DNA from: Chloroflexota bacterium
Lineage (GTDB): Bacteria; Chloroflexota; Dehalococcoidia; DSTF01; RBG-16-68-14
Assembly (NCBI GenBank): GCA_022562155.1
Contig: JADFPV010000003.1
Span: 412-64,411 of the forward strand
Length of the DNA: 64,000 nucleotides
Reading direction: 5' to 3'
Notes under the pieces: model-generated
What the model was told of the DNA's origin: nothing
Databases searched by the model: none
What the model saw: the letters and a program-made list of their open reading frames with translations, nothing else
Shown: piece after piece, positions 1 to 64,000 of the stretch
Position numbering within the stretch: the first letter of the stretch is position 1
Layout: each line of letters starts with the position of its first letter
Translations under genes and position numbers: made by a program

Positions 1-524
1 ACCTGCGCGCGCCGACGCCATCGGCGGCGGCGGAGCTGGTCGCGCCCGAGCGGACCGAGGTCTCGGTGCGGCTCAGCATCGCGGCGGGCACGCTGCTCTC
101 GCAGGTGCAGGAGCGGCTCGAAGGCGGCAGAACGTTGGTCCGGCAGGCCGTCTCGACGATCGAACGCGCGACGCCCGACATGAACCGCGAACGGCAGCGC
201 ACTGACGACCTGACCCGGACGATCCAGGCGCATGTCGAAGAGAGCGTGCGCGGGTTCCAGAAAGGCCTGCACGGCTTCAACCTGGCGCTGCGGTCGCTCG
301 ACCCGTACGGAACATTGCAGCGCGGCTATGCGCTGGTCCAGCGCGACGGCCACGTTGTCGACACAGTCGAGGACACCAAGGTCGGCGAGCGGCTGAGCGT
401 ACGCGTGCGTGACGGTGACTTTCCGGTGCGCGTCGATACCGAGAGCCCGATACCCGACCAGAAACGACGCAAGAGGACCAAGGTGGCCCAAGAGCAGGCC
501 GCGCTGTTTCATCTAGATATCTAG
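1..524 (+). CDS. xseA: exodeoxyribonuclease VII large subunit, C-terminal fragment (gene begins upstream of window)
   Basis: Frame-3 open frame runs from the window edge to TAG at 522-524. The C-terminal tail is of the kind seen in XseA. Immediately followed by a clear xseB. Confidence 0.55.
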   Translation, partial: LRAPTPSAAAELVAPERTEVSVRLSIAAGTLLSQVQERLEGGRTLVRQAVSTIERATPDMNRERQRTDDLTRTIQAHVEESVRGFQKGLHGFNLALRSLDPYGTLQRGYALVQRDGHVVDTVEDTKVGERLSVRVRDGDFPVRVDTESPIPDQKRRKRTKVAQEQAALFHLDI

Positions 525-539
525 CGAGCAGGGGGCGTC

Positions 540-788
540 ATGACGGCGAAGAAGAGCGAACCTCCGTTCGAGGAGCTGTACAAAAAGCTCGAAGAGGCGG
601 TCGAGAAGCTCGAGAAGGGCGGCCTCTCGCTGGAGCAATCGATCGCGCTCTACGAAGAGGGGATGGAGCTGGCGAAGCAGTGCCAGGGCATCCTGGACAG
701 CGCCGAGCAGCGCATTACCAAGCTGCGGGAATCGTTTACAGAACCTGCCGAACAACCGGAAGAAGCTCCGTTACTAGAGGACGACTAA
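540..788 (+). CDS. xseB: exodeoxyribonuclease VII small subunit
   Basis: 82 aa. FEELYKKLEEAVEKLEKGGLSLEQSIALYEEGMELAKQCQ matches the XseB signature. Confidence 0.8.
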   Translation: MTAKKSEPPFEELYKKLEEAVEKLEKGGLSLEQSIALYEEGMELAKQCQGILDSAEQRITKLRESFTEPAEQPEEAPLLEDD

Positions 789-813
789 CGATCTCGAACC
801 TCCCGGCTGATCA

Positions 814-1479
814 ATGAAGGCCGACCTCCACGCCCACACGCACTTCTCTCGCGACGCCGTCACTTCGATCGAGACGTTCGCTAGACGCTACGAAGCGGCG
901 GGCATCGACTGCGTCGCCGTCAGCGACCACAACAACGTCGATGGCGCGCTCGCGGTGAACGGCATCGCTCCGTTCCGCGTGATCATCGCGGAGGAGATTA
1001 AATCGACCGAGGGCGAGATCATCGGGCTGTTCCTCAAGGAGACAGTCCGCAAGGGACTCACGCCGGAGGACACCGTGATGGCGATCCGCGAGCAGGGTGG
1101 CCTCGTACTGATCCCGCATCCCTATGACCGGCTACGTGGATCGCCACTGCGCGAAGAGGCCCTGCTGCGCATCATGCCCGACGTCGACGTGATCGAAGTG
1201 TTCAACGCGCGCACAACGTTCCAGGCCGATGACGACAAGGGCCGCAGGCTGGCCGAGGAGCACGGGAAGCCGATGAGCGCCGCCAGCGATGCCCACACGC
1301 CAGGGGAGATCGGCCTCGCCTATACTGAACTGCCCGATTTCGACGGCCCGGATAGCTTCCTGGCCTCGATTGGCAAGAGCAAGATCGTCGGGAAGCGCGC
1401 GTTCTTCGGCGTGCATTTCATCAGCACCTGGGCCAAGATCAAGTGGAGGCTCCACTTAGGGCGACGGGTCGCGCAGTAG
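814..1479 (+). CDS. PHP-domain metal-dependent phosphoesterase
   Basis: N-terminal HAHTHFSRD plus later His/Asp clusters (DHNN, PHP, SDAHT) typical of PHP family. Confidence 0.65.
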   Translation: MKADLHAHTHFSRDAVTSIETFARRYEAAGIDCVAVSDHNNVDGALAVNGIAPFRVIIAEEIKSTEGEIIGLFLKETVRKGLTPEDTVMAIREQGGLVLIPHPYDRLRGSPLREEALLRIMPDVDVIEVFNARTTFQADDDKGRRLAEEHGKPMSAASDAHTPGEIGLAYTELPDFDGPDSFLASIGKSKIVGKRAFFGVHFISTWAKIKWRLHLGRRVAQ

Positions 1480-1489
1480 GAGCAAGGCT

Positions 1490-2002
1490 ATGGGTGACGT
1501 AGCAATCCAACAATTGCTCTACCTCATGGACGAAGCGTTCAAAGCACATGGCGAGCACGGCGAGCACACGCTGCTTAACAACCTGCGCTCCGTCCAAGAC
1601 AACGACTGGCACTGGCTGCCTCCCAACGGCGGCCGCTCGATCTTCGACATCGTCCAGCACGTCGGCGAGTGCAAGTATGTATACGACAGCCACGCCTTCG
1701 GCGACGGTTCGATGCGTTGGGACAGACCAGGCACGATCCCATCGATCGACAGCGCCGCAAAAGCTCCCGACATCATCGTGTGGCTCAGGGAAGGCCAGCG
1801 CGCCCTGATAGAGAACGTCCAAGCGCTTGGTGATGACGAAGAGTTGCTTAAGCTCCGCAAGGCAAACTGGGGCGAGGAGTATGAGACGCGCTGGCTGATC
1901 AATACCATGATCCAGCACGACCTCTACCACGCCGGTGAGATCAACCACCTCCGTTCGCTCAAGCAAGAGACCGACAAGTGGGCCTGGCAGTTGGAGCAGT
2001 GA
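1490..2002 (+). CDS. DinB/YfiT-family (DinB_2-like) metal-dependent protein
   Basis: Three-His pattern (HGEH near N-term, HVGECKY, HDLYHAGEI near C-term) typical of DinB superfamily. Stop codon lies 1 nt before the next start. Confidence 0.55.
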   Translation: MGDVAIQQLLYLMDEAFKAHGEHGEHTLLNNLRSVQDNDWHWLPPNGGRSIFDIVQHVGECKYVYDSHAFGDGSMRWDRPGTIPSIDSAAKAPDIIVWLREGQRALIENVQALGDDEELLKLRKANWGEEYETRWLINTMIQHDLYHAGEINHLRSLKQETDKWAWQLEQ

Positions 2003-2003
2003 T

Positions 2004-2849
2004 ATGACGCTGCGCGTGGGCTGGTTCTCAACCGGCCGCGGCGATGGCTCGCGCCGGCTGCTGAAAGCGGCCACGGACGCTATCGGCGCGGGCGATCTCG
2101 ACGCGGAGATCGCGTTCCTGTTCTGCAATCGCGAACGCGGCGAGTACGAGGCAACAGACGGATTCCTGGACCTCGCCGAATCGCACGCCATCCCAACCAT
2201 CAGGCTGTCGTCACGCCAGTTCCGCCGCGATCGCGGTGGCGCTCTATCGAAGCCTGGCGAGCCGCTGCCGGCGTGGCGAGCCGAGTACGACGGCGAGGTC
2301 GCAAAGCTCCTTGAGGAACACCCATTCGACGTCGGCGTACTCGCCGGCTACATGCTGATCTTCACGCCGGAGATGGCCGACCGGTATCCGTTCCTCAACC
2401 TGCATCCGGCGGAACCCGGCGGGCCGATAGGCACCTGGCAACAGGTCATCTGGGACCTGATCGATGCGCGCGCCACACAGAGCGGTGTGATGATCCACAT
2501 GGCGACCGACGAACTCGACCGCGGTCCCATCGTCTCCTACTGTACATACCCGCTAGGCGGGGAGGCGTTCGACGCGCTCTGGGACGACGTCGGCGCGAAG
2601 ACGGCCGCCGGCTTACGGGCAGCGGCCGGTGAAGAGCATCCGCTGTTCTTGGAGATCCGCCGGCACGGCGCCGCGCGCGAGCTGCCACTCGTGATCGAGA
2701 CGTTGCGCGCGTTGTCGCAGGCCCGCGTGCAGGTCAACAATCGGCGCGTCGTTAACGGCCAAGGCGACCCGCTCGCAAACGGCCTCAACCTCACGGCGGA
2801 GGTGGAGACAACTATCGCGCCCGCGATGCGTAAGCGCAAACAGACCTGA
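2004..2849 (+). CDS. PurN-like formyltransferase (phosphoribosylglycinamide formyltransferase family)
   Basis: WFSTGRG...NLHP....GVMIHMATDELDRGPIV aligns with the PurN SGRGSN...NIHPSLLP...HFVTEELDGGPII motifs. ATG at 2004 follows the DinB stop. The upstream extension in the ORF track was rejected. Confidence 0.6.
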   Translation: MTLRVGWFSTGRGDGSRRLLKAATDAIGAGDLDAEIAFLFCNRERGEYEATDGFLDLAESHAIPTIRLSSRQFRRDRGGALSKPGEPLPAWRAEYDGEVAKLLEEHPFDVGVLAGYMLIFTPEMADRYPFLNLHPAEPGGPIGTWQQVIWDLIDARATQSGVMIHMATDELDRGPIVSYCTYPLGGEAFDALWDDVGAKTAAGLRAAAGEEHPLFLEIRRHGAARELPLVIETLRALSQARVQVNNRRVVNGQGDPLANGLNLTAEVETTIAPAMRKRKQT

Positions 2850-3095
2850 GGGGTACTACTCACTGGCGTCACGCCCGACGCATGCGCGTGCCCTCTGGGC
2901 ACGGGCGCCGTCCTTGGCGATTATCTCAAGATGAGGCCCGTGCCAGTGACTGGTGGCGAGGATCTGACACGGGCCGCAGGTTCAGTACTCGGTAGGAGGT
3001 CCTTTCCTATTAAGTTCTGCGTCCTGCACTACGTATAGTAAGGGAATGGGGCATGTAGGAGCAAGCGCCCACACTTATGATCAGTTGAATGGCCT

Positions 3096-3509
3096 ATGTC
3101 AACCAGCTATAATTGCCGAACCGTGAACGAACCCCGTTCCCCGCTGGATCCCGTCGCCTGCGGCCGATGTGAGGCCGTCTGTGAGATCGACGACAACTTC
3201 TGCCGCAAGTGCGGGTTGTCGCTTCGGGTCAGCGAGAACCTCCCTTCAGTACGGTCCAGTTCGCTCCCGGTCATCAGGCAACCGTCTGTGCCCGCCGTCG
3301 TCGTGCGCGGCGCCGCGTTCGTCGCCGCTGGAAAGATCGCGGAGATCATCGCCAGGCGCATGGTGCGCAGCGTGTTCCAGCGCAGCAACGGCTCCAAGAA
3401 CCTACCGGCCACGGCGAAACAGGGCGAGGTCGTCCCACGGGATGACATGGCGGAGACCACGGTGATCAGCGAAACGCTCCTGACGCGTCGAATTCATTTC
3501 CGCCGCTAG
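3096..3509 (+). CDS. hypothetical zinc-ribbon protein
   Basis: CGRCEAVC...CRKCG double CxxC zinc-ribbon at the N-terminus. No other recognisable domain. Confidence 0.3.
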   Translation: MSTSYNCRTVNEPRSPLDPVACGRCEAVCEIDDNFCRKCGLSLRVSENLPSVRSSSLPVIRQPSVPAVVVRGAAFVAAGKIAEIIARRMVRSVFQRSNGSKNLPATAKQGEVVPRDDMAETTVISETLLTRRIHFRR

Positions 3510-3622
3510 GCGCGGCGCGGGCGGCCCGGCGGAACGGGCCCATATCTCTCCATCAGGGCAGGATGCCCTTCACGTAACTCGCGAGGAAGGCGTGGCGGAC
3601 GTTCCGATGCGTCCGCGCAACG

Positions 3623-6060
3623 ATGGGGAAGGCGAGCATGACGGTGCGCGCATGGTTGCGCTGGCCGGCGTTGGTGGCGCTCGGCGCGGTGCTGGTTCTC
3701 ATCGCCCTCCAAGGCAGCCTCGGCGCGGACGAAACACGAACCACCTGGGACTTCGAGGGCGCAGACGCCCTGGACGGCTGGGTGCGGTTGAACGCGACCA
3801 TGACCCTTGCGCCGGGCGAAGGTGCAGAGGGTTCCCAGGCTGCCGGCATCACGCTAAGGAGCCCAAGTAATATTCCCATCAGACGCGTCCTAGCTGAGAT
3901 TTGGTACCCCTTGGATGTCCAGCCGGGCGCCACGTACGAGTTTGGCGGCGTGTACGTATCCGCAGACGGCAAGATCGATTGGGTCCGGCTCGGCATGCGA
4001 CTCTACGACAAGCACGGCAACCCATTAGCTGCGGACGTCGGCCCCCATTCCTCTATTCCTGGCAAACTGCACCTAGAGGCCGCGCCGAACCTCTGCTCCG
4101 TAGTGGAAATACATTTCCGAGTGCTTACGTACGGCGCAATAGACGCAACGGTCTACCTGGACAACCTCTCCCTCAAAGAGAGCGCGCCCGCGACTCCGTG
4201 TCCCACGCCCATCCCGTCGCAGACTCCGACAGCGACGCCAGTCCCGTCGCAGACTCCGACATCGACGCCAAGCCCGTCGCAAACTCCTACATCGACACCC
4301 GTCCCGTCGCAGACTCCGACATCGACGCCAAGCGCATCACATACGCCAACCTCGACACATACGCCAAGCCCGTCGCAAACTCCTACATCGACACCCGTCC
4401 CGTCGCAGACTCCGACATCGACGCCAACGCCTTCCCACACTCCCGCTGCGACCGCGACGGCATCGCAGACGGCCAGCGATCAGCCCGCTACCGCGACCAA
4501 CACAGCGCCTGGCGCGACGGCAACCGAGCCGCCACCCGCTCCAGCGTCGTTGGAGTTCTCCAATGGCGGTTTCGAGGAGGGGGGGACGGCGAACCCCATG
4601 CCTGGAAACACTTCGGCGGGGTGCTGATGCAGACAGGCACGCCGGCGCGCACCGGCTCGTGGGCAGGTGCGCTCTTCAGTTCGACCGACAGCACCAAATG
4701 GGCGTTCCAAACGGTGAACGTTGAGCCCGCCGGCTGGTACGAGTTCCATGCCTTCGTCTACCACGACGACCCGTGGGTGGAGTCGGCGCTACTGCGCATA
4801 TCGTGGTATGCCAGCGCCAACGGGAGTGGCAGCGCCGTCGCCGCCGTCGACTCAACAGACCTGCTCGCGTCGCCCGCGCCGGAGTTCCGCCGCCTCAGCA
4901 CAGGCCCGGAAATGGCGCCGCCGGGCGTTCACTCGGCGAAGGTGCGCGTGCTCATGCGGCCCCGCGACGGGACTAGCGCCGTGATCTACATCGATGACGC
5001 TTCGTTTGACAACGTCGCAGCCCCGATTCCGCCGACGAGCACCCCCACGCTCGCGCCACCGACCACCACGCCCACGCCGGCCTCGACCTCGACGAACACG
5101 CCCACCGCTCAGCCCACAACCGTACCAGCCAGCCCGGCGCCGGCCGACACACCACAGCCGGCGGATACGCCACCGCCAGCGGACACGGCCACACCAGTTC
5201 CGGCGGCTACAGCCACCAACGCTTCGACGTCGACACCCGAGCCAGCGAGCATCCCGTCCGCACTCACCAACGCGGGCTTCGAATCCGCAGTGGAAGGGGT
5301 CCCGGTCGGGTGGCGGACGTTCGGTGGGCTGCTCATGCAGGTCGATTCGCCGGTGCGATCGGGCGCGGCGGCCGGCGGTTTCTTCAGCTCCAGCGGCAGC
5401 ACGAAGTGGATCTACCAGACGGTCGCCGTCGAGCCGGCAGCCTGGTACCAGTTCGACGCCTTCGTCTACCACAACCACGCGTTCGTCGATGAAGCGCTGC
5501 TGCGCATCTCCTGGTACGCGAGCGCCGATGGCAGCGGTAGCGCCCTCGCCAGCGTCGATTCGACCGGCCTGCTCGCTTCTCCCGAGGCTCGCTACCGGCC
5601 GCTCACCACTGGCCCTGTGCAGGCGCCGCCGGGCGCGCGCTCCGCCAAGCTCCGCATCCTCATGCGGCCCCGCGACGAGAGGAGCGCGCTGATCAACGTC
5701 GACGACGTTTCGTTCGGGCGCGTCGCCGCGCCGGCCGTCGCGCCATCGACACCGGCACCGGTCAGCGCAGCAGCATCTTCCCGAGTGCTATCTTCCTTCG
5801 AACCCGCCGCGCCATCGGTCAGCAACCAGCGACCAGCGACCACCAACCAGCGACCAGCGACCACCAACGAGCGACCCTCTCACGCCCCCATGCCCGCGCC
5901 CGTGCTCCGACGCCACGCCCTACAGACACCGGAGCCACAGCCCGATCGCGAGGGCGACCCGCTCTGGCCGTGGGCCCTCCTCGGCGCGACGGCAGGAGCG
6001 GGCGTTGTAGGTTGGGCGGCATACTGGGCGCTGCGGCGGCGACGCGATGCAGTAAACTAG
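3623..6060 (+). CDS. secreted multi-CBM4/9-like repeat protein with Pro/Thr linkers and C-terminal TM anchor; reading frame interrupted at a G7 tract (possible pseudogene or sequencing error)
   Basis: Signal peptide MGKASMTVRAWLRWPALVALGAVLVLIALQG. Three about 150-aa modules beginning NGGFE/NAGFE..GW (CBM_4_9-like), separated by PSQTPTSTP linkers. The frame switches from frame 2 to frame 1 at 4579-4585 (ggggggg). Ends with hydrophobic helix plus RRRRD. Confidence 0.6.
4205..4445 (+). repeat. tandem 30-nt coding repeat (cccgtcgcagactccgacatcgacgccaag, about 7 copies) encoding PSQTPTSTP linker
   Basis: Direct visual tandem repetition in sequence. Confidence 0.8.
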
Positions 6061-6109
6061 CAGGCGACTTTCGTTTTCGACAGCAGCAGCGAAGATCAAG
6101 CTCTCGAGC

Positions 6110-7008
6110 TTGAGCGAGGAGGATGCTATGGAAATCGGCACGTGGGAAGTCACCAGCGAACTCAACGAGATCTACCAGCAGGCGAGAGACTTGGGACTGG
6201 AGCCCAACATCGCGGAGCTGGACGCGTACGGATTTACCGTGATCGAGAACGCCCTCTCCGATGAGGTAACCGATCAACTGGCGGAAGCTGTGCTACGCGT
6301 CGCGGAGAAACGCACCGGGACGAAGCCAGACACGACGACCGGAGAGACGCATCAAGGTCTCCAGCTTCAGATGGGTCTGCTATTCAAGACCGCATCTTCG
6401 AGGAGGTTCTGATGGAAGAGCCGGCCCTCACACTGATCACCTATTTGCTCGGCAAGAGCTGCGTGCTCTCCAGCGTCGCCTCGCACTTCAAGGGGCCCGG
6501 CGGCGGGAATCGCGGGCAGCTCGCCCTGCACAGCGACATTCAGGGTAATGGCGTGCCGGTGCCCCTGCCCGGGTACGCGCAGGTCGCCAACTGCAACTAC
6601 GCGCTCACCGATTACACCGAAGCCGATGACGGTGTGCTCGCCATGGTGCCGGGCAGCCACAAGCTGTGCCGCTACCCGGACGAATGGGACCTGCGCAAGA
6701 GTAAGCAGGCCATCCCTGTCCTTGCTCCCAAAGGCTCCGCCATCATCTTTCACGGCAACACGTTCCACGGCTCCTATGAACGAATGAAGCCCGGCTTTCG
6801 GATCAATCTCTCCTACTACTTCTGCCGCCATTACATGGACCCGACAGAAGGCTTTCGAGACACCGTTTCGGAGGAGATGCTCGAGCGAAACAACGAGCGA
6901 TTCGCCACGCTCATGGGAACGACCCGACCTCGCGGCTGGAGCGAAGCGAATCAAGACTTGTCGGGAGTCGCGATTCGCAGCCGGCTTGCAAAGAACCAAT
7001 ACCTATAG
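6110..7008 (+). CDS. phytanoyl-CoA dioxygenase (PhyH) family protein, split into two frames (6110-6412 frame 2; 6412-7008 frame 1)
   Basis: First ORF has the PhyH N-terminal motif YGFTVIENALSDEVTDQL. Second has ...LLG...LHSD (HxD) and GSAIIFHGNTFHGS (distal His). Frame 1 stays open upstream of 6412 and encodes a DRIFEEVL..LLG-like motif, so a frameshift lies about 6290-6380. Confidence 0.55.
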
Positions 7009-7020
7009 GGGGAGCTCCTG

Positions 7021-7938
7021 ATGCGCGTAGAGTTCGGTTCGCAACTGCACAATCAAGCCACGACCTGGGACGACATCAAGGCCACGCTCGCGGCGATGGA
7101 ATCGGGGCGTTGGTCGAGCGCCTGGTTCTACGACCACTTCATTCCTCCCTTCAGCTACACCGCTGAAGTCATGGAGCACGATGGGATCGCGACGTTCGAG
7201 GGCTGGTCGTTGCTCAGCGGCGCCGCCGCCGTCACCAACCGGCTGCGGCTCGGCCTACTCGTCGCGGGCAACACCTACCGCAACCCGGCGCTGATGGCCA
7301 AGATGGCGGCGACCGTCGACCAGATGTCGAACGGCAGGCTCGAGATCGGGATCGGTGCCGCTTGGAACGTCCGAGAGCACCAGGCCTACGGCTGGGAGTT
7401 CCCGTCGCCCAAGGAACGATCGGACCGCCTGGAGGAAGCCTGCGAGCTGTTCAAGCTCCTCTTCACGGCAGAAGGGCTCGTCGATTTCCATGGCAAGTAC
7501 TACACACTGAAGCAGGCGCCTTTTGCACCCAAGGGCGTGCAGCGCCCCCACCCGCCGATCCTGGTCGGTGGCAAGGGAGAAAAGCGAACGCTTCGTACTC
7601 TGGCGATGTACGGCGACATCATGAACGTAATCGCGGGACCTGAGGAGTTCAAGCGTCTGGTCGGCGTGCTCGAACGTCATTGCGAAGACGTCGGCCGCGA
7701 TCTGGCGACGATCCGCAAGACCGTCCACGTCCCGATCCGCATCATGGCGGACGAGGCCAGGGCGGCGGAACTCAGGCGCGGCGACGACTGGAACATGATC
7801 GGCCCGGTGCCGTTCGTGATCGATCGCGTAAACGACTTCATCGAGGCCGGCGTCGACGAGTTCATGTTCTCAGCCATCCCCAACAAGCCTGCGGTCTACG
7901 AAGAACTCGACAAGGAGATCCTGAGCGCCATCGAGTGA
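7021..7938 (+). CDS. LLM-class F420-dependent oxidoreductase (luciferase-like monooxygenase family)
   Basis: Strong similarity to the paralog at 20709-21659. Shared LRLG.LV.G.TYR.P...AKMAATVD..SNGRLE.G.GAAW motifs typical of F420-dependent LLM enzymes. Confidence 0.75.
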   Translation: MRVEFGSQLHNQATTWDDIKATLAAMESGRWSSAWFYDHFIPPFSYTAEVMEHDGIATFEGWSLLSGAAAVTNRLRLGLLVAGNTYRNPALMAKMAATVDQMSNGRLEIGIGAAWNVREHQAYGWEFPSPKERSDRLEEACELFKLLFTAEGLVDFHGKYYTLKQAPFAPKGVQRPHPPILVGGKGEKRTLRTLAMYGDIMNVIAGPEEFKRLVGVLERHCEDVGRDLATIRKTVHVPIRIMADEARAAELRRGDDWNMIGPVPFVIDRVNDFIEAGVDEFMFSAIPNKPAVYEELDKEILSAIE

Positions 7939-8232
7939 ATCGCTGAAGCCATCCGGCTCGCGGCACGAGGCATCGCCAGCCGCGTCGATGCGCAGGACCC
8001 GCTGAAGGCGCTGGCTCAGGCTTGAGCGCAGGATCCTAACCCACGGGACTCTTCGACGCCAGGGCAGGGGTCACCGCCGTCTGCTAAGCTGCTTATCCGA
8101 CGCTACGAGGACGGCGTTTGGACCGACCAGGCGCGGGAAATGCTAGGCGTGGCGCCCCTAGAGGCTACGTTGGTCCGACGAAGTGCGGCCTCCGAGCCCC
8201 CGCGACGGAATCGGCACAACTGGCGGTTTGAG

Positions 8233-10275
8233 TTAGCTCGCCTTTCGATCAGCGGGCCGAATGCGGGCCTTCTTGGCCTGGCTGAGAAGTCGCTCAAAGG
8301 CGGCTGCTGGCAGCGGCTCTGAGAAGAGGAACCCTTGAAATTGATCACAGTGATGCTCTCTGAGGAAACTGAGCTGCTCTTCGGTTTCTATGCCCTCCGC
8401 AATCACCGTAAGGTGGAGACCATGTGCCAAAGCGATTGTATTGGCGACGATAACGGCGTCGCGCGAGTCGGTCGCCACGTTTTCTAGAAACGAACGGTCG
8501 ATCTTGAGCGTGTCCATCGGAAGGTCCTTGAGGTAGGCGAGAGATGAGTAGCCGGTGCCAAAGTCATCTACAGCAGTTTGCAGCCCTAGGTCACGCAAGC
8601 TCGCCAAAGTTGCTACCGAAAGCTCGATGTCCTGCATGGCGATCGTCTCCGTGATCTCTAGCTGGAGGCAAGACGGGTCCAGCCGCGTGTCCTTCAATAC
8701 TTGACGAATTGAGGCGACCAAGTCCGCATGCCTAAACTGGCGACCCGAAAGGTTCACTGCTAAGCCCAGGTGCGCCAGACCGGCCTCGCGCCAGGCCTTG
8801 GTCTGCAGACAGGCGCTCCTGAGAACCCATTCGCCGAGGGGCACGATTAAGCCGGTCTCTTCCGCGACCGCGATGAATTCGCCCGGCCCGATCAGCCCCT
8901 GCTCGGGATCTTGCCAGCGTACAAGAGCTTCCGCGGATACGATCTCGCCAGTAGCTACGTCGACCACGGGCTGGTAGTGGACGACAAACTCGCCCTCCTG
9001 AAGTGCGCGACGCAGGGCTCGCTCCATTTCGAAACGCATCATGAATTTGGCATTCATCGCCGCGTTGTAGAACCTGTGGGTATTTCGGCCGGCCTCCTTC
9101 GCCGCGTACATGGCAGAATCAGCGTTCTTCAGCAGGTTCTCGGCATTCTTCCCGTCTTGCGGATAGATTGCGATGCCAGCGCTGGCCGTAATCTGGAAAT
9201 CTCTGTGACCGAGCTGCCAGCGCTCCTGCAGCTTGCTAAGCAGCGTTTCGGCGACCTGATCGAGATCATCCGGCCCTCTGATTCCCGGCAGCACCAACAC
9301 GAACTCGTCGCCACCTAGCCGAGCGACTGTGTCGCCATCTCGGATGGCGTCCTTCAGCCGGTTAGCTACCCCTTGCAGGAGTTCGTCCCCGGAGGTGTGA
9401 CCCCAGCTGTCATTGAGTAGCTTGAAGTGATCCATGTCGATCAGTACGACGCCGAGCCCGTCGCCCTGGCGCTGTGCTAGAGCTATGGCGACGGTGAGGC
9501 GGTCGGAAAATAGCCTCCGATTCGGTAAGCCGGTGAGCGGGTCATGATAGGCAGCGTGCAAGAGTTGAGTCTGCTGCTTGTGCATACGGTCTGAGTCGCG
9601 TTTGACGAGGAGCAGCAGCGCCATGAAGAGGCCACCTATCGAGACGCCAATACCCAAGTAGACTCGCCTCTTGGTGGCGGCGATCTGAGCGTCCACAGTG
9701 TCATAGTCGCTCTTGATTTCGACTGCCCCGACAACTTGCTGAGACTCTCCAAGGCGAAGCGGTGCGTAGGCCTCAAGGATCTTGCTGCGATCGAGAAAGA
9801 CGACCACCTCGCCGCCAAGCGCGGCACCTAAACGCTCACCCAATTCATCTTCCTTCTCAACAAGTTGCGATTCGGTGGAATAGGCTAGCGAACCGTCCGA
9901 AGTCCAGACGTTCAAGCGCAGGACGGACTCGTCGATGAGATCTGCGTCAACGTAGCGCTCAAGCGCGCCAGCATCGACGTTATCGAGTGAACCGTCGACG
10001 AGACGGGATTCCAGGAACACTTCAAGCTGTTTAGCGGTGGCTACAGCGTTATTCCCGACGAATCGGCTCGCGTCCGTTGACAGGCTGGCCGTCAGGTAGG
10101 CGCCAAGGAGGAGGCCGACGACCAATGTGACAATGATGCCCATCGTCAGGAACGCGAGCGTAAAGCTGATAGGTACAGTCTTTAGGCGCTGCCACACCCT
10201 GCGGAACAGGGTAGGCGGCTGACCGCTCACGAACACGGGCGCACCCGCCTCGCGCTTCCAGTAGGAGGGGCTCAT
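8233..10275 (-). CDS. membrane-anchored sensor diguanylate cyclase/phosphodiesterase (GGDEF-EAL)
   Basis: Two TM segments flank an extracytoplasmic sensor domain. RLGGDEFVLVL GGDEF motif and EALVRWQDP EAL motif. Confidence 0.85.
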   Translation of the reverse strand: MSPSYWKREAGAPVFVSGQPPTLFRRVWQRLKTVPISFTLAFLTMGIIVTLVVGLLLGAYLTASLSTDASRFVGNNAVATAKQLEVFLESRLVDGSLDNVDAGALERYVDADLIDESVLRLNVWTSDGSLAYSTESQLVEKEDELGERLGAALGGEVVVFLDRSKILEAYAPLRLGESQQVVGAVEIKSDYDTVDAQIAATKRRVYLGIGVSIGGLFMALLLLVKRDSDRMHKQQTQLLHAAYHDPLTGLPNRRLFSDRLTVAIALAQRQGDGLGVVLIDMDHFKLLNDSWGHTSGDELLQGVANRLKDAIRDGDTVARLGGDEFVLVLPGIRGPDDLDQVAETLLSKLQERWQLGHRDFQITASAGIAIYPQDGKNAENLLKNADSAMYAAKEAGRNTHRFYNAAMNAKFMMRFEMERALRRALQEGEFVVHYQPVVDVATGEIVSAEALVRWQDPEQGLIGPGEFIAVAEETGLIVPLGEWVLRSACLQTKAWREAGLAHLGLAVNLSGRQFRHADLVASIRQVLKDTRLDPSCLQLEITETIAMQDIELSVATLASLRDLGLQTAVDDFGTGYSSLAYLKDLPMDTLKIDRSFLENVATDSRDAVIVANTIALAHGLHLTVIAEGIETEEQLSFLREHHCDQFQGFLFSEPLPAAAFERLLSQAKKARIRPADRKAS

Positions 10276-10787
10276 CGGGTAAAACGCGCGTCTGTATCTT
10301 GCTCAGATGTCATCTGGCGATATGGCCTCCTGAATCTATTGTCGGCAGAGTTTCCTGCTGAGAATAGTCCTATCCAGGGCAGGCCTTGTTATGTACTACC
10401 TGGTATGAGTAGCCAAAGTAGCGCGGCAGGAGGCTGGCTCCACGCTCTGTGGGGAAACTGGCCCCCTGCAGCCGGCCTTGTACGCCTCTTAGGCCCTTGC
10501 ACATACTCTCCCTGGACACCAATCAGAAGGAGCAAGACGAGACGAAGGCCGAGACAGAGAACGAGGCCGAACGCGACGCCCAAGCCGCCGATTCATCCGG
10601 ATTCAATCAAAGAATCGAGGCAATTTTGGCCCTTCCCAGATTCACGAGCGCGCCCAAAACCGCGATTCCAATCAAGCAATCAACATAGCCTGCGAAGCAG
10701 ACTCCGCCTTGTATACTCTCCCTAGACACCAAGCAAAAGGAGCAAGACGAGACGAACGCCGAAAGCAAGAGCGAGGCCACGCGAGCG

Positions 10788-11453
10788 ATGCCAGCCAGCA
10801 TTGCGATTGACGGCCCCGTTGCTTCCGGCAAGAGCGCCGTGGGAAGCAGGCTGGCGCGCCACCTCGGCTACCGGCTCGTCGACACCGGCATGATGTATCG
10901 AGCAATCACCTGCCTGGCGCTGGACAAGGGCCTCGACCTCCACGACGAGGCCGCGCTGGCCGCATTGGGCGCGTCGGTGAATATGGAGGTCACGCCGGGC
11001 CCCGCGGACGACCCGGACGCTTCGCGCGTGCTCGTGAACGGCACGGACGTGACGAACAGGCTGCGTTCGCCGGACGTGGGCGATGCGGTATCGTTGGTCT
11101 CACGTGTCCCGGCCGTGCGCAAAGCGATGGTCGCGATCCAGCGTGACATCGCCAGCGACGGGAGCGTCGTCATGGTCGGCCGGGACATCGGCACCGTCGT
11201 CCTGCCCGATGCGCCGCTCAAGGCGTACTTGGACGCATCGGTGGAGGAGCGGAGCCGCCGCCGCCACGCCGAGCTGCAAGCGGCGGGGAGAACAGAATCG
11301 ATCGAAGACGTCCGCGAGCAGCTCGCACTCCGCGACGAGATCGATAGCCAGCGCGACACGTCGCCGCTGCGTCCCGCCGACGATGCGCTCGTCATCCAGA
11401 CCGACAACATGACCATCCAGAACGTCGTCGACCGCATCCTGGAGGAAGTGTGA
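10788..11453 (+). CDS. cmk: cytidylate kinase
   Basis: IAIDGPVASGKSAVGSRLARHLGYRLVDTGMMYRA matches the Cmk P-loop N-terminus. Confidence 0.85.
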   Translation: MPASIAIDGPVASGKSAVGSRLARHLGYRLVDTGMMYRAITCLALDKGLDLHDEAALAALGASVNMEVTPGPADDPDASRVLVNGTDVTNRLRSPDVGDAVSLVSRVPAVRKAMVAIQRDIASDGSVVMVGRDIGTVVLPDAPLKAYLDASVEERSRRRHAELQAAGRTESIEDVREQLALRDEIDSQRDTSPLRPADDALVIQTDNMTIQNVVDRILEEV

Positions 11454-12136
11454 TGCTGCTACGGGCTTACCGCCGCGCTATCATCCTGCTGGACAGGTTC
11501 CTCTTCACCCTCTACGCGCGTAAGTTCGAAGTAGTCGGGGGCGAGAACGCGCCGGTCGAAGGTCCGCTCATCGTGGCCAGCAACCATCTCAACAACGCCG
11601 ATCCGCCGGCGGTGGCGCTCGCGCTCCCGCGCCTCCCGGTGTTCATGGCCAAGCGCGAGATGCTCACGTGGCCCATTCTTGGCCTCGGGTTCCGCATGTT
11701 TGGCGCGTTCCCCGTCCGCAGAGGAGGCGCGGACCTCTCCGCCATCCGCGCCGCGACGGACATCGTGAACGAAGGGAACATGCTTGTCATGTTCCCGGAG
11801 GGCACCCGCAGCCGTACCGGCGGCCTCACGAAGGGTCACCCCGGCACAGCGCTGGTCGCGCTACGGACGGGCGCCCCTATCCTTCCCGTCGCCGTCACCG
11901 GCACAGAGAAGATCGTGTGGCCCTGGCTCTTCATCAAGCCGCTTTCGATCCGGCACGTAACCGTCACACTTGGCAAGCCGTTCACGCTGCCGCCTGTCGA
12001 AAAGATCGACGGCGAGGCAGCGGCCGAGGCGACGAAGGTCATCATGGGCAAGATCGCCGAGCTGCTGCCGCCGGAGTATCGCGGCGTCTACGGCGATACC
12101 CGAGAGGAGCCTGCAGCGACGCCTATCGAGGCATGA
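11450..12136 (+). CDS. plsC: 1-acyl-sn-glycerol-3-phosphate acyltransferase
   Basis: NHLNNADPP (HX4D) and FPEGTRSRTG motifs. ATGA overlap with cmk. Confidence 0.75.
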   Translation: MMLLRAYRRAIILLDRFLFTLYARKFEVVGGENAPVEGPLIVASNHLNNADPPAVALALPRLPVFMAKREMLTWPILGLGFRMFGAFPVRRGGADLSAIRAATDIVNEGNMLVMFPEGTRSRTGGLTKGHPGTALVALRTGAPILPVAVTGTEKIVWPWLFIKPLSIRHVTVTLGKPFTLPPVEKIDGEAAAEATKVIMGKIAELLPPEYRGVYGDTREEPAATPIEA

Positions 12137-12176
12137 CCTACGACCGCCCTACGTAGACGTATATACTGAACTTACT

Positions 12177-13046
12177 ATGGAAATTCTCCTAGCGAGCGAG
12201 ATGGGCTTCTGCTTCGGCGTGCGGCGCGCCGTCGACCTCATGGAGGAGGCCACGGACGAGACCGGCCAGATCGTCAGCCTCGGCTCGGTCGTCCACAACC
12301 CACAGGTGATGTCGCAACTCAAGGAGCGCGGCCTGGACATCATCGCCTCGCTGGAAGACGTGAGCGACCGGCCCGTCGCCATCACGGCCCATGGCGTGAG
12401 CCAGGCGGTTGTGCAGGAACTGGAGAGCAAGGGCGTTCCCGTCCTTGATACGACGTGCCCGATCGTCACCCGATCACAGCAGTGGGCGAAGCGCCTCACT
12501 GAAGAGGGCTTCGCCGTTGTCGTATTCGGCGATCCGAACCACAAAGAGACGCGCGGCGTGCTCGGTTGGGCGGAAGGTAACGCCTACGCCATACCTACTA
12601 TCGAAGACATCGCGTCGCTCCCCGACGAACTGCCTTCCCGCATCGGCGTACTGTCGCAGACGACCGAGACAGAGGCTCACTTTGCCGAGTTCGTGCGCGC
12701 GCTGCTGGAGCAGCGCATGGACCGCATCAGCGAGTTGCGCGTGATCAATACGCTCTGCAACGCGACGACGAGCCAGCAGGCAGCGGCACGGGAGCTGGCG
12801 CACCAGGTCGGCGTGATGATCGTCATCGGGGGCAGCGAGAGTGCGAACACGCGCCACCTCGCCGAAGTCGCCCGCGAAGAGGGCACGACCGCCTACCAGG
12901 TAGAAACGGCCGACGACATCCAGCCCGAGTGGCTGGAGGGCCAGGAGAAGGCCGGCGTCACGGCCGGCGCCTCGACGCCAGACTCAGCGATAGACGCCGT
13001 AGTAGCGCGTTTGCGCGAATTGAGCGAGAATGGGACGTCGGGCTGA
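12177..13046 (+). CDS. ispH: 4-hydroxy-3-methylbut-2-enyl diphosphate reductase
   Basis: MEILLASEMGFCFGVRRA IspH N-terminus. Start moved to ATG 12177, not the long upstream extension in the ORF track. Confidence 0.85.
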   Translation: MEILLASEMGFCFGVRRAVDLMEEATDETGQIVSLGSVVHNPQVMSQLKERGLDIIASLEDVSDRPVAITAHGVSQAVVQELESKGVPVLDTTCPIVTRSQQWAKRLTEEGFAVVVFGDPNHKETRGVLGWAEGNAYAIPTIEDIASLPDELPSRIGVLSQTTETEAHFAEFVRALLEQRMDRISELRVINTLCNATTSQQAAARELAHQVGVMIVIGGSESANTRHLAEVAREEGTTAYQVETADDIQPEWLEGQEKAGVTAGASTPDSAIDAVVARLRELSENGTSG

Positions 13047-13095
13047 AGCCCGGCCCGCGAGATTTCCGGAGGCCAGGCTTCAGCCTGGCGATCAA
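13040..13095 (+). terminator. GC-rich hairpin after ispH (gctgaagcc...ggcttcagc), weak U-tract
   Basis: Inverted repeat visible in sequence. Confidence 0.3.
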
Positions 13096-13139
13096 GGATA
13101 GGAGGTGATACGCAGAGCGCGCGGAGCGACGCGAGTCAC

Positions 13140-13340
13140 GGTAGAGTAAGCGCCAGATCCCGGCCACGCTGGTGAAACCAGGCAGTCGGGATGACGAGGA
13201 GGAGGTCTATCGAATCATTCGGCGGATGGCCTCCCGGCAAGTACAGTCGTCATGGCCGGTACAAACCAGGGGTGCAAATCCCTGCCAAAAAGCCGTCCAA
13301 CGTACCGGGGGAAACTGCAACCCCTGCCCCACGCAGGCCG
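13140..13340 (+). ncRNA. glmS ribozyme: glmS ribozyme (GlcN6P-responsive self-cleaving riboswitch)
   Basis: aAGCGCCAGAtCC cleavage-site core at 13149, and GACGAGGAgGAGGUcUAUCGAAUcaUUCGGCGGAUGgCCUCCCGGC matching the conserved glmS ribozyme core. Sits directly 5' of glmS. Confidence 0.7.
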
Positions 13341-13436
13341 CGCACACTAGACACAGCATAACTCCAAGGTAGACATAGATACCGTTCGCGCCGCGATAGG
13401 TTCGCGACGCGCTGGTGGCGACGAAAGGAGTGCTGC

Positions 13437-15281
13437 ATGTGCGGCATCATTGGGTACGCGGGCACGCGCCAGGCCAGTCCACTGCTGGTGGAAGGCCTGC
13501 AACGGCTCGAGTACCGCGGATACGACAGCGCCGGCATCGCTGTTCTCGACAGCGACGGCCAGCTACACGTCAAGAAACAGCAGGGCAAACTCGCGAAGCT
13601 GACAGCCAGCCTGGAGGGCGTGCATCCGCCGGGCACGATTGGGCTGGCGCACACGCGTTGGGCGACCCACGGCAAGCCTTCGGACGAGAACGCGCATCCT
13701 CAGCAGGACTGCAGTCAGGAGGTGGCGGTCGTCCACAACGGCATCGTCGAGAATTACCTCGACCTCGGCCAGGAGTTGATGGCGCAGGGCCATGGGCTAA
13801 CATCGGAGACCGATACTGAGGTCATCGCCCATCTGATTGAAGCGAACCTCCAGAACGGCGACGAGCTACACGAGGCCCTACGGCACGCCATTCAGCGCAT
13901 CGAAGGCTCTCATGCGATCGTGGCACTCACGAAGAACGATCCGGACCGCCTCGTGGCGGCGCGTGTGGGCAATGCGGGCGGCGTGGTCATCGGCTACGGC
14001 GAAAACGAACACTTCATCGCGAGCGACCTGCCGGCGCTCTTACCCGAAACACACAGGGTAGTCTTCCTCGACGACGGCGAGCTAGTGGAGCTGACACGCG
14101 AGAGTGTGCGCTACTGGGACGCCGCCGGCGAACCGATCGACAAGGAACCGCAGACCGTACCGCTCGACCCCGTCGCGGCGGCCAAAGGCACCTACAAGCA
14201 CTTCATGCTCAAGGAGATCGTCGAGCAGCCCGAGTGCGTGCTGGACACGTTCCGGGGCCGCGTCCTGTTCGACCCGCCGAGCGTGCAGTTAGAGGACCTC
14301 GATATGTCGGCCGACACCCTGCGTAACATCGAGCGCGTCGTGCTCATCGCGATGGGCACGAGCCTGCACGCGGCGATGGTCGGCCGGCGCTACTTCGAGG
14401 AGCTGGCTGGGCTGCCGGCTGAGGTCGACTACGCATCGGAGTTCCGCTACCGCAGTGCCATCGTCGGACCGGAGACGCTCGTCGTAAGCGTTGCGCAGTC
14501 CGGCGAAACCGTCGATACGCTGGAAGCGATGCAGGAAGCGCAGCGGGCCGGCTCGCCGCAGATCACGATCTGCAATACGCCGGGCGCGCAGTCGACCCGA
14601 GTCGCGGACGCGACGGTCTATACCCGCTGCGGGCCGGAGATCAGCGTGGCGAGCAGCAAGACGCTGACGGCGTCGATGATCGCGCTCTACCTGCTCGCGT
14701 GCCACATCGGCCGCGTGCGCGGGCGCCTGGACGAAACCCAACTGGCGGAACTGACCGGACCGCTCGCCCACCTGCCCGACCTGATGGGACGAGTCCTCCA
14801 TGGCGCACCCGCAATCGAAGAACTGGCGCACCAGTTCCAGAGCTACCACCACTTCCTCTTCCTCGCGCGCGGCCTCCAGTACCCGGTCGCGATGGAGGGA
14901 GCACTCAAGCTGAAAGAGCTGAGCTACATCCACGCCGAGGGCTACCCGGCGGGCGAGATGAAGCACGGGCCGATAGCGCTGATCGACGAGCAGATGCCGA
15001 CGATCGCGATCGCAGTCCGAGACGGCATGCGTGAGAAGATGCGGTCGAACATTGAGCAGGTGCGAGCACGCGACGGCACGGTGATCGCGCTCATCAACGA
15101 AGGCGATACCGAGATGGCGCAGAAGGCCGACCACGTCATCGAAGTGCCGGAGACGACGCCACTGTTGCTGCCGTTGCTGACGGTGCTGCCGCTACAACTG
15201 TTGGCCTACTACATTGCGGTCTTGCGCGGCTGTGACGTGGACCAGCCTCGTAACCTCGCAAAGACGGTGACCGTGGAATAG
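13437..15281 (+). CDS. glmS: glutamine--fructose-6-phosphate aminotransferase
   Basis: MCGIIGY N-terminal nucleophile, two SIS domains, full length 614 aa. Confidence 0.95.
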   Translation: MCGIIGYAGTRQASPLLVEGLQRLEYRGYDSAGIAVLDSDGQLHVKKQQGKLAKLTASLEGVHPPGTIGLAHTRWATHGKPSDENAHPQQDCSQEVAVVHNGIVENYLDLGQELMAQGHGLTSETDTEVIAHLIEANLQNGDELHEALRHAIQRIEGSHAIVALTKNDPDRLVAARVGNAGGVVIGYGENEHFIASDLPALLPETHRVVFLDDGELVELTRESVRYWDAAGEPIDKEPQTVPLDPVAAAKGTYKHFMLKEIVEQPECVLDTFRGRVLFDPPSVQLEDLDMSADTLRNIERVVLIAMGTSLHAAMVGRRYFEELAGLPAEVDYASEFRYRSAIVGPETLVVSVAQSGETVDTLEAMQEAQRAGSPQITICNTPGAQSTRVADATVYTRCGPEISVASSKTLTASMIALYLLACHIGRVRGRLDETQLAELTGPLAHLPDLMGRVLHGAPAIEELAHQFQSYHHFLFLARGLQYPVAMEGALKLKELSYIHAEGYPAGEMKHGPIALIDEQMPTIAIAVRDGMREKMRSNIEQVRARDGTVIALINEGDTEMAQKADHVIEVPETTPLLLPLLTVLPLQLLAYYIAVLRGCDVDQPRNLAKTVTVE

Positions 15282-15777
15282 ACCGACTCTGAGCCCCGGA
15301 CCTACAACTGCGCCCGCGCCGTTCGCACCGATCGAATGCATCTGAGAGCCTTTCGGTCATGGCATCGGCGTCCTGACAACGGACCAATGGCGTAACAGCC
15401 TCGACTACGGTGCGATACCCTACCCCGGCGGGCGGTTCGAAGTCCGCCTCGCGCCGCGGCTTGAGATTGTCAGGCATGATCTTCTTTAGAACAAAGTCCG
15501 TTGCCTCCCATGGATGCCTAGACTCCAAATCGGATTCGGCCACCTGCCAGAATCGAAAAGATACGAACACATTGTTGGTGCCAGGACCAGGAACGGATGT
15601 TAACGAACGAAGTGGCTTGAAGACCAAGTCCTCAAGCTCATCCATGTGCTCCTCGGTGTAAAAGGCCAACGTACTGCCGTCAGCGACTGGCAGGGCATCA
15701 GGAAGTTCGACAAAGAATACAACCAACCGGAGCTCCTCGTTCGCTTCCCCTGTGGCCGCCGGCGCATCCAACGTCAA
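15136..15777 (-). CDS. hypothetical protein (lower-GC; 3' end overlaps glmS, true stop uncertain)
   Basis: ORF with protein-like N-terminal 130 aa. The C-terminal tail is Arg/Ser-rich and overlaps the glmS 3' end by 146 nt. Local GC about 50%. Confidence 0.3.
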   Translation of the reverse strand: MTLDAPAATGEANEELRLVVFFVELPDALPVADGSTLAFYTEEHMDELEDLVFKPLRSLTSVPGPGTNNVFVSFRFWQVAESDLESRHPWEATDFVLKKIMPDNLKPRREADFEPPAGVGYRTVVEAVTPLVRCQDADAMTERLSDAFDRCERRGRSCRSGAQSRSIPRSPSLRGYEAGPRHSRARPQCSRPTVVAAAPSATAATVASSPALR

Positions 15778-15817
15778 TCCACTCCTCCTCTACGTTGCCA
15801 ACTAGGTGACGCGGCCT

Positions 15818-16627
15818 TTACTTGCCCGTGAACTTAGGCTTGCGGCCCTCCATGAAGGCAAGAGGCCCTTCGCGGGCGTCTTCGCTCGACATGACCTGCG
15901 CGACGGCCTCGCTCTCGATCTTGTAGGCGTCCTGGATGGGCAGACCAAGGCCCTTGATGACGGCCTCCTTCAGCTTGCGCACCGCGAGCGGGCCGTTTTC
16001 GGCGATCTTAACCGCGAATTCGTCCGCCTTCGCCATCAGCTCCGACTGCGGGACGACGTAGTTGACGAAGCCGATCAGGCGTGCCTCCTCGGCCGGTATC
16101 GCATCGCCGACGAGCAGGATCTCCATGGCTTTAGCGAACGCGATCTGGCGCGGCATCCGAGCGATGCCGCCGCCGGCGGGCACGATGCCACGTTTGACCT
16201 CGGTCAAGCCGATAGTCGCGTTGTCGGAAGCGATACGGATGTCCGTACCTTGCACGAGTTCGGTGCCCGCAGCGAGGCAATAGCCATTGATGGCCGCGAT
16301 TACGGGCTTGTAGAGCGGGAAGTTACGTAGCAGCGCTGCCCGCGTGACCTCCGGCTCGTTGCGAAGCCGGTTGTCCCACTCGTCCTCAGGCTGGCGAGCG
16401 CCCGTCATGAGCGGAATAAGACGCGCCAGGTCTGCGCCTGCGCAGAACGACGTATCGCCTGCGCCGGTAACGATGGCGACGCGCATGTCGTCATCCTTCT
16501 CGAAGTCGATCCAGGCTTCGCCCAGCCGCACCATCATCTCCGGGTCGATAGCGTTGCGCTTCTCTGGGCGGTTAAGCGTGATCCGGGCGATGTGGTTGTG
16601 CTTTTCATACAGCAATGCGTCTGCCAT
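15818..16627 (-). CDS. enoyl-CoA hydratase/isomerase (crotonase family)
   Basis: ARITLNRPEKRNA..., GAGDTSFCAGADL oxyanion-hole motifs. Confidence 0.8.
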   Translation of the reverse strand: MADALLYEKHNHIARITLNRPEKRNAIDPEMMVRLGEAWIDFEKDDDMRVAIVTGAGDTSFCAGADLARLIPLMTGARQPEDEWDNRLRNEPEVTRAALLRNFPLYKPVIAAINGYCLAAGTELVQGTDIRIASDNATIGLTEVKRGIVPAGGGIARMPRQIAFAKAMEILLVGDAIPAEEARLIGFVNYVVPQSELMAKADEFAVKIAENGPLAVRKLKEAVIKGLGLPIQDAYKIESEAVAQVMSSEDAREGPLAFMEGRKPKFTGK

Positions 16628-16637
16628 CGTGTTCCTC

Positions 16638-17453
16638 CTAGCTGTGCTCCCGAAGCCGCTCCTTTAGCAGCTTGAGCAGTTTAGGCCGCTCCTCTTCGAT
16701 GTACTCCGTCAGTCGATGCGCCATCACGGGCACTTCCCAGCGTCGAACGAGGTCCTCGTCCACAGCACGCTGCTGCCTATAGCCCCGCCGAATGGCGACG
16801 CCCAACGCGCCTCGGCCCACGACTGCCAGAGTCCGGACGAGGAACGGCGCCCCGGGCGGAGGTTCGCCCATCCGGATCAGGAGCCTTGAGCGCGCAAGGT
16901 CTGCCGCGGGATCGCCGACAACCACGTTGCTCCAGTCGATCACAACGTCTCTGTCCTTCGCCTGAATGATGTTCCCCGGATGGAAGTCGCCGTGGCAGAG
17001 CCGGTCGCCGTCCGGCAGGTCCGCCAGCATCTCCAACGCGAGCTTCGCCTCTGCCGCAGGAACGCGGTCCGATGACTCGATGCCCTGTTGGAGGCTGGCC
17101 TTTAGATTCGGAAGGCCTTCCGGCGCAACAACCTCGTGCAGACTTGCCTGAAGACGGCCCGTCGTCTTGCCAGCCGACCAGATATGCCAGGGCTTGTTAC
17201 CTAGTAGCGTGAGCAGGTCCGGCCCATCAATGCGCTCCATCACCAAGCCATGCCGCCCCTCAACGATCGTCGTGTCACCTGGTATGGGAACGGTGACGCC
17301 CGCATCGTGCGCAGCCCGCAGCGCACGAGCCTGTAGCTCAACTGACTCCAGGCCGCAGTTAGAACGCATCAGACGAAGGACAGTACCGCCCTCCCACTCG
17401 AAGATCTCCGCCTCGCGCCCCTCGGCAATCTTGTGGAGTTCGGATACGTTCAT
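16638..17453 (-). CDS. aminoglycoside/choline-kinase-type phosphotransferase (APH family)
   Basis: LCHGDFHPGNII catalytic loop and VIDWSNVVVGDP motif. Confidence 0.7.
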   Translation of the reverse strand: MNVSELHKIAEGREAEIFEWEGGTVLRLMRSNCGLESVELQARALRAAHDAGVTVPIPGDTTIVEGRHGLVMERIDGPDLLTLLGNKPWHIWSAGKTTGRLQASLHEVVAPEGLPNLKASLQQGIESSDRVPAAEAKLALEMLADLPDGDRLCHGDFHPGNIIQAKDRDVVIDWSNVVVGDPAADLARSRLLIRMGEPPPGAPFLVRTLAVVGRGALGVAIRRGYRQQRAVDEDLVRRWEVPVMAHRLTEYIEEERPKLLKLLKERLREHS

Positions 17454-17467
17454 CGTCTGTGGCGAGG

Positions 17468-20400
17468 CTAGGCGTCGCTCGCCAACGTGGCGTGGGCGGC
17501 GGCGAGGCGCGCGATCGGAACGCGGTACGGTGAGCAGCTCACGTAATCCAGGCCGGCTTCATGGAAGAACTCGACGGAGCGCGGGTCGCCGCCGTGCTCG
17601 CCACAGATACCGATCTTCAGACCGGGCCGGGCCGCGCGCCCGTCCGCAACGCCCTGTTTGACGAGCGCACCAACGCCCTCTCGATCGATCGTCTCAAACG
17701 GGTTGTCAGCGAGAATGCCCTTGTCGATGTAGTGCGTGAGGAAGCTGGCTTCCGCGTCGTCGCGGCTCAGGCCAAGCGTCGTCTGCGTGAGATCGTTGGT
17801 ACCGAAGGAGAAAAACTCGGCATCGGCAGCTATCTCTCCAGCGGTGAGCGCGGCGCGAGGCAGCTCGATCATCGTGCCGAAGAGGTACGGCACGTCGATG
17901 CCCGCCTCTTGCAACGTCTCCTTAGCGACGCGCTCGAGCAGCTGCCGCAGCTGCTTAAGCTCGGTGGCAAAGCCGACGAGCGGGATCATGATCTCCGGAT
18001 GAACGTCCACACCGTCCTGGGCCACGATGGCAGCCGCCCTGAAGATCGCGCGCACCTGCATCTCATTGATTTCGGGGTAGAGGATGCCGAGCCGGGAACC
18101 ACGCAGCCCTAGCATCGGGTTGACCTCGCGCAGCTGCTGTACACGATGCAGCATCGCCTCTTTTTCGTGTAGCTCCGCGGAGTCCGAATCGGAGACACGC
18201 AGGCGGACAACGGATTCGAGGAGTTCGTCGTGATCGGGAAGGAACTCGTGCATGGGTGGATCGATGAGACGGATCGTCACGGGGCGCTCGCCCATCACAC
18301 GGAAGATCGCCTCGAAGTCACCCTGCTGCATCGGCAGAAGCCGTTCCAACGACCCGCGATACTTGCCCATCGGACCTTCTAGCTTGGCACGGAGCTCCGA
18401 AAGCTCAGCTTCCAGCATGTTGCGCAACTCGCCTGTCGCGTTGCTGAACGCTTCCTCGAGAGCGAACACGGCCGCCTCCAGCGACTTCGCTTCAGCCGCG
18501 GAGAGGATCATTTCTCGCATCACCGGCAGCCGGTCTTGCTCGAAGAACATGTGCTCCGTGCGACAGAGACCGATGCCTTCGGCCCCGAACTCGATGGCTT
18601 TAGCGGCATCTTCCGGCGTATCAGCATTCGTCCGAACGCCCATGCGGCGAATGTCGTCAGCCCACGAGAGGAACTCCGTAAGCTTGGGAAACAGCTCGGG
18701 CGCAACGGTCGGAACTTGGCCTAGGAGGACCGTGCCTGTTGAACCATCGATCGTTATCATCTGGCCTTCCCCGATGGTGAGGTCCCCAACGCCCATCGAA
18801 CCTCCGCTTTCGTCCACGCTGATCGCCTCGCAGCCGGAGACGCATGGTATCCCGAACCCGCGTGCCACCAACGCCGCGTGGCTGGACATCCCGCCGCGCT
18901 GGGTCAGAACCGCGCGCGCGGCCTGCATGCCATGAATATCGTCCGGCGAGGTCTCCTGGCGGACGAGTATCACATCGTCGCCATCATGGCCGCGCTCAGC
19001 GGCCACGTCAGGATGGAAGACGGCGGCACCGGCAGCGGCGCCAGGCGACGCTGCCAGCCCTTTCGCGATCTCAAGAAAACGCGCCTCTTCCAGCAGCCCT
19101 GCCTGCTGCTCGTCGCTTAGGGCTTCCCACTCTGAGACGTGTAGCGAACCGACGGCGCGCTCGCCAACAAAGCTGAGGAGCACAGTCGCGGGGAGCACCT
19201 TGGCTTCCCTCAGGCGCTCGACGCCGTCGTGGGTCATGGCAAACATCATTTCGGCCTTGCTTTCAATCGCCTGCTCCGCCTGGGCGCCAATCTCAGTCAT
19301 CGGCACCGTCTTGATGCGAGGGTCGACCTGCGGATGCAGCAGGTCGTCGAGGCGGCCGGGTTCGACGCGCTGTATCGCCTCCTCCTTGCTGATCACGCCT
19401 TCGTGCATCATGTCCACGGCTATGGTGACCGCGGAGCGGGTGGTACGCTTGCCGACGCGGCACTGGAGCATGTAGAGCCGTCCCTGCTCCACCGTGAACT
19501 CGATGTCCATTGCGTCCCGGTAGTGCTTGTCGAGCTTCAGCGAGATCTCCGCGAACTCATCGTAAATTGCCTTGTTCGCGTCTCGCAGGGCGGAGATCGG
19601 TGTTGGCGTGCGCGTGCCCGCTACGACGTCCTCGCCCTGAGCGTTAACCAGATACTCGCCCCAGATCTCCGGCTCGCCCGTCACGGGGTCCCGCGTGAAC
19701 GCGACGCCGGAGCCGGAATCGTCGCCCATGTTGCCGAACACCATCATCTGCACGGTGACGGCGGTACCGAGGTCGTCGGGGATGTTCTCGATCCGCCGAT
19801 AGTGGATGGCCCTCGCGTTGTTCCAAGAGTCGAAGACGGCGCGAACGGCCAGCTCGAGCTGCTGCATGGGGTCGTCAGGGAACTCGCGGCCCGTCTCGGA
19901 CTTCACCAGCGCCCGCGAACGCTCGGCGACTTCCTTCAGCGCGTCCGCCGGCATGGCCGCATCGGAGTCGACGCCCGCCTGCTCCTTCGCCTCGTTGAAG
20001 ATCGTGTCGAACTTGGCACGGTCGATCTCGAGCACAACGTCGCCGAACATCATGATGAAGCGACGCAAGGAGTCATACCCGAAGCGCGGGTCGCCCGTCT
20101 TGGCGATGAGGCCTTCGAGCGTCTCGTCGTTCAGCCCCAGGTCGAGGATCGTATCCATCATGCCCGGCATCGAGAACTTGGCGCCGGAGCGGACGGAGAC
20201 GAGCAGCGGGTTCTTCGGATCGCCGAACTTCTTGCCGGTCTCGTCTTCGACCTGCTTGAGCGCAGTCCGGACCTGCTCTAGGAGGCCGTCCGGCAGCGAG
20301 TTCCCGGCGGCGATAAAGGCGTTGCAAGCTTCCGTGGTGATGGTGAAGCCGGGCGGCACAGGCAGGCCAAGGTTCGTCATCTCGGCCAGGTTGGCGCCCT

Positions 20401-20470
20401 TGCCTCCCAGCAGGTCCTTCTGGTCTTTGTCTCCCTCTGGGAAGAGATACACGTACTTGGGATCCGGCAA
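17468..20470 (-). CDS. ppdK: pyruvate, phosphate dikinase
   Basis: N-terminus YVYLFPEG...LLGGKGANLAEMTNLGLPVPPGFTITTEAC, central phosphohistidine domain and PEP-utilising C-terminus. 1000 aa. Confidence 0.9.
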   Translation of the reverse strand: MPDPKYVYLFPEGDKDQKDLLGGKGANLAEMTNLGLPVPPGFTITTEACNAFIAAGNSLPDGLLEQVRTALKQVEDETGKKFGDPKNPLLVSVRSGAKFSMPGMMDTILDLGLNDETLEGLIAKTGDPRFGYDSLRRFIMMFGDVVLEIDRAKFDTIFNEAKEQAGVDSDAAMPADALKEVAERSRALVKSETGREFPDDPMQQLELAVRAVFDSWNNARAIHYRRIENIPDDLGTAVTVQMMVFGNMGDDSGSGVAFTRDPVTGEPEIWGEYLVNAQGEDVVAGTRTPTPISALRDANKAIYDEFAEISLKLDKHYRDAMDIEFTVEQGRLYMLQCRVGKRTTRSAVTIAVDMMHEGVISKEEAIQRVEPGRLDDLLHPQVDPRIKTVPMTEIGAQAEQAIESKAEMMFAMTHDGVERLREAKVLPATVLLSFVGERAVGSLHVSEWEALSDEQQAGLLEEARFLEIAKGLAASPGAAAGAAVFHPDVAAERGHDGDDVILVRQETSPDDIHGMQAARAVLTQRGGMSSHAALVARGFGIPCVSGCEAISVDESGGSMGVGDLTIGEGQMITIDGSTGTVLLGQVPTVAPELFPKLTEFLSWADDIRRMGVRTNADTPEDAAKAIEFGAEGIGLCRTEHMFFEQDRLPVMREMILSAAEAKSLEAAVFALEEAFSNATGELRNMLEAELSELRAKLEGPMGKYRGSLERLLPMQQGDFEAIFRVMGERPVTIRLIDPPMHEFLPDHDELLESVVRLRVSDSDSAELHEKEAMLHRVQQLREVNPMLGLRGSRLGILYPEINEMQVRAIFRAAAIVAQDGVDVHPEIMIPLVGFATELKQLRQLLERVAKETLQEAGIDVPYLFGTMIELPRAALTAGEIAADAEFFSFGTNDLTQTTLGLSRDDAEASFLTHYIDKGILADNPFETIDREGVGALVKQGVADGRAARPGLKIGICGEHGGDPRSVEFFHEAGLDYVSCSPYRVPIARLAAAHATLASDA

Positions 20471-20708
20471 GCTGTCCTCCTAGCGTATCCCGTTGCTGTG
20501 ATGACTACGCGCGTACGCCTTCGCATACGCGTATGTGGCGGCGACACCGGGATGCGCCATTATAGTCAAGTTGGGCTTAAGCTTCTAGACTTCTTTTCCG
20601 CAATACGAGCACCACTCGCGGTCGCGCCATTTCTTAAAGCTGTGGATACCACGCTGTCCGATGTGGAGGTTCATCAAGTCGCGGAAGAACTTGCCAATCG
20701 CGCCCATG

Positions 20709-21659
20709 TCAGCTCAGGGGCACGGCGATCTCGTCTGAGATGCGTTTGTAGAGTTCCTGCTTGTAGGGCGGGCGGCTCATCATGATGAAGTAGCTGACGC
20801 CGATCTCAGAGAAGCGTCCCATCACCTCGAGAATGTGTTCCGCATTGCCGATCGCCAGGCCTCGCTCAGCGCTCTCCTCGTCTCCGCCTGCCATGCCGCC
20901 AGCCATTGCGCCTCGCATCTGTTGAGCGCGCTCTTCGTCGTCGGTAAGGAACAGCGGCCCGAAGACCGACTTCGTAATCTCGTTCGGGTCGCGGCCGGCG
21001 TCCTCACAGTGGCGCTCGAGGACTTCGATTTTGTGCTTCGCGACGTCGACAGAGCCTATGATGTTAATTCCGTCTGCGTACTTGGCAGCGGTCCGGAGCG
21101 TGCGCTTCTCGCCTCCGCCCCCGATGAAGATCGGCGGGTGCGGCTCCTGCACGCAACGTGGCGAGAACGGCGCCTGGTTGAGCTGGTAGTACTTGCCATC
21201 GAAATCGACCGGCCCGTTCGCTGTGAACAACAATTTCGTGAGCTGAACGGCCTCCTCTAGGCGGTCCTGGCGCTCCTTCACCGTGTGGAACGGAATGCCG
21301 TAGACGCGATGCTCCATCTCATGCCAGGCCGCGCCCAAGCCGAACTCAAGCCTGCCGTTAGAAATGTGATCGACCGTCGCCGCCATCTTGGCCAGCACGG
21401 ACGGATGCCGGTAGGTCACACCGGTTACCAGGCAGCCAAGGCGCAACCGTTCCGTCGCCTGGGCACCGGCGGCTAGGGCAGTCCAACCCTCCAGACAAGG
21501 CCCGTTGGGGTCCTGTCCGGGGGTCGGCGGCACAAAGTGGTCGATCGTCCAAACGCTGTCGAACGCGGTCTCCGTATCGAGGAAGCGCCAGAACTCCAGC
21601 AGGCTGGACCACTCCTGGCCCTCCTGGCCGGTTTGGATACCGATCCGAAATTTGGCCAA
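20709..21659 (-). CDS. LLM-class F420-dependent oxidoreductase (paralog of 7021-7938)
   Basis: Closely similar over the full length to the 7021-7938 product. Confidence 0.75.
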   Translation of the reverse strand: MAKFRIGIQTGQEGQEWSSLLEFWRFLDTETAFDSVWTIDHFVPPTPGQDPNGPCLEGWTALAAGAQATERLRLGCLVTGVTYRHPSVLAKMAATVDHISNGRLEFGLGAAWHEMEHRVYGIPFHTVKERQDRLEEAVQLTKLLFTANGPVDFDGKYYQLNQAPFSPRCVQEPHPPIFIGGGGEKRTLRTAAKYADGINIIGSVDVAKHKIEVLERHCEDAGRDPNEITKSVFGPLFLTDDEERAQQMRGAMAGGMAGGDEESAERGLAIGNAEHILEVMGRFSEIGVSYFIMMSRPPYKQELYKRISDEIAVPLS

Positions 21660-21762
21660 TGTATTGCTCCTTCTAAGAACGAGTAATGCCGCTGTGCAGG
21701 CGGCATTGTAGCGTGAACGGCTCTCGTTAGGGCTGAGGCTGAAGCCTCAACCTACTGAGAGC

Positions 21763-22134
21763 TTACGACATCTGTTTCGTCCACTCGGCGAGGTCGAAGT
21801 AATCTCGCCAGGCGGCGATCTTGCCGTCCTTGATCTCGAAGACGCCCATCACCTGCAGGCTCATCGACTTCGTGCCTGTAAAGTGGTCTACGCGTTCGGT
21901 GAGGACGACGTCTCCAGTCGCGGAGATGTTTAGGATCTCCCACTCGGCGCCATCGAACGCTGCCATGAACTGCTCGATCATGCCCTTAATGGCGTCTTTG
22001 CCCTGTACCGCCTGGATCGGCATGTTGTGGTAGACGGCGTCGTCGGTGAAGAACTCAAGGATCTTGCCGATGTCGTAGTTCGACCACGCGTCGCAGAAAC
22101 GCGTGACGAGGTCGATGTTCTCTTGTTCGCTCAC
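21763..22134 (-). CDS. SnoaL/NTF2-like fold protein (limonene-epoxide-hydrolase-like)
   Basis: 123 aa. LVTRFCDAWSNYDIGKILEFFTDDAVYHNMP pattern typical of the SnoaL-like fold. Confidence 0.5.
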   Translation of the reverse strand: MSEQENIDLVTRFCDAWSNYDIGKILEFFTDDAVYHNMPIQAVQGKDAIKGMIEQFMAAFDGAEWEILNISATGDVVLTERVDHFTGTKSMSLQVMGVFEIKDGKIAAWRDYFDLAEWTKQMS

Positions 22135-22138
22135 AGGA

Positions 22139-23023
22139 CTACCCGATCGTCGCGGAGGCGTTGGAAATGACGGGCTCGCCGCGTTCGGCCGTCGTCGCCT
22201 GGACCAGTACTTTACCGTCCGATTCGTTCCAGATCCGCGTCACGATCGTCTCACCTGGGAAGGCGACGCCGGAGAACCGCACCTCGAATGCCTTCAACTT
22301 AGCCGGATCGCCGTCGCAAACCGCGTGCAGTACGGCTCGCCCGACGTAGCCGAAGGTGCAGAGGCCATGAATGATCGGCTTGTCGAAGCCGCCCATCTTC
22401 GCGAATTCGGGGTCGATGTGGAGCGGGTTGCGGTCGCCCGACAGGCGGTAGATCGCCGCCTGGTCCGGCGAGGTCTTGTACTCGACGGTGTGGTCCGGCT
22501 CCCGCTCAGGCGGGACGTTCTTCTTGGAGGCGCTCGGCCCGCGATCGCCGCCGAAGCCACCCTCTCCGCGGAGAAAGATGCCAGACGTGTTCGTAAAGAG
22601 GACGTTCCCGCTCTCGTCTTTCGTGTCTACGGAGATGCTGACGAGCGCGCCGGAGCCCTTGTCGTAGATGCCCGTGATCTTGCCACCGGTCGTCAGCTTG
22701 CCGCTGGTCGGGATGGGGCCGTTCAGCGTGATGCTCTGCTCGCCGTGCAGGAGCATCATCGGGTTGAACTTTATGTACTTGCCGATACCACCGAGCGCCG
22801 GGAACGCCGGGATCACGCCGAAGGTCGGCAGCGTCTGGAGGTTCTTCTCGTAGACGAAGTTCAGCTCGTCCGCCGTCGCGCCGACGCCGAGGGCGTAGAG
22901 CATGACATCGCGGTCGGTGTACTCGAAGGTGGTTTCCGGCAGCTCCTTGCCGACAGCAGAGGCATCGATGGCCATGAGTTGTTCCTCCTCAGATTCAAAC
23001 TCGGTGCCCACGGATTCTAGCAA
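22139..23023 (-). CDS. MaoC-like (double hot-dog) dehydratase
   Basis: 294 aa, two hot-dog halves, MaoC-type motifs (H..LCTFG...). Confidence 0.65.
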   Translation of the reverse strand: MLESVGTEFESEEEQLMAIDASAVGKELPETTFEYTDRDVMLYALGVGATADELNFVYEKNLQTLPTFGVIPAFPALGGIGKYIKFNPMMLLHGEQSITLNGPIPTSGKLTTGGKITGIYDKGSGALVSISVDTKDESGNVLFTNTSGIFLRGEGGFGGDRGPSASKKNVPPEREPDHTVEYKTSPDQAAIYRLSGDRNPLHIDPEFAKMGGFDKPIIHGLCTFGYVGRAVLHAVCDGDPAKLKAFEVRFSGVAFPGETIVTRIWNESDGKVLVQATTAERGEPVISNASATIG

Positions 23024-23110
23024 GGGTGACAGGACAATGGGAAGAGTCTATATTGTAGACGATTGACAGCCCTCAGCAGTGAGACAACGCGGGAGGCGGA
23101 AGGTTCGAAC

Positions 23111-24232
23111 ATGCCAGGCAACAACGGAACGGTAGAGGCCAGACTTGAACCACAAGCAGAGCTTCAATTTGACGAGAGAAACCCGCGCCTTCTGGAGCAG
23201 CTTCGAAAGAACGGTACAGGCATCTCGCAGGAAGACATCATCCGGATACTTTGGCGCGAGTTCGCCGTTGACGAAGTTGCCATGTCCATCGCCGCGAACG
23301 GCTATTTCCAGCATGAACCGCTTTTCGTCACACGCGACGACGATCATCTGGTCGTAGTAGAGGGTAACCGGAGACTCGCCGCCGTGCGGCTGCTCCTAAA
23401 CAGCAACCTGCGACGCCAGCTTGGAGCAACAGATCTCCCTCGGATCACCGAACGAGTACGACGCGGTCTGCAGGAGATTCCCGTTATCGAGTGCCAACGC
23501 AATGCTGTTTGGGAGTACATTGGGTTCAAGCACGTAAACGGACCGCAGGCTTGGCAACCGGTCGCAAAGGCCGGGTACATCGCTTGGGTGCGGAACACGC
23601 TCAAAGTCCCTCTCGACCGGATTGCAAAACAGATCGGCGATCAGCATTCTACGGTTCGCCGACTTTATCGCGGCCTCATGGCCCTCGAGCAGGCCGAAGT
23701 AGCCGGTGTGTATGACCGCGAAGAACGCTGGAGAGCGCGCTTCGCCCTGTCACACCTCTACACAGGACTCGACTACCCTAGCATTCAGAAGTTTACGGGA
23801 ATTTCGGGTGAGGCCAGTTACTCGAAGCGGCGACCCATTCCGAAGAGGAAGATCAAGGAGTTCGGCGAGCTGTGCATCTGGCTCTACGGCAGCAAGACCA
23901 AGGAACAACCACCGATTGTGCAGCGTCAGAATCCTGACCTTAGGAATCTCGCCGAGGTGCTGGGAAGCAGAGATGGCCTAGCTGCGCTACGTAAGGGATT
24001 GCCTCTCCAAATCTCGTTGGACATTAGCAAAGGCGACGAACAGTTATTCAGAGAAGCGCTTGTTGCCGCGAAGCAGTCGCTCCAGGACGCGCGCGGAAGA
24101 CTCATAACGGGCTATGAGGGCGAACCCGACCTCTTGGACACCGCGGAGGACATTCGGGAACTCGCTGTCGACACCCACAAGGCGATGATAAAGGTTCACG
24201 ACTCGCGCCGGAAGAAGAGGCGCACAGGGTAA
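23111..24232 (+). CDS. ParB/Srx-like N-terminal domain protein (alternative start 23063)
   Basis: HLVVVEGNRRLAAVRLL arginine-containing ParB-box-like motif. RBS gggaggcggaagg lies before ATG 23111. Region GC is clearly lower than its flanks. Confidence 0.55.
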   Translation: MPGNNGTVEARLEPQAELQFDERNPRLLEQLRKNGTGISQEDIIRILWREFAVDEVAMSIAANGYFQHEPLFVTRDDDHLVVVEGNRRLAAVRLLLNSNLRRQLGATDLPRITERVRRGLQEIPVIECQRNAVWEYIGFKHVNGPQAWQPVAKAGYIAWVRNTLKVPLDRIAKQIGDQHSTVRRLYRGLMALEQAEVAGVYDREERWRARFALSHLYTGLDYPSIQKFTGISGEASYSKRRPIPKRKIKEFGELCIWLYGSKTKEQPPIVQRQNPDLRNLAEVLGSRDGLAALRKGLPLQISLDISKGDEQLFREALVAAKQSLQDARGRLITGYEGEPDLLDTAEDIRELAVDTHKAMIKVHDSRRKKRRTG

Positions 24233-24247
24233 CCTCCTGGAACAAGA

Positions 24248-25195
24248 ATGACACAGATACCCGCTGCGCCTGCAGCTTCGGCACCTCCAGAGAAACATGC
24301 GGACTGGCTAGAACTGCTAGCCCTCAGTTCGCCCGACAAGAACAGTTCGTTTCAGGACCTAATCAAGGAATTCAGGCACTCTGGATCGGTTGATGCCCTT
24401 GGGGAGGACGATTCGGTAGAGAAGTTTACCGATAAGGGCTCCGAACGCAGTCAGCTTCTAGCTGAAGAGGCTTTTAACGAGATCAGCGACCGCCACGACG
24501 CCTGCGGGATCGTTGCGAGCAGCTATGCGTTCGACATAAGCGCTCAATACATTCAGGCACGCCAGCAATACGACCAGTCTATCTACGCGTTTCTTCTCTT
24601 GCTAAGTAAGTTCGGAAAGGATGCAGGACCAGATACTATCGACCTGCTCGATCTGTTCGACAAAATCAGTGGGTCCGCTGCTAGCGAGTACATGGGTGGT
24701 CCGACGGCTGGGGTACAATTCTACTTGTTTGGCTTCCCACGAAGGGTAGCACCACCAGGCTTTCGAGATGCCCTGGATGATCTGTGTAACAGGCTTGGAG
24801 AGGGCGGCGGCTCTAAAGACGGCCCAACCAGGAAGAACCAGAAGGACGCCAAGTTAGACATAGCCGTGTGGCGAGCGTTCAATGATGGCCGTGTTGGCAA
24901 GTTCATCGGGTTCGGTCAGTGTGCAACGGGGGAAGATTGGCCTAAGAAACTAACGGAACTCCAGCCCACCAATTTCATTAAGAAATGGATGCATAAACCG
25001 CTCGCCGTGGATCCGATTAGGTTGTTCTTCACTCCTCACCGAGTACCGTATAGCGGGTGGGAGGATGATTCGATTGACGGCGGAGTACTGTTCGACCGCT
25101 GCCGAATTTCTGCGCTCACGAGAGATCTGGACGATACATTAGTCCGCGAGTGCAGAAAGTGGACTAGGTTCGTCATCAGGAAGCACCTCAAGTGA
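24248..25195 (+). CDS. hypothetical protein (possible nuclease partner)
   Basis: 315 aa, no confident motif. Stop overlaps the next gene's GTG start (coupled). Confidence 0.45.
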   Translation: MTQIPAAPAASAPPEKHADWLELLALSSPDKNSSFQDLIKEFRHSGSVDALGEDDSVEKFTDKGSERSQLLAEEAFNEISDRHDACGIVASSYAFDISAQYIQARQQYDQSIYAFLLLLSKFGKDAGPDTIDLLDLFDKISGSAASEYMGGPTAGVQFYLFGFPRRVAPPGFRDALDDLCNRLGEGGGSKDGPTRKNQKDAKLDIAVWRAFNDGRVGKFIGFGQCATGEDWPKKLTELQPTNFIKKWMHKPLAVDPIRLFFTPHRVPYSGWEDDSIDGGVLFDRCRISALTRDLDDTLVRECRKWTRFVIRKHLK

Positions 25196-26283
25196 GACAT
25201 CGCTTTCACGCATTGTGCCCATACTTCTCGATGTTCCCAGAGAGTTTTGCGGAGAAGTGGATCGAGACGCTTACAGAACCAGGCGACCTAGTGCTCGATC
25301 CCTTCTGCGGCCGGGGAACAGCACCGTTCCAAGCGCTACTCATGCGGCGACAGGCCATTGGGAGTGACGTCAATCCAGTCGCATACTGCGTCAGCCGCGC
25401 AAAGACGAACGCCCCGGCGGCATCTCAGCTGCGGCGGCGTCTCACGCTGCTGGAGAAGCACTTTGAACCAGCCGAGTGGGAGAAACAGCGGAAGGCTCTT
25501 CCCAGCTTTTTCAGGCTGGCGTTCGCCCCAAGGACCTTAAGGCAATTGCTCTTCTTGCGCGCGGAACTACGCTGGTCGTCCTCTAATGTGGACGCGATGA
25601 TCGCAGCGCTGACTCTGGGTTCTCTACACGGAGAAATGTCCTCGCCATCATATCTGAGCAATCAGATGCCTCGAACAATCAGTACGAAACCAGGGTATTC
25701 GGTGAAGTACTGGAAGGCCCATGAACTGATGCCGCCCACACGCGACACGTTTGGCCTGCTCCGGACGCAGCTAGCATACCGCTACGCGTCCGATCCCCCC
25801 GAAGACTCTGCGACGATTTTCCACAGAGACTTCAGGATGTTACCGACCATCGTCGGAAGTCTACCGAAGCCTCCTCGTCTCGCTATTACGTCGCCTCCCT
25901 ACCTGGACGTCACAAGCGCAGAGGAAGATCAATGGCTCAGGCTATGGTTCCTCGGGGGCGCACCGGAGCCGACCTACGGCGTCGTGTCGCGAGACGATCG
26001 CATAAGTGACCGAAATCAGTACTGGGCCTTGATCGCAGACATGTGGAGAGTTCTAGGAAGTGTCCTCGATGAGAATGCTGATGTGGTGATACGCATCGGT
26101 ATCAAGTCGATGAAACCTGGTGAGCTGGTAGACGCCGTCGAAGCAAGCTCAGCATTCAGCGGCCGCCCAACGACGCTGGTTCATCACGAGTCCAGTGCCA
26201 TCGCACGACGCCAAACGAATGCGTTTCATCCGGGGACTAAGGGTGTGATGGTCGAAGTCGACTGCCACATCCACATGGCATAA
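25192..26283 (+). CDS. DNA amino-methyltransferase (N4-cytosine or N6-adenine), alpha-like motif order
   Basis: DPFCGRGT (motif I, FxGxG) near the N-terminus and ITSPPYLD (motif IV, SPPY) about 200 aa later. Confidence 0.65.
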   Translation: MRHRFHALCPYFSMFPESFAEKWIETLTEPGDLVLDPFCGRGTAPFQALLMRRQAIGSDVNPVAYCVSRAKTNAPAASQLRRRLTLLEKHFEPAEWEKQRKALPSFFRLAFAPRTLRQLLFLRAELRWSSSNVDAMIAALTLGSLHGEMSSPSYLSNQMPRTISTKPGYSVKYWKAHELMPPTRDTFGLLRTQLAYRYASDPPEDSATIFHRDFRMLPTIVGSLPKPPRLAITSPPYLDVTSAEEDQWLRLWFLGGAPEPTYGVVSRDDRISDRNQYWALIADMWRVLGSVLDENADVVIRIGIKSMKPGELVDAVEASSAFSGRPTTLVHHESSAIARRQTNAFHPGTKGVMVEVDCHIHMA

Positions 26284-26304
26284 AGGCGGTGGTCGCTAGC
26301 CGGA

Positions 26305-27015
26305 TTAGTTCGTGGTGAGTGCCAACGTAGGCATCGGGTCGAGCCGGATCGCCGGGCCCATGCTCGTGGTCAAGAAGATGCTCTTGACGAACTGGCCCTT
26401 CGTCTGTTCAGGCCTGGCCTTGGCGATCTCTTGCATCAGCGTCGCAAGGTTTTCCATCAGCTTATCCTCGTCGAAGCTGGCCTTCCCGATGGGTGCGTGC
26501 ATGATCGATGTGCGGTCCAGGCGGAACTCCACCTTGCCTTGCATCGCGTCTTGGACGGCCTTCTGCACACCGTCCGCGTCAACCACCGTACCGGCGCGAG
26601 GGTTCGGCATGAGCCCACGCGGGCCGAGTACGCGGCCAAGCTTGCCTACTTTGCCCATCAGCTCTCGCTGGGCGAGCGCGACGTCGAAGTCGGTCCAGCC
26701 GCCTTCGACCTTCGAAATCAGATCGTCGCCACCGACGTGCTCAGCGCCTGCCTCTTCCGCGATCCGGGCGGCGTCTCCTTCAGCGAACATGAGCACGCGC
26801 ACCGTTTTGCCGAGACCATGGGGCAGCAGGGCGGTGCCTCGCAACTGCTGCTCGGCATGGCGCGGATCGAGGCCCGTGCGGATGTGCAGTTCGATCGTCT
26901 CGTCGAACTTTGCGAAGGCGATCTCCTTCGCCAGCTTGACGGCCTCTTCGGGGGCGTAGGTCTTGGTCTTGTCGACCAGCGCTGCCCTCTCCTTGTAGTT
27001 CTTCCCGCGCTTCAT
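26305..27015 (-). CDS. rplA: 50S ribosomal protein L1
   Basis: Full-length L1 similarity (KNYKERAALVDKTKTYAPEEA...). Confidence 0.9.
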   Translation of the reverse strand: MKRGKNYKERAALVDKTKTYAPEEAVKLAKEIAFAKFDETIELHIRTGLDPRHAEQQLRGTALLPHGLGKTVRVLMFAEGDAARIAEEAGAEHVGGDDLISKVEGGWTDFDVALAQRELMGKVGKLGRVLGPRGLMPNPRAGTVVDADGVQKAVQDAMQGKVEFRLDRTSIMHAPIGKASFDEDKLMENLATLMQEIAKARPEQTKGQFVKSIFLTTSMGPAIRLDPMPTLALTTN

Positions 27016-27017
27016 GC

Positions 27018-27440
27018 CTAGACCACCTCAATGCCCATGCTGCGCGCCGTGCCCTCGATCTGGAGCATTGCGCCTTCGATGTCGACCGCGTTCAGGTCGC
27101 GCATCTTCACTTCCGCGATCGTGCGGATCTGGGCCTTCGTTACCTCGCCGGCCTTCTCACGCAGTTGAACGCCGCTCCCCTTCTCGACGCCAGCCGCCTT
27201 CTTCAGTAGGTCGGAGGCCGGTGGCGTCTTCAGCGTGAACGAGAACGAGCGGTCTTCATAGACCATGATCTCCACCGGGACGATTGAACCAGCCTGCGAC
27301 GAAGTCTTTTCGTTGTAATCCTTGCAGAAGCCCATGATGTTGACGCCGTGCTGACCGAGCGCCGGGCCTACTGGCGGGGCCGGGTTGGCCTTGCCAGCTT
27401 CGATCTGCAGCTTGATGACGGCGCGTACCTTCTTAGCCAT
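27018..27440 (-). CDS. rplK: 50S ribosomal protein L11
   Basis: [40 protein letters not shown]. Confidence 0.9.
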
Positions 27441-27646
27441 TGCTTACCTTTTGCCACCACGGACACGGGCCACGGCCGAAGTGCTCATGCCAAGTCCGCC
27501 CGCAATCCTTACACTGAGCAGCAGCATCAGTAGCCTTGTTGAGTTTTGCGAGCGCGCGCTCTCCTCTTATCAAGCGCATGACGGTAAGAGTCCAGAGATT
27601 CGCAGGGCTAGGCAGTCGCAGGTTGACCGGCATCGCTCCACCACGC

Positions 27647-28384
27647 CTAGACTTTCTCCACCTGGAGGAAGTCGAGCTCGACCGGCGTCTCGCGACCGAA
27701 GAAGGAGACGAGCACTTTGACCTTCCCCTTCTCAAGGTTGAGGTCGTCCACCTGGCCAACGAAGTCCTGGAAGGGACCATCGACGATGCGGACGCTCTCG
27801 CCCATCTGGAAGCCGACCTTGATCTTGGGCTCCTCGACGCGCATCTGACTGAGGATGCGGCGCACCTCATGTTCAGCCAAGGGGACTGGACGCGTGCCCG
27901 AACCAACGAAGCCGGTGACGCCAGGCGTGTTCCTGACGACGAACCAGGCCTGGGTCGAAAGAGGGTCGTCTTCTTTCAGCTCCACCATCTGCACGAGGAT
28001 GTAGCCAGGGAAGATCTTCTTGGAGACCGTTCGGCGCTGGCCGTCACGAATCTCGATCTCGTCCTCTGTCGGTACTACGACGCGAAAGATGAGATCCTGT
28101 GCATCCATCGAGGGAATGCGGTGCTCAAGGTTGGTCTTCACCTTGTTTTCGTGGCCGGAGTAGGTGTGAATAATGTACCAGACACGCCCTTCGACGAAGG
28201 CTTCTTCCTCCGTCGGGACGTCGCGTCGGGAAGATGTCCCTTCGGCGCCCGCTTCCGCCGACGCATCGCCCTTCGACGCGGCCTTTACGGGCGTCTTGGC
28301 CGCGGCTTGCGGCTGATCCGCAGGCGCGCTCGAAGCCGATGCCTCAGGCGCAGCAGTCTCAGTATCTTCGGGTTGCGTCACCAT
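27647..28384 (-). CDS. nusG: transcription termination/antitermination factor NusG (with acidic/Ala-rich N-terminal extension)
   Basis: [18 protein letters not shown] domain and C-terminal KOW ([19 protein letters not shown]). Confidence 0.85.
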
Positions 28385-28396
28385 GATCTGGGCGGA

Positions 28397-28714
28397 TTAG
28401 CGAAGAAGCGTGTTTTCGATGAACCAGTTGAAGAAGATGTCAACGCCACCCAGGAAGATGGCGAAGGCACCGGAGACAAGTAGGACGACTATCGTCAAAT
28501 ATCGAGTGTCGGCGGCGCTGGGCCACGTCACCTTCCGCAACTCACTGATGATGTCCAGCGCCCACGTTGGCCGGAGCGAGGACACACCCCCGCCCGATGA
28601 GCTGTCGCTCTGGCGAGGCGGCCGGGTGCTGGGGCGAATCGCCTGCGGTTTCGGCTCTCGCCCGCGCCGGCCGCGTTTCGAACCCTGGGGGTGACGTCGT
28701 AGCGCTCTGCTCAT
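28397..28714 (-). CDS. secE: preprotein translocase subunit SecE (basic N-terminal extension)
   Basis: C-terminal single TM segment with conserved SecE tail, located between rpmG and nusG. Confidence 0.7.
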   Translation of the reverse strand: MSRALRRHPQGSKRGRRGREPKPQAIRPSTRPPRQSDSSSGGGVSSLRPTWALDIISELRKVTWPSAADTRYLTIVVLLVSGAFAIFLGGVDIFFNWFIENTLLR

Positions 28715-28721
28715 GGGTTGC

Positions 28722-28886
28722 CTACCTCACCTCTCGATGGAGATAGTGTTTTCGGCAGCGGGGGCAGAACTTGTTCAACTCCAGCCGGTCCGGGTCGTTA
28801 CGCCTGTTCTTCGTGGTCGTGTACGACCGCGACCTGCACTCAGAGCAGGCGAGGTTTATTACGATGCGGTCGTCTTTCCTGGCCAA
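28722..28886 (-). CDS. rpmG: 50S ribosomal protein L33 (TTG start)
   Basis: Manual translation gives (M)[53 protein letters not shown] with the CxxC...CxxC L33 zinc ribbon. Below the 60-aa ORF-track cutoff. GGAG lies upstream of TTG. Confidence 0.7.
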
Positions 28887-28889
28887 CTC

Positions 28890-30089
28890 TTACTCCAGAA
28901 TCTTCGTGAAGACGCCGGCGCCCACGGTGCGGCTGCCCTCGCGGATGGCGAAATGCAAACCCTCTTCCATGGCGACGGGCTGAATCAGCTTGATCTTCAT
29001 CTTCGTGTTGTCGCCCGGCATCACCATTTCGACGCCCTCTTCCAGCTCGATCTCACCAGTAACATCGGTCGTACGGATGTAGAACTGCGGGCGGTAGCCT
29101 TTGAAGAATGGTGTGTGGCGTCCGCCCTCTTCCTTGGAGAGAACATAGATCTCGGCCTCGCAGGTGGTGTGCGGGGTGATACTGCCGGGCGCGGAAAGCA
29201 CCTGGCCGCGCTGGATCTCTTCTCGCTCAACGCCACGGAGCAGGCAACCAACGTTGTCTCCGGCTTCGCCCTGGTCCAGCAGCTTCTTGAACATCTCGAC
29301 ACCAGTGACGACGGTCTTGCTGGTCTCCTTGAGGCCGACGATCTCAATCTCCTCGCCGACGTTGATCACCCCACGTTCGATCCGGCCGGTGACGACGGTG
29401 CCTCGGCCCTTGATGCCGAAGACATCCTCGACAGGCATCAGGAACGGCTGGTCCTTGGCGCGCTCCGGCAGGGGGATGTGTTCGTCAAGCGCCTTCACCA
29501 GCTCCCAGATGCTCTCGTATTCCGGGGCATCCGGGTCTTCGCTTTCGCTCTCCAACGCCTTGAGGGCGCTGCCGCGGATAATCGGGATGTTGTCGCCGTC
29601 GAAGTCGTACTTGGTAAGTAGTTCGCGCAGCTCCAACTCAACGAGGTCCAGCAGCTCCGGGTCGTCCATCATGTCCACCTTGTTGAGGTAGACGACCATA
29701 CTCGGAACTTCGACCTGCTTGGCGAGCAGTACGTGCTCGCGCGTCTGTGGCATCGGGCCATCAGGGGCGGCAACTACGAGGATGGCGCCGTCCATCTGAG
29801 CGGCGCCGGTGATCATGTTCTTGATGTAGTCGGCGTGACCCGGGCAGTCTACGTGTGCGTAATGGCGGTTCTCCGACTCGTACTCAACATGAGCGATAGC
29901 GATCGTGATTCCGCGTTCGCGCTCTTCCGGCGCCCTGTCGATGCTAGCGAAATCACGATACGACGCCCAACCCTTCAAGCCGAGTACCTTGGTCATAGCT
30001 GCGGTGAGCGTAGTTTTTCCGTGGTCAACGTGGCCAATGGTGCCTACGTTAACGTGCGGCTTGGTTCGCTCATACTTCTCTTTTGCCAT
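28890..30089 (-). CDS. tuf: elongation factor Tu
   Basis: [28 protein letters not shown]. Start set at the MAKEK ATG (30087-30089) preceded by GGAGG. The 41-aa upstream extension in the ORF track was rejected. Confidence 0.95.
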
Positions 30090-30167
30090 TACGTTGCTTC
30101 CTCCTTGTTCCTTCCTCCGAGCCTTCAGGCGGTTCCGGGCTGTTCTTGCCCGCTTACCTTTTTCACT

Positions 30168-30242
30168 TGGAGCCCACAATCGGGATTGAACCGATGACCT
30201 CGCCCTTACCAAGGGCGTGCTCTACCACTGAGCTATGTGGGC
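30168..30242 (-). tRNA. tRNA-Thr (anticodon GGU)
   Basis: Manual fold: acceptor GCCCACA/UGUGGGC, anticodon loop cUUGGUAa, T-loop GGUUCAAUCC, CCA encoded. Confidence 0.8.
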
Positions 30243-30313
30243 GCAGTATGCGCCAGAGCCGAACGCCCTTCTCTCTAGATTTTGGCCCTTCCAGCTTCCG
30301 GCGTCAATCTCAC

Positions 30314-30401
30314 TGGTGGAGGGGGCAGGATTCGAACCTGCGTAGCCCGTCAGGGCAACGATTTTACAGACCGCCGGTTTTAGCCACTCACCCACCCCTC
30401 C
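30314..30401 (-). tRNA. tRNA-Tyr (anticodon GUA), long variable arm
   Basis: Acceptor GGAGGGG/CCCCUCC, anticodon loop CUGUAAA, T-loop GGUUCGAAUCC, 88 nt. Confidence 0.8.
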
Positions 30402-30417
30402 GTAATTAGTTAGGTGG

Positions 30418-30493
30418 TGGAGCCCGCGAGGGGATTCGAACCCACTAACCTGTCGATTACAAATCGACTGCGCTACCATTGCGCCACGCGGGC
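30418..30493 (-). tRNA. tRNA-Thr (anticodon UGU)
   Basis: Acceptor GCCCGCG/CGCGGGC, anticodon stem GUCGA/UCGAC with loop UUUGUAA, T-loop GGUUCGAAUCC. Confidence 0.8.
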
Positions 30494-30516
30494 CCGCTTT
30501 CCCGTGTCTTAAGCCT

Positions 30517-30549
30517 AACAAAATTACGCCCCCGACACGTCGGGGCGTA
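30517..30549 (-). terminator. rho-independent terminator downstream of the amidohydrolase gene
   Basis: On the minus strand, the hairpin acgccccgac-gu-gucgggggcgu is followed by AAUUUUGUU. Confidence 0.55.
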
Positions 30550-30598
30550 CTATGAGTATATTGGGCGATTTCGCCTTAAGTCAAGACGCAAACTAGCT

Positions 30599-32125
30599 TC
30601 AGGGCACATCTGGCGCCACCTGCACGCCGCGTCGCCACACCCTTTTCGGCGAGGACGTTCGTAGCTCCTCTGACGACAGCATGAGCGCGTCGTCAGAGAG
30701 AAGCACCAGATCCGCGATAGCGCCAACGCTCAGAACGCCCCGCTCCTCTAGGAATGCCGCCCTGGCGGCGCCCCCCGTCCACCAGCGCAACGCGGTGAGA
30801 GTATCGACCGCCTCGTGAGCGCCCATCGCTGCGCCCGAAGCTGTCGCGCGGACCGTGGCGGCGGCTACGGCGGCAAGCGGTTCGGGCCTCGTCACCGGCG
30901 CATCGGAGCCGGCGGCAAGCTGCACTCCCGCCTCTGACAGCGTCCGGAACGCGTACAGCCGCCCAAGCTGAGATTCTGGCAGCAGCCGTCGATAGCGATC
31001 GCCTCGCTCACGCACGAACGAGGGCTGGCTCACAACAATGATACCCAGTTCGGCGATGCGCACCGCCATGCCCTCGGGCAGGACGCTACAGTGCTCGATG
31101 CGATGGCGGTGATCGGCTCGCGGCTGCTCTTGCAGAGCAGCTTCCAGCGCGTCGACAACGGCACGGACAGCGCCTTCGCCGACGGCGTGTATCGCGAGCT
31201 GTCGTCCCGCGACGTGGGCGATTTCGACGGCCTTGTTCATGGCCTCCACCTCATCGGCATCGGGTTCTATGTGTTCTAGCTCGTGCAGCATGACCTTCAC
31301 CGCGCCCCTGCGCAGCCGGCCGTCCACGGCGCTCTCCGGAAGCTCGCCCAGGTGTTCGGAGCCCTCCATCATGACGACGTCCAGCGGCAGCGAGCCGTCC
31401 TCCATGAGGCGCTCGAACAGCGCCCATTCGGAGGGCCCATTCGTGTGTGTCGCGTCTTGAATGGCCGTGATGCCCGCGTTCAGGAAGCAGCGAGAGGCCT
31501 CGCGCACCGCATCTGACAGCTCTTCGTAAGAGAGGTTGGGAACAGCCTGATCGACGAGGCGCTCCATTCCGATCAGAACGCCGCTTGGCTCGCCGGTATT
31601 GAGGTCGCGCTCGATAACGCCGCCAGGAGGTTCCTCGGTGCTGCTATCTATCCCCGCCAGACGGAGCGCGTGGGTGTTGAGCACGCGCGCGTGACCGCTG
31701 CCGTGGACAAGGCGCACAGGGTGCTCCGTCGTGGCAGCGTCTAGGTCCTTCGCGGTCGGATGCCGCGTCTCAGCAAGCCGTGTCTCTTCGTAGCCGAAGG
31801 CGCGGATCCAGCTTCCGGGTGGTGTCTCTGTAGCACGCCGCCTGATTGCGTCTTGGATCTCCTTAATCGATCGCGCCCCTGTACAATCGACCGAGCGCAG
31901 GCTCGCCGCGAACGACAGCAGGTGGCAATGGGCGTCGATGAAGGCGGGCAGGAGCACGCCGCCCGCGCAATCGATCCGGTCGGCGTCGGACCCAGCGCTG
32001 TTCGCGGCCACCTCGGCGGAACCGACGGCCACAATACGCCCACCGCGAACGGCGACGGCCTCGGCTTCCGAGCCGCGCTCGTCCATCGTCAGCACTCGGG
32101 CGTTGTGGAAAAGCTGTGAGGTCAT
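30599..32125 (-). CDS. amidohydrolase-family (Amidohydro_3-like) metal-dependent hydrolase
   Basis: FIDAHCHLLS metal-binding HxH motif and later His/Asp ligands. 508 aa. Confidence 0.7.
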   Translation of the reverse strand: MTSQLFHNARVLTMDERGSEAEAVAVRGGRIVAVGSAEVAANSAGSDADRIDCAGGVLLPAFIDAHCHLLSFAASLRSVDCTGARSIKEIQDAIRRRATETPPGSWIRAFGYEETRLAETRHPTAKDLDAATTEHPVRLVHGSGHARVLNTHALRLAGIDSSTEEPPGGVIERDLNTGEPSGVLIGMERLVDQAVPNLSYEELSDAVREASRCFLNAGITAIQDATHTNGPSEWALFERLMEDGSLPLDVVMMEGSEHLGELPESAVDGRLRRGAVKVMLHELEHIEPDADEVEAMNKAVEIAHVAGRQLAIHAVGEGAVRAVVDALEAALQEQPRADHRHRIEHCSVLPEGMAVRIAELGIIVVSQPSFVRERGDRYRRLLPESQLGRLYAFRTLSEAGVQLAAGSDAPVTRPEPLAAVAAATVRATASGAAMGAHEAVDTLTALRWWTGGAARAAFLEERGVLSVGAIADLVLLSDDALMLSSEELRTSSPKRVWRRGVQVAPDVP

Positions 32126-32236
32126 CGAAAACTAGAAGCGACCGTCCCCATTAAAGGACGGTCGCCGATTTCATCTTGAGCGCACACGCGAACGCGAAGC
32201 GTTCGCGAATAGCCTCCCGCCTCCGGCGGGAGGCAC

Positions 32237-32380
32237 TCAGTCCGCGGAAGGCAGGACCTTCGGCTGCATAAGCTGCATCGACACGCCGCAGCACTGCACT
32301 TCGCCGTCGCCCGGCTTGATGCAAAGTACTTCCGACGCGCACGTCTCACACTGAAATCGCTTGCCTAGCTGATTGGCCAT
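32237..32380 (-). CDS. desulforedoxin-like small metal-binding protein (47 aa)
   Basis: Manual translation: MANQLGKRFQCETCASEVLCIKPGDGEVQCCGVSMQLMQPKVLPSAD. CxxC...CC spacing typical of desulforedoxin/Dx-like domains. RBS gagagggg upstream. Below the ORF-track size cutoff. Confidence 0.5.
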   Translation of the reverse strand: MANQLGKRFQCETCASEVLCIKPGDGEVQCCGVSMQLMQPKVLPSAD

Positions 32381-32398
32381 TGAACCTACCCCTCTCAG

Positions 32399-32518
32399 CT
32401 ACTTCTTCTGTTCCATCGGCTGGTCGCAGCACGAGAGGTCGCCGTCGCCACCCTTGGTGACGATCATCTCCGTGTTGCACTTGCTGCACTGGTACCGCTT
32501 GCCTGCTTGGTTCGCCAC
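32399..32518 (-). CDS. desulforedoxin-like small metal-binding protein (39 aa, GTG start), tandem paralog
   Basis: Manual translation: (M)ANQAGKRYQCSKCNTEMIVTKGGDGDLSCCDQPMEQKK. Same CxxC...CC pattern. GGGAG lies 7 nt upstream of the GTG. Confidence 0.5.
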   Translation of the reverse strand: MANQAGKRYQCSKCNTEMIVTKGGDGDLSCCDQPMEQKK

Positions 32519-32629
32519 GATCTCACTCCCTAGCGATTAGAATTCGTATCTACATGCCATAAGGCTGGCAGGTGCTTGAGTCTAGCCAAGAGGATTGCGA
32601 CGGGTCAAGTAGAATCCGTGCCGATGGAC

Positions 32630-34723
32630 CTACGGGCCAGTCACCTCGAAGGCCGTGTACATGCCTAGTCCGTAGTGAGTTGGCACGTTGCAGAACAGCA
32701 CGTACGTACCGGGAGCTAGGTCGGAACTGACAACCCTTTCATCACCGGAGGCCAGTGCGTCCGCAAAGCCGCCGACTTCGTCGAACTGGCTCTCATCAAC
32801 GGTCTGGCCGTCGACTGGGAGCGCATCCGGCGCCAGACCCGTAGCGACGTAGCGGAAGTTGTGGACGGTCGTGCCGTCGTTGTTCACCGTGAAGTCGATC
32901 GGCTCGCCGGTTGCGACAATGGGGTCTGCGATAACTTCGAACTCAACGAGCGACACGCCGACCTGCTCGGCGTCATCCCGCGGCGTGGCAACTGGCCCGT
33001 CAACGGGACCTGACACTAGCGGCGGGTTCTGGCCGCAAGTGGCGCCCGTTACTGTCGGAGCGTTCGGCGGCGCGGGGTGGTCGAGCACGAGCGTGCCGTT
33101 CTCGTGTCCTTCCGGGTCAGTGCCCAAGACGCCTCGTTCCACAATGACGACCTGGCCCAGGAAGAGCTCCGAGTTCTTGGCATGGTCCTCCACCGTCGTG
33201 GCACCTACTTCACGCTCGACTTCGAGGACATCGAAGAAGAGGCTAGTGCCGGTCTCGTGGGAGGCCGCGGACGTTCCCAGTACGCCACGCTCCACCTCGA
33301 GGAGGTTGCCCTCGAAGATCGACACGCGTCGCGAGTGTTCGCCGCGGTCCGTGCCGCCGACGCCGCGCTCGACCCGCAGGACCGCGGGCTGCGTCTCTGT
33401 CACGCGCACCAGCTCGTTCCCTATCTGGTACGTCTGGCCGGCCGAGATGCCGACGATGCCGCTCACGACGATCGTTGTCGCGTTCGCGCTGAGCGCTTCG
33501 ATCAACGTTTGGCCGGTGTCAGGATCTTCAAGCTCGACGCCTTCGTCCAGCTCTTCGTCTGATAGTGGTTCAAGAAGTTCTAGTATCTGAGTGTTGGACG
33601 TGTGCGTGGCCGCCGTGGTGGAACTGCCTTCCAAGTCGGGCGAGCCGCGTTCGATTGTGATCGTAGCGGGCTCCATGCTGAGCACTTCCAGCAGCTCTTC
33701 GCCCATGCGAATCTGCATGCCTACCTCGATGCCCGCGGTGCCCGTTACCGAGATCGTCGTTTGGGCTCGCCCGATCACGATCGCTAGTAATTGGCCGGTC
33801 TTGACGGGGCCAACGATCTCGATCTGTTCGTTGCCGGCGCGGACAACGATGCCAGCGCTGAAGAACGCCGGGTCGTCCAAAGAGATTACGGCAGCGCCCG
33901 ATCCTGTTGAAGCATCCAGTGCGATGTCAAAGTCGCCGTCCTCACGGATGCCGCTCACTTCGAGTAGCTCTGCGCCAAGACGAATGATGTCACCGATCTC
34001 GATGCCGTCGCTGCTGGTGACGAACAGTTCGTCCGGCGTCCGGCCGATTTCTTCGATGAGTCGCTGGCCGGTCGTGGGGATGTCGACGATCCGCATTCGC
34101 TCACCGTCGATGCGGATGAACTGATCGACTGCAAGCGGCGCGGCGTTGCTGACCGTGATGTCTGTCTCAGATGAGCTGAGCGAGCCGCCCGGCATCTGGA
34201 GCGTCGAGTGCTCCGTCGTTTCGGCATCGATCTCGTCAGCGTGATCCTGCGCCTCTTCCCAGAAGCCACCCTCCTGGTACGGATCAGCTCCTAAATCACC
34301 ACCGGTAATCAAGACGGCCAGCTGACGGACCTGTTCTTCGCTAAGCGTGCCGCCGTGAACGCGGCCCCAGGTCGGCATGAACGTGCCGGCTCGGCCACAC
34401 GTGATGACGTTCGTGACCATATTGAACTGTTCATTGAAGGCGGCGACGTTGAACACGCCCTTATCGATACCCTGCAGTTCCGGCCGGTCGAGGACCGGCG
34501 CAGCCGGGAGACGCCCGCCCATAACGCCGCCCTCGCCGCGGTCGCCGTGGCAGAGGCGGCAGTTCAGCGCGAACGTCGTGCCCGCGCGGTAGGCCGACAT
34601 CGCTAGCTGGTCATCTTCCGCCGTGTCCGCGCGGAAGGGATCGAACAGCGCGTAGGCCCCGACCGAGATCACGGTCAAGAGAAGGACGACGACCATGGCG
34701 TTAATTTGCTTGCCGGTGTCCAT
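32630..34723 (-). CDS. membrane-anchored monoheme cytochrome c fused to a C-terminal cupredoxin (type-1 copper) domain, with a long internally repetitive middle region
   Basis: N-terminal TM segment. Single CRLCHG heme-binding motif. C-terminal HNF....FCNVPTHYGLGM His/Cys/His/Met cupredoxin ligand pattern. Degenerate repeats of the type GIE(I/V)G..IR(L/M)G.ELLEV and VERGVLGT..H. Confidence 0.6.
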   Translation of the reverse strand: MDTGKQINAMVVVLLLTVISVGAYALFDPFRADTAEDDQLAMSAYRAGTTFALNCRLCHGDRGEGGVMGGRLPAAPVLDRPELQGIDKGVFNVAAFNEQFNMVTNVITCGRAGTFMPTWGRVHGGTLSEEQVRQLAVLITGGDLGADPYQEGGFWEEAQDHADEIDAETTEHSTLQMPGGSLSSSETDITVSNAAPLAVDQFIRIDGERMRIVDIPTTGQRLIEEIGRTPDELFVTSSDGIEIGDIIRLGAELLEVSGIREDGDFDIALDASTGSGAAVISLDDPAFFSAGIVVRAGNEQIEIVGPVKTGQLLAIVIGRAQTTISVTGTAGIEVGMQIRMGEELLEVLSMEPATITIERGSPDLEGSSTTAATHTSNTQILELLEPLSDEELDEGVELEDPDTGQTLIEALSANATTIVVSGIVGISAGQTYQIGNELVRVTETQPAVLRVERGVGGTDRGEHSRRVSIFEGNLLEVERGVLGTSAASHETGTSLFFDVLEVEREVGATTVEDHAKNSELFLGQVVIVERGVLGTDPEGHENGTLVLDHPAPPNAPTVTGATCGQNPPLVSGPVDGPVATPRDDAEQVGVSLVEFEVIADPIVATGEPIDFTVNNDGTTVHNFRYVATGLAPDALPVDGQTVDESQFDEVGGFADALASGDERVVSSDLAPGTYVLFCNVPTHYGLGMYTAFEVTGP

Positions 34724-34756
34724 CCGTCTCCTTACAGGACTCTCATGCAGCGACGC

Positions 34757-35497
34757 CTAGAGGCGTACTGCTCTATCCGGGTTATCCGGCGCGCCGTCTG
34801 TGGTGCTGCCAGTGTTGACCGAGACGCGGCCGTCGGAGCCGATCGTTAGGTCCATTGTGTCCAATGAACGCGGCGCCGGACCGAAGACGCGGATGCCGGC
34901 GTCGGTATACGTCGAGCCGTGGCAAGGACAGCGGAACCAGCCTTTCTTGTCTGCGCCCGTCGTCGGGTCCGGCCAGATGAAGTTCGGCTTCCAGGGGACG
35001 GTGCAGCCCAGGTGAGGACACTTCCACCAGAGCGCGAGCAGGCCCGGGCCGCCCTGCTCTTCGGTCAAGTTGACGAGCCAGAAGCGGCCTGCGGGAATCT
35101 GCACCTTCTGCCCAGGAGCCGGGACGGCGGCGGCGCCAACGGAGACCGTGCCGCCGAAGCCGGCAACGCCCCGCGGGTAGACAAAGTCGACAAAGCCGGC
35201 GCCCGCAGCGGCAAGTATGGCGCCCATGCCGCTCCAGAAGCCTAGCTGCAGAACGCGCCGCCGCGACACAATAGCCGTGCCCGGCACCCTTTTGGGTTGG
35301 ACGACCGCGGTTGATGGGCCACCAGGCTTGGCAGGTTCCTTCTCTTTCTTGGCTGGCTTTGCGGCCTTGGCTTGAGGAGCGTCGGCAGGGGCGGCGGGTT
35401 GCTCCTTCGCTTCGCCTTCAGGCGCCGCGCCTGTTGCCTCACCGCCTTGCGGCGCCGTCTCCTCAGGAGTTTCTTCGGTCTTTTCTTGTTCCGTCAT
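34757..35497 (-). CDS. Rieske [2Fe-2S] iron-sulfur subunit of a cytochrome bc-type complex (Ala/Pro/Glu-rich N-terminus)
   Basis: CPHLGC ... CPCHGS Rieske boxes. TM anchor. Confidence 0.8.
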   Translation of the reverse strand: MTEQEKTEETPEETAPQGGEATGAAPEGEAKEQPAAPADAPQAKAAKPAKKEKEPAKPGGPSTAVVQPKRVPGTAIVSRRRVLQLGFWSGMGAILAAAGAGFVDFVYPRGVAGFGGTVSVGAAAVPAPGQKVQIPAGRFWLVNLTEEQGGPGLLALWWKCPHLGCTVPWKPNFIWPDPTTGADKKGWFRCPCHGSTYTDAGIRVFGPAPRSLDTMDLTIGSDGRVSVNTGSTTDGAPDNPDRAVRL

Positions 35498-35500
35498 GTC

Positions 35501-36487
35501 TTAGTCGATATGGGGTACGTCCCAGGGCATGACCAAGTCCTGCCCCGCTCCGCGGAACCCCGCTCCGATGATGGTCAGAATGAAGTAGACGGCCATCATC
35601 CCTGTAAAGATACCGATCGATCCGTCGCGCATGGTGTGTATCCACCCCAACTTGCGCATCATCAGGATCATGATCACAGGCAATATCACCATAATGGCGA
35701 CCGGGATGAACAGCTCAACGACAAACGCGGGCGTGTTCATATTCAGGTCATACCAGTACATCGCCTGCATCCAGGCGGGTAAGAAGGTTGGCGGACCCCA
35801 ACGCATCCAGTCCGGCCCGCTGGTGCCGTTGAACGGCATGGGGACATGCGTAAAGTCGTCGGGCCAGTTCAGCTCGCCGTCATGCTCGCCCGGGCCCAAC
35901 TGCGCTGACACAGGCACGGGGATGCTCCATTCCCATCCGGTCTGGATCGAGCGCACGTTCTGGAACGGTGCGAGCTTGCCCGGCCACTGCCAGTCCTTAT
36001 CGCTCCGCTGCACGACGTTCGTGATGACGTTCACGTGGCGGCCCTGGTCGTACAGGATCAAGGCAACCGTGAAGATCGATGCGAACGCCCCGGAGAACAG
36101 AATGATCTTGACAGCGTTCGGCGTGCCGAACCAAGTGCCTTGGCCATCGTTCGACCTATCGATGTACGGGAAGGCTCCGATAATGGCTAGCCCGATGGTT
36201 GGAGCGATGACGCCACCAAGGGCCGGGTGCATGTGGAGCAGCAGCTCCTGAAGCGCCACCAGGTACCAGGCGGCCTTCGACGGGTTTGGCGTGATATCCA
36301 GGTTGGCCTGGTTGAGCAGCGGCGCGTCGAGCATGGTCGAGAGCAGGACGAACATGAACGTGAAGACCATGGCCGCGATGAATTCGACGAAGACGAGGTC
36401 TGGCCAAACGAGTAGCTCTTGCTCTCGCTCACGCCGAGGTCGTGTCGCGGACGCTTCGCTAGATACCGCCTGCGCGTTTACGGCCAT
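35501..36487 (-). CDS. cytochrome bc complex subunit IV-like (cytochrome b C-terminal half homolog) membrane protein
   Basis: Multi-TM protein directly downstream of the b6-like gene. PEWY-region-like segment (WPGKLAPFQNVRS...). Confidence 0.65.
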   Translation of the reverse strand: MAVNAQAVSSEASATRPRREREQELLVWPDLVFVEFIAAMVFTFMFVLLSTMLDAPLLNQANLDITPNPSKAAWYLVALQELLLHMHPALGGVIAPTIGLAIIGAFPYIDRSNDGQGTWFGTPNAVKIILFSGAFASIFTVALILYDQGRHVNVITNVVQRSDKDWQWPGKLAPFQNVRSIQTGWEWSIPVPVSAQLGPGEHDGELNWPDDFTHVPMPFNGTSGPDWMRWGPPTFLPAWMQAMYWYDLNMNTPAFVVELFIPVAIMVILPVIMILMMRKLGWIHTMRDGSIGIFTGMMAVYFILTIIGAGFRGAGQDLVMPWDVPHID

Positions 36488-36490
36488 CGA

Positions 36491-37246
36491 TCACAGAGGC
36501 CGTGCGAGGCCGCCGTCGCGCCTAATGCGCCAGAAGTGGACGGCCATGAAAATGGCTGCAATCAGTGGTAGTCCAATGACGTGAAGCGTGTAGAACCTGA
36601 TCAGCGCAGCGTCGCCTACCTCGAAGCCGCCGAGGAGCAATAACTGCTGCTGCTGGCCCATGACGGGCACGGTGCCGGCCATGTTCATCCCCACGGTGAC
36701 CGCCCAGATAGAGAGCTGATCCCACGGTAACAAATAGCCGGTAAAGCTGAGCGCAAGCGTCAGCGTGAGCAGGATGACGCCTACGAGCCAGTTGAACTCG
36801 CGCGGGGGCTTGTATGAGCCTGTGTAAAAGACGCGCATCATATGCAGGAAGACCGAGATCACCATGCCGTGCGCCATCCAGCGATGGAGGTTCCGCATCA
36901 GCATGCCGAAGCGGATGTTCGTCTCCAGCGCGGCCACGTCCTGAAACGCTCGGTCAGCCGCCGGCACGTAGTAGAACATGAGCATCACGCCCGTGACCGT
37001 CAGGCTTAGGAAGAAGAAGAACGTGATGCCGCCCAGGCAGTACGTGTGTGTGATGCGGACGTGCGTTTTGTGGAGTCGTGTCGGGTGGAGATGGAGAAAG
37101 ACGTTCGTCGCGACGACAAGCATCTGGTTGCGCGGCGTGCTCGGGTAGCCCGAACGGAAGATTGAACGCCAGATGTAGTTATGAAATAGTTTTTCGGACA
37201 GCCAGTTCGTTAGTCCTGGGCCAGGTGGTTGTTCAGAGACTGCCAT
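36491..37246 (-). CDS. cytochrome b6-like (split N-terminal cytochrome b) subunit
   Basis: YCLGGITFFFFLSLTVTGVMLMFYY matches the b6 heme-ligand helix region. His ligands in helices B and D. Confidence 0.8.
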   Translation of the reverse strand: MAVSEQPPGPGLTNWLSEKLFHNYIWRSIFRSGYPSTPRNQMLVVATNVFLHLHPTRLHKTHVRITHTYCLGGITFFFFLSLTVTGVMLMFYYVPAADRAFQDVAALETNIRFGMLMRNLHRWMAHGMVISVFLHMMRVFYTGSYKPPREFNWLVGVILLTLTLALSFTGYLLPWDQLSIWAVTVGMNMAGTVPVMGQQQQLLLLGGFEVGDAALIRFYTLHVIGLPLIAAIFMAVHFWRIRRDGGLARPL

Positions 37247-37267
37247 GGCTACCCCTGTGGATACGGG

Positions 37268-37393
37268 CTAGCGAGCCCACCACTGTCCCAGTACAAGCAG
37301 GATGGCGAACGCGATCATCATCGTTATGAACGCCCCCAGGAACTCGACGAAGTCAGGAGCCAGGAAGCCAACATCCCCAACGTCCCAGGGCAT
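37268..37393 (-). CDS. 41-aa single-TM protein at the head of the bc operon (manual)
   Basis: MPWDVGDVGFLAPDFVEFLGAFITMMIAFAILLVLGQWWAR. Position analogous to small PetG/PetN-like subunits. Not in the ORF track. Confidence 0.3.
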   Translation of the reverse strand: MPWDVGDVGFLAPDFVEFLGAFITMMIAFAILLVLGQWWAR

Positions 37394-37527
37394 ACAGTCA
37401 CCTCGCTACGCTACTGCTACTCAGATTCGAGCAGAACTCGCGTCACATCGGATTGTGAAGCTATTTACAAGCGTTAGCCTAGCATCGAGTTCGCCTATTG
37501 TCAAGAATATTTAGATAGGGATCAGAC

Positions 37528-38931
37528 GTGGTGGTGTGCTACGCTACGCACACTATGGCGGCCCAACGTGACTCCGATGGCAGACGGTTAGCAGGGCCGC
37601 GAAACGAGTGGGCGTCAGGCTGGAAAAATCCACGGATGATGAGGTGTTCAACACGCGGCCTGCTCGTTCTTCTCGCGTTGCTGGTTACGGCTACGGCGTG
37701 TGCTGGCAGTCGTGGGGATGATGGCGATGGCAGCTCGATGCTCTCAGGGGCCGTGTATATAGATACGTCTGGGAGCCTAGTCCGGGTTGACCTTGCCCGG
37801 CAGACGGCCTCCGAGGTCTACCGCTTCGAAGCGAGGCTCCTTCGCCAGAATGTTGTTTCCATTGAAGATCGCCTGATCTATGTGGACGTCGTTTCCTCTG
37901 GTGACGTGTTGGTACCCGTACTGCACGTCCTTGAGCGTGACACCGGTATCGAGCAGGCTCCCATTACGCTCGACCCGGTGCAAGGCGTATCTACGACAGG
38001 TAGCGCTGGCGAACTTCTGTTTCTCTCGCCCGGTAACCGCATCCACGTCTGGCACCTGCCACAACCCGGGTTGGTTGCAGTGGGCATCGCCGTGACGCAC
38101 GATGGATCGACATCATACAGGCTGGATCTCATCGACGCGCGGGACCTCTCAATCATCCGGTCGGTTGACCTGGGTGAGATGCCAGAGCGGCTAGGCGACA
38201 TCAGCATGGCGATCGATTCGAGCGGCAACGCGGCGGTTCTCCTCGGCACTAGCCGAATGAACAAGATGCTCGTCAGTTCTGGTAGCCTGTCGGAATTTCT
38301 ACCGGGCGGCGATCTAGCCGGCTGCGTGCGCGGTGCGTCCAGCACACCCAAGGCTCTACGGCGTTATTTTCTGTGTCGAAAGTCAGAGCCTGTCCTGAGC
38401 ACATCGATCGTAGTCGTCACCGCCGAGAATGAAGCAGAGTGGCGTCAGCTGCCTGGGGAGTTCGAGGACCCTTTATTCGGCGTCGTGGATGCCGGCAGCT
38501 CGGTGTTCGTTGGAAACGTGTTGAAAGCGACCGTTGTCGAATTTGATCTGGTCTCTCAACAGGTTGTGGCTGAACGGCAAGTATCTCGAAAGGGAGGCCC
38601 GCCGTTGCTGGGGCATCTGAGGGACATCTTTCTGGGGGGCAAGGCCGTGGCGCTCGGGGTGGTACGGCGGCCTATTGCCGTTTCCCCGGACGGAGAGCGC
38701 GTCTACTTCACAGACGCCACAAGAGTGTACTGTCTCCAGGCCCAGAACCTGGAAACTATCGGCGATGCGGAGTTCGAGTCCGTACGTTCGCTCGCGAGCT
38801 GGAACGATGATAAGTTCTTAGCTGCTGGCGAAACAACGCTCCACGTGCTGGACGCAACATGCAAGCTTGAAGCTTCGATCGAAATTCCCTTCGATACCCG
38901 TGGACCACCTCAGGAGGTGTTCGCTCCGTGA
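37528..38931 (+). CDS. hypothetical secreted lipoprotein (probable start at 37636)
   Basis: MMRCSTRGLLVLLALLVTATACAG signal peptide with lipobox Cys. Beta-rich repetitive body. Confidence 0.5.
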   Translation: MVVCYATHTMAAQRDSDGRRLAGPRNEWASGWKNPRMMRCSTRGLLVLLALLVTATACAGSRGDDGDGSSMLSGAVYIDTSGSLVRVDLARQTASEVYRFEARLLRQNVVSIEDRLIYVDVVSSGDVLVPVLHVLERDTGIEQAPITLDPVQGVSTTGSAGELLFLSPGNRIHVWHLPQPGLVAVGIAVTHDGSTSYRLDLIDARDLSIIRSVDLGEMPERLGDISMAIDSSGNAAVLLGTSRMNKMLVSSGSLSEFLPGGDLAGCVRGASSTPKALRRYFLCRKSEPVLSTSIVVVTAENEAEWRQLPGEFEDPLFGVVDAGSSVFVGNVLKATVVEFDLVSQQVVAERQVSRKGGPPLLGHLRDIFLGGKAVALGVVRRPIAVSPDGERVYFTDATRVYCLQAQNLETIGDAEFESVRSLASWNDDKFLAAGETTLHVLDATCKLEASIEIPFDTRGPPQEVFAP

Positions 38932-38977
38932 CGGCCGGAACGCCGAACCTTGGCAGAGTAGGGACGGCTGCCGGAGG

Positions 38978-39700
38978 CTAGCCTTCGCGTTGAGGGATGC
39001 GCTTGAGACGCATTCGGAGCAGGCCGGCGAGGTCTTCCAGGATGGTCTTGAGGACGTTGACACGCGTGTCAGTGTCCTCTATCCAACGGATCGGGATGTC
39101 TTTCACGCGATAGCCGCCCTTATCGGCGAGGAGGAGTAGCTCGGTGTCGAAAAACCACTCCTCGTTCTCGATACGCGGGATCAGGTCCCGGGCCGCCTGG
39201 CGTGAGATCGCCTTGAAGCCGCACTGCGTGTCGGAGAGCCCCGTCAGAAAGAGCAGCTTGATGAGGAAGATGAAGCCGCGGGACGTGATCTCACGCCCGA
39301 TCGAGCGCTCAATCTGCGAGCCCTTCGTCATACGCGAGCCGGTCGAAACGTCGTAGCCCTCTTCGAGCACCGCTCTGGCGAGCGGCAGCAGACCATCGAG
39401 ATGCGTCGACAAGTCGATGTCCATGAAGCAGGCGGCGTCGGCATCGCTCTCCAGCCAGGCTTTGCGCAGGGCCCGGCCGCGGCCCTTCCGCGGCAGGTGG
39501 ATGACGCTTACGTCTTCGAATTGGCCTGACAACGCTTCTCCCGCAGCGAGCGTGCCGTCGGTCGAGGCGTTGTCGGCGATGACGATGCGCCACGTATACC
39601 GGAACTCGTTCTCCTCCAGGTAGGCGCGTAGCTTCGCAACGCTGTCCGCCAGGACGTGCTCTTCGTTGTACACGGGGAGGATGATGTCGAGCTGCGGCAT
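38978..39700 (-). CDS. family-2 glycosyltransferase (polyprenol-phosphate mannosyl/glucosyl-transferase-like)
   Basis: ILPVYNEE ... IADNASTDGT ... DIDLS ... QCGFKAI GT2 motifs. Confidence 0.8.
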   Translation of the reverse strand: MPQLDIILPVYNEEHVLADSVAKLRAYLEENEFRYTWRIVIADNASTDGTLAAGEALSGQFEDVSVIHLPRKGRGRALRKAWLESDADAACFMDIDLSTHLDGLLPLARAVLEEGYDVSTGSRMTKGSQIERSIGREITSRGFIFLIKLLFLTGLSDTQCGFKAISRQAARDLIPRIENEEWFFDTELLLLADKGGYRVKDIPIRWIEDTDTRVNVLKTILEDLAGLLRMRLKRIPQREG

Positions 39701-39712
39701 CGGCAGCGAAAC

Positions 39713-40843
39713 CTAGGCCGGCAGCGCGTCACGCAGTTCGCGGGCGAGCTTAAGTGGGTCGCTCGCGACGACCTTTGCGGCGTACAGCTCCATCCCGCCG
39801 AAGTCGTTGGTGCGCGTCGTTGGGTCGCCACGGTCGACGATGCGCACCATGACCGGGAAGCCGTCCCAGCTCTCTTCGGTCGGTGCGAGCGGTGCACGAT
39901 AGAGCACGAGGTTAAACGAGTTCACGCCCAGCCGATCGCGGAAGCAGGCCAGCGCCTCGTAGACGCGGTCTTTCAGCTCGTCGGACATTTCGCTCGCCAT
40001 CAGGATTACCTCGTGCTCCTTGACCGGAGCGAGGTTGGCGATGACCCGGACGCCGTCACGCTCGAAACCCGCGCCCACTACCTCGTGGGCCTTGTAGAAC
40101 GCATCGAAATAGTTCTGGCGGTGGTTGGCCTCGAACAGCAGTGCAGCGCGCCGCAGGGCCTCGATAGCCGCGTAGTGCATGTCCCGGCCGAGGAGGACCT
40201 GAGCGTGGCCGTGCAGGAGCGACGCTCCCGCGCGCCACAGGCAGTTCCAGAGGAAGAAGTAGTACTTGGCTGCCGGGTCTGAACGATGCGCGAGACCGGC
40301 CCAGCGTTCACCTGTGTTCAGGTAGTCGTGAATCTGCTCTCGCGTGAAGCGGAGCGGATGCTTCTCCTTGAAGATCACGACGCCGTGGTAGCCATCGAAC
40401 TTGGCGATGTTGCTCGCCGTCACGCAGTGCTCGCTCTCGACGCGCCCGAACGTGTCTTCCGGCGTGAGCGCGTAGAGATCGTCGAACGGCTCCCCATCAC
40501 TTTGTTCGAGTTCGGCGTCGAGATCGAGGTCCTCGCGCCAGATGGGCCGGGACGACCGGAGCCAGTTGAATAGGACTCCCTCCAGCGTCACGATGTTCGT
40601 GACCTTGACGATCTTCTGCTGGCGGATACGCTCCACCTCACCGAAATGCTCGCGGATCCAGGGGTACATGGATTCCGGCGGGACGAGGTCGCCACGCGAG
40701 ACGCCGACGTGGAACACGAGCTCGAAGGCGCGGCGATCGTCAGCCTCAAGCTCGTCGACGATCTCATCGAGCTGCATCACCGTAAGGTCAAAAGCCACCG
40801 TCATCGTTCGTCCTTTCCGTAGCGCCGGTGAAGGGTAGCGCAC
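39713..40843 (-). CDS. GalT/HIT-like nucleotidyltransferase-family protein (hypothetical)
   Basis: LLHGHAQVL (HxHxQ) branch-type HIT motif. Otherwise unassigned. Confidence 0.4.
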   Translation of the reverse strand: MRYPSPALRKGRTMTVAFDLTVMQLDEIVDELEADDRRAFELVFHVGVSRGDLVPPESMYPWIREHFGEVERIRQQKIVKVTNIVTLEGVLFNWLRSSRPIWREDLDLDAELEQSDGEPFDDLYALTPEDTFGRVESEHCVTASNIAKFDGYHGVVIFKEKHPLRFTREQIHDYLNTGERWAGLAHRSDPAAKYYFFLWNCLWRAGASLLHGHAQVLLGRDMHYAAIEALRRAALLFEANHRQNYFDAFYKAHEVVGAGFERDGVRVIANLAPVKEHEVILMASEMSDELKDRVYEALACFRDRLGVNSFNLVLYRAPLAPTEESWDGFPVMVRIVDRGDPTTRTNDFGGMELYAAKVVASDPLKLARELRDALPA

Positions 40844-42396
40844 TAGTGCCTAAAGTGCCGATAGCCCGTGAACGCCATGGCAACGTCCAGTTCATCGCAA
40901 GCGTCGATGACCTCCTGGTCGCGCATCGAACCGCCCGGCTGGACGACGGCACGCACGCCGCCTTCCGCGGCCATCTCGATGCTGTCCGGGAACGGGAAGT
41001 ATGCGTCGGACGCCAGGGCGCTTCCGGGCGCCCGTTCGCCGGCGGCGCGCAGGGCAAGGTGAACGCTGTTGACGCGGTTCGGCTGGCCGGCGCCGGCTCC
41101 TACCATAGAGCCGCCCTTCGCGAGCACAATCGCGTTCGATTTGACGTGCTTCACGGCCTTCCAGGCGAACCGGAGGTTGACCATCTCATCATCCGTTGGC
41201 TTGCGCTTCGTCACAACCTTCAGCTCCACGTCAGTATCGGGCACGGCGTCCCGTGACTGCATCAGCATCCCCCCGACGACCTGTCGGAATTCGTATCTGC
41301 GTTCCGACTGATCGATCAGAGGAGCGCGCAGGATGCGCAGGTCTTTGCTCTTCCGCAGCAACTCTAGGGCGTCATCGTCGTATTCGGGCGCGATGATGAT
41401 GTGGAGGAGCAGCCGTTGGCCGCTCGTCGGGTGTTTCGTCGCCCGGACCGTCTTCGCGATCTCGCGCGTGACCGGCCGGTTGATACCGACGATGCCGCCG
41501 AACGCGGACATCGGATCGCCGAGGTACGCGCCCTCCCAGGCCTGGATGATGTTGTCACTGACAGCGAGCCCGCAGGGCGTTGCGTGCTTGATGATCGCCA
41601 CAGTCGGCTGATCGAAGTCGCATGCGGCGCTCCAGGCGGCATCGGCGTCGAGGATGTTGACGTAGGAGAGCGCGATGCCGTGGAGTTGCTCGGCCGCGGC
41701 GATGCCGGCAGGCGCACCGACGCCCGCGTTGGCGTAGAACGCGGCTTCTTGGTGGGGGTTTTCGCCGTAGCGCAGCTCCTGCAGCTTATGCAGCGCGATC
41801 GTCACGTTCTCCGGCAGATCCTCATCGCGCAGGTAGCTCGCGATCGCCGTGTCGTAGGTGGCGACATGCTGGAATGCTTTCGCGGCGAGCTTACGCCGCA
41901 CGTCGAGCGGCACTTCGCCTGCGCGAAGTGCTTCTAGCACGCTCTCGTAGTCTTCAGGGTCGACAAGCGTGAGGACGTGCGGAAAGTTCTTGGCGCCCGC
42001 CCGCAGCATCGTCGGCCCGCCTATATCGATCTGTTCCAACGCGTCTTCGAGCTTGACGTCGGGCTGCGAAATAGTCTCGACGAATGGGTAGAGGTTAACA
42101 GCGACCAAGTCGATGGTGCCGAGGCCATGCTCCTCCAGCTCGGCCATGTGCTCCGGCAGGTCGCGCCGCGCGAGCAGGCCGCCGTGGATGGCCGGGTGCA
42201 GCGTCTTGACGCGACCGTCCAGTATCTCCGGGAAGCCGCTCAGTTCGGAGATGCTGTGCGGCTCCAGGCCGGCCTCGCTCAGGTGCTGATGCGTCCCGCC
42301 GGTCGCGTAGACCTCGTACCCCAGCTCGATCAGGCCGCGCGCGAGATCGGCGGCGCCGGTCTTGTCGTACGGGGCGATGATGGCGCGCATGGTCAC
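40843..42396 (-). CDS. purH: bifunctional AICAR transformylase/IMP cyclohydrolase
   Basis: MGS-like N-terminus (IIAPYDKTG...ATGGT) and AICARFT domain. 517 aa. Confidence 0.9.
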
Positions 42397-43490
42397 GAGA
42401 TCACCACGCGCTCTTCGCCCTCCACCTCCGCCACCTCACCTACCACGATGGCCTCGGGTAGCTTCGCGCGGACAGTATCGACGTCCGAAGGCTCCACTGC
42501 GACGACGAGGCCGATGCCCATGTTGAACGTGCGGAACATCTCTTCTTCAGCGATGTTTCCTTCGCGTTGGATGAGCGAGAACAGCGGCGGGCGCTCCCAG
42601 GCTGTCGAGTCGATCCGTGCGCCGAGGCCAGGGCCCCGCCTTGAGCCTGTCGCAGGTGCCTGCCCTGAGCTTGTCGAAGGGAGCATACGCGGCACGTTCT
42701 CCACCAGACCACCGCCGGTGATGTGCGTGATGCCTTTGAGATGCTCGCGGACGGCCTGCACTTCGGCAACGTACGAGCGGTGCGGGATGAGCAGCGCCTC
42801 ACCGAGCGTGGAGCCAAGTTCCGGCTCTTCGCGTTCGAGCCGTGCGCGTTCGGTCGCAGGGTCTTCGTCGATTCCGACGGAGAACACACGCCGGACGAGC
42901 GAATAGCCGTTCGTGTGGAGCCCGCTAGATGGCAGCGCGAGCAGGGCGTCACCGTCCTTGATGGCCGAGCCATCTATGATGGCGCTCTGCTCGACGGCTC
43001 CGACGACGAAGCCGACGAAGTCGAGGTCGCCGGGCGCGTACACGTCCGGCATGTCCGCCGTCTCGCCGCCGATCAGCGCGCAGCCGGCGGCTTTACACGC
43101 GTCCGCAACGCCCTGCACAAGCGACTCTTTCTCATCGAGGCTGAGCGACGACGAGGCGATGTAGTCGAGGAAAAAGAGCGGTTCAGCGCCCGTCGTGATG
43201 ATGTCGTCCACGCTCTGGTTGACGAGGTCGATGCCGATCGTGTCGAAGCGGCCGAGCAGCGATGCGATCTTCACCTTCGTCCCGACGCTGTCGGTGCTTG
43301 AGACGAGCACCGGCTCCTTGTAGTCGCCGAGCTTGAACATGCCGCCGAAGGGCCCAACGCCGGAAAGCACCTGCGGGCCGTGCGTCGCCTTCGCGATTGG
43401 GCCAAGGCGCTCGACGAACTTCGCTCTTGCCTCCAGGTTGACGCCGGCGTCTGCGTAAGTGAGGGACGGTTGGCCGTTCTTGCCCGTCAC
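42393..43490 (-). CDS. purM: phosphoribosylformylglycinamidine cyclo-ligase (AIR synthetase)
   Basis: YADAGVNLEARAKFVERL ... GVGPFGGMFKL N-terminus. Overlaps purH by 4 nt. Confidence 0.9.
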   Translation of the reverse strand: MTGKNGQPSLTYADAGVNLEARAKFVERLGPIAKATHGPQVLSGVGPFGGMFKLGDYKEPVLVSSTDSVGTKVKIASLLGRFDTIGIDLVNQSVDDIITTGAEPLFFLDYIASSSLSLDEKESLVQGVADACKAAGCALIGGETADMPDVYAPGDLDFVGFVVGAVEQSAIIDGSAIKDGDALLALPSSGLHTNGYSLVRRVFSVGIDEDPATERARLEREEPELGSTLGEALLIPHRSYVAEVQAVREHLKGITHITGGGLVENVPRMLPSTSSGQAPATGSRRGPGLGARIDSTAWERPPLFSLIQREGNIAEEEMFRTFNMGIGLVVAVEPSDVDTVRAKLPEAIVVGEVAEVEGEERVVIS

Positions 43491-43508
43491 AGCGCGGTCA
43501 CGACGCGG

Positions 43509-44969
43509 TCACGAGCGTCGCGAGACGGATGGCACGGTTTCCAGCCACTCGACCTCGTCGCGGTCGCGGCCTCCCGCAGGCTCCAGAGCCAGCTTGTCCA
43601 TTTGCAGTGGTACCGGGATCGGGTAGTCCCCAGTGAAGCAAGCGAGGCAGGACTTGTCCTTCGGCGAGCCGATGGCCTCGATCAGACCGTCCACGCTCAG
43701 GTAGCCCAGTGTGTCCGCGCCGATATGCTCTCGGATCTCCTCGACGTCGTTCAGTCGTCCAGCGATCAGCTCCCAGCGGGTCCCAAAATCGATGCCGAAG
43801 AAGCACGGCGAGATGATCGGTGGGAACGTGATGCGCATGTGCACTTCCTTCGCGCCCGCCTTGCGAAGCATCGCCACGACGCGCGGCGTGGTCGTGGCGC
43901 GCACGATGCTGTCGTCCACGAGGATCACGCGCCGTCCTTCGAGCAGCTCCGGCAGCGGGTTGTACTTGAGCTGAACGCCCATTTCGCGGATACGCTGGTC
44001 GGGCTGAATGAATGTGCGGCCGACGTAGCGGTTTTTCACCAGCCCCTCAACGAAGGGGATGCCCGATTCCTGCGCATAGCCCACAGCAGCAGCGGTCGCG
44101 GAGTCTGGCACGCCGATGACGATGTCCGCATCGAGCGGATGCTCGCGCGCCAACTGCGCGCCAAGCTCCATTCGCACCGGATAGATGAGCTTGCCGTTGA
44201 TCACGCTGTCCGGCCGCGCGAAATAGACGTACTCGAAGATGCAAAACGCGCTCTTCGGTTCGGCGGCCTGGAAGCTCTCGACGCCGTCCTCCGTGATACG
44301 TACGACTTCTCCCGGCTCAAGTTCGCGCACGAACGTGGCGCCCATATGGTCGAATGCGCAACTCTCCGACGCGACGACCCAGCCACCATCGATCGTCCCG
44401 AGGCAGAGCGGCCGGTTGCCCATCGGGTCGCGCGCCGCCATCAGCTCCTTCGTGGTCAGCACGACGAGCGAATAGGAGCCGCTCAAGCGTCGCATGAGGT
44501 GCGTCCAGCGCTCCTCCCATGTTGTCCCCGGTGCGTTTATCAGCGCCTGCGAGATCACTTCTGAGTCTGTGCCGGTTCTGAACTCGATACCCTGCTCCTC
44601 TAGGTCGGTGCGCAGGACAGCCGCGTTCACCAGATTGCCGTTGTGGCCCAGCGCGAGCGTTTCATCCGCGACCTCGATCTGGCAAGGCTGGGCGTTTTCT
44701 ACGCCGCTGGAGCCGGTGGTGGAGTAGCGCGTGTGGCCGATGGCCATCTTGCCGGGAAGGGAACGAAGGTCGTCTTCATCGAAGACCTGCGAAACCAGGC
44801 CCATGCCCGTCTTGACGTAGAGGCGTCTGTCGTTAGCTGAGGCGATCCCCGCGCTCTCTTGCCCTCGATGCTGCAGCGCGTAGAGACCGTAGAAGGTGAT
44901 TCTTGCGACGTCTTCGCCAGGTGCGAACACCCCAAACACGCCGCAGGACTCTCGAAGAGTCTCGCTCAA
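43509..44969 (-). CDS. purF: amidophosphoribosyltransferase
   Basis: MSETLRESCGVFGVFAP N-terminal Cys nucleophile. PRT domain. Confidence 0.9.
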   Translation of the reverse strand: MSETLRESCGVFGVFAPGEDVARITFYGLYALQHRGQESAGIASANDRRLYVKTGMGLVSQVFDEDDLRSLPGKMAIGHTRYSTTGSSGVENAQPCQIEVADETLALGHNGNLVNAAVLRTDLEEQGIEFRTGTDSEVISQALINAPGTTWEERWTHLMRRLSGSYSLVVLTTKELMAARDPMGNRPLCLGTIDGGWVVASESCAFDHMGATFVRELEPGEVVRITEDGVESFQAAEPKSAFCIFEYVYFARPDSVINGKLIYPVRMELGAQLAREHPLDADIVIGVPDSATAAAVGYAQESGIPFVEGLVKNRYVGRTFIQPDQRIREMGVQLKYNPLPELLEGRRVILVDDSIVRATTTPRVVAMLRKAGAKEVHMRITFPPIISPCFFGIDFGTRWELIAGRLNDVEEIREHIGADTLGYLSVDGLIEAIGSPKDKSCLACFTGDYPIPVPLQMDKLALEPAGGRDRDEVEWLETVPSVSRRS

Positions 44970-45183
44970 ACGTACCTCCGGGCGAGGGCCCGTGCGGTCC
45001 GCCGGCTTGTTTCCAACGAGGTAGATGCCGGCAGATCAAGTCTATCAGCCGCCCAGATTTGTCGCAAACCTCTACGCGTAACAGCCTGCTGCCGAAGCTT
45101 AGCTTCAGCCAAGCTAGCCCGCACCTCATCAGCCAGCCTGCAGAAGCTTCGCTTCTGCCAAGCTGAATCTCAGATTCAGCCGT

Positions 45184-47670
45184 CTACTGACAGCTATGCT
45201 GGTACTGCTGGATCACGCCCATGATGTCGTTCGACAAGTCGATGACCCCGTCCGGCGCCGTCATGTTCCAGACGTTCGGGCCGGTCGATGGGCCGCGGTC
45301 GAAGTTGACGTCGTAGGTCGGCTCTGTACCCGTCGGCGCGTAGTGGATGATCACGCCGAAGATGTCGTTCGTAAGGTCAATGATCTGGTCCGGTGGCCCG
45401 CCGCCCCCTCCTAGCACATCGTAGTAGTCGTTCGGGTTTTGCCAGTCACGCATGCCGCCTAGCATCTCATCCGGCCCGTTCTCGCGCTGGTCAGAGCAGC
45501 CATCGCCGTCCGTGTCCGTTAGGTCGGGGGTTGGTGTCGGAGGCAGAGGCGTGGGCGATGGTGTGGCCGTTGGTGGGGGGCAGTCGGACACTGAGCACCA
45601 CTCAAACGCTCCAATGTCACAGGTGGCTACGTTGTCCCCATTTCCGTCGACCGGTCGAGTCTTACCGCGCTGATCAGTGCCCGGTGGCGGGCAGTCGCCG
45701 CTGCCGGCGTCGATCGCTGGACTACCGATGAGTAGGGCGTGAGTCTGAGTCGGGCCGCCGTTGTTCGCTAGCGGACCGAGCAGCGGGTTAGCGTTGCTGA
45801 TGTCGCCAGCCGCCGAAAGGCCGCACGTGCCGTCGCTATCCAGGTTATAGCCTGCAGAAGTGATGGTTCCGGAGCAGTCGCTCGCACCGTTATTGGCAAC
45901 AATTGTGTTCTTCAAGGTGACGGTGGCGGACTGGAAGGTATCGATGCCGCCGGCCCTGGCACCAGCGCCGGTCGCAGAGTTCCCACTGACGGTACTGTTG
46001 TTGAGGATCAAGATGGCGGACTGGAAGGTCCGGATGCCGCCGGCCTTGGTGGAAGAGTTCCCGCTGACAGTACTGTTGTTGAGGGTCAACGTGGCGAGTT
46101 GGAAGCTCTGGATGCCGCCGGTGCCGTGGTCGCCGGCGGAAGAGTTCCCGCTGACACTGCTATCGTTGAGTGTCAGGATGGCGGACTGGAAGCTCTCGAT
46201 GCCGCCGGTGCCGTAGTCGCCGTCGGCGACGTTCCCGCTGACGGTGCTGTTGTTGAGGGTCAGGATGGCGGACTGGAAGCTCTCGATGCCGCCAGCGCCA
46301 TAGCCAATGGTCGCGGTGTTGTTGCTGACGGTGCTGTCGTTAAGGGTCGTGTTGGCGCCCTGGAAGCTCTGGATGCCGCCGGTGCCGGCGTAGCCGGTCG
46401 CAGAATTGCCGGTCACAGTGCTGTTGTTGAGGGTCAGTGTGCCTCTTCTGTTCTCGATGCCGCCGGTGCCGTAGTCGCCGGCGGCATGACTGTCGCTGAC
46501 AGTGCTTCTGTTGAGGGTCAGCGTGCCTGAGCTTAAGATAGCGCCGATGCCGTAGTCACCGTTGTCCGAGCCATTTCGGATGGTCAGGTCGGAAATCTCC
46601 GCTGTAGCACTGATCATGATCTCAAAGACTCGGGAGAGCCCAGCGCCGTCGATGGCAGTAGTGGCAGCGCCAGCGCCGATGACCGTGATCTCGGTCGAAA
46701 TCGTCAGCTGCCCCTTAGACAGGAAGTACACGCCCGCAGGCACGCCGATCACCTGAGCGCCGGGAAGAGCGTTCGCCTCCTGAATCGCGGCTCGCAGCGT
46801 GCAGGCGCCTCCGGCCGTGGCGCATACGCCGTTGCCCTGACTGACGTCGTTGGCGTCGATCGTGCTATTGACGTTGAAGTCGGCCTCTGGTGGCGGTGTC
46901 GGCGTCGGTGTGTTGGTCGGCGTTGGGCACCCCTCAGGCGGGCACGGCGTCGGCGTCGGGGTGATGGTCGGCGTCGGTGTGATGGTTGGCGTCGGGGTGT
47001 CCGTCGGCGTGGGTGTGGCCGTTGGCGTCGGTGTGTCCGTCGGCGTCGGCGTCGGCGCGACGCAGTTGATCGTCAGCGAGCTGACCTTCGGTACGATGCG
47101 GGCGCCGGTGCCGGCCTCGATGAAGGCCGCGCCGTTCGTGCCGGCGTCCGGGTGTCCGTCCGGAAGCAGGTCGAGCGTGGCCGGTGAATCGACGGAAGTC
47201 AGCGGACACGCCATCGAGATCTCAACGACGTTCCCAACGTAGGTGCTGGTCGGCAGCGGCGGGATCAGGCCGGTCAGCGCACCGTGGATCAGCACGGAGC
47301 CGAGCTGCGCGCGCGTCACGATGACGGCGTCCGGCCAGACGATCTCGTCGAGCCCGGATGCCGTAGCTGCGTAGATGAGCTTGCCACCGAGTTCGATGGC
47401 CGTCTGCATCAGCGTGTAGCCGCCGGCGGGAATGCCGAGCGCATCGACAGAAAGCGTGAAGGAAGCGCCGGTGGGGACGCTGCACTTCGTAGGTCGAACT
47501 GGGTTGTCGCAATCGCCGCCCTTGATCGTGAGCACCATCTCCGGCCCGCCCGTCGCCGCGGAGGCCGTTTCGGAGCCACTATCTGTAACTGCCAGGGTGA
47601 AGATGACCGCCGCTGCGACGAGCAGCAGCGCCACGCCCCCCGTGACGGTCCTGAAAAGCGATCGAGTCAT
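45184..47670 (-). CDS. large secreted modular surface protein 1 (Ig-like Cys domain, PT linker, CSLREA-type motif plus parallel beta-helix repeats, Cys-rich module, dockerin-like C-terminal domain)
   Basis: Signal anchor [39 protein letters not shown]. About 10 PbH1-like repeats ([27 protein letters not shown]). [19 protein letters not shown]...CDIGAFE module. C-terminal [18 protein letters not shown]...[11 protein letters not shown]...[19 protein letters not shown]. Confidence 0.7.
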
Positions 47671-47734
47671 GGCGGCAATCCCTTAGACCAACAATGGCCG
47701 AGGATAGTGTGGCGGCGGTCGCCCTAGGCGGCTG

Positions 47735-47785
47735 CTAGCTACCGCCTAGTATGATACTCTCACCTTAGGCTGTCAACACAGAAGC
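47735..47785 (-). promoter_or_regulatory. sigma-70-like promoter TTGACA-N17-CATACT upstream of surface protein 1
   Basis: The same -35/-10/spacing arrangement is conserved upstream of all three paralogs. Confidence 0.45.
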
Positions 47786-47789
47786 CTTA

Positions 47790-47965
47790 CCCACAGCCCA
47801 GCAGAAGCGTTCCCGACCGAATGTCAGGCCTTCTGCCAAGCTGAATCTGCGATTCAGCCGTCTACTGACAGCTATGCTGGTACTGCTGGATCACGGCTGA
47901 CCCTCGGTCAGCTTGGCAGTTGCTTCGCAACTGCAGCCCGGCTTGATTCTCCGGCAATCAACGCA
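47790..47965 (-). repeat. conserved 3'-flank element downstream of surface protein 2 (copy of 51470-51644) containing three hairpins and a relic copy of the gene 3' end
   Basis: 47858-47895 is identical to the true 3' end of gene 1 (45180-45217). Hairpins gctgaatc-N3-gattcagc, gctgacc-ctc-ggtcagc and gcagttgc-ttc-gcaactgc. Confidence 0.6.
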
Positions 47966-50900
47966 TCACTGACAGCTATGCAAGTACTGCTGGATCACGC
48001 CCATGATGTCGTTCGACAAGTCGATGACCCCGTCCGGCGCCGTCATGTTCCACGCATCCGGCCCGGTCGAAGGTCCGCGGTCGAAGTTCACGTCGTACTC
48101 CGGCTCGGTACCCGTCGGTGCGTAGTGGATAATCACGCCGAAGATGTCGTTCGTCAGGTCGATGACCTGATCGCCGTTCACATCGTAGTAGTCGCTGGGG
48201 TTCTGCCAATCGCGCATGCCTCCCAGCATCTCGTCCGGCCCGTTCTCGCGTTGGTCAGTACAGCCGTCTCCATCGGTGTCGACCAAAGCGACCTCGGTGC
48301 AGTTGATCGTGAGCGGGCCAACATTCGGCAGGATGATCCGGGGATCCACGGCGAGAAACGCTGTGCCGCTCGTACCGGCGACCGGGTCGCCTTCTGGAAT
48401 CAGCACGATGGCATTCGAGCTGGGGCCAGGCGTGCAATTCATGTGCAGTTCAATTACGGTGCCCTCGAAATCGCTCACTGGAAGTGGCGGGAGGAGGCCG
48501 GTGAGGGCGCCGTGGAATACCAGGCCCGGGCCAGGCTGGCCTCGGACCGATATCGCTGATAGATCCGGCCAGACGATCTCGTCTGCGATGGACCCCTTCT
48601 TGTAGGTCAGGTTCAGTCCGTAGTCGATGAACGTCTGGACGCCCACGTAGCCTTCGGCCGGGGCTGTCAGCACATCCACGGATAGGATGAACTGACTCCC
48701 CAGCGGAACATTGCACTTCACCGGCCTAACCGGGTCATTACAATTCGCGCCCTTGACGGTGAGCGCCATCTCCGGCTTGTCGCCTGGCGGTAGCACTGGA
48801 GTATTCGTTGGCGTGGGCGTGTCCGTTGGCGTGGGGCACGGCCCGCCGCACGGTGTCGGTGATGGCGTAACAGTTGGCGTCGGTGGGGTGGTCGGTGTCG
48901 GGCCTACCACTCCGGACTCGAACGCTCCGATGTCGCAGGCACCTGCCGGGCGAGCGGCGCCACGCTGATCGGTGGCAGGTGGCGGACAGTCGCTGCTGCC
49001 GGCGTCGATGGCTGGGCTGCCGGGGAGCAGGGCGTGGGTGAACGTTGGCCCGCCGTTGTCGGCCAGCGAGCCGAGGAGCGGGTTGGCGTTGCTGATGTCG
49101 CCTGTTCCCGTGAGACCGCAACTGCTGTCGCTGGAGAGATTGTGGCCTAGAGAGACGACGGGGCCACCGCAATCGGTTGGCGAGTTGTCCGCAACGATGG
49201 TGTTCTTTATTGTCGCGTTCTGAATGCCACCATTTACGTTGCCGGCCGTATTGCCAGTGATCGTGCTGTTGTTGATGGTTGCCACACCCTTGTTGCGGAG
49301 AGCTCCGCCCGTATTGTCCGCTACATTGTTGCTAATCGTGCTGTTGTTGATGGTCAACGTGCCAGCGCCGCTCCCGCCGTCACCAATTCCGCCACCGGTG
49401 TTGCCGGCATGGTTGCCGCTGATCGTGCTGTCGTTGATGGTCAGCGTGCCTTGGTAGTAAATGCCACCGCTGACGTTGCCGGCCGAGTTGCCCGTGATAG
49501 CGCTTCTGTTGAGCGTAAGCGTGCCGACGACAGAGATGCCCCCGCCCGCGTTGATGGCTGAGCCGTTTCGTACGGTTAGATCGGAGATCTCCGCGGTAGC
49601 GCCGCTCGAGATATAAAACACGCCGCCAAGCCCACCGCCGTCGACAGCGGTAGTGCCAGCGCCCGCGCCGTTGAGGGTGAGATCCGACGAAATGGTTAGC
49701 TGTCCGGCAGATAGGTTGTAGGTGCCTGCTGGCACCGTGATTACGTCAGAACCCGGAAGAGCGTTCGCCTCCTGGATCGCGGCTCGCAGCGTGCAGGCGC
49801 CTCCGGCTGTGGCACAGATACCGTTGCCCGTACTGGCATCGCCGACGTCGGCGGTACTGTTGACGGTGAAACTGGCTGCTGGCGTCGGGGTTGCCGTCGG
49901 CGTAGGGCACCCCTCCGGCAGGCACGGTGTCGGCGTGGGCGTGGGCAGCGGCGTGTCCGTTGCTGTCGGTGGGATGGGTGTTGGCGTTGCTGTCGGAGGA
50001 ATAGGCGTTGGCGGGATAGTTGGCAGAGGACACGCTACACACGTCTCGTATGCGCCAATGTCGCAGGTAGCTGTGGCGTCCCCGTCGCCATCGAACGGCC
50101 GAGCAGCACCGCGCTGATCGGTGGCTGGCGGCGGACAGTCACTGCTGCCCGCGTCGATAGCCGGGCTGCCGGAGAGCAGAGCGTGGGTCAGTGTGGGCCC
50201 GCCGTTGCCGGCCAACGGGCCCAGGAGCGGGCTGGCGCTGCTGATGTCACCGGGTCCCGTGAGGCCGCAACTACCATCGCTGTCCAGGTTGTGCCCAAGA
50301 GAAGTGATGGTACCAGAGCAATCGCTCGCACCGTTATTGGCCATGATAGTGTTCTTCAAGGTGGCACTGGCGAATTGGAAGTTCGCGAGGCCGCCGGTGC
50401 TGGTGCCAGCATTGCCGCTGACGGTGCTGTTGTCGAGGGTCAAGGTGGCGGACTGGTAGATCTGGATGCCGCCAACAGCATTGCCGCCGCTGGCAGAGTT
50501 GTCGCTGAGGGTGCTGTTGTTGAGCGTCAAGACGGCGGATTGATAGGTCTGGATACCTCCGGTGGCCTGGATTCCAGAGGCCGAGTTGCCGCTGACGGTG
50601 CTGTTATTGAGAGTCACTGTAGCCGACTGGAAGCTCTGGATGCCGCCGGTGCCGTAGTTGTTGGGGGCCGAGTTGCCGCTGACGGTGCTGTTATTGAGGG
50701 TCAACTTGGCGGACTGAAAGGTCTCGATGCCGCCGGTGCTGTACTCGCCGGTCGCGGTATTGCCGCTAACCGTGCTGTTGTTGAGGGTTAGGGTGCGGCC
50801 GCTGGGGTTCCTGATGCCGCCGGCGCTGTAGTCGCCCGAGGCAGAATTGCCGCTGACGGTGACGCTGTTGAGAGTCAGCGTGCCCCCGTTGTGGATGCCT

Positions 50901-51346
50901 GCAGCGTAGTAGTCGTCGGAGGCGAAGCCGTTTCGGATGGTCAGACCTGACATCTCCACCGTGCCGCTAATAGCGAATACTGCGCTGAGCCCGGCGCCAT
51001 CGACGGCTGTAACGGCCGCGCCTGCGCCATTGAGGGTGAGATCGGACGAAATCGTTAGCTGTCCGGCGGACAGGTTGTAGGTGCCCGCTGGCACGCTGAT
51101 TAAGTCAGCGCCAGGAAGAGCGTTCGCTTCCTGAATGGCGGCCCGCAGCGTGCAGGCGCCGCCGGCCGTTGCGCACACGCCGTTGCCGGGACTGGCGTCG
51201 CTTGCGTCGGTTGTGCTGTCAACGGTGAAGCCGGCTGCTCCAGTAGTGCTTGGGCCGAAACTCGCCGGGCCTAGGAAGACGACTCCCAACGCGATGATTA
51301 GCAGCGCCGCGCCAACCGTTACGATTCTGAAGTGAGATCGAGTCAT
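47966..51346 (-). CDS. large secreted modular surface protein 2 (two CSLREA/beta-helix modules, PT linkers, Ig-like Cys domain, dockerin-like C-terminus)
   Basis: Start chosen at [22 protein letters not shown] (ATG 51344-51346, GGAGGA RBS). Two [15 protein letters not shown] occurrences. Same C-terminal 105-aa module as proteins 1 and 3. Confidence 0.7.
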
Positions 51347-51414
51347 GCTGGCAATCCTCCAAACCCCAATAACGGCCGAGGATCGTATCGAGGCCGTCGT
51401 CCTTCGCGGCCGGT

Positions 51415-51460
51415 AGCTGCCGCCTAGTATGGGCGTCTTGCTGTAGGTTGTCAACACAGA
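51415..51460 (-). promoter_or_regulatory. TTGACA-N17-CATACT promoter upstream of surface protein 2
   Basis: Conserved with 47735-47785 and 55665-55710. Confidence 0.45.
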
Positions 51461-51469
51461 AGCCTCACC

Positions 51470-51644
51470 CACAGCCCAGCAGAAGCGTTCCCTGACCGAA
51501 GGTCAAGCCTCCTGCCAGGCTGAATCTCAGATTCAGCCGTCTACTGACAGCTATGCTGGTACTGCTGGATCACGGCTGACCCTCGGTCAGCTTGGCAGTT
51601 GCTTCGCAACTGCAGCCCGGCTTGATTCTCCGGCAATCAACGCA
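51470..51644 (-). repeat. second copy of the conserved 3'-flank element (downstream of surface protein 3)
   Basis: Near-identical to 47790-47965, including the relic ccgtctactgacagctatgctggtactgctggatcacg. Confidence 0.6.
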
Positions 51645-54600
51645 TCACTGACAGCTATGCTGGTACTGCTGGATCACGCCCATGATGTCGTTCGACAAGT
51701 CGATGACCCCGTCCGGCGCCGTCATGTTCCACGGATCCGGCCCGGTCGAAGGTCCGCGGTCGAAGTTCACGTCATACTCAGGCTCGGTACCCGTCGGCGC
51801 GTAGTGGATGATCACGCCGAAGATGTCGTTCGTCAGGTCGATGATCTGGTCCGGCGGCCCACCTCCACCACCGAGTACGTCGTAGTAGTCGTTCGGGTTC
51901 TGCCAGTCGCGCATGCCGCCTAACATCTCATCCGGCCCGTTCTCGCGCTGGTCGGTGCAGCCGTCTTCGTCCGTGTCTGTTGGGTCAAACGTTGGTGTCG
52001 GTGTTGGCGTCAGGGTAGATGTAGGCGTCGGCGTAGCCGTCGCCGGTGTCGAGTTGAAGAACACATCGTCGATACCGACATGCAAGATAAATCGGTATAC
52101 GGCGATTCCGAAGCGCAGGCAGACTTCCTGTCCGATGAATGCGCCTGCGTTAGCTGTCACGAGGTCGTAGCCTGACGTGAGCGGATCTCCCGGCTGAGTC
52201 TGATAGAGATTCATGAGAACGTCTGCCGGATCTGTCGTAAATGGGTCGCTCAACATGCCTGCCTTAGTCACCAAGTCGGCCCGGAACTGCTGACTAGACC
52301 AGAAGTCTAGTGTGGGTGTGGTCACGTAGGCACCGGATATGTTCTTGAGATACAGCTGGAACTCTATCTGGCTGCTGGCCAGCACCTGACATCGGTACAG
52401 GACGAGCGTGGCGGGAGCGCCTTGGTTGGTCATGACGGCTTGGAGCCCTTGGGGTGGAGGTGCGACGAGAGGTGCGACAACGCTCGGTGCGCTCGCGCAG
52501 TCGCCCTGAGGCACCTCTGTGCCGGATTGGTTGCACCAACCGCCGGTAGGAGATAGTCCGGCGTCGGGAATGTAAAACCCTTCGCCATCCGCTTCCCAGC
52601 AGGGAACGTCTAAGGAGTCCACAACGCCTTGTTCAAAGTCGTCGTTTCCTCTCGGGCATTCTCCTGGCACTGGGGTGGGTATGGACGTTGGACAGCCCTC
52701 CGGCCCGCACGGTGTTGGTGTCGGCGTGCCGCTCGGTGTTGGCGTGTCGCTCGGCGTTGGCGTGTCGCTCGGCGTTGGTGTATCCGTTGGTGTATCCAGC
52801 GGGGTCGGGGGAATGGGTGTTGGCGGAGTCGTTGGCAGGGGGCAGTCGGGCGCCGGGCACCACTCGAACGCTCCGATGTCACACGTAGCCACGGTGTCCC
52901 CATCGCCATCGGACGCTCTAGGAGCGCCACGCTGATCGGCTGTTGGCGGCGGACAGTCGCTGCTGCCGGCGTCGATGGCCGGGCTACCGGCGAGCAGCGC
53001 GTGGGTCAGCGTTGGGCCGCCGTTGCCGGCCAACGGGCCTAGAAGCGGGTTGGCGTTGCTGATGTCGCCGGTTGCCGCAAGACCGCACGTGCCATCGCTA
53101 TCTAAGTTATGGCCGGCGGAGGTAAAGGGGCCAAAACAGTCCTGCGAAGTGTTGTTAGCGACAATGGTGTTCTTCAGGGTCACTGTGCCGTCACCACTAT
53201 GGATGCCTCCGCCTTCAACGGTTGCTGAGTTGCCGCTAACGTTGCTGTTGTTGATGGTAAGCGCGCCACCTTCAGAGTTGTAGATACCGCCACCGAAGAA
53301 GCCGGCTGAATTGCTGCTCACAGTGCTGTTGCTGACGGTCATCGTGCCGGAGTTGCCGACACCGCCGATGGCAAGGCCCCCTGAATTGCCGCTGACGGTG
53401 CTGTTGGTGATTGAAAGCACACCACCTACAGCGTTGCCTACGCCGCCAAGGATATTAGCCGAGTTGCCACTGACAGTGCTGTTGTTGACGGTCATCGCGC
53501 CGGAGTTGCCGATTCCGCCAACTGCACCATCTGCTGAGTTGGCGCTGATATCACTGTTGTTGATGGTCACCACGCCACCTGTGCTGTTACTTATGCCAGC
53601 CGTCCCGCCAGCAGAGTTGCCGCTGATAGTGCTGCCATTAATGGCGACCTCGCCAACTCCGCCGTTGCCGATTCCGCCACCCGCATTGTCAGCACGATTA
53701 CCGCTGACCGTGCTGTCGTTGAGGGTCAGCGTGCCGGAATTGCCGATACCTCCGTTCGCGTTTCCAACGGAGTTCGCGATGACGGCGCTGTCGTTAAGTG
53801 TCAGAGTGCCACGGTTGCTGATGCCGCCATCCGCGTTGAATTCCCAGCCGTTCCGTATGGTCAGACCAGAGATCTCCACGGTTGCGCCGCTTGCGATGTC
53901 GAAGATGCGGCTGAGCCCGGCGCCGTCGACGGCGGTAGTGGCAGCACCAGCACCATTGAGGTGTAGATCGGTTGTAATAGATAGCTGTCCCTGAGAAAGA
54001 ATGTAGGTATTCGCCGGCACGTCGATCACGTCAGAGCCGGCAAGGGCGTTCGCTTCCTCAATGGCGGCCCGCAGTGTGCAGTCTCCGCTGGCCGTGGCGC
54101 ACACCCCGTTGCCGGGGCTTGCGTCGCCTGCGTCGTCGGTGCTGTTGACTGTGAAGTTGCCTGTTGGTGTCGGCGTGAATGTTGGCGTGGGGCACGGGCC
54201 GCCGCAGGGCGTAGGCGGTAAGTCGGTTGGCGTCCCTTTGGGCCCTAGTAGGTCGAAGGCGTAGGCGGCACCGGCGAGTGAGCCCCCGGTGTCTTCGTAG
54301 TGTGCCCCGACGATGACGGTGTTGCCGCTCACCGCCACGCTACGGCCGAACTCGTCTCCGTCTTTAGCGTCTGAGGCCGTCAGCTTGCTTACCTCACCCC
54401 AGTTGTTCAGGCCGCCCTCGTCGCGACCGAACACGTAGGCGGCGCCGGAGGTCGCTGCTTGGAACTGATTCTCGCGGTTGGCTCCCACTACGGCGCTGTC
54501 GCCGTTCAAGGCGACGCTCACTCCGAAGTGACCGGATGCGTTCGGAGAAGAAGCCACCAGCTTCTTGACCTCGCCCCAGTTGTCGGCACCACCTTCATCA

Positions 54601-55595
54601 CGGACGAATACATAGGCCGCTCCGGACTGCGTAATTACGCCGGTATCGAGTCTCGCCCCCACGATGGCCGTGTTACTGTCGATCGCAACGCTCTCGCCGA
54701 AATTGGCACTAAAGCTGGCATCGGAGGCGACCAGCCGCTTCACCTCGCCCCAATTGTCTGTTCCGCCCTCATCGCGACCGAACACGTAGGCTGCTCCCGC
54801 ATTGCCGGCTTCGGTATCCTCGATCGCCGCCCCGACGACGGCGTTGTCGCCACTGACGGCGACACCAGAGCCGAACCTGGCATCAGCGTGGGCGATGGAT
54901 GGGGTGAGCTTCTGGACCTGGCCCCAGTTGCCTGCACCGCCCTGGTCGCGGTCGAAGACATAGGCTGCGCCGGCATCGCTGCCCCCGGCATCCTCTCTCC
55001 GCGCCCCGACAACGATCGTTTCGCCGCCGATCGCAACGCTCCAACCGAACTCGTCGCCGGCCTGAGCGTCGGAGGCGGTGAGCTTCTTGTTCTCGCCCCA
55101 GTTGTCCGCGCCGCCCTCGTTGCGTTCGTAAACGTAGACCGCCCCGGAATCGCTGCCCCCTGTATCGTGATCACGTGCCCCAACGACGACGGTATCGCCG
55201 CTGATCGACACGCTGTAACCGAACTGGTCGCCAGCCTGTGCATCGGAAGCGGTGAGCTTCTCTACCTCGCCCCAGTTATTTATCCCACCAACATCCCGCT
55301 GGAAAACGTAGGCGGCACCGGCGTTAGCGCCTCCCGCATCATCACCGAATGCCGCCACGACAGCGGTGTCCCCGCTGACAGCCACGCTGCCGCCGAAGCG
55401 TTGGAGTGTATGCCCATCGGAGGCGAGGAGCTTTCTCACCTCGCTCAGCTGCGCCGCCTCGGCGCTCTGCGGCACAGGCCTAAGGCCGGCCGCGCCAAAC
55501 AGCACTCCGGCCGCGATCATGAACATGAACGCGGCGATCGCGGCACGCACCAGGAATGGCACGTTCGTGACGGTCCTGAGTAGCGATCGAGCCAT
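51645..55595 (-). CDS. large secreted modular surface protein 3 (FG-GAP beta-propeller repeats, CSLREA/beta-helix module, PT linker, jelly-roll-like domain, dockerin-like C-terminus)
   Basis: Start at MARSLLRTVTNVPFLVRAAIAAFMFMIAAGV (ATG 55593-55595). About 7 FG-GAP-like repeats (FG.SVA..GD..VVGA.....G..SGAAYVF). CTLRAAIEEANALAG. Shared C-terminal module. Confidence 0.7.
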   Translation of the reverse strand: MARSLLRTVTNVPFLVRAAIAAFMFMIAAGVLFGAAGLRPVPQSAEAAQLSEVRKLLASDGHTLQRFGGSVAVSGDTAVVAAFGDDAGGANAGAAYVFQRDVGGINNWGEVEKLTASDAQAGDQFGYSVSISGDTVVVGARDHDTGGSDSGAVYVYERNEGGADNWGENKKLTASDAQAGDEFGWSVAIGGETIVVGARREDAGGSDAGAAYVFDRDQGGAGNWGQVQKLTPSIAHADARFGSGVAVSGDNAVVGAAIEDTEAGNAGAAYVFGRDEGGTDNWGEVKRLVASDASFSANFGESVAIDSNTAIVGARLDTGVITQSGAAYVFVRDEGGADNWGEVKKLVASSPNASGHFGVSVALNGDSAVVGANRENQFQAATSGAAYVFGRDEGGLNNWGEVSKLTASDAKDGDEFGRSVAVSGNTVIVGAHYEDTGGSLAGAAYAFDLLGPKGTPTDLPPTPCGGPCPTPTFTPTPTGNFTVNSTDDAGDASPGNGVCATASGDCTLRAAIEEANALAGSDVIDVPANTYILSQGQLSITTDLHLNGAGAATTAVDGAGLSRIFDIASGATVEISGLTIRNGWEFNADGGISNRGTLTLNDSAVIANSVGNANGGIGNSGTLTLNDSTVSGNRADNAGGGIGNGGVGEVAINGSTISGNSAGGTAGISNSTGGVVTINNSDISANSADGAVGGIGNSGAMTVNNSTVSGNSANILGGVGNAVGGVLSITNSTVSGNSGGLAIGGVGNSGTMTVSNSTVSSNSAGFFGGGIYNSEGGALTINNSNVSGNSATVEGGGIHSGDGTVTLKNTIVANNTSQDCFGPFTSAGHNLDSDGTCGLAATGDISNANPLLGPLAGNGGPTLTHALLAGSPAIDAGSSDCPPPTADQRGAPRASDGDGDTVATCDIGAFEWCPAPDCPLPTTPPTPIPPTPLDTPTDTPTPSDTPTPSDTPTPSGTPTPTPCGPEGCPTSIPTPVPGECPRGNDDFEQGVVDSLDVPCWEADGEGFYIPDAGLSPTGGWCNQSGTEVPQGDCASAPSVVAPLVAPPPQGLQAVMTNQGAPATLVLYRCQVLASSQIEFQLYLKNISGAYVTTPTLDFWSSQQFRADLVTKAGMLSDPFTTDPADVLMNLYQTQPGDPLTSGYDLVTANAGAFIGQEVCLRFGIAVYRFILHVGIDDVFFNSTPATATPTPTSTLTPTPTPTFDPTDTDEDGCTDQRENGPDEMLGGMRDWQNPNDYYDVLGGGGGPPDQIIDLTNDIFGVIIHYAPTGTEPEYDVNFDRGPSTGPDPWNMTAPDGVIDLSNDIMGVIQQYQHSCQ

Positions 55596-55664
55596 GCTGG
55601 CAACCCCCTTAGACCAACAACGGCTGAGGACTGTGTGGCGGCCGTCGTCCTTGGCGGCCGCTTG

Positions 55665-55710
55665 TAGATGGGGTCTAGTATGATGCTCTTGCCTTAGGTT
55701 GTCAACAGAA
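55665..55710 (-). promoter_or_regulatory. TTGACA-N17-CATACT promoter upstream of surface protein 3
   Basis: Conserved element, see above. Confidence 0.45.
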
Positions 55711-56061
55711 ATCGCTCTAACGTCACTGTCAGACGCCGGACTGTGCCACATCGCCCTCCTAGCTATCCTTCGCGCCGCATATGATCACTGGATCACCATG
55801 CACAACGCAGAATGCAGCGGCCTAAACTTCGATTCGCTTATCATCTCCCCTCTCCCTCTGGGAGAGGGGTTGGGGGTGAGGGCAGAGTCAATCAACCAAT
55901 ACCCCCGATTTCGCCACCCGCCACCTGTTGCCAAGCAACAGCCAAGCTCGCCGAAGGCGAGCCAATCAAGCGATCAAAGCTCACAAGCCAAGGCAGAAAC
56001 CGCCCGCAGGGCTAGCACGTACTCGTACTAACCTCTGCGCGTATCCGATAATGAATGCAGC

Positions 56062-57858
56062 ATGCTCCGCCGAGTCCTGACCACGCTGCCGATCGCGGCC
56101 CTGCTGCTGGTGACCTACCTCACGGCGGCTCCTCACCAGACGGCTGCGAACGAACTGCTCCACGTCGCCAGCGATGTCACCTACGAAGTATCGCCGGATG
56201 AAGGCCCAATCCACGTCACATGGCAGGTCGCTCTCCAGAACAACGACCCGGACACAATGCGAAGTGGATCCGGCGCGTTGCTCTACTACAACAGCCTGAC
56301 TGTTCCCATCCTCCGCGGCGCCACGAACGTGCTCGGTATCGGACCCACGGGTGACCGGCTTGAGGTCAACGTTGATGTAAGTGGCGAAGGTCCGATCGAT
56401 CTAGCTGAAGTCGCCTTTGACCAGCAACTGTTCTACGGCGATTCGTACGGCTTCCAGCTTTCGTACGACATCGTGGAGGCGCGCTCCACGGCGCTACTGG
56501 CCACCGACAGCTATGTGTTTCTCCCGGCGATCGCGAGTGGTGACAGCGCCGATGTCCGCATCGTGACGCCGAACGACAGCAACTGGGAGGTCACGATAGA
56601 GGCGCTCGACTGTCCGCCGGCTGCTGCCGACCTCTTTTTGTGCGGGCCGTCCGAATTCGTCCAGGTCGCGGCATTCGTCGAGGTCGCCCGCGTCGGCGTG
56701 CTGACCAGCTCCAGCTTCTCGGTCCCATTGCAAGCCGCCGAGCTGTCGATTACGCTCCGCCACTTCCCCGGAGAGGAAGCGTGGGCGGATCATATCCAGG
56801 AGCTTACTAAGGCGGCGCTGCCTCTATTGGAGGAGCTGTTCGGCTTCGCCTACCAGGGGGCAACGGTACTGGAGATCACGGAGCGTGGGCGCCAGGACAT
56901 CTCAGGCTATGAAGGAACATTCGGCTGCATCTTCGACTCCTGCGTGATTGGCGTCTCACCGCTCGCCGACGATAGGGTCGCGATCCACGAACTGGCGCAC
57001 CTCTGGACGCAGCCGTTCGAGAGCCGCTGGATCGCCGAAGGGCTCGCCGAATTCATGTCGGAACGCGCCGCCGACGAACTGGGCGTTCTTGTGGAGTCGA
57101 ACCAACCGGGCTCTCCCGCGAGCATTGTAGAGTTGCAGCTCGATGACTGGGGCCGCAGCCGCTACCTCATCGGCGCCACGGAAGCAGACGTGGTGATCGA
57201 AACGACCGGCTACTACAGGTCGCGGACGCTCTTCGAGACGCTCCAGGAGACCGTTGGCCTGAGTGCGCTGCAGACTGCTAACGCCGCAGCCGCGGAGATT
57301 GGCGGCGGCATCGACAGCGAGAGGTATTTCGACCTGCTCGAAGAAGCCAGCGGGTTGCGGCTCGACATGCTGTTCCTCAAGGAGGTCTTCCCCGCATCGC
57401 ACGGCCCGCGACTGGACCAGCGTCGCGACCTGCGAGAGCGCCTGGAGACACTCCGGCCCGAAGCCCGCGCAGCCGGCTTCGCGCTGCCGGCCCGTATCGG
57501 ACAACTGCTGGATGAGTGGGAGTTCGACGAAGCGAACGTCCTGCTCGTCGCCGCTGAGCGCGCCCTAGCCGCCTACCAAGACGCACTCGTTCGCGTCCGC
57601 GAGCCCCGCGACATCTGGAAGAGGATTGGGCTGGCCGGCAAGGACCCTGACGCCACGCTGGGCGAATCCGCAGACGCCTTCGCGGCCACAGAGTTCTCTC
57701 GATCCGAGCGACTCTCTCGAGATGCCATCTCAGAGCTCGATGGCGCAGGCGATGCCGCGCTTGTCCGCGTTGTAATCGGCGCTGTTGTCATCGTCGTCGC
57801 GCTACTCGTACTGGCCGGCGTCCTTTGGATCGCCCGTTCCCGCGCTATCTATCGATAG
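56062..57858 (+). CDS. secreted, C-terminally membrane-anchored putative zinc metallopeptidase (HExxH)
   Basis: Signal peptide MLRRVLTTLPIAALLLVTYLTAAP. AIHELAHLW HExxH motif. C-terminal TM helix plus RSRAIYR. Confidence 0.5.
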   Translation: MLRRVLTTLPIAALLLVTYLTAAPHQTAANELLHVASDVTYEVSPDEGPIHVTWQVALQNNDPDTMRSGSGALLYYNSLTVPILRGATNVLGIGPTGDRLEVNVDVSGEGPIDLAEVAFDQQLFYGDSYGFQLSYDIVEARSTALLATDSYVFLPAIASGDSADVRIVTPNDSNWEVTIEALDCPPAAADLFLCGPSEFVQVAAFVEVARVGVLTSSSFSVPLQAAELSITLRHFPGEEAWADHIQELTKAALPLLEELFGFAYQGATVLEITERGRQDISGYEGTFGCIFDSCVIGVSPLADDRVAIHELAHLWTQPFESRWIAEGLAEFMSERAADELGVLVESNQPGSPASIVELQLDDWGRSRYLIGATEADVVIETTGYYRSRTLFETLQETVGLSALQTANAAAAEIGGGIDSERYFDLLEEASGLRLDMLFLKEVFPASHGPRLDQRRDLRERLETLRPEARAAGFALPARIGQLLDEWEFDEANVLLVAAERALAAYQDALVRVREPRDIWKRIGLAGKDPDATLGESADAFAATEFSRSERLSRDAISELDGAGDAALVRVVIGAVVIVVALLVLAGVLWIARSRAIYR

Positions 57859-58804
57859 GAACGGCCGCCTCAGCGGCACGGTGCTCATGGCCGATCACGC
57901 TAGTGCATCGCGGTAGCGAGTGATCCGTCCCTGCGCCATGCAGGAGCTTGACCTCCGGCTGGATCGTCACGTGATGGATGTCGAACCGTTGGTGGAGCAT
58001 GTCACACAGCTCGGCGAGCACCTGATCCGAATCTCGGTCGCCTGTCAGTTCGCAGTGGCAGCTCAACGCGACCAGTCCTGATGTCACCGTCCAGATGTGG
58101 AGGTCGTGCAGCCCGACCACGCCCGGCGTCGTCGTGACTGCTTGCTCGACCTCGGCTGTGTCGATGTAGGACGGAACGCTCTCCAAGAGGATGGTGAGAG
58201 ATTCAAACAACAATCTGATCGCGCCGAAGACGATCAGCAGACCGATCGCGACGCTGATGAGAGGGTCGGCGAGGAACCAACCCGTTGTCAGCATGACCAC
58301 GCCGGCGACGACAACGCCGATCGAACCCGCGAGATCGCCGAGCACGTGATAGAACGCGCCTCGGACGTTCAGGCTCTCCGCCTGACGCCCGTGCAGGATG
58401 AACGCGCTGACGACGTTTGCAATCAGCCCAACGGCACCGATGCCCAGCATGGGCCCGCTATTGACGTCGGGAGGATCGGAGAAACGCTGGGCGGCCTGCC
58501 AGAATACGAAGGCCGCGACCAGCAAAAGGATCGTTCCGTTGGCGGCGGCAGCCAGCACTTCGGCGCGCTGGTAACCGAACGTCTGCTGCGCGCTGGCCGG
58601 CCGGGTCGCCATCCAGATCGCGACCAGGGCGATCGACACGGCGAGCACGTCCGACACCATGTGGCCGGCATCGGCGAGGAGGGCGAGGCTGTTGGTGAGA
58701 ATGCCACCAGCAACTTCGACGCCGACGACCGCCACCGCCAGAACCAGCGCGAACGCAAGCGCCCGCCGGTTGGATTTGCGAGACAGCGTCAGTTCGTCGG
58801 TCAT
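57845..58804 (-). CDS. cation diffusion facilitator (CDF) family metal efflux transporter
   Basis: Six TM segments. HMVSDVLAVSIAL and HVLGDLAGSIGVVVAG CDF signatures. His-rich cytoplasmic tail. Confidence 0.8.
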   Translation of the reverse strand: MTDELTLSRKSNRRALAFALVLAVAVVGVEVAGGILTNSLALLADAGHMVSDVLAVSIALVAIWMATRPASAQQTFGYQRAEVLAAAANGTILLLVAAFVFWQAAQRFSDPPDVNSGPMLGIGAVGLIANVVSAFILHGRQAESLNVRGAFYHVLGDLAGSIGVVVAGVVMLTTGWFLADPLISVAIGLLIVFGAIRLLFESLTILLESVPSYIDTAEVEQAVTTTPGVVGLHDLHIWTVTSGLVALSCHCELTGDRDSDQVLAELCDMLHQRFDIHHVTIQPEVKLLHGAGTDHSLPRCTSVIGHEHRAAEAAVPIDR

Positions 58805-58822
58805 GCGGAGGTGACCGTCAGG

Positions 58823-59203
58823 TCACCCATCCTCCTGCACATGGCGCAGCGTGTCCTGGAAGATGTGCTGAATATGGGTGTCGGTGAGACGGTAGTAGAC
58901 CTGGCGGCCGCGCCGGTCCGCGGTGACAAGCTTCATCAGGCGAAGTTCGCGCATCTGGTGCGAGACAGCGGACTCAGAGATACCGAGCACCGTCGCGAGA
59001 TCTCCGTTGCAGAGCTCCCTAAGCGAGAGGGCGTGAATAATCGAAACGCGCGTCGGGTCCGAGAGCACGCGGAAGAGGTCAGCTACGTCGGCGGCCGTCC
59101 CGCGTTCGATGACGGACGAGCGGACGGCATCGACGCGTCTGGCATCGCCCGAGACGGCACTCTCCGCTCCCATAAAGAGAATTTTACTTGCATACTTGCT
59201 CAA
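58823..59203 (-). CDS. ArsR/SmtB-family metalloregulator
   Basis: LSDPTRVSIIHALSLRELCNGDLATVLGISESAVSHQMRELR winged-HTH with Cys in the alpha3 region. Confidence 0.8.
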   Translation of the reverse strand: MSKYASKILFMGAESAVSGDARRVDAVRSSVIERGTAADVADLFRVLSDPTRVSIIHALSLRELCNGDLATVLGISESAVSHQMRELRLMKLVTADRRGRQVYYRLTDTHIQHIFQDTLRHVQEDG

Positions 59204-59213
59204 CTGTCAATGT

Positions 59214-59964
59214 TTAGGAGCTCCGGTCGGCAGGCGTAAGACCCCTGTGCAGCCAGCGAATACGTACCAAGTCTCGCACCTCACGCAGCGCCGACCCGAC
59301 GCCCAGCCTGAAGCTGGAACCTTCGACATGCTGCCATTCGACCGGCACTTGGGCAATCCGGAAACCGAGGCGCTGGGCCATGTAGAGGATCTCCGCATCG
59401 AACGCCCACCCCTCGAGGTGTTGTCGCGGGAAGAGAGCGCGCGCGGCCTCGTGGCGGAACGCCTTGAACCCGCACTGCGTATCTTCAATATCCGACAGCA
59501 GCAAGCGGCGGCGCACTACGGCGAACATCCGGCCGCCGAGCCGACGCCAGGCCGGCTGCGATGCCCGCATGTCACCGCCCCCAGGCTTCACACGGCTGCC
59601 GATCGCGATGTCGGCTCCGGACACGAGCGCGTCGAGCAGCTTCTGCATCTCCTCGGGCGGCATCGCGAGGTCGGCGTCGAGTGAGAGGATGACATCGCCC
59701 GTCGCGGCCTGTGCCCCCGTGCGCACTGCCGCGCCTTTCCCGCGATTTGGCTGGTAGGAGATGAGGCGGGCGGTCACGCCGTCGGGCAGCTCCGCGATCG
59801 ATTCGTTCGCGATCTCAGCGGTGCGGTCCGTGCTGCCGTCATCGACGATGATGATGTCGACGCTGTACGGCTGGGCCGCCGCGTACGCGATCAGCTTCTG
59901 GAGCGACTCGGCGAGGCGCTCTTCCTCGTTGTAGGCGGGGACGACGTAGCTAAGACTCGTGATG
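59214..59964 (-). CDS. family-2 glycosyltransferase (DPM1-like); 5' end uncertain, no canonical start codon in frame
   Basis: In-frame upstream translation gives SLSYVVPAYNEEERL...IIIVDDGSTDRT (GT2 N-terminus) continuing into ...DADL...QCGFKAF. The nearest in-frame upstream stop is at about 59988, with no ATG/GTG/TTG between. Confidence 0.6.
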
Positions 59965-59992
59965 GGCGAGGGCTTGCTTCTTCGGCCATGTG

Positions 59993-60643
59993 CTATGCGA
60001 CGGGCGAGTTATCGGGCTGCTCTTGGCGCCGCTCGTGCTTTCGATACCGCTTGCGCGGCTCGATACCGATCTCTTCCAGCGGCCTGTCCACCAGACGCGA
60101 GACCGCTTCACCGACGTGGCGCGCGCGGCGGAGGCCGTCGTCCAGCATATCGCCACTCACGTTCACCTGGCCGAGCTGGAGCCTCTTGCCGCTCTTCTTC
60201 AGCACTCGCACTTCGTACTGCGCGAAATCGTGCACGCCCTCCGAGTCCACGGAGCCGCCGATCTCTTCGATCTCGATTTGTTCGATCTTCTCGAACGGCA
60301 CCAGCTCCTCGGTGCCAACGCCCATGCCCAACAGGCCCTGCTGCCAGACCGCCGTACGCTTCTCCTTGTTGATGACCACGTGGGCGCCATAGATGGAGTA
60401 GACGAAGCCCATGCCCGAAAAAGGCACGAGGAGGATCGCGGCGCCCATCAGCAGCAACGTGAGCGTGAAGGGCAAGCTTTCTATCCAGAAGACGACCGCT
60501 ATGAACGCCAAGACGCCGAGAACGAAGCCAATCGCGGGAGCGACAGCCGCGCTGCGAGCCGGCCGGATATCGACGACGTGCGGCGTCATCACGCACACGC
60601 GGCGGTGCAGGTCGATCTCGTGTCGTTCATTAGCTTTGGACAT
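59993..60643 (-). CDS. hypothetical membrane protein
   Basis: Start taken at MSKANERHEIDL (ATG 60641-60643). Two TM helices, acidic C-terminal part. The upstream 100-aa extension in the ORF track looks non-coding. Confidence 0.4.
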   Translation of the reverse strand: MSKANERHEIDLHRRVCVMTPHVVDIRPARSAAVAPAIGFVLGVLAFIAVVFWIESLPFTLTLLLMGAAILLVPFSGMGFVYSIYGAHVVINKEKRTAVWQQGLLGMGVGTEELVPFEKIEQIEIEEIGGSVDSEGVHDFAQYEVRVLKKSGKRLQLGQVNVSGDMLDDGLRRARHVGEAVSRLVDRPLEEIGIEPRKRYRKHERRQEQPDNSPVA

Positions 60644-60932
60644 CGGCTGTAGCGCCTCATTATACGGAATACGGACGAGCGTTAGAGAGCGTCTATGCGG
60701 CTGCGCACCACGCGATTCGTTTGCGAAAAATAAAGCCCTGCCAGATTCCCGGAGCGGTTGCTCCGGGTATTCGTTCGTCATTTGGAAACGCACGGCATGA
60801 TTGCTGGGCAGCGTATCGTCGCCGCAATGTTGGCTGACCATGGCACGTTGATCGTAGCGCAGTGCGGAGGTAGCGCGAAGGAGGTAGCGTCGCGCCAGCG
60901 GATGACCGCCTTGAGGTATAATCGTCTGTGTT

Positions 60933-61442
60933 ATGGGCGGACTCAAATCAAGTCACTACGTCAGGACTGTCTTCAGAGAGAATCGCGCCATCTACTGCGT
61001 GGCCGTCTTGGTTGCCGTCGTTCTCTCTGCTGGATGTGGCGGTGGTAGCGGTTCCTCCGGCCAGATCGAGCCAACGCCGACGGCGAGCGTAAACCCGACA
61101 GCTGTGCAAGCGACCCCATCACCCTCTGTAGAACCTGCCACTTCCACCCCAACGAGCACGCCCACCGCGGCGCCTACACTGCCGCCCGCGCCCACGCAGC
61201 CGCCAGCACCCACGGCGGACACACGTGTGCCGCTTCGTGACCTGCCGACGGCCGATCAGGTCCAGTTGGGCAAGGACGGCAAGTACTTCGTTGCTGACCG
61301 GGGCGACGGGTGCACCTGGGTGGAGTACCTCAGAGACACTAGTCCTGAAATTGGCCTACAGGTGTTCTTCAGAACGGATTGCCCGGCAGACTTCGGCATC
61401 GCCTTCCGGCCTGAGAGCGGCGTAGTGCTCCGGGTCTCCTAA
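60933..61442 (+). CDS. hypothetical lipoprotein with Pro/Thr linker
   Basis: VVLSAGCGGGSGSS lipobox. PT-rich spacer. Small C-terminal Cys-containing domain. Confidence 0.4.
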   Translation: MGGLKSSHYVRTVFRENRAIYCVAVLVAVVLSAGCGGGSGSSGQIEPTPTASVNPTAVQATPSPSVEPATSTPTSTPTAAPTLPPAPTQPPAPTADTRVPLRDLPTADQVQLGKDGKYFVADRGDGCTWVEYLRDTSPEIGLQVFFRTDCPADFGIAFRPESGVVLRVS

Positions 61443-61609
61443 CGCTACATGACCACTGGGAGCGTCAGGAACAAGTAGGCCACAACTGCCCGTAGCAGCC
61501 GAAGCCAGCTACAACTCTGCATCACATTGACTAGCGAGCTGCGCGATCCTACAATGCGTTGGCAGCTTCGCGGCCGTCCCAACGACCGCGCTACGTCTAG
61601 GAGGACGCC

Positions 61610-61813
61610 ATGCGCAAGGACTTGATGGACATCCTGGCTTGCCCGATGTGCAAGAGCGAGCTTGAGTTGAAGATCGACGAGGAGGAGGGCGACGAGGTGA
61701 TCAAGGGCTCGCTGACCTGCGCGAAGTGCAGCGAGGTCTACCCCATCGACGACGGCATCCCGAACCTCCTGCCGCCCGACCTGCGTAAGGCCGCCGAGGC
61801 GAAAAGCTCCTAG
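61610..61813 (+). CDS. Trm112/YcaR-family small zinc-ribbon protein
   Basis: ILACPMCKSEL...LTCAKCSEVYPIDDGIPNLL matches the Trm112p-like family. Confidence 0.6.
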   Translation: MRKDLMDILACPMCKSELELKIDEEEGDEVIKGSLTCAKCSEVYPIDDGIPNLLPPDLRKAAEAKSS

Positions 61814-61819
61814 CGAACG

Positions 61820-62056
61820 ATGGAACGCTCACAATCGATCGGCATGATCTTGATGGCCGTCTCCGGTCTGCAGCTTCTGGTGTTTACCTTGGGCATGCTG
61901 CGCAAGAGCTACCTGGCGGTCGCGCTCCCGGTGTTTGCGGCGACAGCAGGTATCTCAGCCCTGCTCTTCTGGATCGGCTACACCATGGCGAACATGGAGC
62001 CGGACCTCTCCGAGCTCGACCTGGAAGAGGAAGACTCCGAGCCGCCTACGACCTAG
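61820..62056 (+). CDS. hypothetical small membrane protein
   Basis: Two predicted TM helices. Acidic tail. Confidence 0.3.
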   Translation: MERSQSIGMILMAVSGLQLLVFTLGMLRKSYLAVALPVFAATAGISALLFWIGYTMANMEPDLSELDLEEEDSEPPTT

Positions 62057-62561
62057 GCTTCTCCCAGCCCTGGTCTTCAATCAAGCGAACTCCCCCAGCA
62101 TCAACGTCCGCAGCTAGCTCAGCAACCGTTCGTCCGCCGTCCGGGTGGTGTACGTCAGCTGCCAACTCCGCCAGTGGCACGAGGACGAACGCGCGATCGT
62201 TCATCTCAGGATGCGGTATGTGCAGCTCCGGCGATTCGACAACTTGGTCGCCATACAGCAGGATGTCGATATCGATCTCGCGCGGGCCCCAGCGCTCGCG
62301 CTCCAGCCTGCCTATGTCTCGCTCGATCTGCTTGACGTGCTCCAACAGCTCGTTTGGTGTAAGCCGCGTACTCGCGCGGCAGACGGCGTTGTAGAAGTCT
62401 TGCTGGTCTTGCGGGCCAACCGGGTCGGTCTCATAGAGAGACGAGATGGCTTCGATCTGCAGCTGGGGAGCCAGCCGCTCCAGCGCTCCCGTGAGGTGCC
62501 GTTTGCGATCGCCTACGTTGGAGCCTAGCCCGAGGTAGACGGTTGTGACCTCCGTAGTCAC
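62046..62561 (-). CDS. folK: 2-amino-4-hydroxy-6-hydroxymethyldihydropteridine pyrophosphokinase
   Basis: VYLGLGSNVGDR ... ETDPVG ... PREIDIDILLYGD ... PHPEMNDRAFVLVPL HPPK motifs. Confidence 0.85.
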   Translation of the reverse strand: MTTEVTTVYLGLGSNVGDRKRHLTGALERLAPQLQIEAISSLYETDPVGPQDQQDFYNAVCRASTRLTPNELLEHVKQIERDIGRLERERWGPREIDIDILLYGDQVVESPELHIPHPEMNDRAFVLVPLAELAADVHHPDGGRTVAELAADVDAGGVRLIEDQGWEKPRS

Positions 62562-63346
62562 GGATCGCGGGACCAGCCGCGCACGACGGCATCCGCTACG
62601 CGAGCAACATCGCGCATCTGAGCCATGTCATGGACGCGGATCATGTCGACGCCATTCGCGATGGCAAGCGCCATCGTGGCTGACGTGCCGTGGAGACGCT
62701 CCTCAGGCGGAGCATCGTCCAGCACGAAGCCTATGGTCGACTTCCTAGAAGTCGCGATGAGCATCGGTAGGCCGAGGGCCTGCAGCTCAGGAAGGCGTCG
62801 CAGCATCTCGATGTTCTGCTCTGGGGTCCAGCCGAAGCCAAAGCCGGGATCGATGATCAATCGCTCCCGGGCGAGCCCGGCCTCCTGCGCGATGGCAACG
62901 CTCGCCTCGAATCCGGCTCGGATGTCGCCGATGACATCGTGGAACTCTCGATCGCGCTGGTTATGCATGATCACGACGGGCACTCCGTACTCGACAGCCA
63001 AGGCGGCCATTTCCGGTGCATTGCTGTTAGAAGGCGGGCGAAAGCCCCAGATGTCGTTAAGCAGGTGCGCGCCGGCATCCAGCGCCGCTTTCGCGACCGA
63101 CGCCTTGTAGGTGTCAACGCTGACCGGCACGTCCAGTTCTGACACCAGCCGCTCGATGATGGGCGCTACGCGCTCCGCCTCTTCCTGCGGAGGCACCTCG
63201 TCGAAGCCCGGCCGTGTCGACTGGCCACCGATATCGAGAATGTCGGCCCCCTCTTCGACAAGCTTCCTCCCGCGCTCGAGGGCTGCTTCTTCATCGCCGT
63301 AACGGCCGTTCCAGAACGACTCCGGCGAGACGTTGATGACGCCCAT
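62558..63346 (-). CDS. folP: dihydropteroate synthase
   Basis: MGVINVSPESFWNGRY...DIGGQSTRPG pterin-binding motifs. Start set at the ATG of MGVINV. The upstream 73-aa extension was rejected because it overlaps the JAB gene and has no FolP similarity. Confidence 0.85.
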   Translation of the reverse strand: MGVINVSPESFWNGRYGDEEAALERGRKLVEEGADILDIGGQSTRPGFDEVPPQEEAERVAPIIERLVSELDVPVSVDTYKASVAKAALDAGAHLLNDIWGFRPPSNSNAPEMAALAVEYGVPVVIMHNQRDREFHDVIGDIRAGFEASVAIAQEAGLARERLIIDPGFGFGWTPEQNIEMLRRLPELQALGLPMLIATSRKSTIGFVLDDAPPEERLHGTSATMALAIANGVDMIRVHDMAQMRDVARVADAVVRGWSRDP

Positions 63347-63488
63347 CAGGTAGGTGCGCTCGCCCCAGACGAACTCGCGCGAGCCGATTGTGAGGGAGAC
63401 AGGCTTGGTGGTGTTGCTCAACGCTTGAAGCCGATGACGTACTCGCCCGAAACGTGATGAGCATTGTGGAAAACGTCCTGGGCGGCCA

Positions 63489-63887
63489 TCAGGCGATCTC
63501 CAACTCTTCTTCCGTGATTTCGCCAGCCTCGATGCGGAAGGCGCGGACGACCGGGTTTGTGTCATCTTCCAGCGATACCACCACGTAATAAGCGTCCTCC
63601 CACGCGGCCAATCGAACGTCGGTCGGCGAGGGATAGGCCTCTGTGTGGGTGTGCGAGTGGTAGATCACCCACACGTCCCAACCGCTTGAGTCGAGGTCGC
63701 GATAGATACGGAGCAGGTCCTTCGGGTCGACGCTATAGCGATAGGGACTCGCTTCCGCGTTGATAGCACGATAGAGCTTCTCGGCCTGGCCGTCCTTGCC
63801 CGCGATGATGCCGCAGCACTCGTTCGGCACGTCTTCTTTCGCGTGCGCGATCATCTCATCGACGTAGTCTTGGGGGAGCTTCAGCAC
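63489..63887 (-). CDS. JAB/MPN (Mov34) JAMM-family metalloprotease (Mec+/CysO-peptidase-like)
   Basis: E...HSHTHTEAYPSPTD JAMM motif (HxHx7Sx2D). 132 aa. Confidence 0.7.
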   Translation of the reverse strand: MLKLPQDYVDEMIAHAKEDVPNECCGIIAGKDGQAEKLYRAINAEASPYRYSVDPKDLLRIYRDLDSSGWDVWVIYHSHTHTEAYPSPTDVRLAAWEDAYYVVVSLEDDTNPVVRAFRIEAGEITEEELEIA

Positions 63888-64000
63888 AGCGTCATTCCTA
63901 ATCGCCCCAGAATACCAACTATCGGCGGCCCTTGGAGGAACGGCTAGGTAGTTAAGCTACGCGAACTGCCAGCGCGTGGCGGTGGATTGGAACTTGTCGG

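Follow-up and report, generated by a model that had tools for sequence, protein, structure and literature searches.

The window, the 64-kb stretch of DNA that was analysed in full and to which all positions refer, is part of a Chloroflexi MAG and carries a gene for a secreted multi-module protein whose reading frame breaks at a run of seven G residues. The question raised by this locus is whether the break is a true mutation, an error of sequencing or assembly, or a switch that the cell uses. The first-pass annotation had described one gene split at 4579-4585, with a frame-2 part ending at 4627 and a frame-1 continuation to 6060, and all of these coordinates were confirmed, as was the -1 shift, which intact orthologues span. 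The frame-2 ORF at 3623-4627 terminates in ...FEEGGTANPMPGNTSAGC*, 14 codons past the G7 run, and frame 1 reads ...GGGDGEPHAWKHFGGVLMQTGTPARTG... at the tract and stays open through to 6060. The frame-2 ORF consists, in order, of a signal-like hydrophobic N-terminus, module 1, a Pro/Thr/Ser-rich linker, LEFSNGGFEEGG, 13 unrelated residues, and a stop. Frame 1 from the tract onward gives GGGDGEPHAWKHFGGVLMQ..., followed by linker 2, module 3, and a hydrophobic C-terminus. Module 2 thus resumes in frame 1 as a homologue of module 3 (63% identity), as had been proposed, and one base inserted at the tract yields a continuous 812-aa protein. The features of the locus are as follows.

3623-4627, plus strand: upstream fragment in frame 2, 334 aa (329 aa from the alternative start ATG at 3638), running from the signal peptide through module 1 and linker 1 into module 2, of which the initial 12 residues are read before 13 residues out of frame and TGA
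3623-3727, plus strand: predicted Sec-type signal peptide or N-terminal hydrophobic segment (MGKASMTVRAWLRWPALVALGAVLVLIALQGSLGA), read from the translation
3731-4192, plus strand: module 1, a divergent beta-sandwich copy, placed by hhalign against the module alignment
4193-4549, plus strand: linker 1, Pro/Thr/Ser-rich with PSQTPTSTP repeats, open in frame 1 too
4579-4585, plus strand: G7 run, with the deletion site between 4583 and 4584 (GGGGG-C-GG in the closest intact relative, L002)
4586-4627, plus strand: out-of-frame end of the truncated product (TANPMPGNTSAGC) with its stop codon, from the translation
4585-5025, plus strand: remainder of module 2 in frame 1 (DGEPHAWKHFGG...DDASFDNVAAP), from the translation and module comparison
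5026-5256, plus strand: linker 2, Pro/Thr-rich, in frame 1, from the translation
5257-5733, plus strand: module 3 in frame 1, modelled as a beta-jelly-roll (pLDDT 96.9)
5734-6060, plus strand: C-terminal stalk, in which the conserved PMPAPVLRR is followed by PLWPW, a hydrophobic anchor at about 5974-6033, RRRR, and the stop

The segment at 3623-3727 appears to be a signal peptide, judging from its basic n-region, its hydrophobic core, and the small residues ahead of DE. Module 1 matched the module alignment with an hhalign probability of 84.6% (E = 6.9e-6, 137 columns). Because linker 1 is also open in frame 1, a 719-codon frame-1 ORF is listed from 3901. The bases 4579-4585 (GGGGGGG) form the sole homopolymer of at least seven in the 64-kb window, and dinucleotide shuffles gave an expectation of 8.1 ± 2.9 G7 runs per window versus the one observed. 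Across the whole window, seven-G/C runs were strongly depleted, and A or T runs were all shorter than six. As a G7 run is not improbable by chance, the tract itself is not the evidence of a frameshift; at the sequence level, the frameshift is established by the homologous module that continues in the other frame and by the intact orthologues that align across the site.

A word-indexed protein search with module 2 returned one fragment (P0001), and the true orthologues surfaced only by exhaustive HMM search. The intact protein P0151 (821 aa) falls in the 90%-identity cluster of the frame-1 product and is encoded on L002, the ENA scaffold BAIS20-1_SAMN15458160_METAG-scaffold_3. This scaffold matches the window with an identity of 94.1% over 1-7938 and of 96.9% over 10703-15317. 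The orthologue P0005 (743 aa), encoded on L001 (GCA_044232495.1), is also intact but more distant. On the upstream side, both loci are syntenic with the window, with a formyltransferase gene, a small ORF, and the surface-protein gene. The ortholog comparison that the first-pass annotation had called for showed single uninterrupted ORFs of 821 and 743 aa in L002 and L001, respectively, and the codons at the site are as follows.

L002: TTC GAG GAG GGG GCG GAC GGC GAA CCC CAT, encoding F E E G A D G E P H
L001: TTC GAG GAG GGA GCC GAC GGC AAA CCC CGT, encoding F E E G A D G K P R
Window: TTC GAG GAG GGG GG- GAC GGC GAA CCC CAT, frame lost

The window is one base short of both relatives, the flanks of the site match, and both relatives lack a homopolymer at the site (GGGGGCGG in L002 and GGGAGCCG in L001). 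The polarity of the change relative to the two intact relatives is that of a loss in the window, and the lesion is present in a second assembly, which is described below. The most economical reading of this alignment is a loss of C from a GCG (Ala) codon, turning G5-C-G2 into G7. As the lesion is the loss of a C that interrupted the Gs, the G7 run is the consequence of the mutation and not its cause. The earlier suggestion of a repair to G8 or G5 was therefore right in that G8 restores the frame, but an ancestral G8 or G5 tract was not found in the relatives; the FEEGG-D reading derived from it was not supported either, because G8 gives Gly-Gly and both relatives encode Gly-Ala (GGG GCG and GGA GCC). 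A scan of JGI metagenomes with the tract flanks and a variable gap gave zero matches.

The gene next downstream is split as well.

6129-7008, plus strand: PhyH-family dioxygenase gene with a one-base deletion (TTT to TT at 6383)

The deletion divides the product into 94 aa and 198 aa, and the repaired gene gave a single continuous PhyH match (positions 2-207 of 213, 73.9 bits). The gene is intact (293 aa) in L002, L088, L089, and many cluster members, and it is not present in L001. Among the 80 other loci of the surface-protein family, a PhyH gene was found within 4 kb of the family gene at none, and the upstream formyltransferase gene was a frequent neighbour. A functional link between PhyH and the surface protein, which could have accounted for both lesions, was rejected for this absence of PhyH neighbours. 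Because the PhyH gene is not conserved next to the family gene, a common function does not account for the two neighbouring lesions.

We consider that the locus probably records a genuine, ordinary, and recent single-base truncating deletion in this uncultured Chloroflexota lineage. The competing view that the organism has GGGGGCGG and an intact gene, with the missing C being an error in the MAG consensus, bears first on the other assemblies of the lineage. The ENA scaffold L007 (ERZ23498787, ZHOU22-1_SAMN16252680_METAG-scaffold_878) is 99.6-99.8% identical to window positions 1-14472 and carries the same G7 run together with the identical one-base PhyH deletion. Over 14.5 kb, the differences between L007 and the window come to 43 SNPs, which are clustered, and a single indel in intergenic sequence; for the assemblies L004 and L006, the differences were all SNPs, with 0 indels in 8 kb. 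With so few indels among the assemblies of the lineage, the data are not indel-noisy. As a second assembly pipeline reproduces the G7 run, an indel made by the assembler is unlikely, and the assembly-indel option raised earlier loses ground in that form. L007 is independent of the MAG in software and may not be so in reads, so the two shared deletions, found despite 43 SNP differences, argue against an artefact with this reservation. The window is itself from a MAG, and the surface-protein gene is hard to assemble, as seen in the 100-N scaffold gap within module 3 in L007. To gauge the frameshift background, the BAIS20 scaffold (L002, L003, and L090) was compared with the window over about 45 kb. 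Coding indels that were not a multiple of three were found at 4584, 6383, 59974, and 62055; three gene-disrupting one-base deletions were in the window lineage (4584, 6383, and 59974) and none in BAIS20, and the Pfam matches of the remaining genes checked in the window were full-length. That all three single-base changes in 64 kb are deletions, and all on the window side, could mean a problem of data quality. The deletion at 59974 (59973-59989, minus strand) takes the C out of codon 6 in a GT2 glycosyltransferase gene (ATG GCC GAA GAA GCA A^G CCC...), which is annotated by NCBI with an ATA start (MCH7697502.1, MAHGRRSKPSP...), and the relatives begin with MAEEATPSPITSL. This deletion is not present in the window-type assemblies L092, from the same sample as L007, and L093, which counts in favour of the artefact view and means that the MAG holds at least one private variant or error. 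The one-base difference at 62055, seen relative to L090, lies in the last codons of HPPK, which converges with a 78-aa ORF; it is harmless, changing only the extreme C-terminus of HPPK (171 aa versus 168 aa). With respect to the base at 4584, the contig names of related assemblies (k141_ and NODE_..._cov_) suggest short-read assemblers, with which consensus single-base deletions are rare outside long homopolymers, and the base lost is a lone C between G runs rather than a miscalled homopolymer length. Taken with L007, these points make a read-level artefact unlikely, and the deletion is probably a true mutation, though a polymorphism carried by a minority or a majority of the population may underlie it.

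The age of the deletion can be read from the sequence beyond it. Between the window and L002, dS was 0.32 and dN/dS was 0.31 upstream of the lesion, and dS was 0.054 and dN/dS was 0.41 downstream of it. The 492 codons downstream of the lesion are open, with no extra stops and no indels off a multiple of three, and because they are also close to the intact orthologue (dS 0.054), the lesion is recent. An old, decaying pseudogene, long inactive in the lineage, would fit the break in the neighbouring PhyH gene, the complete absence of PhyH from the more distant L001, and the differences between the window and L007 past the lesion (4 non-synonymous and 3 synonymous). It would not fit the 492 open codons or the low dS to the intact orthologue at a dN/dS of 0.41, which is based on few substitutions and is not clearly raised over the upstream value of 0.31, so that a positive signature of decay appears to be absent from the downstream dN/dS. 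The intact downstream frame largely refutes long-standing decay, which we regard as unlikely on this ground and, all points considered, as highly improbable. The recent pseudogenisation named in the first-pass annotation was the best supported of its three options. In the N-terminal part, module 1 and linker 1 (3638-4550) showed a dS of 0.32-0.41 to L002 with several linker indels, and modules 2 and 3 (4586-6060) showed a dS of 0.054; this suggests that the N-terminal part may be mosaic or hypervariable.

The remaining view is that the frame break is functional, with G7 as an off state and G8 or G5 as an on state, or with -1 ribosomal frameshifting or transcriptional slippage, so that some full-length protein is made. 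Poly-G and poly-C contingency loci are known from the phase-variable surface genes of Neisseria, Haemophilus, and Campylobacter; such tracts are conserved as tracts, are usually at least eight long, and vary in length between and within strains. Like these loci, the window has a G run within a gene for a surface protein, the class to which contingency loci usually belong, and the run length sets the frame; it is also the lone run of at least seven in a depleted window (1 versus 8.1 expected), and the affected residue, which would change from Ala to Gly upon reversion, is variable across the family. In contrast to those loci, the tract is missing in the two intact relatives and stands at G7 in both assemblies that carry it, L007 being the one other assembly of the lineage at the site, so the phase variation considered earlier found no support. 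As in programmed -1 frameshifting of the dnaX and IS3/IS911 type, the zero-frame codons GAG GGG GGG ACG contain a formal X_XXY_YYZ heptamer (G_GGG_GGG), a -1 slip on which gives exactly FEEGGDGEPHAW, and the remainder of the protein is encoded in the -1 frame. Unlike in those systems, a stimulatory structure and conservation are lacking. The RNA downstream was no better folded than its shuffles (4586-4685, -40.9 kcal/mol versus a shuffle mean of -39.3, z = -0.47; 4560-4660, z = -0.10), no hairpin or pseudoknot signal of a -1 frameshift stimulator was found, and GGAGG abuts the heptamer instead of lying about 10 nt upstream. The two-frame arrangement is not conserved either, with single ORFs in the relatives and continuous multi-module proteins among 830 family representatives. 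In E. coli, the G-heptamer class is the weakest, and for G_GG.G_GG.U lacking a stimulator, -1 frameshifting was 0.018%, the lowest value measured and at or below the background of 0.055% (PMC4066793). The adjacent PhyH gene is broken without a slippery motif, which fits plain decay. Programmed frameshifting was thus rejected on RNA structure, conservation, and motif strength; without RNA structure, tract conservation, or length variation, neither it nor phase variation is supported, and a functional switch of any of these kinds is quite improbable. It is very improbable that the new poly-G tract, accidental in origin, now serves as a reversible switch (G7 to G8, giving a functional Gly-Gly variant) or allows leaky -1 slippage on G_GGG_GGG. 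If that were true, a contingency locus would have been caught at birth in Chloroflexota, a phylum in which we know of no described contingency locus.

Under the preferred reading of a recent truncating deletion, the ancestral gene would have encoded a surface protein of about 810-820 aa, in which three CBM-like beta-sandwich modules, connected by Pro/Thr linkers, lay between a signal peptide and a C-terminal hydrophobic anchor. Loss of the C from ...GAG GAG GGG GCG GAC... would have fused G5 and G2 into G7, and translation would now stop 14 codons past the lesion. At most, a secreted 334-aa fragment with module 1 and the linker would be made, without the anchor, and modules 2 and 3 with the anchor, having neither a start codon nor a signal peptide of their own, would be effectively unmade. 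The G7 run would be a by-product at which reversion or rare slippage of the ribosome or polymerase may be slightly likelier than at an ordinary site; nothing indicates that the cell uses either. Frameshifted surface-protein pseudogenes are likewise divided into two ORFs by a one-base deletion, with close relatives intact and the downstream part still coding, and nothing essential differs here except that the deletion removed a base between two G runs and so made a homopolymer. The biology is ordinary. For scans that combine a homopolymer with a frameshift in search of phase variation, the case indicates that the presence of the tract in relatives should be checked first, because the tract here is a scar.

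The protein belongs to a sizeable and uncharacterised family of anchored, multi-CBM-like surface proteins restricted to Chloroflexota. An exhaustive HMM search found the module in 830 cluster representatives at E <= 1e-3, and most of these were unbroken, 450-1200 aa long, and built of two to five modules. In data with one genome per species, all members were from Chloroflexota, the majority from Dehalococcoidia (Tepidiformaceae among them) and some from Anaerolineae; this range came from a profile search of genome contigs with a 6-sequence alignment, and a single-protein query gave no match. In the repaired 812-aa protein, Pfam CBM_4_9 (PF02018) had no match at E <= 1, the sole Pfam match was DUF7490 (15.9 bits, under the 27-bit cut-off), and NCBIfam NTTRR-F1 (NF033675) scored 38.7 bits in two stretches within residues 313-461, short of its cut-off of 70. 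The AlphaFold2 model of module 3, made from a 19-sequence alignment (pLDDT 96.9), is a beta-jelly-roll of the CBM4/22 type, and several modules of CBM4, CBM16, CBM22, and CBM61 superpose on it at a sequence identity of just 9-20%. Unlike those families, the window protein has no catalytic domain, its family is confined to Chloroflexota, and it has its own C-terminal anchor motifs. The model thus upholds the earlier description as a multi-CBM4/9 protein with respect to fold, and the absence of a PF02018 match does not; 'CBM4/9-like' is correct as a label for the predicted fold, with carbohydrate binding putative.

The C-termini of the family (window 5880-6060 and proteins P0002-P0151) fall into two conserved styles. 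One has PxPxPV[IL]RR, 20-30 residues, W[WP]PW, a hydrophobic helix, and RRR, and the other has ATPVxLANV[KR]P ... DW, a helix, and RRRR. No NCBIfam sorting-signal model matched the family C-termini; from their sequence, the motifs look like a Chloroflexota-specific anchoring or sorting signal. Disrupted copies were present at 3 of the 80 other family loci. In L052 (3749-4004), about 10 nt are missing where module 2 begins (NGGFE), so that GGFE is lost and the frame changes, within a few codons of the equivalent of the lesion site in the window. In L034 (at about 4259), TGG is changed to TAG at the invariant Trp of the ISWYAS motif, and in L040 (at about 4706), TGG is changed to TGA at the invariant Trp of the STKW motif. 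As other members of the family are independently disrupted, loss of the protein recurs, a mild hint that it may be dispensable or counter-selected in some settings across lineages.

In the public record, the one gene stands as two 'hypothetical proteins'. The frame-1 ORF is P0003, or MCH7697459.1 ('MAG: hypothetical protein IH865_00770 [Chloroflexi bacterium]'), on a 71,189-nt contig, and this entry is used as a cluster representative in large protein collections. The first approximately 118 residues of MCH7697459.1 (620 aa, window 4201-6060) are the PT linker in the wrong frame (SHAHPVADSDSDASPV...). An exact look-up of the 334-aa product found no record, nor did look-ups of P0003 and of the cation-efflux protein, and the 329-aa product from the second ATG was matched on the ENA scaffold ERZ23498787 (L007).

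Elsewhere in the window, the codon-usage frame plot gave frame-switch candidates at 1490/1935, 21763/22139, and 11450/11970, which were rejected as separate complete genes by Pfam. A DNA methylase gene at 25192-26283 was likewise rejected as a further frameshift, the enzyme being complete with FxGxG before SPPY. It lies in a three-gene island (23030-26300) between rplA and a MaoC dehydratase gene, with a GC content of 56% versus 61-62% in the flanks. The island encodes proteins of 389 and 315 aa without a Pfam match and the complete DNA methyltransferase (FxGxG ahead of SPPY), and it is missing in the relative L003 and in L005. Compared with the BAIS20 scaffold, gene content varies at 7938-10703, 45184-47670, and 51645-55751. 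An 828-aa protein and a 1368-aa FG-GAP repeat protein of the window are not encoded on that scaffold, and in place of the GGDEF-EAL gene of the window it carries two extra PhyH paralogues.

Follow-up and report, generated by a model that had tools for sequence, protein, structure and literature searches.

A ParB-like protein, a putative PD-(D/E)xK nuclease and a DNA methyltransferase form a mobile three-gene cassette and candidate restriction–modification-type defence system in a Chloroflexota genome

The window (the whole 64,000-nucleotide stretch of Chloroflexota DNA that was analysed) contained three co-directional and closely packed open reading frames, genes 1–3, between a MaoC-like gene and rplA (Table 1). 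The GTG start of gene 3 overlapped the TGA stop of gene 2 by 4 nt, and all of these features, including the 21-nt spacer between gene 3 and rplA, were as described in a first-pass annotation made from the sequence. The maximal reading frame of gene 1 was 23063–24232 with a TTG start. The ATG at 23111 is the likely start, since it matches the protein on record exactly and homology to relatives begins there. A sigma-70-like promoter candidate lay upstream of gene 1. What speaks for it is its position, since the number of matches in the region was not above the shuffled expectation. No convincing terminator was found after gene 3. The genes around the cassette were housekeeping genes rather than those of a defence island.

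Table 1. Features of the cassette and its flanks in the window
Feature	Position	Strand	Remarks
MaoC-like gene	22139–23023	−	cassette flank
Acquired segment	23026–26298		not homologous to the related contig L089 at the nucleotide level
Promoter candidate	23026–23054	+	GTGACA-17-TATATT, 10/12; within the 87-nt gap that precedes gene 1
Gene 1	23111–24232	+	373 aa
FDERNPR, gene 1 residues 20–26	23168–23188	+	resembles ParB 'NPxxPR'; D21, N24 and R26 invariant in the family alignment
EGNRR, gene 1 residues 84–88	23360–23374	+	counterpart of the ParB Box II 'GERR' arginine patch; 5/5 residues invariant, 73 sequences
Gene 2	24248–25195	+	315 aa
Predicted nuclease domain, gene 2 residues ~150–315	24695–25192	+	PD-(D/E)xK fold
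Candidate active site, gene 2	24839–24949	+	D200, D204, Q224-C225-A226, K234; invariant, 87 sequences
Gene 3	25192–26283	+	363 aa
DPFCGRGT, gene 3 residues 36–43	25297–25320	+	motif I, SAM binding
SPPY, gene 3 residues 234–237	25891–25902	+	motif IV, catalytic
rplA	26305–27015	−	cassette flank; 21-nt spacer after gene 3

Among stretches of 3.2 kb, the island had the lowest GC in the window, at the 0.5th percentile of sliding windows over the 64 kb. Its GC content was 56.1% (57.0%, 53.5% and 57.1% for genes 1, 2 and 3, respectively), compared with 62.6% and 62.2% in the 10-kb flanks and 62.4% in the entire window. The first-pass annotation had put the contrast at 50–53% versus 65%; the drop was real (56% versus 62–63%), but its size was approximately 6–7 points and not 12–15. 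The GC3 of the cassette genes was 0.59–0.65, versus 0.76–0.86 in seven neighbouring genes. AGA and AGG, which together with ATA had been pointed out earlier as features of the island, accounted for 27 of 92 arginine codons in the cassette and for 8 of 151 in the neighbours. ATA was likewise enriched, with eight codons in the cassette versus eight in the neighbours, which had 2.5-fold more codons.

The acquired segment was delimited against the related contig L089 with blastn and tblastn, the open reading frames of L089 and their Pfam matches, and GC. The cassette was absent from L089, in which the same two flanking genes, rplA and maoC, enclose an SDR gene, indicating that the cassette was acquired. 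Horizontal acquisition, as initially suggested, thus agrees with the low GC, the deviant codon usage and the absence from a contig with the same flanks. Because L089 has an SDR gene of native GC at this position, a clean empty site and a simple insertion were ruled out; the locus underwent either a replacement or a differential gain and loss of genes. No flanking direct repeats, terminal repeats or target-site duplications were found around the island, where short two-copy repeats looked like chance occurrences.

In the model of gene 1, a ParB-N nucleotide-binding fold leads into a DNA-binding domain of the KorB/ParB type, and the C-terminal region is helical. The fold and a GxRR nucleotide-binding patch place it in the ParB/Srx superfamily, in line with the first reading of this gene. 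The patch lies in residues 81–95 (VVVEGNRRLAAVRLL), and when gene 1 was aligned by profile with H. pylori Spo0J (4umk), its GNRRL fell on GERRL. The arginine patch of ParB Box II binds nucleotide triphosphate. FDERNPR was taken to be the equivalent of ParB Box I. Because the catalytic Glu of the GERR box is replaced by Asn (GNRR), hydrolysis of the nucleotide by gene 1, as opposed to binding, is doubtful; the invariant ParB-type binding patch suggests that a nucleotide may take part in cleavage. Neither gene 1 nor gene 2 had a Pfam match at E ≤ 1, so that both ParBc and DUF262 (PF03235), for which searches had been recommended, were missing. Gene 1 reached only 16.3 bits with the NCBIfam model TIGR00180 (cut-off 58.45) and 14.9 with TIGR04285 (cut-off 315). 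With scores this far under the cut-offs, a canonical ParB or Noc, named earlier as an identity that would speak against a defence role, was rejected. There was no parA partner or origin-proximal partition context at the locus, where the neighbours were maoC, gene 2, gene 3 and rplA, and no ParA was found at the other loci examined. A HEPN domain was likewise rejected: the R-x4-H of the window copy (RFALSH) has an Arg that varies across the family.

Gene 2 was predicted to comprise an N-terminal helical domain and a C-terminal nuclease domain. A fold search with its high-confidence model gave a restriction-endonuclease-like fold, and conserved candidate catalytic residues were found in the segments QKDAKLDIAVW (residues 198–208) and GFGQCATGE (221–229) and at K234. 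In the secondary structure, D204 starts the strand 205–210 and Q224-C225-A226 end the strand 218–225. The candidate residues were kept in phage and plasmid homologues of 23–27% identity, and we infer that they are catalytic. The putative site departs from the canonical (D/E)xK: its sequence is D...Q-C-A, followed ten residues later by an invariant Lys. A degenerate PD-(D/E)xK site at KLDIAVW...GFGQCATGE had been no more than a weak guess; the fold search and the conservation at approximately 25% identity now agree with it. Foldseek against the PDB returned nothing significant for the model, the best hit being VC1899 (E 2.5e-3, poor TM-scores), followed by Can2, Cdn1 and Card1. As all four are CARF + PD-(D/E)xK proteins, this result is weakly consistent with a nuclease. 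No Pfam, NCBIfam or PADLOC model was found for gene 2 (a DUF4817 match was due to chance), and a search of PDB sequences with the gene 2 profile gave only a chance match to MetE.

Gene 3 is, by its motifs, a SAM-dependent DNA amino-methyltransferase of the permuted N6_N4 type with an alpha-type motif order. Its motif I precedes SPPY by 198 residues, and the match to Pfam N6_N4_Mtase (5.4e-12, 46.6 bits, cut-off 26.7) was limited to residues 11–62, which correspond to the C-terminal end of the model. Both observations identify gene 3 as a permuted relative and not as a beta-class PF01555 enzyme, in which xPPY comes before motif I (FxGxG). With HMMER, the SPPY of gene 3 was placed on residue ~45 of a beta-class N4C enzyme that has motif I at ~200. 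The best PDB sequence matches were N4-cytosine methyltransferases, to which the SPPY segment aligned in a permuted arrangement; the product is probably an N4-cytosine methylase, and we propose it as the self-protecting modification enzyme. The PADLOC model MTase_II PDLC03325 aligned to residues 5–259 in the same motif order (4.5e-26). The order seen by the first-pass annotation is therefore real, but not unusual as it had supposed. With intact SAM-binding and catalytic motifs, gene 3 adjoins the putative restriction genes, as in a restriction–modification (R-M) system.

In 77 of 81 loci from more than ten phyla, genes 1 and 2 lay side by side in the same direction, the other four being contig ends or decayed copies, and gene 1 was always present where gene 2 was intact. 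The NJ trees of the two genes were largely congruent, with paired identities (gene 1 versus gene 2) of 77% versus 67%, 75% versus 58% and 60% versus 54%. The gene 2 profile found 2,189 cluster representatives at E ≤ 1e-10. The genes beside the cassette differed at every locus examined, and no replicon or integrase was attached to it in most loci. Since the cassette was found repeatedly, as a unit, in genomic surroundings unrelated to one another, conserved housekeeping synteny, an objection raised at the outset along with the proposal to look for the cassette in other genomes, does not explain it.

A DNA methyltransferase was present at most 3.5 kb away in 76 of 80 genome loci. Fifty-eight of these enzymes were of the gene-3 type, 17 of the D12/Dam class and one was another N6_N4 enzyme. 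The D12 partners were located downstream and co-directional (seven), downstream and convergent (five) or upstream of gene 1 (five), and in the trees of genes 1 and 2 they turned up at no fewer than seven separate positions. Different methyltransferase families were found in sister cassettes that are 77% identical in gene 1 and 67% in gene 2. Homologues in P2-like phages had a convergent C5-cytosine methyltransferase instead of the gene-3 type. The co-inherited pair was thus found with three methyltransferase families (N6_N4, D12 and C5), and R-M systems typically combine an 'R' module that is conserved with an 'M' module that can be exchanged, which argues for R-M-like behaviour. There were exceptions: an apparently intact pair had no methyltransferase detected within 3.5 kb at two loci (L027 and L077), the methyltransferase was truncated at a third (L039), and a distant plasmid pair (L167) had no annotated methyltransferase nearby. 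For a strict R-M system, all of these configurations would be lethal, unless a protecting methylase is located elsewhere or the assemblies are faulty.

In E. coli P2 prophages, the phage copies were located in a known hotspot whose other occupants are defence genes. Part of the E. coli prophage version was matched in 140 of 5,426 complete E. coli genomes, and the full version at ≥99% identity in 36. Cloning and direct testing of this version are feasible.

We propose, with a probability of about 0.65, that the cassette is a self-contained, horizontally mobile R-M-type defence system in which genes 1 and 2 constitute the restriction enzyme and gene 3 the methylase. The folds, the linkage, the methyltransferase partner, the mobility and the precedent of PD-lambda-5 support the original suggestion of an undescribed R-M or defence operon. 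Most likely, the products form a restriction enzyme of two subunits, possibly gated by a nucleotide, together with its methylase. Gene 3 would methylate host DNA at a specific motif, and genes 1 and 2 together would attack DNA without this mark. Gene 1 would be the DNA-reading or switch subunit, with its ParB-type nucleotide-binding N-domain and ParB/KorB-type helix-turn-helix (HTH) domain, and gene 2 the catalytic subunit supplying the PD-(D/E)xK DNA-cleaving domain. By inference, the gene 1 and gene 2 products would assemble into a complex, gene 2 would cleave DNA unless methylation by gene 3 prevents it, and binding of a nucleotide to gene 1 would gate the reaction. As a tentative extension, gene 1 may act as a ParB-type nucleotide-gated DNA clamp, which would load at unmethylated sites via its HTH, close on CTP/NTP, slide, and recruit or activate gene 2. 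Methylation would then prevent the loading of the clamp.

In an R-M system combined with abortive infection, as in PD-lambda-5, the methylase would mark self, and genes 1 and 2 would be an infection-triggered suicide effector degrading host and phage nucleic acid alike, instead of an enzyme that restricts unmodified incoming DNA selectively. The N-terminal module that gene 1 has in common with PD-Lambda-5_A, and the role of ParB/DUF262 modules as sensors in several defence systems (PMC12065111), are in favour of this reading, which we consider unlikely. A conventional Type II system, with gene 2 restricting by itself and gene 1 as a KorB-like or C-protein-like regulator delaying nuclease expression after transfer, appears quite improbable. 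Gene 1 is larger and more conserved than gene 2, is invariably kept with it and retains the invariant nucleotide-binding patch. Moreover, PD-lambda-5 and GmrSD-type enzymes carry their ParB-like module on the effector polypeptide, which points to an enzymatic rather than a transcriptional role.

Partition or maintenance, post-segregational killing by an addiction module of a mobile element, and methylation-directed repair or regulation would be functions outside defence. In favour of such functions, partition is the best-known role of the ParB fold, modules resembling R-M systems can act as addiction cassettes, and the window copy has housekeeping surroundings. However, neither parA nor a canonical ParB signature was found, the cassette is chromosomal and mostly lacks a replicon or integrase, a restriction-type nuclease fold is present, and the phage copies share their hotspot with defence genes. 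Addiction behaviour, in addition, is compatible with an R-M mechanism rather than an alternative to it. A non-defence function is accordingly very improbable.

If the R-M reading is true, current tools have missed a large and widespread family: gene 1 lacks a Pfam model, both genes 1 and 2 are of 'unknown function' in PHROGs, and genome annotation lists gene 2 as 'hypothetical protein' and gene 1 as the same or as 'ParB N-terminal domain-containing protein'. It would be the first R-M system with a restriction enzyme built on the ParB-CTPase fold, which would connect classical host-controlled restriction with CTP/NTP switches, a field that has recently grown (PMC12704722), and the family could yield new sequence-specific nucleases and methylases. 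The clamp, if confirmed, would add a mechanistically new class to the NTP-dependent restriction enzymes, one signalling along DNA by a ParB/KorB-style sliding clamp and not by a helicase or AAA+ motor.

An operon of ParB-like protein, PD-(D/E)xK protein and methylase was not found described in a non-exhaustive literature search (ParB-CTPase survey, Menshen, BREX, Rousset 2022, 2026 P2-hotspot). Gene 1 resembles the CTP-gated clamps ParB, KorB and Noc in its N-domain fold, GxRR patch and subsequent HTH DNA-binding domain, but it has no ParA partner, and instead of a partition ATPase it has a nuclease and a methylase as obligate partners. GmrSD/BrxU/SspE-type enzymes also restrict DNA by means of a nuclease coupled to a ParB-superfamily nucleotide-binding module, and in two-gene variants one protein has only the ParB-like domain (PMC12373910). 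These are Type IV, modification-dependent enzymes without a cognate methylase, with HNH/DUF1524 nucleases and the DGQQR signature of DUF262, whereas the cassette has a separate PD-(D/E)xK protein and almost always an attached methylase. The two-subunit, NTP-dependent restriction enzyme McrBC, too, is methylation-dependent and lacks a methylase, and McrB is an AAA+ GTPase, while the NTP-binding fold of the cassette is ParB/Srx. In heteromeric Type II enzymes that have a separate methylase, such as R.BspD6I (large and small subunits) and BbvCI, both subunits have a nuclease fold and there is no nucleotide-binding module.

PD-lambda-5, 'ParB/HEPN, methyltransferase', is an experimentally validated broad anti-phage system of two genes, for which a host with mrr deleted was necessary (Vassallo et al. 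2022, PMC9519451). As in the cassette, its first protein has a ParB-like N-terminal module and adjoins a DNA methyltransferase, and both it and the cassette relatives occur in P2-like prophages, in the hotspot between portal and replication genes. Twenty PADLOC PD-Lambda-5_A models matched gene 1 at residues ~31–188 (best 1.1e-14), and PD-Lambda-5_A models matched its phage homologues to 3e-24. The match in gene 1 covered approximately the first 160–170 of 430–580 profile positions and did not extend to HEPN, and the cassette has three genes, with gene 2 in 77 of 81 loci. Since the N-terminal module alone matches, membership in PD-lambda-5 was rejected. The initial view that no named system corresponds to the cassette thus applies to the operon as a whole but not to the ParB-N module, which has a named relative with a different effector. 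PD-lambda-5 fuses HEPN to ParB, whereas gene 1 continues into the modelled KorB/ParB-type domain, and the presumed effector of the cassette is the separate PD-(D/E)xK protein. The R-M reading, if true, would explain the ParB module of PD-lambda-5, a system validated but mechanistically unexplained, and under the clamp mechanism a ParB-N 'loader' would be the common chassis of PD-lambda-5 with its HEPN effector and of the cassette family with its PD-(D/E)xK effector.

The three-gene island noted in the first-pass annotation was present in the window, with three co-directional ORFs and the GTG of gene 3 overlapping the stop of gene 2. For gene 1, the ATG at 23111 yields the recorded protein of a Chloroflexi MAG, and the homology of its relatives begins there. 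A promoter-like site was located directly 5′ of gene 1. No 3.2-kb segment of the window had a lower GC content than the island, at 56.1% against 62–63% in the flanks; the drop claimed earlier was therefore confirmed, but the contrast was smaller than the proposed 50–53% versus 65%. The GC3 of the cassette genes was 0.59–0.65, compared with 0.76–0.86 in neighbouring genes, and the AGA/AGG codons remarked on before made up 27/92 arginine codons in the cassette versus 8/151 nearby. A search for flanking repeats around the island found none. The antisense ORF over the start of gene 1 is probably spurious, resembling the numerous overlapping ORFs of this GC-rich window, and the 5′ end of the maximal tuf ORF was over-extended.

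Coordinates of the cassette, its surroundings and features at related loci (window positions unless a locus is named)
Feature	Position	Strand	Remarks
MaoC-like gene	22139–23023	−	flank of the cassette
Antisense ORF	23048–23347	−	99 aa; covers gene 1 start and promoter region
Gene 1, ParB-like	23063–24232	+	maximal TTG ORF (ORF calling); 373 aa from the ATG
Gene 2, putative nuclease	24248–25195	+	315 aa; 15 nt 3′ of gene 1
Gene 3, predicted methyltransferase	25192–26283	+	363 aa
rplA	26305–27015	−	other flank; then rplK, nusG, secE, tuf
tuf, maximal ORF	28890–30212		enters tRNA-Thr
tRNA cluster	30168–30493	−	tRNA-Thr(GGT), tRNA-Tyr(GTA), tRNA-Thr(TGT); upstream of tuf
Glycosyltransferase	L027:3415–4566	+	directly 5′ of gene 1; Pfam hits QTMAN_N / GT4-conflict
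Extra ORF	L037:7055–8395	+	446 aa; between gene 2 homologue and methylase
Extra ORF	L079:7055–8590	+	511 aa; between gene 2 homologue and methylase
Shortened methylase locus	L039:6777–8699		complete-chromosome sponge-symbiont MAG
Wadjet JetA gene	L055:2984–4429	+	Pfam 6.4e-47; directly 3′ of cassette, then further large ORFs
1,700-aa protein	L086:1639–6741	+	metallophosphatase, NA-iREase3 nuclease, pentapeptide, WD40-type repeats
Short-chain dehydrogenase gene	L089:838–1773	−	contig Ga0075324_1000154; Pfam adh_short 1.8e-41; sole gene between rplA and maoC

The cassette was acquired at this locus. L089, a metagenomic contig of a related organism, shared the rplA ... maoC-SnoaL arrangement with the window at approximately 80% nucleotide identity, with protein identities of 88% for RplA and 83% for MaoC. 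Nucleotide homology ended at 23025 and picked up again at 26299, and no trace of genes 1–3 was found between rplA and maoC of L089. Since a short-chain dehydrogenase gene whose GC (68%) is native occupies this slot, the difference represents a replacement rather than a clean insertion. Elsewhere, recN and steA-like genes enclosed the cassette, or it bordered on haem-biosynthesis genes, on amidohydrolase and toxin–antitoxin genes, or on Wadjet jetA, as in the defence-island-like setting of L055. In a Planctomycetota MAG (L086), a multidomain protein encoded just 5′ of the cassette copy may be another conflict-system gene. The surroundings in other genomes are thus unrelated and L089 lacks the cassette, which argues against the conserved housekeeping synteny that the first-pass annotation had allowed for.

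Gene 1 matched no Pfam family. Its scores fell far under the ParB and Noc cut-offs, and its identification as a canonical partition ParB, which the first-pass annotation had raised as a counter-possibility, was rejected. In an alignment of 73 homologues, E84-G85-N86-R87-R88 was invariant, and this patch aligned with GERR, the nucleotide-binding arginine patch of Spo0J. Together with the matches of the AlphaFold model (pLDDT 89), it points to a ParB-type layout with a predicted nucleotide-binding N-domain, a helix-turn-helix (HTH) DNA-binding domain and a helical C-terminus. A weak point is that the GNRR of gene 1 lacks the catalytic Glu of ParB.

In the gene 2 family, D200, D204, Q224, C225, A226, K234, R284 and R286 were invariant (87 sequences), and the pattern (D/E)-x3-D ... 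QC ... K ... FDRxRI was kept in phage and plasmid homologues at 23–27% identity. In the model, a β-strand begins at D204 and the next strand ends at Q224. These residues would thereby sit where PD and (D/E)xK positions are expected, with the Lys displaced; gene 2 is presumed to encode a nuclease, a call made from the fold only, with a non-canonical active site. The family is large: a profile search retrieved 2,918 cluster representatives with E ≤ 0.001, of which 2,189 reached E ≤ 1e-10. Its members occur in Acidobacteriota, Actinomycetota, Planctomycetota, Chloroflexota, Verrucomicrobiota, Myxococcota/'Deltaproteobacteria', Alpha- and Gammaproteobacteria, Binatia, Hydrogenedentota and others. 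In all paired comparisons gene 2 diverged faster than gene 1, as might fit gene 2 carrying part of the specificity.

Gene 3 encodes a DNA amino-methyltransferase, with DPFCGRGT (motif I, residues 36–43) 198 residues before SPPY (residues 234–237), an order permuted relative to β-class enzymes. This order had been recognized earlier and considered unusual; a PADLOC Type II MTase model aligned across residues 5–259, so the topology is already known. The SPPY motif, like the closest relatives of known structure, points towards N4-cytosine as the target. A methylase of this type lay 3′ of genes 1–2 in 58 of 80 genome loci. It was substituted by a D12/Dam-class methylase in 17 (seven downstream co-directional, five downstream convergent, five upstream of gene 1) and by a different N6_N4 enzyme in one. 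In the trees of genes 1 and 2, the D12 partners turned up at seven or more scattered positions, and sister cassettes up to 77% (gene 1) and 67% (gene 2) identical paired with different methylase families.

An intact adjacent methylase was missing at L027, L077 and L039, although genes 1 and 2 were apparently intact, and no annotated methylase was found near L167, a distant plasmid pair. At L027, where a search detected no methylase, the neighbouring glycosyltransferase could be a housekeeping gene or an alternative modification enzyme. The L039 methylase was shortened to about 120–200 aa, and the gene after it encodes a NOV_C-domain protein; either the restriction pair is truly an orphan here or the assembly is faulty. 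The extra ORFs of L037 and L079, which matched no Pfam family, may encode a fourth component or be unrelated insertions.

Genes 1 and 2 were adjacent in 77 of 81 loci, the remainder being contig ends or decayed copies, and neighbour-joining trees of their proteins were largely congruent. A two-gene unit with a near-constant but exchangeable methylase, from three unrelated families and in any orientation, is typical of a restriction module with a replaceable modification partner. This comparative genomics is the main argument for a restriction–modification reading. We rank as most likely (probability about 0.65) that gene 3 methylates a motif in host DNA, while a gene 1–gene 2 complex would recognize the unmethylated motif through the gene 1 HTH and/or the gene 2 N-domain; the gene 2 nuclease domain would then cut, with the nucleotide-binding N-domain of gene 1 serving as the switch. 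The boldest reading, which is rather less likely, makes gene 1 a true ParB/KorB-style nucleotide-gated sliding clamp delivering the nuclease; this would constitute a new class of NTP-dependent restriction. Rival explanations are an effector of the Abi type, which has been proposed for PD-lambda-5, a role of gene 1 only as transcriptional controller of a Type II enzyme with a single subunit, and a maintenance module with no part in defence. The candidate undescribed restriction–modification or defence system of the first-pass annotation is supported and can be made more specific: judged from sequence, the cassette appears to be a widespread, unnamed system of the restriction–modification kind, open to direct test in E. 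coli.

The cassette was assigned neither to canonical ParB nor to GmrSD/DUF262 enzymes. PHROGs labels the gene 1 and gene 2 families 'unknown function', and no description of a ParB-like, PD-(D/E)xK and methylase operon was found in a non-exhaustive literature search. To that extent the earlier statement that it matches no named system stands, but the ParB-N module of gene 1 was matched by the PADLOC PD-Lambda-5_A models, which also hit the phage homologues, over only the first ~160–170 of 430–580 profile positions. Vassallo et al. described PD-lambda-5 as 'ParB/HEPN, methyltransferase', a two-gene system of P2 prophages that acts broadly against phages and requires an mrr-deleted host, and interpreted it as a compacted RM+Abi system (PMC9519451). 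Phage copies of the cassette had portal gene Q on one side and replication gene A on the other, the position named P2 defence hotspot #1 (PMC9519451). The E. coli P2-prophage version corresponds to gp04–gp06 of phage vB_EcoM-12474III, and E. coli O145:H28 RM13514 has an identical locus. Reduced versions occurred at this hotspot in P2-like Yersinia phages: L-413C (L169) had a shortened gene 1 homologue only, and HQ103 (L170) had ORFs resembling genes 1 and 2 and then ~1 kb without annotation. Given the partial profile match, the absence of HEPN and the extra gene, the cassette was rejected as PD-lambda-5 itself; the ParB-N match and the hotspot position make it a sister of that system. Both share the ParB-N module and methylase logic, whereas in the cassette HEPN is replaced by a ParB-type DNA-binding domain and the presumed effector is a separate, predicted PD-(D/E)xK protein.

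Follow-up and report, generated by a model that had tools for sequence, protein, structure and literature searches.

Desulforedoxin, a textbook model of bioinorganic chemistry, is to our knowledge familiar essentially from a single sulfate-reducing bacterium, and otherwise as a domain in superoxide reductases. The canonical protein is a homodimer of two small domains, and in Desulfovibrio gigas (1DXG/1CFW) its 36-aa chain is the product of one gene; the D. gigas type is redox active, each chain holding one high-spin Fe in a Cys4 site of distorted tetrahedral geometry. In desulfoferrodoxin (1DFX, 1VZG, 2JI1; TIGR00320) the equivalent centre, centre I, is joined through an interdomain linker to a neelaredoxin/SOR domain with a His4Cys iron site. 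Small Cys4 ribbons such as LysW, the DUF35/ChsH2 scaffolds of thiolase-like enzymes and the C+/C- forms of the ribosomal proteins L31, L36 and S14 hold a structural metal that can be lost, and dock to enzymes; LysW is a zinc-ribbon amino-group carrier that acts via a conserved acidic C-terminal tail (C-terminal Glu). Our literature search returned no paper that connects desulforedoxin to Chloroflexi, and none on tandem or hetero-paired forms.

Here we analyse a pair of very small genes, dxA and dxB, in a 64,000-nucleotide stretch of a Chloroflexota contig (JADFPV010000003.1; hereafter the window). Like D. gigas desulforedoxin, which is the best structural match of both predicted models, each product is a single small domain (36-47 aa for the proteins compared), and the C-x2-C-x15-CC ligands align residue for residue. 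Unlike it, dxA and dxB are diverged genes in a fixed bicistron, both proteins carry the family-specific N-terminal motif A-N-Q-x-G-K-R-Y/F, and the hosts are Chloroflexota with a Rieske/cytochrome b complex, not sulfate reducers; in addition, dxB has a fifth invariant Cys and a conserved tail of 9-12 residues ending in Asp, and the pair has close orthologues without Cys ligands. Desulfoferrodoxins give the best PDB sequence matches of dxAB, and the segment M-x-L-M-Q behind the CC of dxB aligns with the start of their interdomain linker (the alignment reaches profile position 40, query position 39), but the two proteins end at 39 and 47 residues, without a neelaredoxin/SOR domain. The likeness to LysW, DUF35 and the ribosomal zinc ribbons is one of analogy only, and the adjacent CC pair of dxAB is the signature of desulforedoxin, not the CxxC of a ribbon. 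Tandem fusions recorded as 'hypothetical proteins' (OGA02305.1 of Betaproteobacteria, MBE3555840.1 of Bacillota, HQW51469.1 of Tepidiformaceae) share with dxAB the A-to-B domain order, the G-K-R-Y motif and the end ...PKxLPS[AS]D, and the Tepidiformaceae-like form occupies the genomic slot of dxAB behind the dxAB type of promoter. They differ in being one polypeptide, many show CH in place of CC or lack the ligands entirely, and most adjoin enoyl-CoA hydratase and family III CoA-transferase genes, not a bc operon.

Results

The locus is laid out in Table 1. A first-pass annotation of the window had described two tandem, unannotated desulforedoxin-like ORFs on the minus strand, each with its own ribosome-binding site (RBS), immediately downstream of a cytochrome c-cupredoxin gene. 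Both ORFs lie where it placed them, co-directional with the 697-aa fusion gene and 111 nt downstream of it, with a purine-rich AGGGAG 7 nt before the GTG of dxA and GAGGGG 8 nt before the ATG of dxB. The proteins are MANQAGKRYQCSKCNTEMIVTKGGDGDLSCCDQPMEQKK (dxA) and MANQLGKRFQCETCASEVLCIKPGDGEVQCCGVSMQLMQPKVLPSAD (dxB), the latter with the C-terminal tail QPKVLPSAD. The CxxC...CC pattern stands, but its spacing is C-x2-C-x15-CC in both proteins rather than a gap of 14-15. 'Unannotated' proved half right: the exact dxA protein is not on record anywhere as a called gene in public protein records, but the exact dxB protein has been called on 16 public contigs. The A gene is uncalled in some of the dxB-bearing public loci inspected; in other public loci its calls are apparently over-extended upstream. 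Homologues of both types, from a search that started with a 3-sequence alignment, are entered at NCBI and JGI under the names 'desulfoferrodoxin' or 'desulfoferrodoxin-like iron-binding protein'.

Table 1. Positions of dxAB, its predicted expression signals and the flanking genes in the window
Feature	Position	Strand	Description
Single-TM ORF	37268..37393	-	41 aa; bc operon
Cytochrome b	36491..37246	-	YCLGG motif; bc operon
Subunit-IV-like protein	35501..36487	-	328 aa; bc operon
Rieske	34757..35497	-	bc operon
Cytochrome c/cupredoxin fusion	32630..34723	-	697 aa; bc operon
b6-type Rieske/cytochrome b operon (whole)	32630..37393	-	five ORFs; upstream of dxAB
Predicted sigma-70-like promoter of dxAB	32579..32608	-	-35 TTGACC (32608..32603), 18-nt spacer, -10 TAGACT (32584..32579); scan
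Predicted 5' leader	32519..32572	-	about 54 nt; RBS AGGGAG 32531..32526; putative transcription start
dxA	32399..32518	-	39 aa; A-type desulforedoxin-fold protein (predicted); GTG start; Cys11/14/30/31
dxA-dxB spacer	32381..32398	-	18 nt; dxB RBS GAGGGG 32394..32389
dxB	32237..32380	-	47 aa; B-type desulforedoxin-fold protein (predicted); ATG start; Cys11/14/30/31 and Cys20
Two G+C-rich hairpins	32187..32234	-	directly 3' of dxB stop; sequence and folding; hairpin 1 GCCTCCCGCC-GGA-GGCGGGAGGC (32234..32212), hairpin 2 CGCGAACGC-TTC-GCGTTCGCG (32207..32187)
Intrinsic-terminator-like hairpin	32127..32166	-	13-bp stem, then TTCTAGTTTTC; scan; just before amidohydrolase start
Amidohydro_3 metal-dependent hydrolase	30599..32125	-	508 aa; PF07969, 278 bits; downstream of dxAB

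The pair, A followed by B, is present in 72 species representatives of GTDB (Chloroflexota/Dehalococcoidia) and on metagenome contigs, a recurrence far beyond chance. Absence from related genomes or a dN/dS of about 1 had been named beforehand as grounds for discarding the ORFs; pairwise dN/dS has a median of 0.14 in A and 0.13 in B. The two ORFs are genuine genes. Across 76 loci Cys30 and Cys31 of both proteins and Cys20 of B are invariant (76/76); Cys11 and Cys14, the CxxC of both types, were required by the search pattern, and their invariance is therefore not independent evidence. All but one of the 76 B proteins end in D, and P40, L43, P44 and S45 are invariant. The A gene starts with GTG or TTG at 65 of the 76 loci and with ATG, at the same codon, at the other 11. 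Order and orientation are fixed, with a spacer of 13 nt in the median (range 2-152 nt; 76 loci). When loci were found via A-type proteins, B always lay behind A, and among loci with room on both sides none had one type alone, except 4 without a pattern-detected A. The two types are about 51% identical to each other, and conservation holds within each of them separately (mean column identity 85-86%). A and B are two distinct, co-evolving paralogue types, a point that the first-pass annotation had missed.

Both proteins pass the 23-bit gathering cut-off of the Pfam family PF06397, dxA with 32.5 bits (E 6.5e-8) and dxB barely, with 23.6 bits (E 4.1e-5), so that the profile search for the desulfoferrodoxin/desulforedoxin N-terminal domain proposed in the first-pass annotation came out in its favour. 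The 36.05-bit curated cut-off of NCBIfam TIGR00319, the desulfoferrodoxin FeS4 iron-binding domain, was not reached (dxA 25.0, dxB 15.7), and by this NCBI criterion the two sequences are divergent members; the desulfoferrodoxin/2Fe-SOR model TIGR00320 gave 25 bits against a cut-off of 146.9. Among solved structures the best sequence matches are desulfoferrodoxins and desulforedoxin. A profile of the family matched their PDB chains with E-values between 2e-6 and 3e-4; the alignments take in all four Cys, and the ligand Cys of 1CFW, 1DFX and 2JI2 align to Cys11/14/30/31 of both proteins. AF2 models (pLDDT 78 for dxA, 83 for dxB) had 1DXG_A as their top PDB match in Foldseek, with a target-normalised TM of 0.81-0.87, rmsd of 1.2-1.6 A, probability of 1.00 and 33-35% identity; for so small a domain the Foldseek E-values reach only 0.02-0.05. 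Together with the CC ligands, invariant in the clade, these sequence and model comparisons support the predicted desulforedoxin/desulfoferrodoxin-N fold, a short domain of the beta-hairpin knuckle kind, for both proteins. A ribosomal-protein-like zinc ribbon, suggested by the nearby genes tuf-secE-nusG-rplK-rplA, was considered and rejected, as the Pfam match is to desulforedoxin and S27e/L37ae-type matches were far below threshold.

A promoter of the form TTGAC[GTC]-N17/18-TA..[AC]T lies upstream of dxA at 71 of 75 related loci, compared with 2% of 3000 random 180-nt control windows; locus L001 keeps the hexamers with a different spacer. From the end of the -10 element to the start codon there are 55 nt in the median across loci. 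The leader folds with no significant excess stability over shuffles overall (median z -0.6), and neither it nor the intergenic hairpins matched an Rfam family above noise, so a riboswitch or other known RNA was rejected and the structures were treated as ordinary 5' hairpins. The dxB RBS usually abuts the A stop codon (76 loci), and the two genes are probably translationally coupled. In the window dxA and dxB share a frame, with TAG between them; programmed read-through or a natural fusion here was rejected, as the frame is shared at only 22 of the 76 loci, about the chance value of 1/3, and spacer length is variable (2-152 nt). Folding of the 60 nt that follow the dxB stop, with their two hairpins, gives dG -38.9 kcal/mol (z -5.2); most relatives have comparable hairpins (median z -1.84; below -2 in 33/74). 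At locus L104 the bc operon ends in a terminator, behind which comes the promoter. As read from these predicted signals, dxAB is an autonomous promoter-to-terminator unit and not the tail of the bc operon.

Conservation of the pair next to bc-complex genes, a check that had been suggested for this locus, was confirmed in part: where at least 4.5 kb of upstream sequence was available (51 species), 30 carry co-directional cytochrome b and Rieske genes upstream, and 21 have no bc operon there. Loci found via A-type proteins show this arrangement too, as do Cys-less fused orthologues. A bc-complex subunit would be expected to be co-transcribed with the operon in all carriers; adjacency in 30/51 species and in the Cys-less fused lineage speaks for such a subunit, and the separate promoter at 71/75 loci, the intervening terminator of L104 and the 21/51 species without an upstream bc operon speak against it. 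In the window the Amidohydro_3 gene begins 111 nt behind dxB; such a gene lies within 1 kb downstream of 24 of the 72 species pairs (22/63 by a stricter count). Fused homologues have Amidohydro_3 neighbours as well, in marine lineages and on a betaproteobacterial contig (40% identity). Shared ancestry of gene order could explain both the bc and the amidohydrolase adjacency within one class of bacteria. The neighbours examined did not include a reductase, SOR, rubrerythrin or flavodiiron gene, and the contexts of the family have no one partner in common.

The search for dxAB-type proteins gave 1270 cluster representatives at E 0.001 or better. They include dozens of natural single-chain fusions of 81-142 aa from several phyla, each with two PF06397 stretches; in 44 fusions the N-domain preferred the A profile in 40 cases and the C-domain the B profile in 36. 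Across 31 diverse fusions (a 10-sequence subset of which was used to search for fusion loci) only the G and R of the domain-2 G-K-R and the terminal Asp are invariant, the K being present in at least 90%. Behind the bc operon the Tepidiformaceae-like fusion takes the place of dxAB as its positional orthologue, and Cys-less orthologues in this position, fused or unfused, have a dN/dS of 0.10 and the same promoter. The wider family therefore does not need the metal site; the clade to which the window belongs strictly retains all Cys ligands seen. Elsewhere, fused homologues sit in enoyl-CoA hydratase/CoA-transferase/amidohydrolase clusters; of the 49 fusions that are not Tepidiformaceae-like, 41 have an enoyl-CoA hydratase gene no more than 1 kb away. 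Acyl-activating enzyme genes (CoA-transferases, AMP-binding) occur in several clusters of the family; in the fusion clusters there is no obvious need for an electron carrier. Expanded families of CoA-transferase paralogues are reported from SAR202 genomes (PMC5395668), so some of the adjacency to such genes could be coincidence.

Discussion

The reading that, taken whole, explains these observations best, at a probability of about 0.5, is that dxAB encodes a co-transcribed heterodimeric pair acting as a small adaptor, in which the metal is mainly structural. The C-x2-C-x15-CC of each subunit would bind one metal ion, Fe or Zn, and metal binding by both proteins in this lineage is very likely, judging from the ligands. 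Since the Cys-less relatives keep the gene, its position and promoter, G-K-R-Y/F and ...PKVLPSAD, the conserved job would be docking to other proteins, by a soluble accessory or adaptor subunit of small size whose contacts may run through its basic N-terminal motif and the DxB tail. We place a non-redox role of this kind at roughly even odds. Were the metal iron, single-electron transfer near 0 mV could come as an added property. In this genome the likeliest partners would be products of the flanking loci, the b6-type Rieske/cytochrome b complex on its cytoplasmic side and the Amidohydro_3 hydrolase; as individual candidates the complex is possible though doubtful and the hydrolase unlikely, and some other protein falls a little short of an even chance.

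The most serious alternative is that DxA and DxB are iron desulforedoxins in the classical sense, cytoplasmic carriers of single electrons to or from the b6-type complex, for example at its n-side heme cn, or to oxygen-detoxifying enzymes. It would account for the desulforedoxin fold with C-x2-C-x15-CC, for CC ligands invariant in 76 loci and for a bc operon upstream in 30 of 51 species. Cytochrome b of the operon also has the YCLGG motif, whose Cys in b6-type cytochromes we take to be the ligand of the cytoplasm-facing heme cn. Strict retention of Cys in the clade is equally in keeping with a working redox centre and with a structural one, and desulforedoxin-like centres have potentials of about 0 to +240 mV (PMC7482061), compatible with this role. 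It is, however, difficult to reconcile with orthologues that lack Cys but occupy the slot behind the bc operon with the same promoter and under purifying selection, with the pair's own promoter and terminator, with the 21 of 51 species that have no bc operon upstream, with the lack of a reductase, SOR, rubrerythrin or flavodiiron gene among the neighbours examined, and with fused relatives in hydratase and CoA-transferase clusters. We regard the alternative as unlikely. The first-pass annotation had listed small redox or metal-binding partners, or metallochaperones, as possible roles. The same separate transcription unit, missing bc operons, Cys-less orthologues and other gene contexts tell against assigning such roles at the bc complex from position; the reading as a redox partner of the bc complex is weakly supported.

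The adaptor reading takes the two proteins as one unit, and DxA and DxB almost certainly work together. Genomic evidence and the known homodimer of desulforedoxin suggest that they probably form a heterodimer, which the natural A-B fusions of other phyla support; the diverged paralogues would assemble pseudo-symmetrically, as a two-gene equivalent of the D. gigas homodimer. Alternatively, A and B could form two independent homodimers with different partners, adjacent only through tandem duplication. The canonical protein is indeed homodimeric, and A and B, only about 51% identical, are each conserved separately (85-86%). We nevertheless hold this to be improbable, as the same A-to-B fusion arose repeatedly in several phyla, no locus with room on both sides has a single type besides the 4 without a pattern-detected A, and the spacer is tight and looks coupled.

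By analogy with LysW, the flexible, Asp-ended tail of DxB might be the working part of the protein, as a tether, a substrate arm or a C-terminus processed by Amidohydro_3. The terminal Asp, invariant in 31 diverse fusions and present in 75 of 76 B proteins, agrees with such a function, as do the Amidohydro_3 genes that recur beside the family in Chloroflexota, on the betaproteobacterial contig and in marine lineages, and the acyl-activating enzymes (CoA-transferases, AMP-binding) of several clusters. An ATP-grasp or other ligase gene is, however, not consistently present, and no ATP-grasp gene (LysX/ArgX) was found in the neighbourhoods scanned; LysW models matched the fused homologues far below threshold (E about 0.01-0.08, 13-16 bits where the cut-offs are 27-75, and no significant stretch); in the window terminator-like hairpins stand between dxB and the amidohydrolase gene; and 48 of the 72 pairs have no amidohydrolase within 1 kb. 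A tail of this kind is a long shot. RiPP precursors were rejected, as modification enzymes were absent from the neighbourhoods examined and the folded-domain match accounts for the Cys pattern. That the ORFs are chance sequences and not genes has a vanishingly small probability: both fall below the usual ORF-length thresholds and public records list no called gene with the exact dxA product, but conservation of the pair in at least 72 species at a dN/dS of about 0.13, the passed Pfam cut-off and the conserved RBS, promoter and terminator refute it.

A practical lesson is that an A gene of 38-39 codons with a GTG or TTG start is missed in some, and apparently over-extended in others, of the loci whose public gene calls were examined. 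For the family, dxAB belongs to a large uncharacterised branch of desulforedoxins (1270 cluster representatives) that exists in three forms: the conserved hetero-pair of Chloroflexota with a Rieske/cytochrome b complex, the single-chain tandem fusions of other phyla and Cys-free derivatives under selection. A bolder version, which we consider rather improbable, is that the desulforedoxin fold was recruited as a two-part A/B adaptor with optional metal, whose working parts would be the basic G-K-R-Y/F motif and the invariant, Asp-ended C-terminal arm. The arm would dock into partner enzymes or be processed or loaded by them, the partners being the recurrent Amidohydro_3 hydrolase, enzymes of the crotonase fold, family III CoA-transferases and, among Dehalococcoidia, the b6-type Rieske/cytochrome b complex at its cytoplasmic face; if true, it would define a new class of carrier/adaptor mini-protein. 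The series from hetero-pair to Cys-free derivative is a natural experiment on whether selection preserves the Fe(Cys)4 site or the scaffold, and it points to a small accessory protein tied to the b6-type respiratory complex and to hydrolase/CoA-ester pathways.

Results

The tandem minus-strand ORFs of 39 and 47 aa described in the first-pass annotation, each with its own ribosome-binding site (RBS), are present as claimed. They are here termed dxA and dxB (protein types A and B), lie between the cytochrome c/cupredoxin gene and the Amidohydro_3 gene, and form the only such pair in the whole window. A purine-rich RBS stands 7-8 nt ahead of each start, and the two genes share one frame here, with TAG plus 18 nt in between. 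Both products begin MANQxGKR(Y/F)QCxxC. The cysteine pattern, annotated as CxxC-(14-15)-CC, holds in DxA and DxB, but its spacing is 15 in both (C-x2-C-x15-CC) and 14 in neither.

Features of the dxAB region in the window
Feature	Coordinates	Strand	Description
dxA	32399..32518	-	39 aa, GTG start (codon 32516..32518)
dxB	32237..32380	-	47 aa, ATG start
Predicted dxAB promoter	32608..32579	-	TTGACC-18-TAGACT upstream of dxA
Amidohydro_3 gene	30599..32125	-	downstream of dxAB
Cytochrome c/cupredoxin fusion	32630..34723	-	697 aa
Cytochrome b	36491..37246	-	251 aa, short four-helix type, YCLGG near N-terminus
Small ORF	37268..37393	-	41 aa, single-TM, MPWDVGDVGFLAPDFVEFLGAFITMMIAFAILLVLGQWWAR; 21 nt upstream of cytochrome b
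ORF of 467 aa	37528..38931	+	lipobox-like N-terminus LLVTATACAG

Both are real desulforedoxin-fold genes. Against PF06397 (desulfoferrodoxin N-terminal domain; Pfam cut-off 23) the products of dxA and dxB score 32.5 and 23.6 bits; the stricter cut-off of NCBIfam TIGR00319 (36 bits) is not reached (25.0 bits for A, 15.7 for B). In the PDB the family profile matched nothing significantly other than desulfoferrodoxins and the desulforedoxin of D. gigas, and the four Cys align in these matches. AlphaFold models built from homologue alignments (pLDDT 78 for A, 83 for B) both gave 1DXG_A as the top Foldseek match (TM 0.81 and 0.87, rmsd 1.2 and 1.6 A); next came 2Fe-superoxide reductase N-terminal domains. 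Together, the Pfam, PDB-profile and model results support the fold that had been assigned from sequence alone. By score, ligand pattern and fold DxA and DxB belong to the Pfam desulforedoxin family, and their nearest known counterpart is the desulforedoxin of D. gigas, with centre I of desulfoferrodoxin coming second. In this lineage each protein is predicted, with high confidence, to bind a metal, Fe or Zn.

A profile search over 5.8 billion proteins returned 150, every one under the E-value cut-off, and those inspected split into two sharply distinct types: A (38-39 aa, ANQ[VA]GKRYQCxKCxTEMIVTKGGxGxLxCCGQPMxQK) and B (47 aa, ANQLGKRFQCExCxxEVLCIKPGDGxVxCCGxxMxLxQPKVLPSAD). Several homologues from Dehalococcoidia/Chloroflexota MAGs are already named 'desulfoferrodoxin' or 'desulfoferrodoxin-like iron-binding protein' (NCBI/JGI). 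A GTDB scan with one genome per species yielded 453 coding stretches, and the 80 top-ranking loci all belong to Chloroflexota/Dehalococcoidia MAGs except two bins labelled otherwise. The conservation and purifying selection by which the first-pass annotation proposed to judge the ORFs are both evident: in 72 species among these best 80 loci an A gene lies immediately upstream of a co-directional B gene, and median dN/dS is 0.14 (A) and 0.13 (B) (pairwise Nei-Gojobori, about 2200 pairs each). The same A-then-B pair occurs at loci reached via A-type proteins and in a divergent low-GC relative, where B was previously uncalled. In 76/76 loci the CC ligands of A and B, the fifth Cys of B (C20) and residues P40, L43, P44 and S45 of the B tail are invariant (D47 in 75/76). 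G-K-R is likewise invariant in all 76 for both proteins, but it was part of the search pattern together with the two N-terminal Cys, so the invariance of these is not independent. One MAG (CAWIGJ01) carries two dxAB pairs (L064 and L075): one in the GT2...amidohydrolase slot, the other more divergent and placed behind CoA-transferase, ECH, DUF35 and thiolase genes, with an adjoining integrase.

The pair is conserved as a bicistron with its own predicted promoter and terminator signals. Upstream of dxA, 71 of 75 loci carry the motif TTGAC[GTC]-N17/18-TA..[AC]T; of 3000 control windows drawn from those same loci, 2% have it. The median distance from the -10 element to the start codon is 55 nt. 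Beyond the 3' end of dxB in the window, two strong hairpins (z -5.2) are followed by a terminator-like hairpin and a T-run; in most relatives dxB is followed by a G+C-rich hairpin (median z -1.84), in many cases ending in a T-rich tail. In L104 the bc operon (the b6-type Rieske/cytochrome b operon) is closed by a terminator and the promoter comes next. By these signals dxAB, about 0.45 kb long, is an autonomous bicistron; in the window itself, transcripts from the bc operon meet no barrier to read-through into it.

Over 76 loci the dxA-dxB spacer is short (median 13 nt), and in most of them the B RBS sits directly against the stop codon of A, as is typical of translational coupling, which probably operates here. 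Read-through from dxA into dxB is ruled out as a conserved feature, since A and B are in the same frame at 22 of 76 loci only, a random relation. dxB starts with ATG in 75/76 loci, whereas dxA starts with GTG or TTG in 65/76 and with ATG, at the same codon position, in 11/76; this asymmetry, conserved across species, might set stoichiometry or regulate expression. The GTG/TTG start is also a probable reason that A is missed or over-extended in gene calling. The dxAB leader matched no Rfam family, and its folding over all loci revealed no significant structure (median z -0.6). In many species (for example L035, L042, L043, L048 and L088) a strong hairpin lies near the leader start, differing in sequence (for example GCAGGACGCG...CGCGTCCTGC); in some clades it could act as a 5' stem-loop that stabilises the mRNA, or as an operator palindrome.

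dxAB is recurrently linked to the b6-type complex and to the Amidohydro_3 gene. The bc operon encodes the small ORF, cytochrome b, a separate subunit-IV-like protein (328 aa), Rieske and the cytochrome c/cupredoxin protein. With a short cytochrome b whose YCLGG Cys we take to be the covalent heme cn ligand of b6-type cytochromes, the complex looks b6c-like. The small ORF, probably an unannotated subunit of this complex, is identical in the close relative L001, and a related 39-aa ORF ending GQWWQR occupies the same place in L103/L106. The cytochrome c/cupredoxin protein has a TM helix at its N-terminus; it also carries a CRLCH heme c motif and, at its C-terminus, a type-1 copper motif (FCNVPTHYGLGM). 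Its long middle looks variable and repeat-like to the eye, and orthologues span about 400 to 770 aa. Between GT2 and the bc operon (37394..38977) the window holds about 1.45 kb more than L001, including the oppositely oriented 467-aa ORF, which has a signal/lipobox-like N-terminus and no Pfam match.

Of the 51 species with sufficient sequence, 30 have co-directional cytochrome b and Rieske genes upstream of the pair. Downstream, the start of an Amidohydro_3 orthologue falls within 1 kb in 22/63 species; with more queries, the counts were 24/72 within 1 kb and 30/72 within 3 kb. Where both flanks were available (46 species), both neighbours occur in 6, bc only in 21, amidohydrolase only in 9 and neither in 10; loci with neither are flanked by unrelated housekeeping or catabolic genes. 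Outer flanks vary, with bc-dxAB or dxAB-amidohydrolase kept together. As all loci fall within one class, both linkages could be inherited synteny.

When 1.84 billion cluster representatives were searched exhaustively with an HMM, 1270 matched at E of 0.001 or better; many of these proteins are 81-142 aa long and match over two stretches. Such fusions are single chains in which a variable linker joins an A-like domain to a B-like one ending ...PKxLPS[AS]D, and each has two PF06397 stretches. The N-domain preferred the A profile in 40 of 44 fusions, and the C-domain the B profile in 36. Hosts are Betaproteobacteria, Bacillota, Tepidiformaceae/Dehalococcoidia and marine metagenome lineages. By the Rosetta-stone argument the fusions suggest that A and B act together. 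Desulforedoxin proper is a homodimer from a single gene, whereas dxAB comprises two genes; taken with the fusions, an A-B heterodimer is the simplest reading and a likely one. In one homologue (P0124, 122 aa) the order is reversed, B-like then A-like, after an N-terminal hydrophobic signal/TM segment; this version may be exported or anchored in the membrane. P0123, a large repeat protein (1353 aa) with 12 weak profile matches (repeats ...QYVNHVTNQEFVFT...CC...), is probably unrelated and caught through its CC and beta-strand pattern.

Fusions other than the Tepidiformaceae-like form lie inside clusters of enoyl-CoA hydratase (ECH) and family III CoA-transferase genes. Of 49 such loci, 41 have an ECH gene no more than 1 kb away, most often 17-44 nt downstream of the fusion. 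Amidohydro_3 recurs in three of these fusion lineages, the betaproteobacterial enzyme being 40% identical to that of the window. Marine metagenome contigs (L133-L163, L189) share a conserved cluster, with MFS, ECH, CMD, double CoA-transferase III and epimerase-like (-) genes upstream of the fusion and ECH, CoA-transferase, ECH, CoA-transferase (-) after it, the hydratase gene again following by 17-44 nt. CoA-transferase paralogue families are reported to be expanded in SAR202 (PMC5395668), and on that account such adjacency carries less weight in marine lineages.

Fused and Cys-less orthologues persist under selection. In many fusions the metal sites are degenerate, with CC of the B domain changed to CH or every ligand gone. 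The CH change, seen in P0125, P0129, P0160, P0162, P0163, P0169, P0177, P0185, P0194 and P0239, would leave a possible Cys3His site. Across 31 diverse fusions only G and R of the domain-2 G-K-R and the C-terminal Asp are invariant, with K in at least 90%. The Tepidiformaceae-like fusion has neither CxxC nor CC, yet occupies the dxAB slot (GT2, small TM ORF, cytochrome b, subunit IV, Rieske, cytochrome c, fusion); its downstream genes match those at an unfused, Cys-complete locus, the promoter TTGACC-17-TA(G/C)(C/G)AT is kept, and dN/dS is 0.10. An evolutionary intermediate, still downstream of the bc operon, occurs at L129 (6995..7279; see also L130/L131): an unfused A that has only three Cys (CC to CG) precedes an in-frame, Cys-less 47-aa B.

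Discussion

We found no paper on desulforedoxin in Chloroflexi, nor any on hetero-paired or tandem desulforedoxin domains or Cys-less derivatives. The single proteins are already family-named in databases; the paired, fused and ligand-free architecture with its conserved tail appears to be undescribed.

A classical redox role for dxAB, though unlikely, is a serious rival because the window's own clade shows strict conservation of the ligands seen. A mechanism that draws on the amidohydrolase, with dxAB as a carrier or with a processed tail, is improbable. What selection appears to keep family-wide is the scaffold, together with the basic GKR(Y/F) motif and B's C-terminal arm. This preservation favours a role in docking or as an adaptor, with the metal largely structural, over that of a dedicated electron carrier; we give this reading a probability of about 0.5.

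Follow-up and report, generated by a model that had tools for sequence, protein, structure and literature searches.

An operon for a probable Rieske/cytochrome b6-type complex with heme c and type-1 copper sites on one subunit in an uncultured Chloroflexota bacterium

An uncultured relative of Dehalococcoidia in the Chloroflexota carries an operon that probably (we put the probability at about 0.7) encodes a quinol-oxidising Rieske/cytochrome b6-type complex, the equivalent of complex III, in which heme c and copper are borne by one and the same subunit. Judged from sequence motifs, family profiles and predicted folds, this third redox subunit would be a single membrane-anchored chain, made of a class-I heme c domain equivalent to cytochrome c1 or f and an auracyanin-like type-1 copper domain. 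Electrons would then flow from quinol at the Qo site to the Rieske [2Fe-2S] cluster, on to heme c and the type-1 copper, and finally to a terminal acceptor, for which the CuA site of a heme-copper oxidase is the likeliest candidate. What a stand-alone auracyanin, plastocyanin or cytochrome c does in other systems would here fall to the fused copper domain. No terminal oxidase is encoded within the window (the whole 64-kb stretch of DNA that was analysed), and no description of a heme c-array-cupredoxin subunit was found in the searchable literature.

Five closely spaced genes run on the minus strand from 37393 to 32630, separated by gaps of 21, 3, 3, and 33 nt, and every member of the gene order proposed in the original prediction is present as an open reading frame (ORF) (Table 1). 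The first encodes a 41-aa membrane peptide that has no match in Pfam or NCBIfam, but in some 20 related loci a homologous small ORF directly precedes the cytochrome b gene (phmmer E-values as low as 5e-23). The operon had been thought to end at 32630. Instead, the transcription unit probably runs on through two conserved desulforedoxin-like genes, dx1 and dx2, up to a terminator-like hairpin. Their Pfam Desulfoferrod_N scores are 32.5 and 23.6 bits, respectively, against a gathering score of 23, and in some 22 related loci the pair likewise follows the gene for the cytochrome c-cupredoxin fusion. No terminator-like site was found between 32630 and 32518. The hairpin beyond dx2 is a consensus match only, from a scanned region in which the total number of terminator-like sites equals the chance expectation; it has the longest stem of these sites and is placed exactly where the string of genes ends.

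Table 1. Genes, protein domains and other features of the operon, in order of transcription.
Feature	Position	Strand	Basis and remarks
Membrane peptide, 41 aa, single helix	37268..37393	-	ORF; opens the operon
Cytochrome b6-like subunit, 251 aa	36491..37246	-	ORF, Pfam Cytochrome_B and PDB matches
Subunit-IV-like protein, 328 aa	35501..36487	-	ORF, weak Pfam/PDB matches
Rieske [2Fe-2S] subunit, 246 aa	34757..35497	-	ORF, Pfam/NCBIfam
Putative electron-exit subunit, 697 aa	32630..34723	-	ORF; anchor, heme c, barrel array, tether, cupredoxin
Anchor helix and class-I cytochrome c domain, residues 9-170	34214..34699	-	Conserved residues, profile, model
Small beta-barrel module array, residues 172-556	33056..34210	-	Module HMM, AF2
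Pro-rich tether, residues 557-585	32969..33055	-	Low-confidence model; contains Cys563 (TCGQ)
Auracyanin-like type-1 cupredoxin, residues 586-697	32633..32968	-	Ligands, Foldseek, profile
dx1, desulforedoxin-like, 39 aa	32399..32518	-	Desulfoferrod_N; co-transcription probable
dx2, desulforedoxin-like, 47 aa	32237..32380	-	Desulfoferrod_N and synteny; probably the final gene
Terminator-like hairpin	32137..32166	-	13 pairs, 8 of them G-C, T-rich tail; 3′ of dx2

The core of the complex is of the b6 type, as originally proposed, with a split cytochrome b. The cytochrome b6-like subunit matches Pfam Cytochrome_B (E 2e-47), and its best solved relatives are the cytochromes b6 of b6f structures (E 8e-49), with which both His pairs and the YCLGG motif (b6 Cys35, conserved in 26/26 relatives) align. 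It is thus predicted to be a four-helix protein holding two b hemes and the Cys of a heme ci site. The same protein reaches 292.7 bits with the NCBIfam ExtP model, whose cut-off is 290. The subunit-IV-like protein is matched weakly by Pfam Cytochrom_B_C (E 0.0026, residues 61–117) and by subunit IV of b6f in the PDB (E 0.016), as well as by C-terminal halves of cytochrome b; its sequence displays two more hydrophobic segments and some 100 aa of additional extramembrane chain. Where PEWY is expected, its Qo motif reads AAWY, and relatives carry APWY (24) or AAWY (6), so that quinol chemistry may depart from that of textbook complexes. The Rieske protein scores 28.4 bits with Pfam Rieske (gathering score 20.3) and 3e-13 with NCBIfam PetC-like. 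Its motifs are conserved in relatives (CPHLGC in 38/38, CPCHGSTY in 35/38); its N-terminal extension is rich in Lys, Ala, Pro, and Glu, and its anchor contains RRR.

The 697-aa protein is identical to the NCBI entry “hypothetical protein IH865_00920 [Chloroflexi bacterium]” and is modelled by AF2 with a mean pLDDT of 85.6. It opens with the transmembrane helix and the single CxxCH noticed from the start, the latter being CRLCH at residues 55–59 (34561..34547). The CxxCH lies at position 55 in nearly all of 120 homologues, and C55, C58, H59, and the distal Met116 (within GTFMPTWG) are invariant among 56 aligned sequences. A cytochrome context for this motif is supported by the family profile, which matches the heme domains of CcoP (2.6e-5) and actinobacterial QcrC (3.8e-5), GRxxxMPxW included. 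The domain is helical in the AF2 model (DSSP), with residues 111–118 lacking a confident position. G22, Y24, and R31 of the anchor helix are also invariant in the 56 sequences; such strong conservation leads us to expect a helix packed within the complex rather than a cleaved signal peptide.

At the other end of the chain, the blue-copper site foreseen in the original prediction is complete. Its putative ligands are H621, C678, H683, and M688, the last three within FCNVPTHYGLGM (residues 677–688), and the loop spacing is C-x4-H-x4-M, not the shorter C..H first read. H621 and C678 are invariant and H683 and M688 at least 90% conserved in the 56 aligned homologues. Foldseek returns auracyanin 6kol (E 1.3e-6) and 1qhq (7e-6), as well as AcoP and the Cupredoxin_1 protein 4hcf, while the family profile aligns to auracyanins 6kol (2.3e-5) and 1ov8 (2.5e-5) with the CxxxxHYxxGM loop in register. 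The domain is auracyanin-like by sequence profile and predicted fold. In Pfam, the matches are Cytochrome_CBB3 (E 6.5e-4) on the heme side and Cupredoxin_1 and SoxE on the copper side, with the scores of the protein itself below the gathering scores for both domains. The operon's ORFs include no other c-type cytochrome, and the fusion announced by the original prediction therefore joins its only one covalently to a cupredoxin. With the ligands conserved and aligned one by one with those of auracyanins, it is reasonable to suppose that this fusion stands in for a separate carrier of the auracyanin or plastocyanin type.

Between these two domains lies what had been described as a degenerate, repetitive spacer. 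The repeats are genuine: in self-comparison, the top 15-residue windows score 52, 47, 44, and 42, whereas the highest score reached in 20 shuffles is 35. Contrary to that description, however, the region is conserved, and structure prediction turns residues 172–556 into confidently folded beta-barrel modules (pLDDT about 90). A module HMM finds seven matches, four longer ones and three 25-residue “VERGVxGTxxxxHxxG” hairpins. These modules have relatives in phage tail and virion proteins, and the same kind occurs in giant repeat proteins; no viral genes are found near the operon. In the following tether, residues 557–577 have a pLDDT below 50, but C563 is invariant in the homologue alignment. 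Exactly five Cys occur in 104/120 homologues, namely the two of the heme motif, that of the copper site, and a pair corresponding to Cys109, in the cytochrome c domain, and Cys563 (homologue P0086 is without the first of the pair). From one homologue to another the distance between these two varies from 73 to 574 residues, whereas that from the second to the copper Cys is constant at 96–121. The pair probably forms a disulfide that staples the array into a protruding loop. The copper domain would then hang from the cytochrome c domain by a tether of constant length, whatever the number of modules, and stay beside heme c.

Could the array nevertheless be a long spacer, flexible or rigid, with which the copper domain swings, or reaches far out from the membrane to a remote acceptor, on the other side of a cell-wall or S-layer space for instance? 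Its length (385 residues) and its position between the heme c and copper domains would suit this, as would an elongated shape, which the AF2 model suggests by pairing strands as long as 18 residues. Chloroflexota are, moreover, generally regarded as single-membrane cells (PMC3971608), in which extracytoplasmic carriers must be tethered. We consider such a spacer unlikely, however. Relatives have anywhere between 0 and 9 modules while their redox sites stay unchanged, and those with 0–3 keep the same operon; in one lineage a module lies within the cytochrome c domain, where it cannot serve as a spacer. The Cys pair brackets the array, the length beyond its second member is constant, and heme c could not reduce a copper domain kept at a great distance from it. 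In the preferred reading, that of a copper domain kept beside heme c, the array probably has a structural role, with a partner complex or the cell envelope as its docking site.

The same operon recurs in more than 100 homologues and in 36 species-representative metagenome-assembled genomes (MAGs), nearly all from Chloroflexota/Dehalococcoidia, and also in two metagenome contexts. All homologues are metagenome-derived, but this recurrence means that the fusion is no assembly artefact. It also bears on whether the 697-aa protein belongs to the complex. It might be a separate membrane-anchored carrier that merely shares the transcript, as auracyanins act as free-standing tethered carriers according to Majumder et al. 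2013, as cited in PMC5826079. It might otherwise be a cupredoxin for copper handling or assembly: SCO1/SenC and PCuAC copper chaperone genes, which also speak for the main reading, lie directly upstream of the operon in one relative, and Pfam places the domain weakly in Cupredoxin_1, a family that includes members of unknown role. Both options are very unlikely, because all 36 genomes have the gene in fourth or fifth place in the operon, the Rieske protein needs an acceptor for which the operon offers no other cytochrome c, the anchor helix is highly conserved, and the complete His-Cys-His-Met set and its auracyanin-type loop mark a redox protein, not a chaperone. Phage-type barrel modules often bind surface polymers. 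Least likely of all is an “uphill” entry module in which the array, which could bind something extracellular, and the copper domain accept external electrons (from Fe(II) or a reduced metal or mineral, for instance) and reduce the quinone pool through heme c and Rieske, as in the rusticyanin/AcoP/cytochrome c/bc1 pathway of Acidithiobacillus: the acidophile cupredoxin AcoP is among the top Foldseek matches and cytochrome b barely passes the cut-off of ExtP, a model from a Geobacter metalloid-reduction operon, but the AcoP match reflects a generic cupredoxin fold (15% identity), auracyanins match better and also by sequence profile, no outer-membrane or multiheme partners are encoded in the operon or the 64-kb window, and the conserved neighbours are purine biosynthesis and housekeeping genes.

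A putative exit subunit carrying heme c and copper in series can be compared with several known systems. In common with the b6c complexes of Firmicutes and heliobacteria and the b6f complex of cyanobacteria, the core has a split cytochrome b that contains the heme ci Cys; small hydrophobic subunits also occur in all of them, as does a CPCHGS-Y motif in the Rieske protein. It differs by its AAWY/APWY Qo motif and by the copper, which is lacking in their c subunits: a subunit IV-cytochrome c fusion in Bacillus, a diheme c in heliobacteria, and cytochrome f. The array resembles phage virion accessory barrels, such as the P22 coat I-domain (2m5s/5uu5), the tip attachment protein J (8rk3), and tail tube or fibre decorations, except that its modules form part of a respiratory subunit of a bacterium. 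A covalent fusion of cupredoxin and class-I cytochrome c in a respiratory complex is also known from subunit II of caa3-type oxidases, but on the oxidase side, with a binuclear CuA, the reverse domain order and no beta-barrel array. An example of a caa3-type operon is present in L045.

In the Sulfolobus SoxM supercomplex, a blue-copper protein, sulfocyanin (SoxE), substitutes for cytochrome c between the Rieske/cytochrome b module and the oxidase. The copper domain proposed here would be a similar electron carrier, as are haloarchaeal halocyanins, and Pfam SoxE is recorded for many homologues of the 697-aa protein; sulfocyanin, however, is a separate subunit without heme c, whereas here heme c and copper would follow each other on one chain. 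Another blue-copper comparison is offered by the auracyanins of Chloroflexus and Roseiflexus (1qhq, 1ov8, 2aan, 6kol), the best fold and profile matches, which share the phylum, the cupredoxin subtype, the C-x4-H-Y-x2-G-M loop and a Pro-rich tether ahead of the fold. Each of these, however, is a protein in its own right, anchored by a lipid or a helix, that accepts electrons from Alternative Complex III, whereas the domain described here forms the C-terminal end of the c-type subunit in a Rieske/cytochrome b complex. As for architecture, a parallel is QcrC of the actinobacterial bcc complex (6hwh, 7q21, 7e1v), where a second redox domain built into the c-type subunit replaces a diffusible carrier. 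Both proteins begin with an anchor helix followed by a CxxCH domain, and a weak direct similarity exists (NCBIfam bc1_QcrC_actin over residues 8–69, and PDB QcrC matches). The actinobacterial complex, however, combines a long cytochrome b with two heme c domains, instead of the split, b6-like cytochrome b with its heme ci Cys and the single heme c, beta-barrel array and type-1 copper domain of the Chloroflexota operon.

Domain searches, alignments and structural models point to a Rieske/cytochrome b6-type (b6f/b6c-like) complex, predicted to oxidize quinol, whose c-type subunit carries both a heme c domain and an auracyanin-like cupredoxin. The ORFs and domain searches bear out the original prediction of a five-gene minus-strand operon with heme and copper motifs, and the coordinates are collected in the table below.

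Coordinates of the operon and of other features of the window
Feature	Position	Strand	Description
Operon (41-, 251-, 328-, 246- and 697-aa ORFs)	37393 to 32630	minus	gaps of 21, 3, 3 and 33 nt
Cytochrome b (251 aa)	36491-37246	minus	
Rieske protein (246 aa)	34757-35497	minus	
Cytochrome c-cupredoxin protein (697 aa)	34723..32630	minus	
dx1, desulforedoxin-like (39 aa)	32518..32399	minus	CxxC...CC (CSKC...CC); Desulfoferrod_N 32.5 bits vs. 23
dx2, desulforedoxin-like (47 aa)	32380..32237	minus	CxxC...CC (CETC...CC); Desulfoferrod_N 23.6 bits vs. 23
Terminator-like hairpin	32166..32137	minus	13 pairs, G+C-rich, T-rich tail; after dx2, before the amidohydrolase gene
467-aa ORF	37528-38931	plus	no Pfam match at the thresholds used
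828-aa ORF	45184-47670	minus	no Pfam match at the thresholds used
719-aa ORF	3901-6060	plus	no Pfam match at the thresholds used
305-/389-/315-aa ORFs	22103-25195	plus	no Pfam match at the thresholds used
tRNA-Thr(ggt), tRNA-Tyr(gta), tRNA-Thr(tgt)	30168-30493		upstream of the EF-Tu gene
EF-Tu gene	28890-30212		440-aa ORF, TTG at 30212

Cytochrome b is split into a four-helix, b6-like protein of 251 residues and a separate subunit-IV-like protein of 328 residues, their ORFs lying 3 nt apart. The former matches Pfam Cytochrome_B (E 2e-47), among solved structures it is closest to cytochrome b6 from b6f complexes (E 8e-49), and four histidines, the bL/bH heme ligand pairs, align with His86, His100, His187 and His202 of spinach b6. 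Its YCLGG sequence, kept in 26 of 26 relatives, aligns with the YCLGG of b6, and the cysteine within it corresponds to b6 Cys35, the covalent ligand of heme ci/cn in b6. The NCBIfam ExtP model (NF040969) gives this protein 292.7 bits for a cut-off of 290, and ExtQ (NF040970) gives the neighboring subunit 54.7 bits, far under the cut-off of 150. Both models describe b-type cytochromes of a selenite/tellurite reduction operon. We read this cytochrome b, barely over the ExtP cut-off, as a relative of ExtP, not a member; automatic annotation going by score alone could misname it.

The 328-residue protein weakly matches the C-terminal/petD part of cytochrome b in Pfam, and aligns to the C-terminal half of long cytochromes b as well as to b6f subunit IV. 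Inspection of its sequence reveals two extra hydrophobic stretches and, outside the membrane, an additional segment of about 100 residues. In the alignment the Qo motif PEWY is absent and AAWY takes its place, while the relatives carry APWY (24) or AAWY (6). These motifs fit the taxonomically mixed APWY clade, Chloroflexi included, described by Kao and Hunte (PMC4122944). The Rieske protein scores above the Pfam gathering threshold and has both cluster boxes, CPHLGC and CPCHGSTY. Its N-terminus is made of about 75 low-complexity residues rich in Lys, Ala, Pro and Glu, followed by an RRR-containing anchor; among relatives its length ranges from 226 to 410 residues, with most of the variation being N-terminal. 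The 41-residue protein that opens the operon has no match in Pfam or NCBIfam.

The last of the five proteins is identical to the NCBI entry “hypothetical protein IH865_00920 [Chloroflexi bacterium],” and its homologs comprise about 90 full-length forms of 665–820 residues plus a class of about 435–457 residues. The sole CxxCH motif (CRLCH, residues 55–59) is found at position 55 in essentially all of 120 homologs, and the copper loop ends nearly every complete sequence. Class I cytochromes c have a helical fold and a distal methionine in a conserved loop some 50–60 residues past CxxCH. Here the distal methionine is M116, within a GTxMPxW motif that aligns with GRxxAMPAWG of CcoP, and C55, R56, C58, H59, M116, H621, and C678 are among the residues that never vary across 56 aligned sequences. 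The AlphaFold2 (AF2) model of the whole protein (mean pLDDT 85.6, pTM 0.61) is helical over residues 29–169, with helices at 29–54, 93–109, 129–140, and 155–169. Pfam Cytochrome_CBB3 remains below its gathering threshold on this protein (20.4 bits vs. 27); PF13442 is recorded for many homologs, and the family profile matches the heme domains of CcoP (2.6e-5) and actinobacterial QcrC (3.8e-5), the GRxxxMPxW methionine loop included. The invariant ligands and these profile matches place CxxCH in a cytochrome context, as first proposed. The N-terminal helix could be read as a cleavable signal peptide, with AYA at residues 23–25; an uncleaved anchor is judged more likely because the helix is strongly conserved.

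At its C-terminal end the protein reads FCNVPTHYGLGM. The copper ligands are H621, C678, H683, and M688, the last two at least 90% conserved in the 56-sequence alignment. The blue-copper site thus stands as originally proposed with regard to its full ligand set, all four being conserved and the auracyanin loop aligned, but its loop spacing has to be corrected to C-x4-H-x4-M. Both Cupredoxin_1 (14.6 bits vs. 27) and SoxE (12.4 vs. 21) are under the Pfam threshold for the window protein, and homologs have precomputed PF06525, PF13473, or PF00127 hits. The family profile matches the auracyanins 6kol (2.3e-5) and 1ov8/1qhq (2.5e-5) over the entire ligand loop, where the family consensus iCnvpthyesgm faces auracyanin LCTYPAHYAGGM and ICTFPGHYLAGM; the loop itself, CNVPTHYGLGM, is equal in length and pattern to CTYPAHYAGGM and CTFPGHYLAGM of auracyanins. 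The predicted fold (pLDDT 85–93 across residues 586–697) is matched by Foldseek, with a probability of 1.00, to 6kol, 1qhq, 7z3b, and 4hcf, which are auracyanin, AcoP, and Cupredoxin_1 structures. All this argues for an auracyanin-like type-1 cupredoxin with a predicted copper site. It is not called an auracyanin because it is the C-terminus of a 697-residue cytochrome c protein rather than a free-standing domain with its own anchor.

Two types of copper loop occur in the family: CN[VI]PxHYxxGM in most long forms, and CD[VI]HPxxM in the short forms and a few long ones, which implies at least one exchange of the C-terminal domain. Long forms with the second loop and two extra cupredoxin cysteines are the homologs P0058, P0064, P0067, P0077, P0079, and P0091. 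In P0132, a 777-residue protein (locus L045, 8001-10334), a prokaryotic cytochrome oxidase subunit IV domain precedes several cupredoxins of the auracyanin-like subtype; its gene is the last in a caa3-type oxidase operon on a JGI metagenome contig. Such cupredoxins are therefore also fused on the oxidase side.

Between the two redox domains, residues 172–556 had been taken for a degenerate, repetitive spacer. The repeats are real, since self-comparison gives top 15-residue window scores of 52, 47, 44, and 42, against 35 or less in 20 shuffles, but the spacer reading is not borne out: this region is folded and conserved. It is all-beta with a pLDDT of about 90 in the full AF2 model, it is again all-beta when modeled separately (pLDDT 87.3, pTM 0.72), and its conservation equals that of the redox domains. 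A low-complexity or disordered linker is ruled out by that high pLDDT and conservation. PHROG profiles for tail, baseplate wedge, and tail fiber proteins match the array at 4e-7 to 5e-4. A Pfam search of the array and its parts returned no family, only a sub-threshold Ig_CFAP65. Searching 50,697 phage genomes with tblastn produced a single weak hit (Streptomyces phage Dagobah, E 5e-4), so that profiles and fold, rather than any close resemblance in sequence, carry the link to phages; Foldseek against BFVD found low-TM multi-domain matches to cyanophage structural proteins and nothing else. The array is a clear case of a core bioenergetic protein that has recruited phage-virion-type barrels, and the barrel module appears to be a widespread repeat that has gone undescribed. 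Array modules are also seen in giant proteins of 1911 to 7472 residues with up to 23 matched stretches (P0133, P0204, P0209, P0215, and P0146), and five scanned array-sharing proteins of 553–1911 residues (P0251, P0142, P0217, and P0211, of 553–1252 residues, and P0146) are devoid of any Pfam domain.

The number of modules, counted with an HMM built from clear module instances, changes while the redox sites remain constant. There are none in a 285-residue homolog (locus L025), one in forms of about 395 residues, two in those of about 435 residues, three in a 511-residue form, seven in the window protein (four longer matches and three 25-residue VERGVxGTxxxxHxxG hairpins), and up to nine in forms of 750–790 residues. 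In the 435-residue class, one module is inserted within the cytochrome c domain itself, between the LQG region and the TCGR motif. This natural copy-number series (0, 1, 2, 3, 7–9) could serve to test the role of such decorations.

Exactly five cysteines are present in 104 of 120 homologs: two for heme, one for copper, Cys109 in the TCGR motif of the cytochrome c domain, and Cys563 in a CGQ motif at the start of the Pro-rich tether. Over 143 proteins, the spacing between the equivalents of Cys109 and Cys563 varies from 73 to 574 residues, and that from the second cysteine to the copper cysteine stays at a steady 96–121. Most simply, the pair would form an extracytoplasmic disulfide, closing the array into a loop and securing the tether of the cupredoxin, at its start, to the heme domain. 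AF2 confidence is low at residues 111–118 and 557–577. An internal lipobox at Cys563, left over from a lipoprotein auracyanin, is rejected: the residues ahead of the cysteine (GAT, GYV, and QSS) depart from L-[AST]-[GA]-C, and they are not preceded by a hydrophobic stretch.

A scan with one genome per species found the 697-residue protein's homologs in 36 genomes, all of them MAGs, labeled as Chloroflexota, Dehalococcoidia or “Chloroflexia” in 35 cases and as Binatia in one. Gene order (small peptide, cytochrome b, subunit-IV-like protein, Rieske, and cytochrome c-cupredoxin) is constant in every locus with enough flank, and was confirmed in two metagenome contexts. The window also shares the broader gene neighborhood, made up of purF-purM-purH, a glycosyltransferase of family 2, the operon, and an amidohydrolase. 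A false fusion created by an assembly or frameshift artifact is excluded, because the same architecture recurs in over 100 protein clusters of independent assemblies as well as in the 36 species-representative genomes. In one Dehalococcoidia MAG, genes for SCO1/SenC and PCuAC-like (PF04314) copper chaperones are directly upstream of the cytochrome b gene (locus L001, 5246-6876); the matching position in the window is occupied instead by the unrelated 467-residue ORF, which is divergent from the operon and starts with a hydrophobic segment.

Two small desulforedoxin-like genes, dx1 and dx2, lie downstream of the cytochrome c-cupredoxin gene. The pair follows this gene in about 22 related Chloroflexota loci, zero- and one-module forms included, and is missing from the clade of about 435 residues. 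dx1 and dx2 are probably members of the operon. The hairpin that follows them is a plausible operon terminator; the scan's hits are at chance level overall, and it detected no terminator-like site ahead of the dx genes. Elsewhere in the 64-kb window there are no oxidase or other respiratory genes, the remainder being housekeeping. The EF-Tu ORF overlaps the first of the three tRNA genes, so its true start must be internal.

Functional statements on the complex are all drawn from sequence and structural models. Quinol would be oxidized at the APWY/AAWY-type Qo site, with one electron passing via the Rieske cluster to the heme c of the anchored 697-residue subunit, and from there through the tethered auracyanin-like copper center to a terminal acceptor, most likely a heme-copper oxidase encoded outside the window. 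The module array would most likely act as a structural scaffold or docking surface. A far bolder picture, which we consider unlikely, is that of an aerobic Dehalococcoidia-related lineage with a “wired” complex III. In this scenario heme c and auracyanin-type copper would be held on a disulfide-stapled scaffold of domesticated phage-tail-type modules (0 to 9), the scaffold would dock the complex to its oxidase or to the envelope, forming an obligate supercomplex, and the desulforedoxin-like proteins would be cytoplasmic-side partners of the heme ci/Qi site. If true, this would be the first time that a heme-copper exit wire and a dedicated iron protein on the n-side are seen in a Rieske/cytochrome b complex.

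In Rieske/cytochrome b complexes, no part is less conserved than the third redox subunit, which records how each lineage linked quinol oxidation to its terminal acceptors; in Chloroflexota, a blue-copper carrier is typical. With a covalent relay between heme c and type-1 copper, this link would be made in a new way. The relay would also connect auracyanin-type proteins to bc complexes, besides Alternative Complex III, and predicts that respiration in these uncultured bacteria, which are widespread in the environment, proceeds without a diffusible carrier of any kind. In the literature searched, where subscription-journal bioenergetics is thinly covered and an earlier description is possible, no account was found of a bc complex with a heme c-cupredoxin subunit, or of the module array. 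Some homologs are automatically named [quoted passage not shown] by JGI, so the domain pair is already visible to pipelines; the current labels of these genes are “hypothetical protein” or “c-type cytochrome.”

Among known systems, actinobacterial QcrC is similar in having a second built-in redox domain in place of a diffusible carrier. However, QcrC has two tandem CxxCH motifs, whereas the 697-residue protein and all its homologs have only one, and the NCBIfam model bc1_QcrC_actin gives the window protein 16.2 bits against a cut-off of 200. Sulfolobus SoxM and Alternative Complex III, the latter with auracyanin, make a parallel use of blue-copper proteins.
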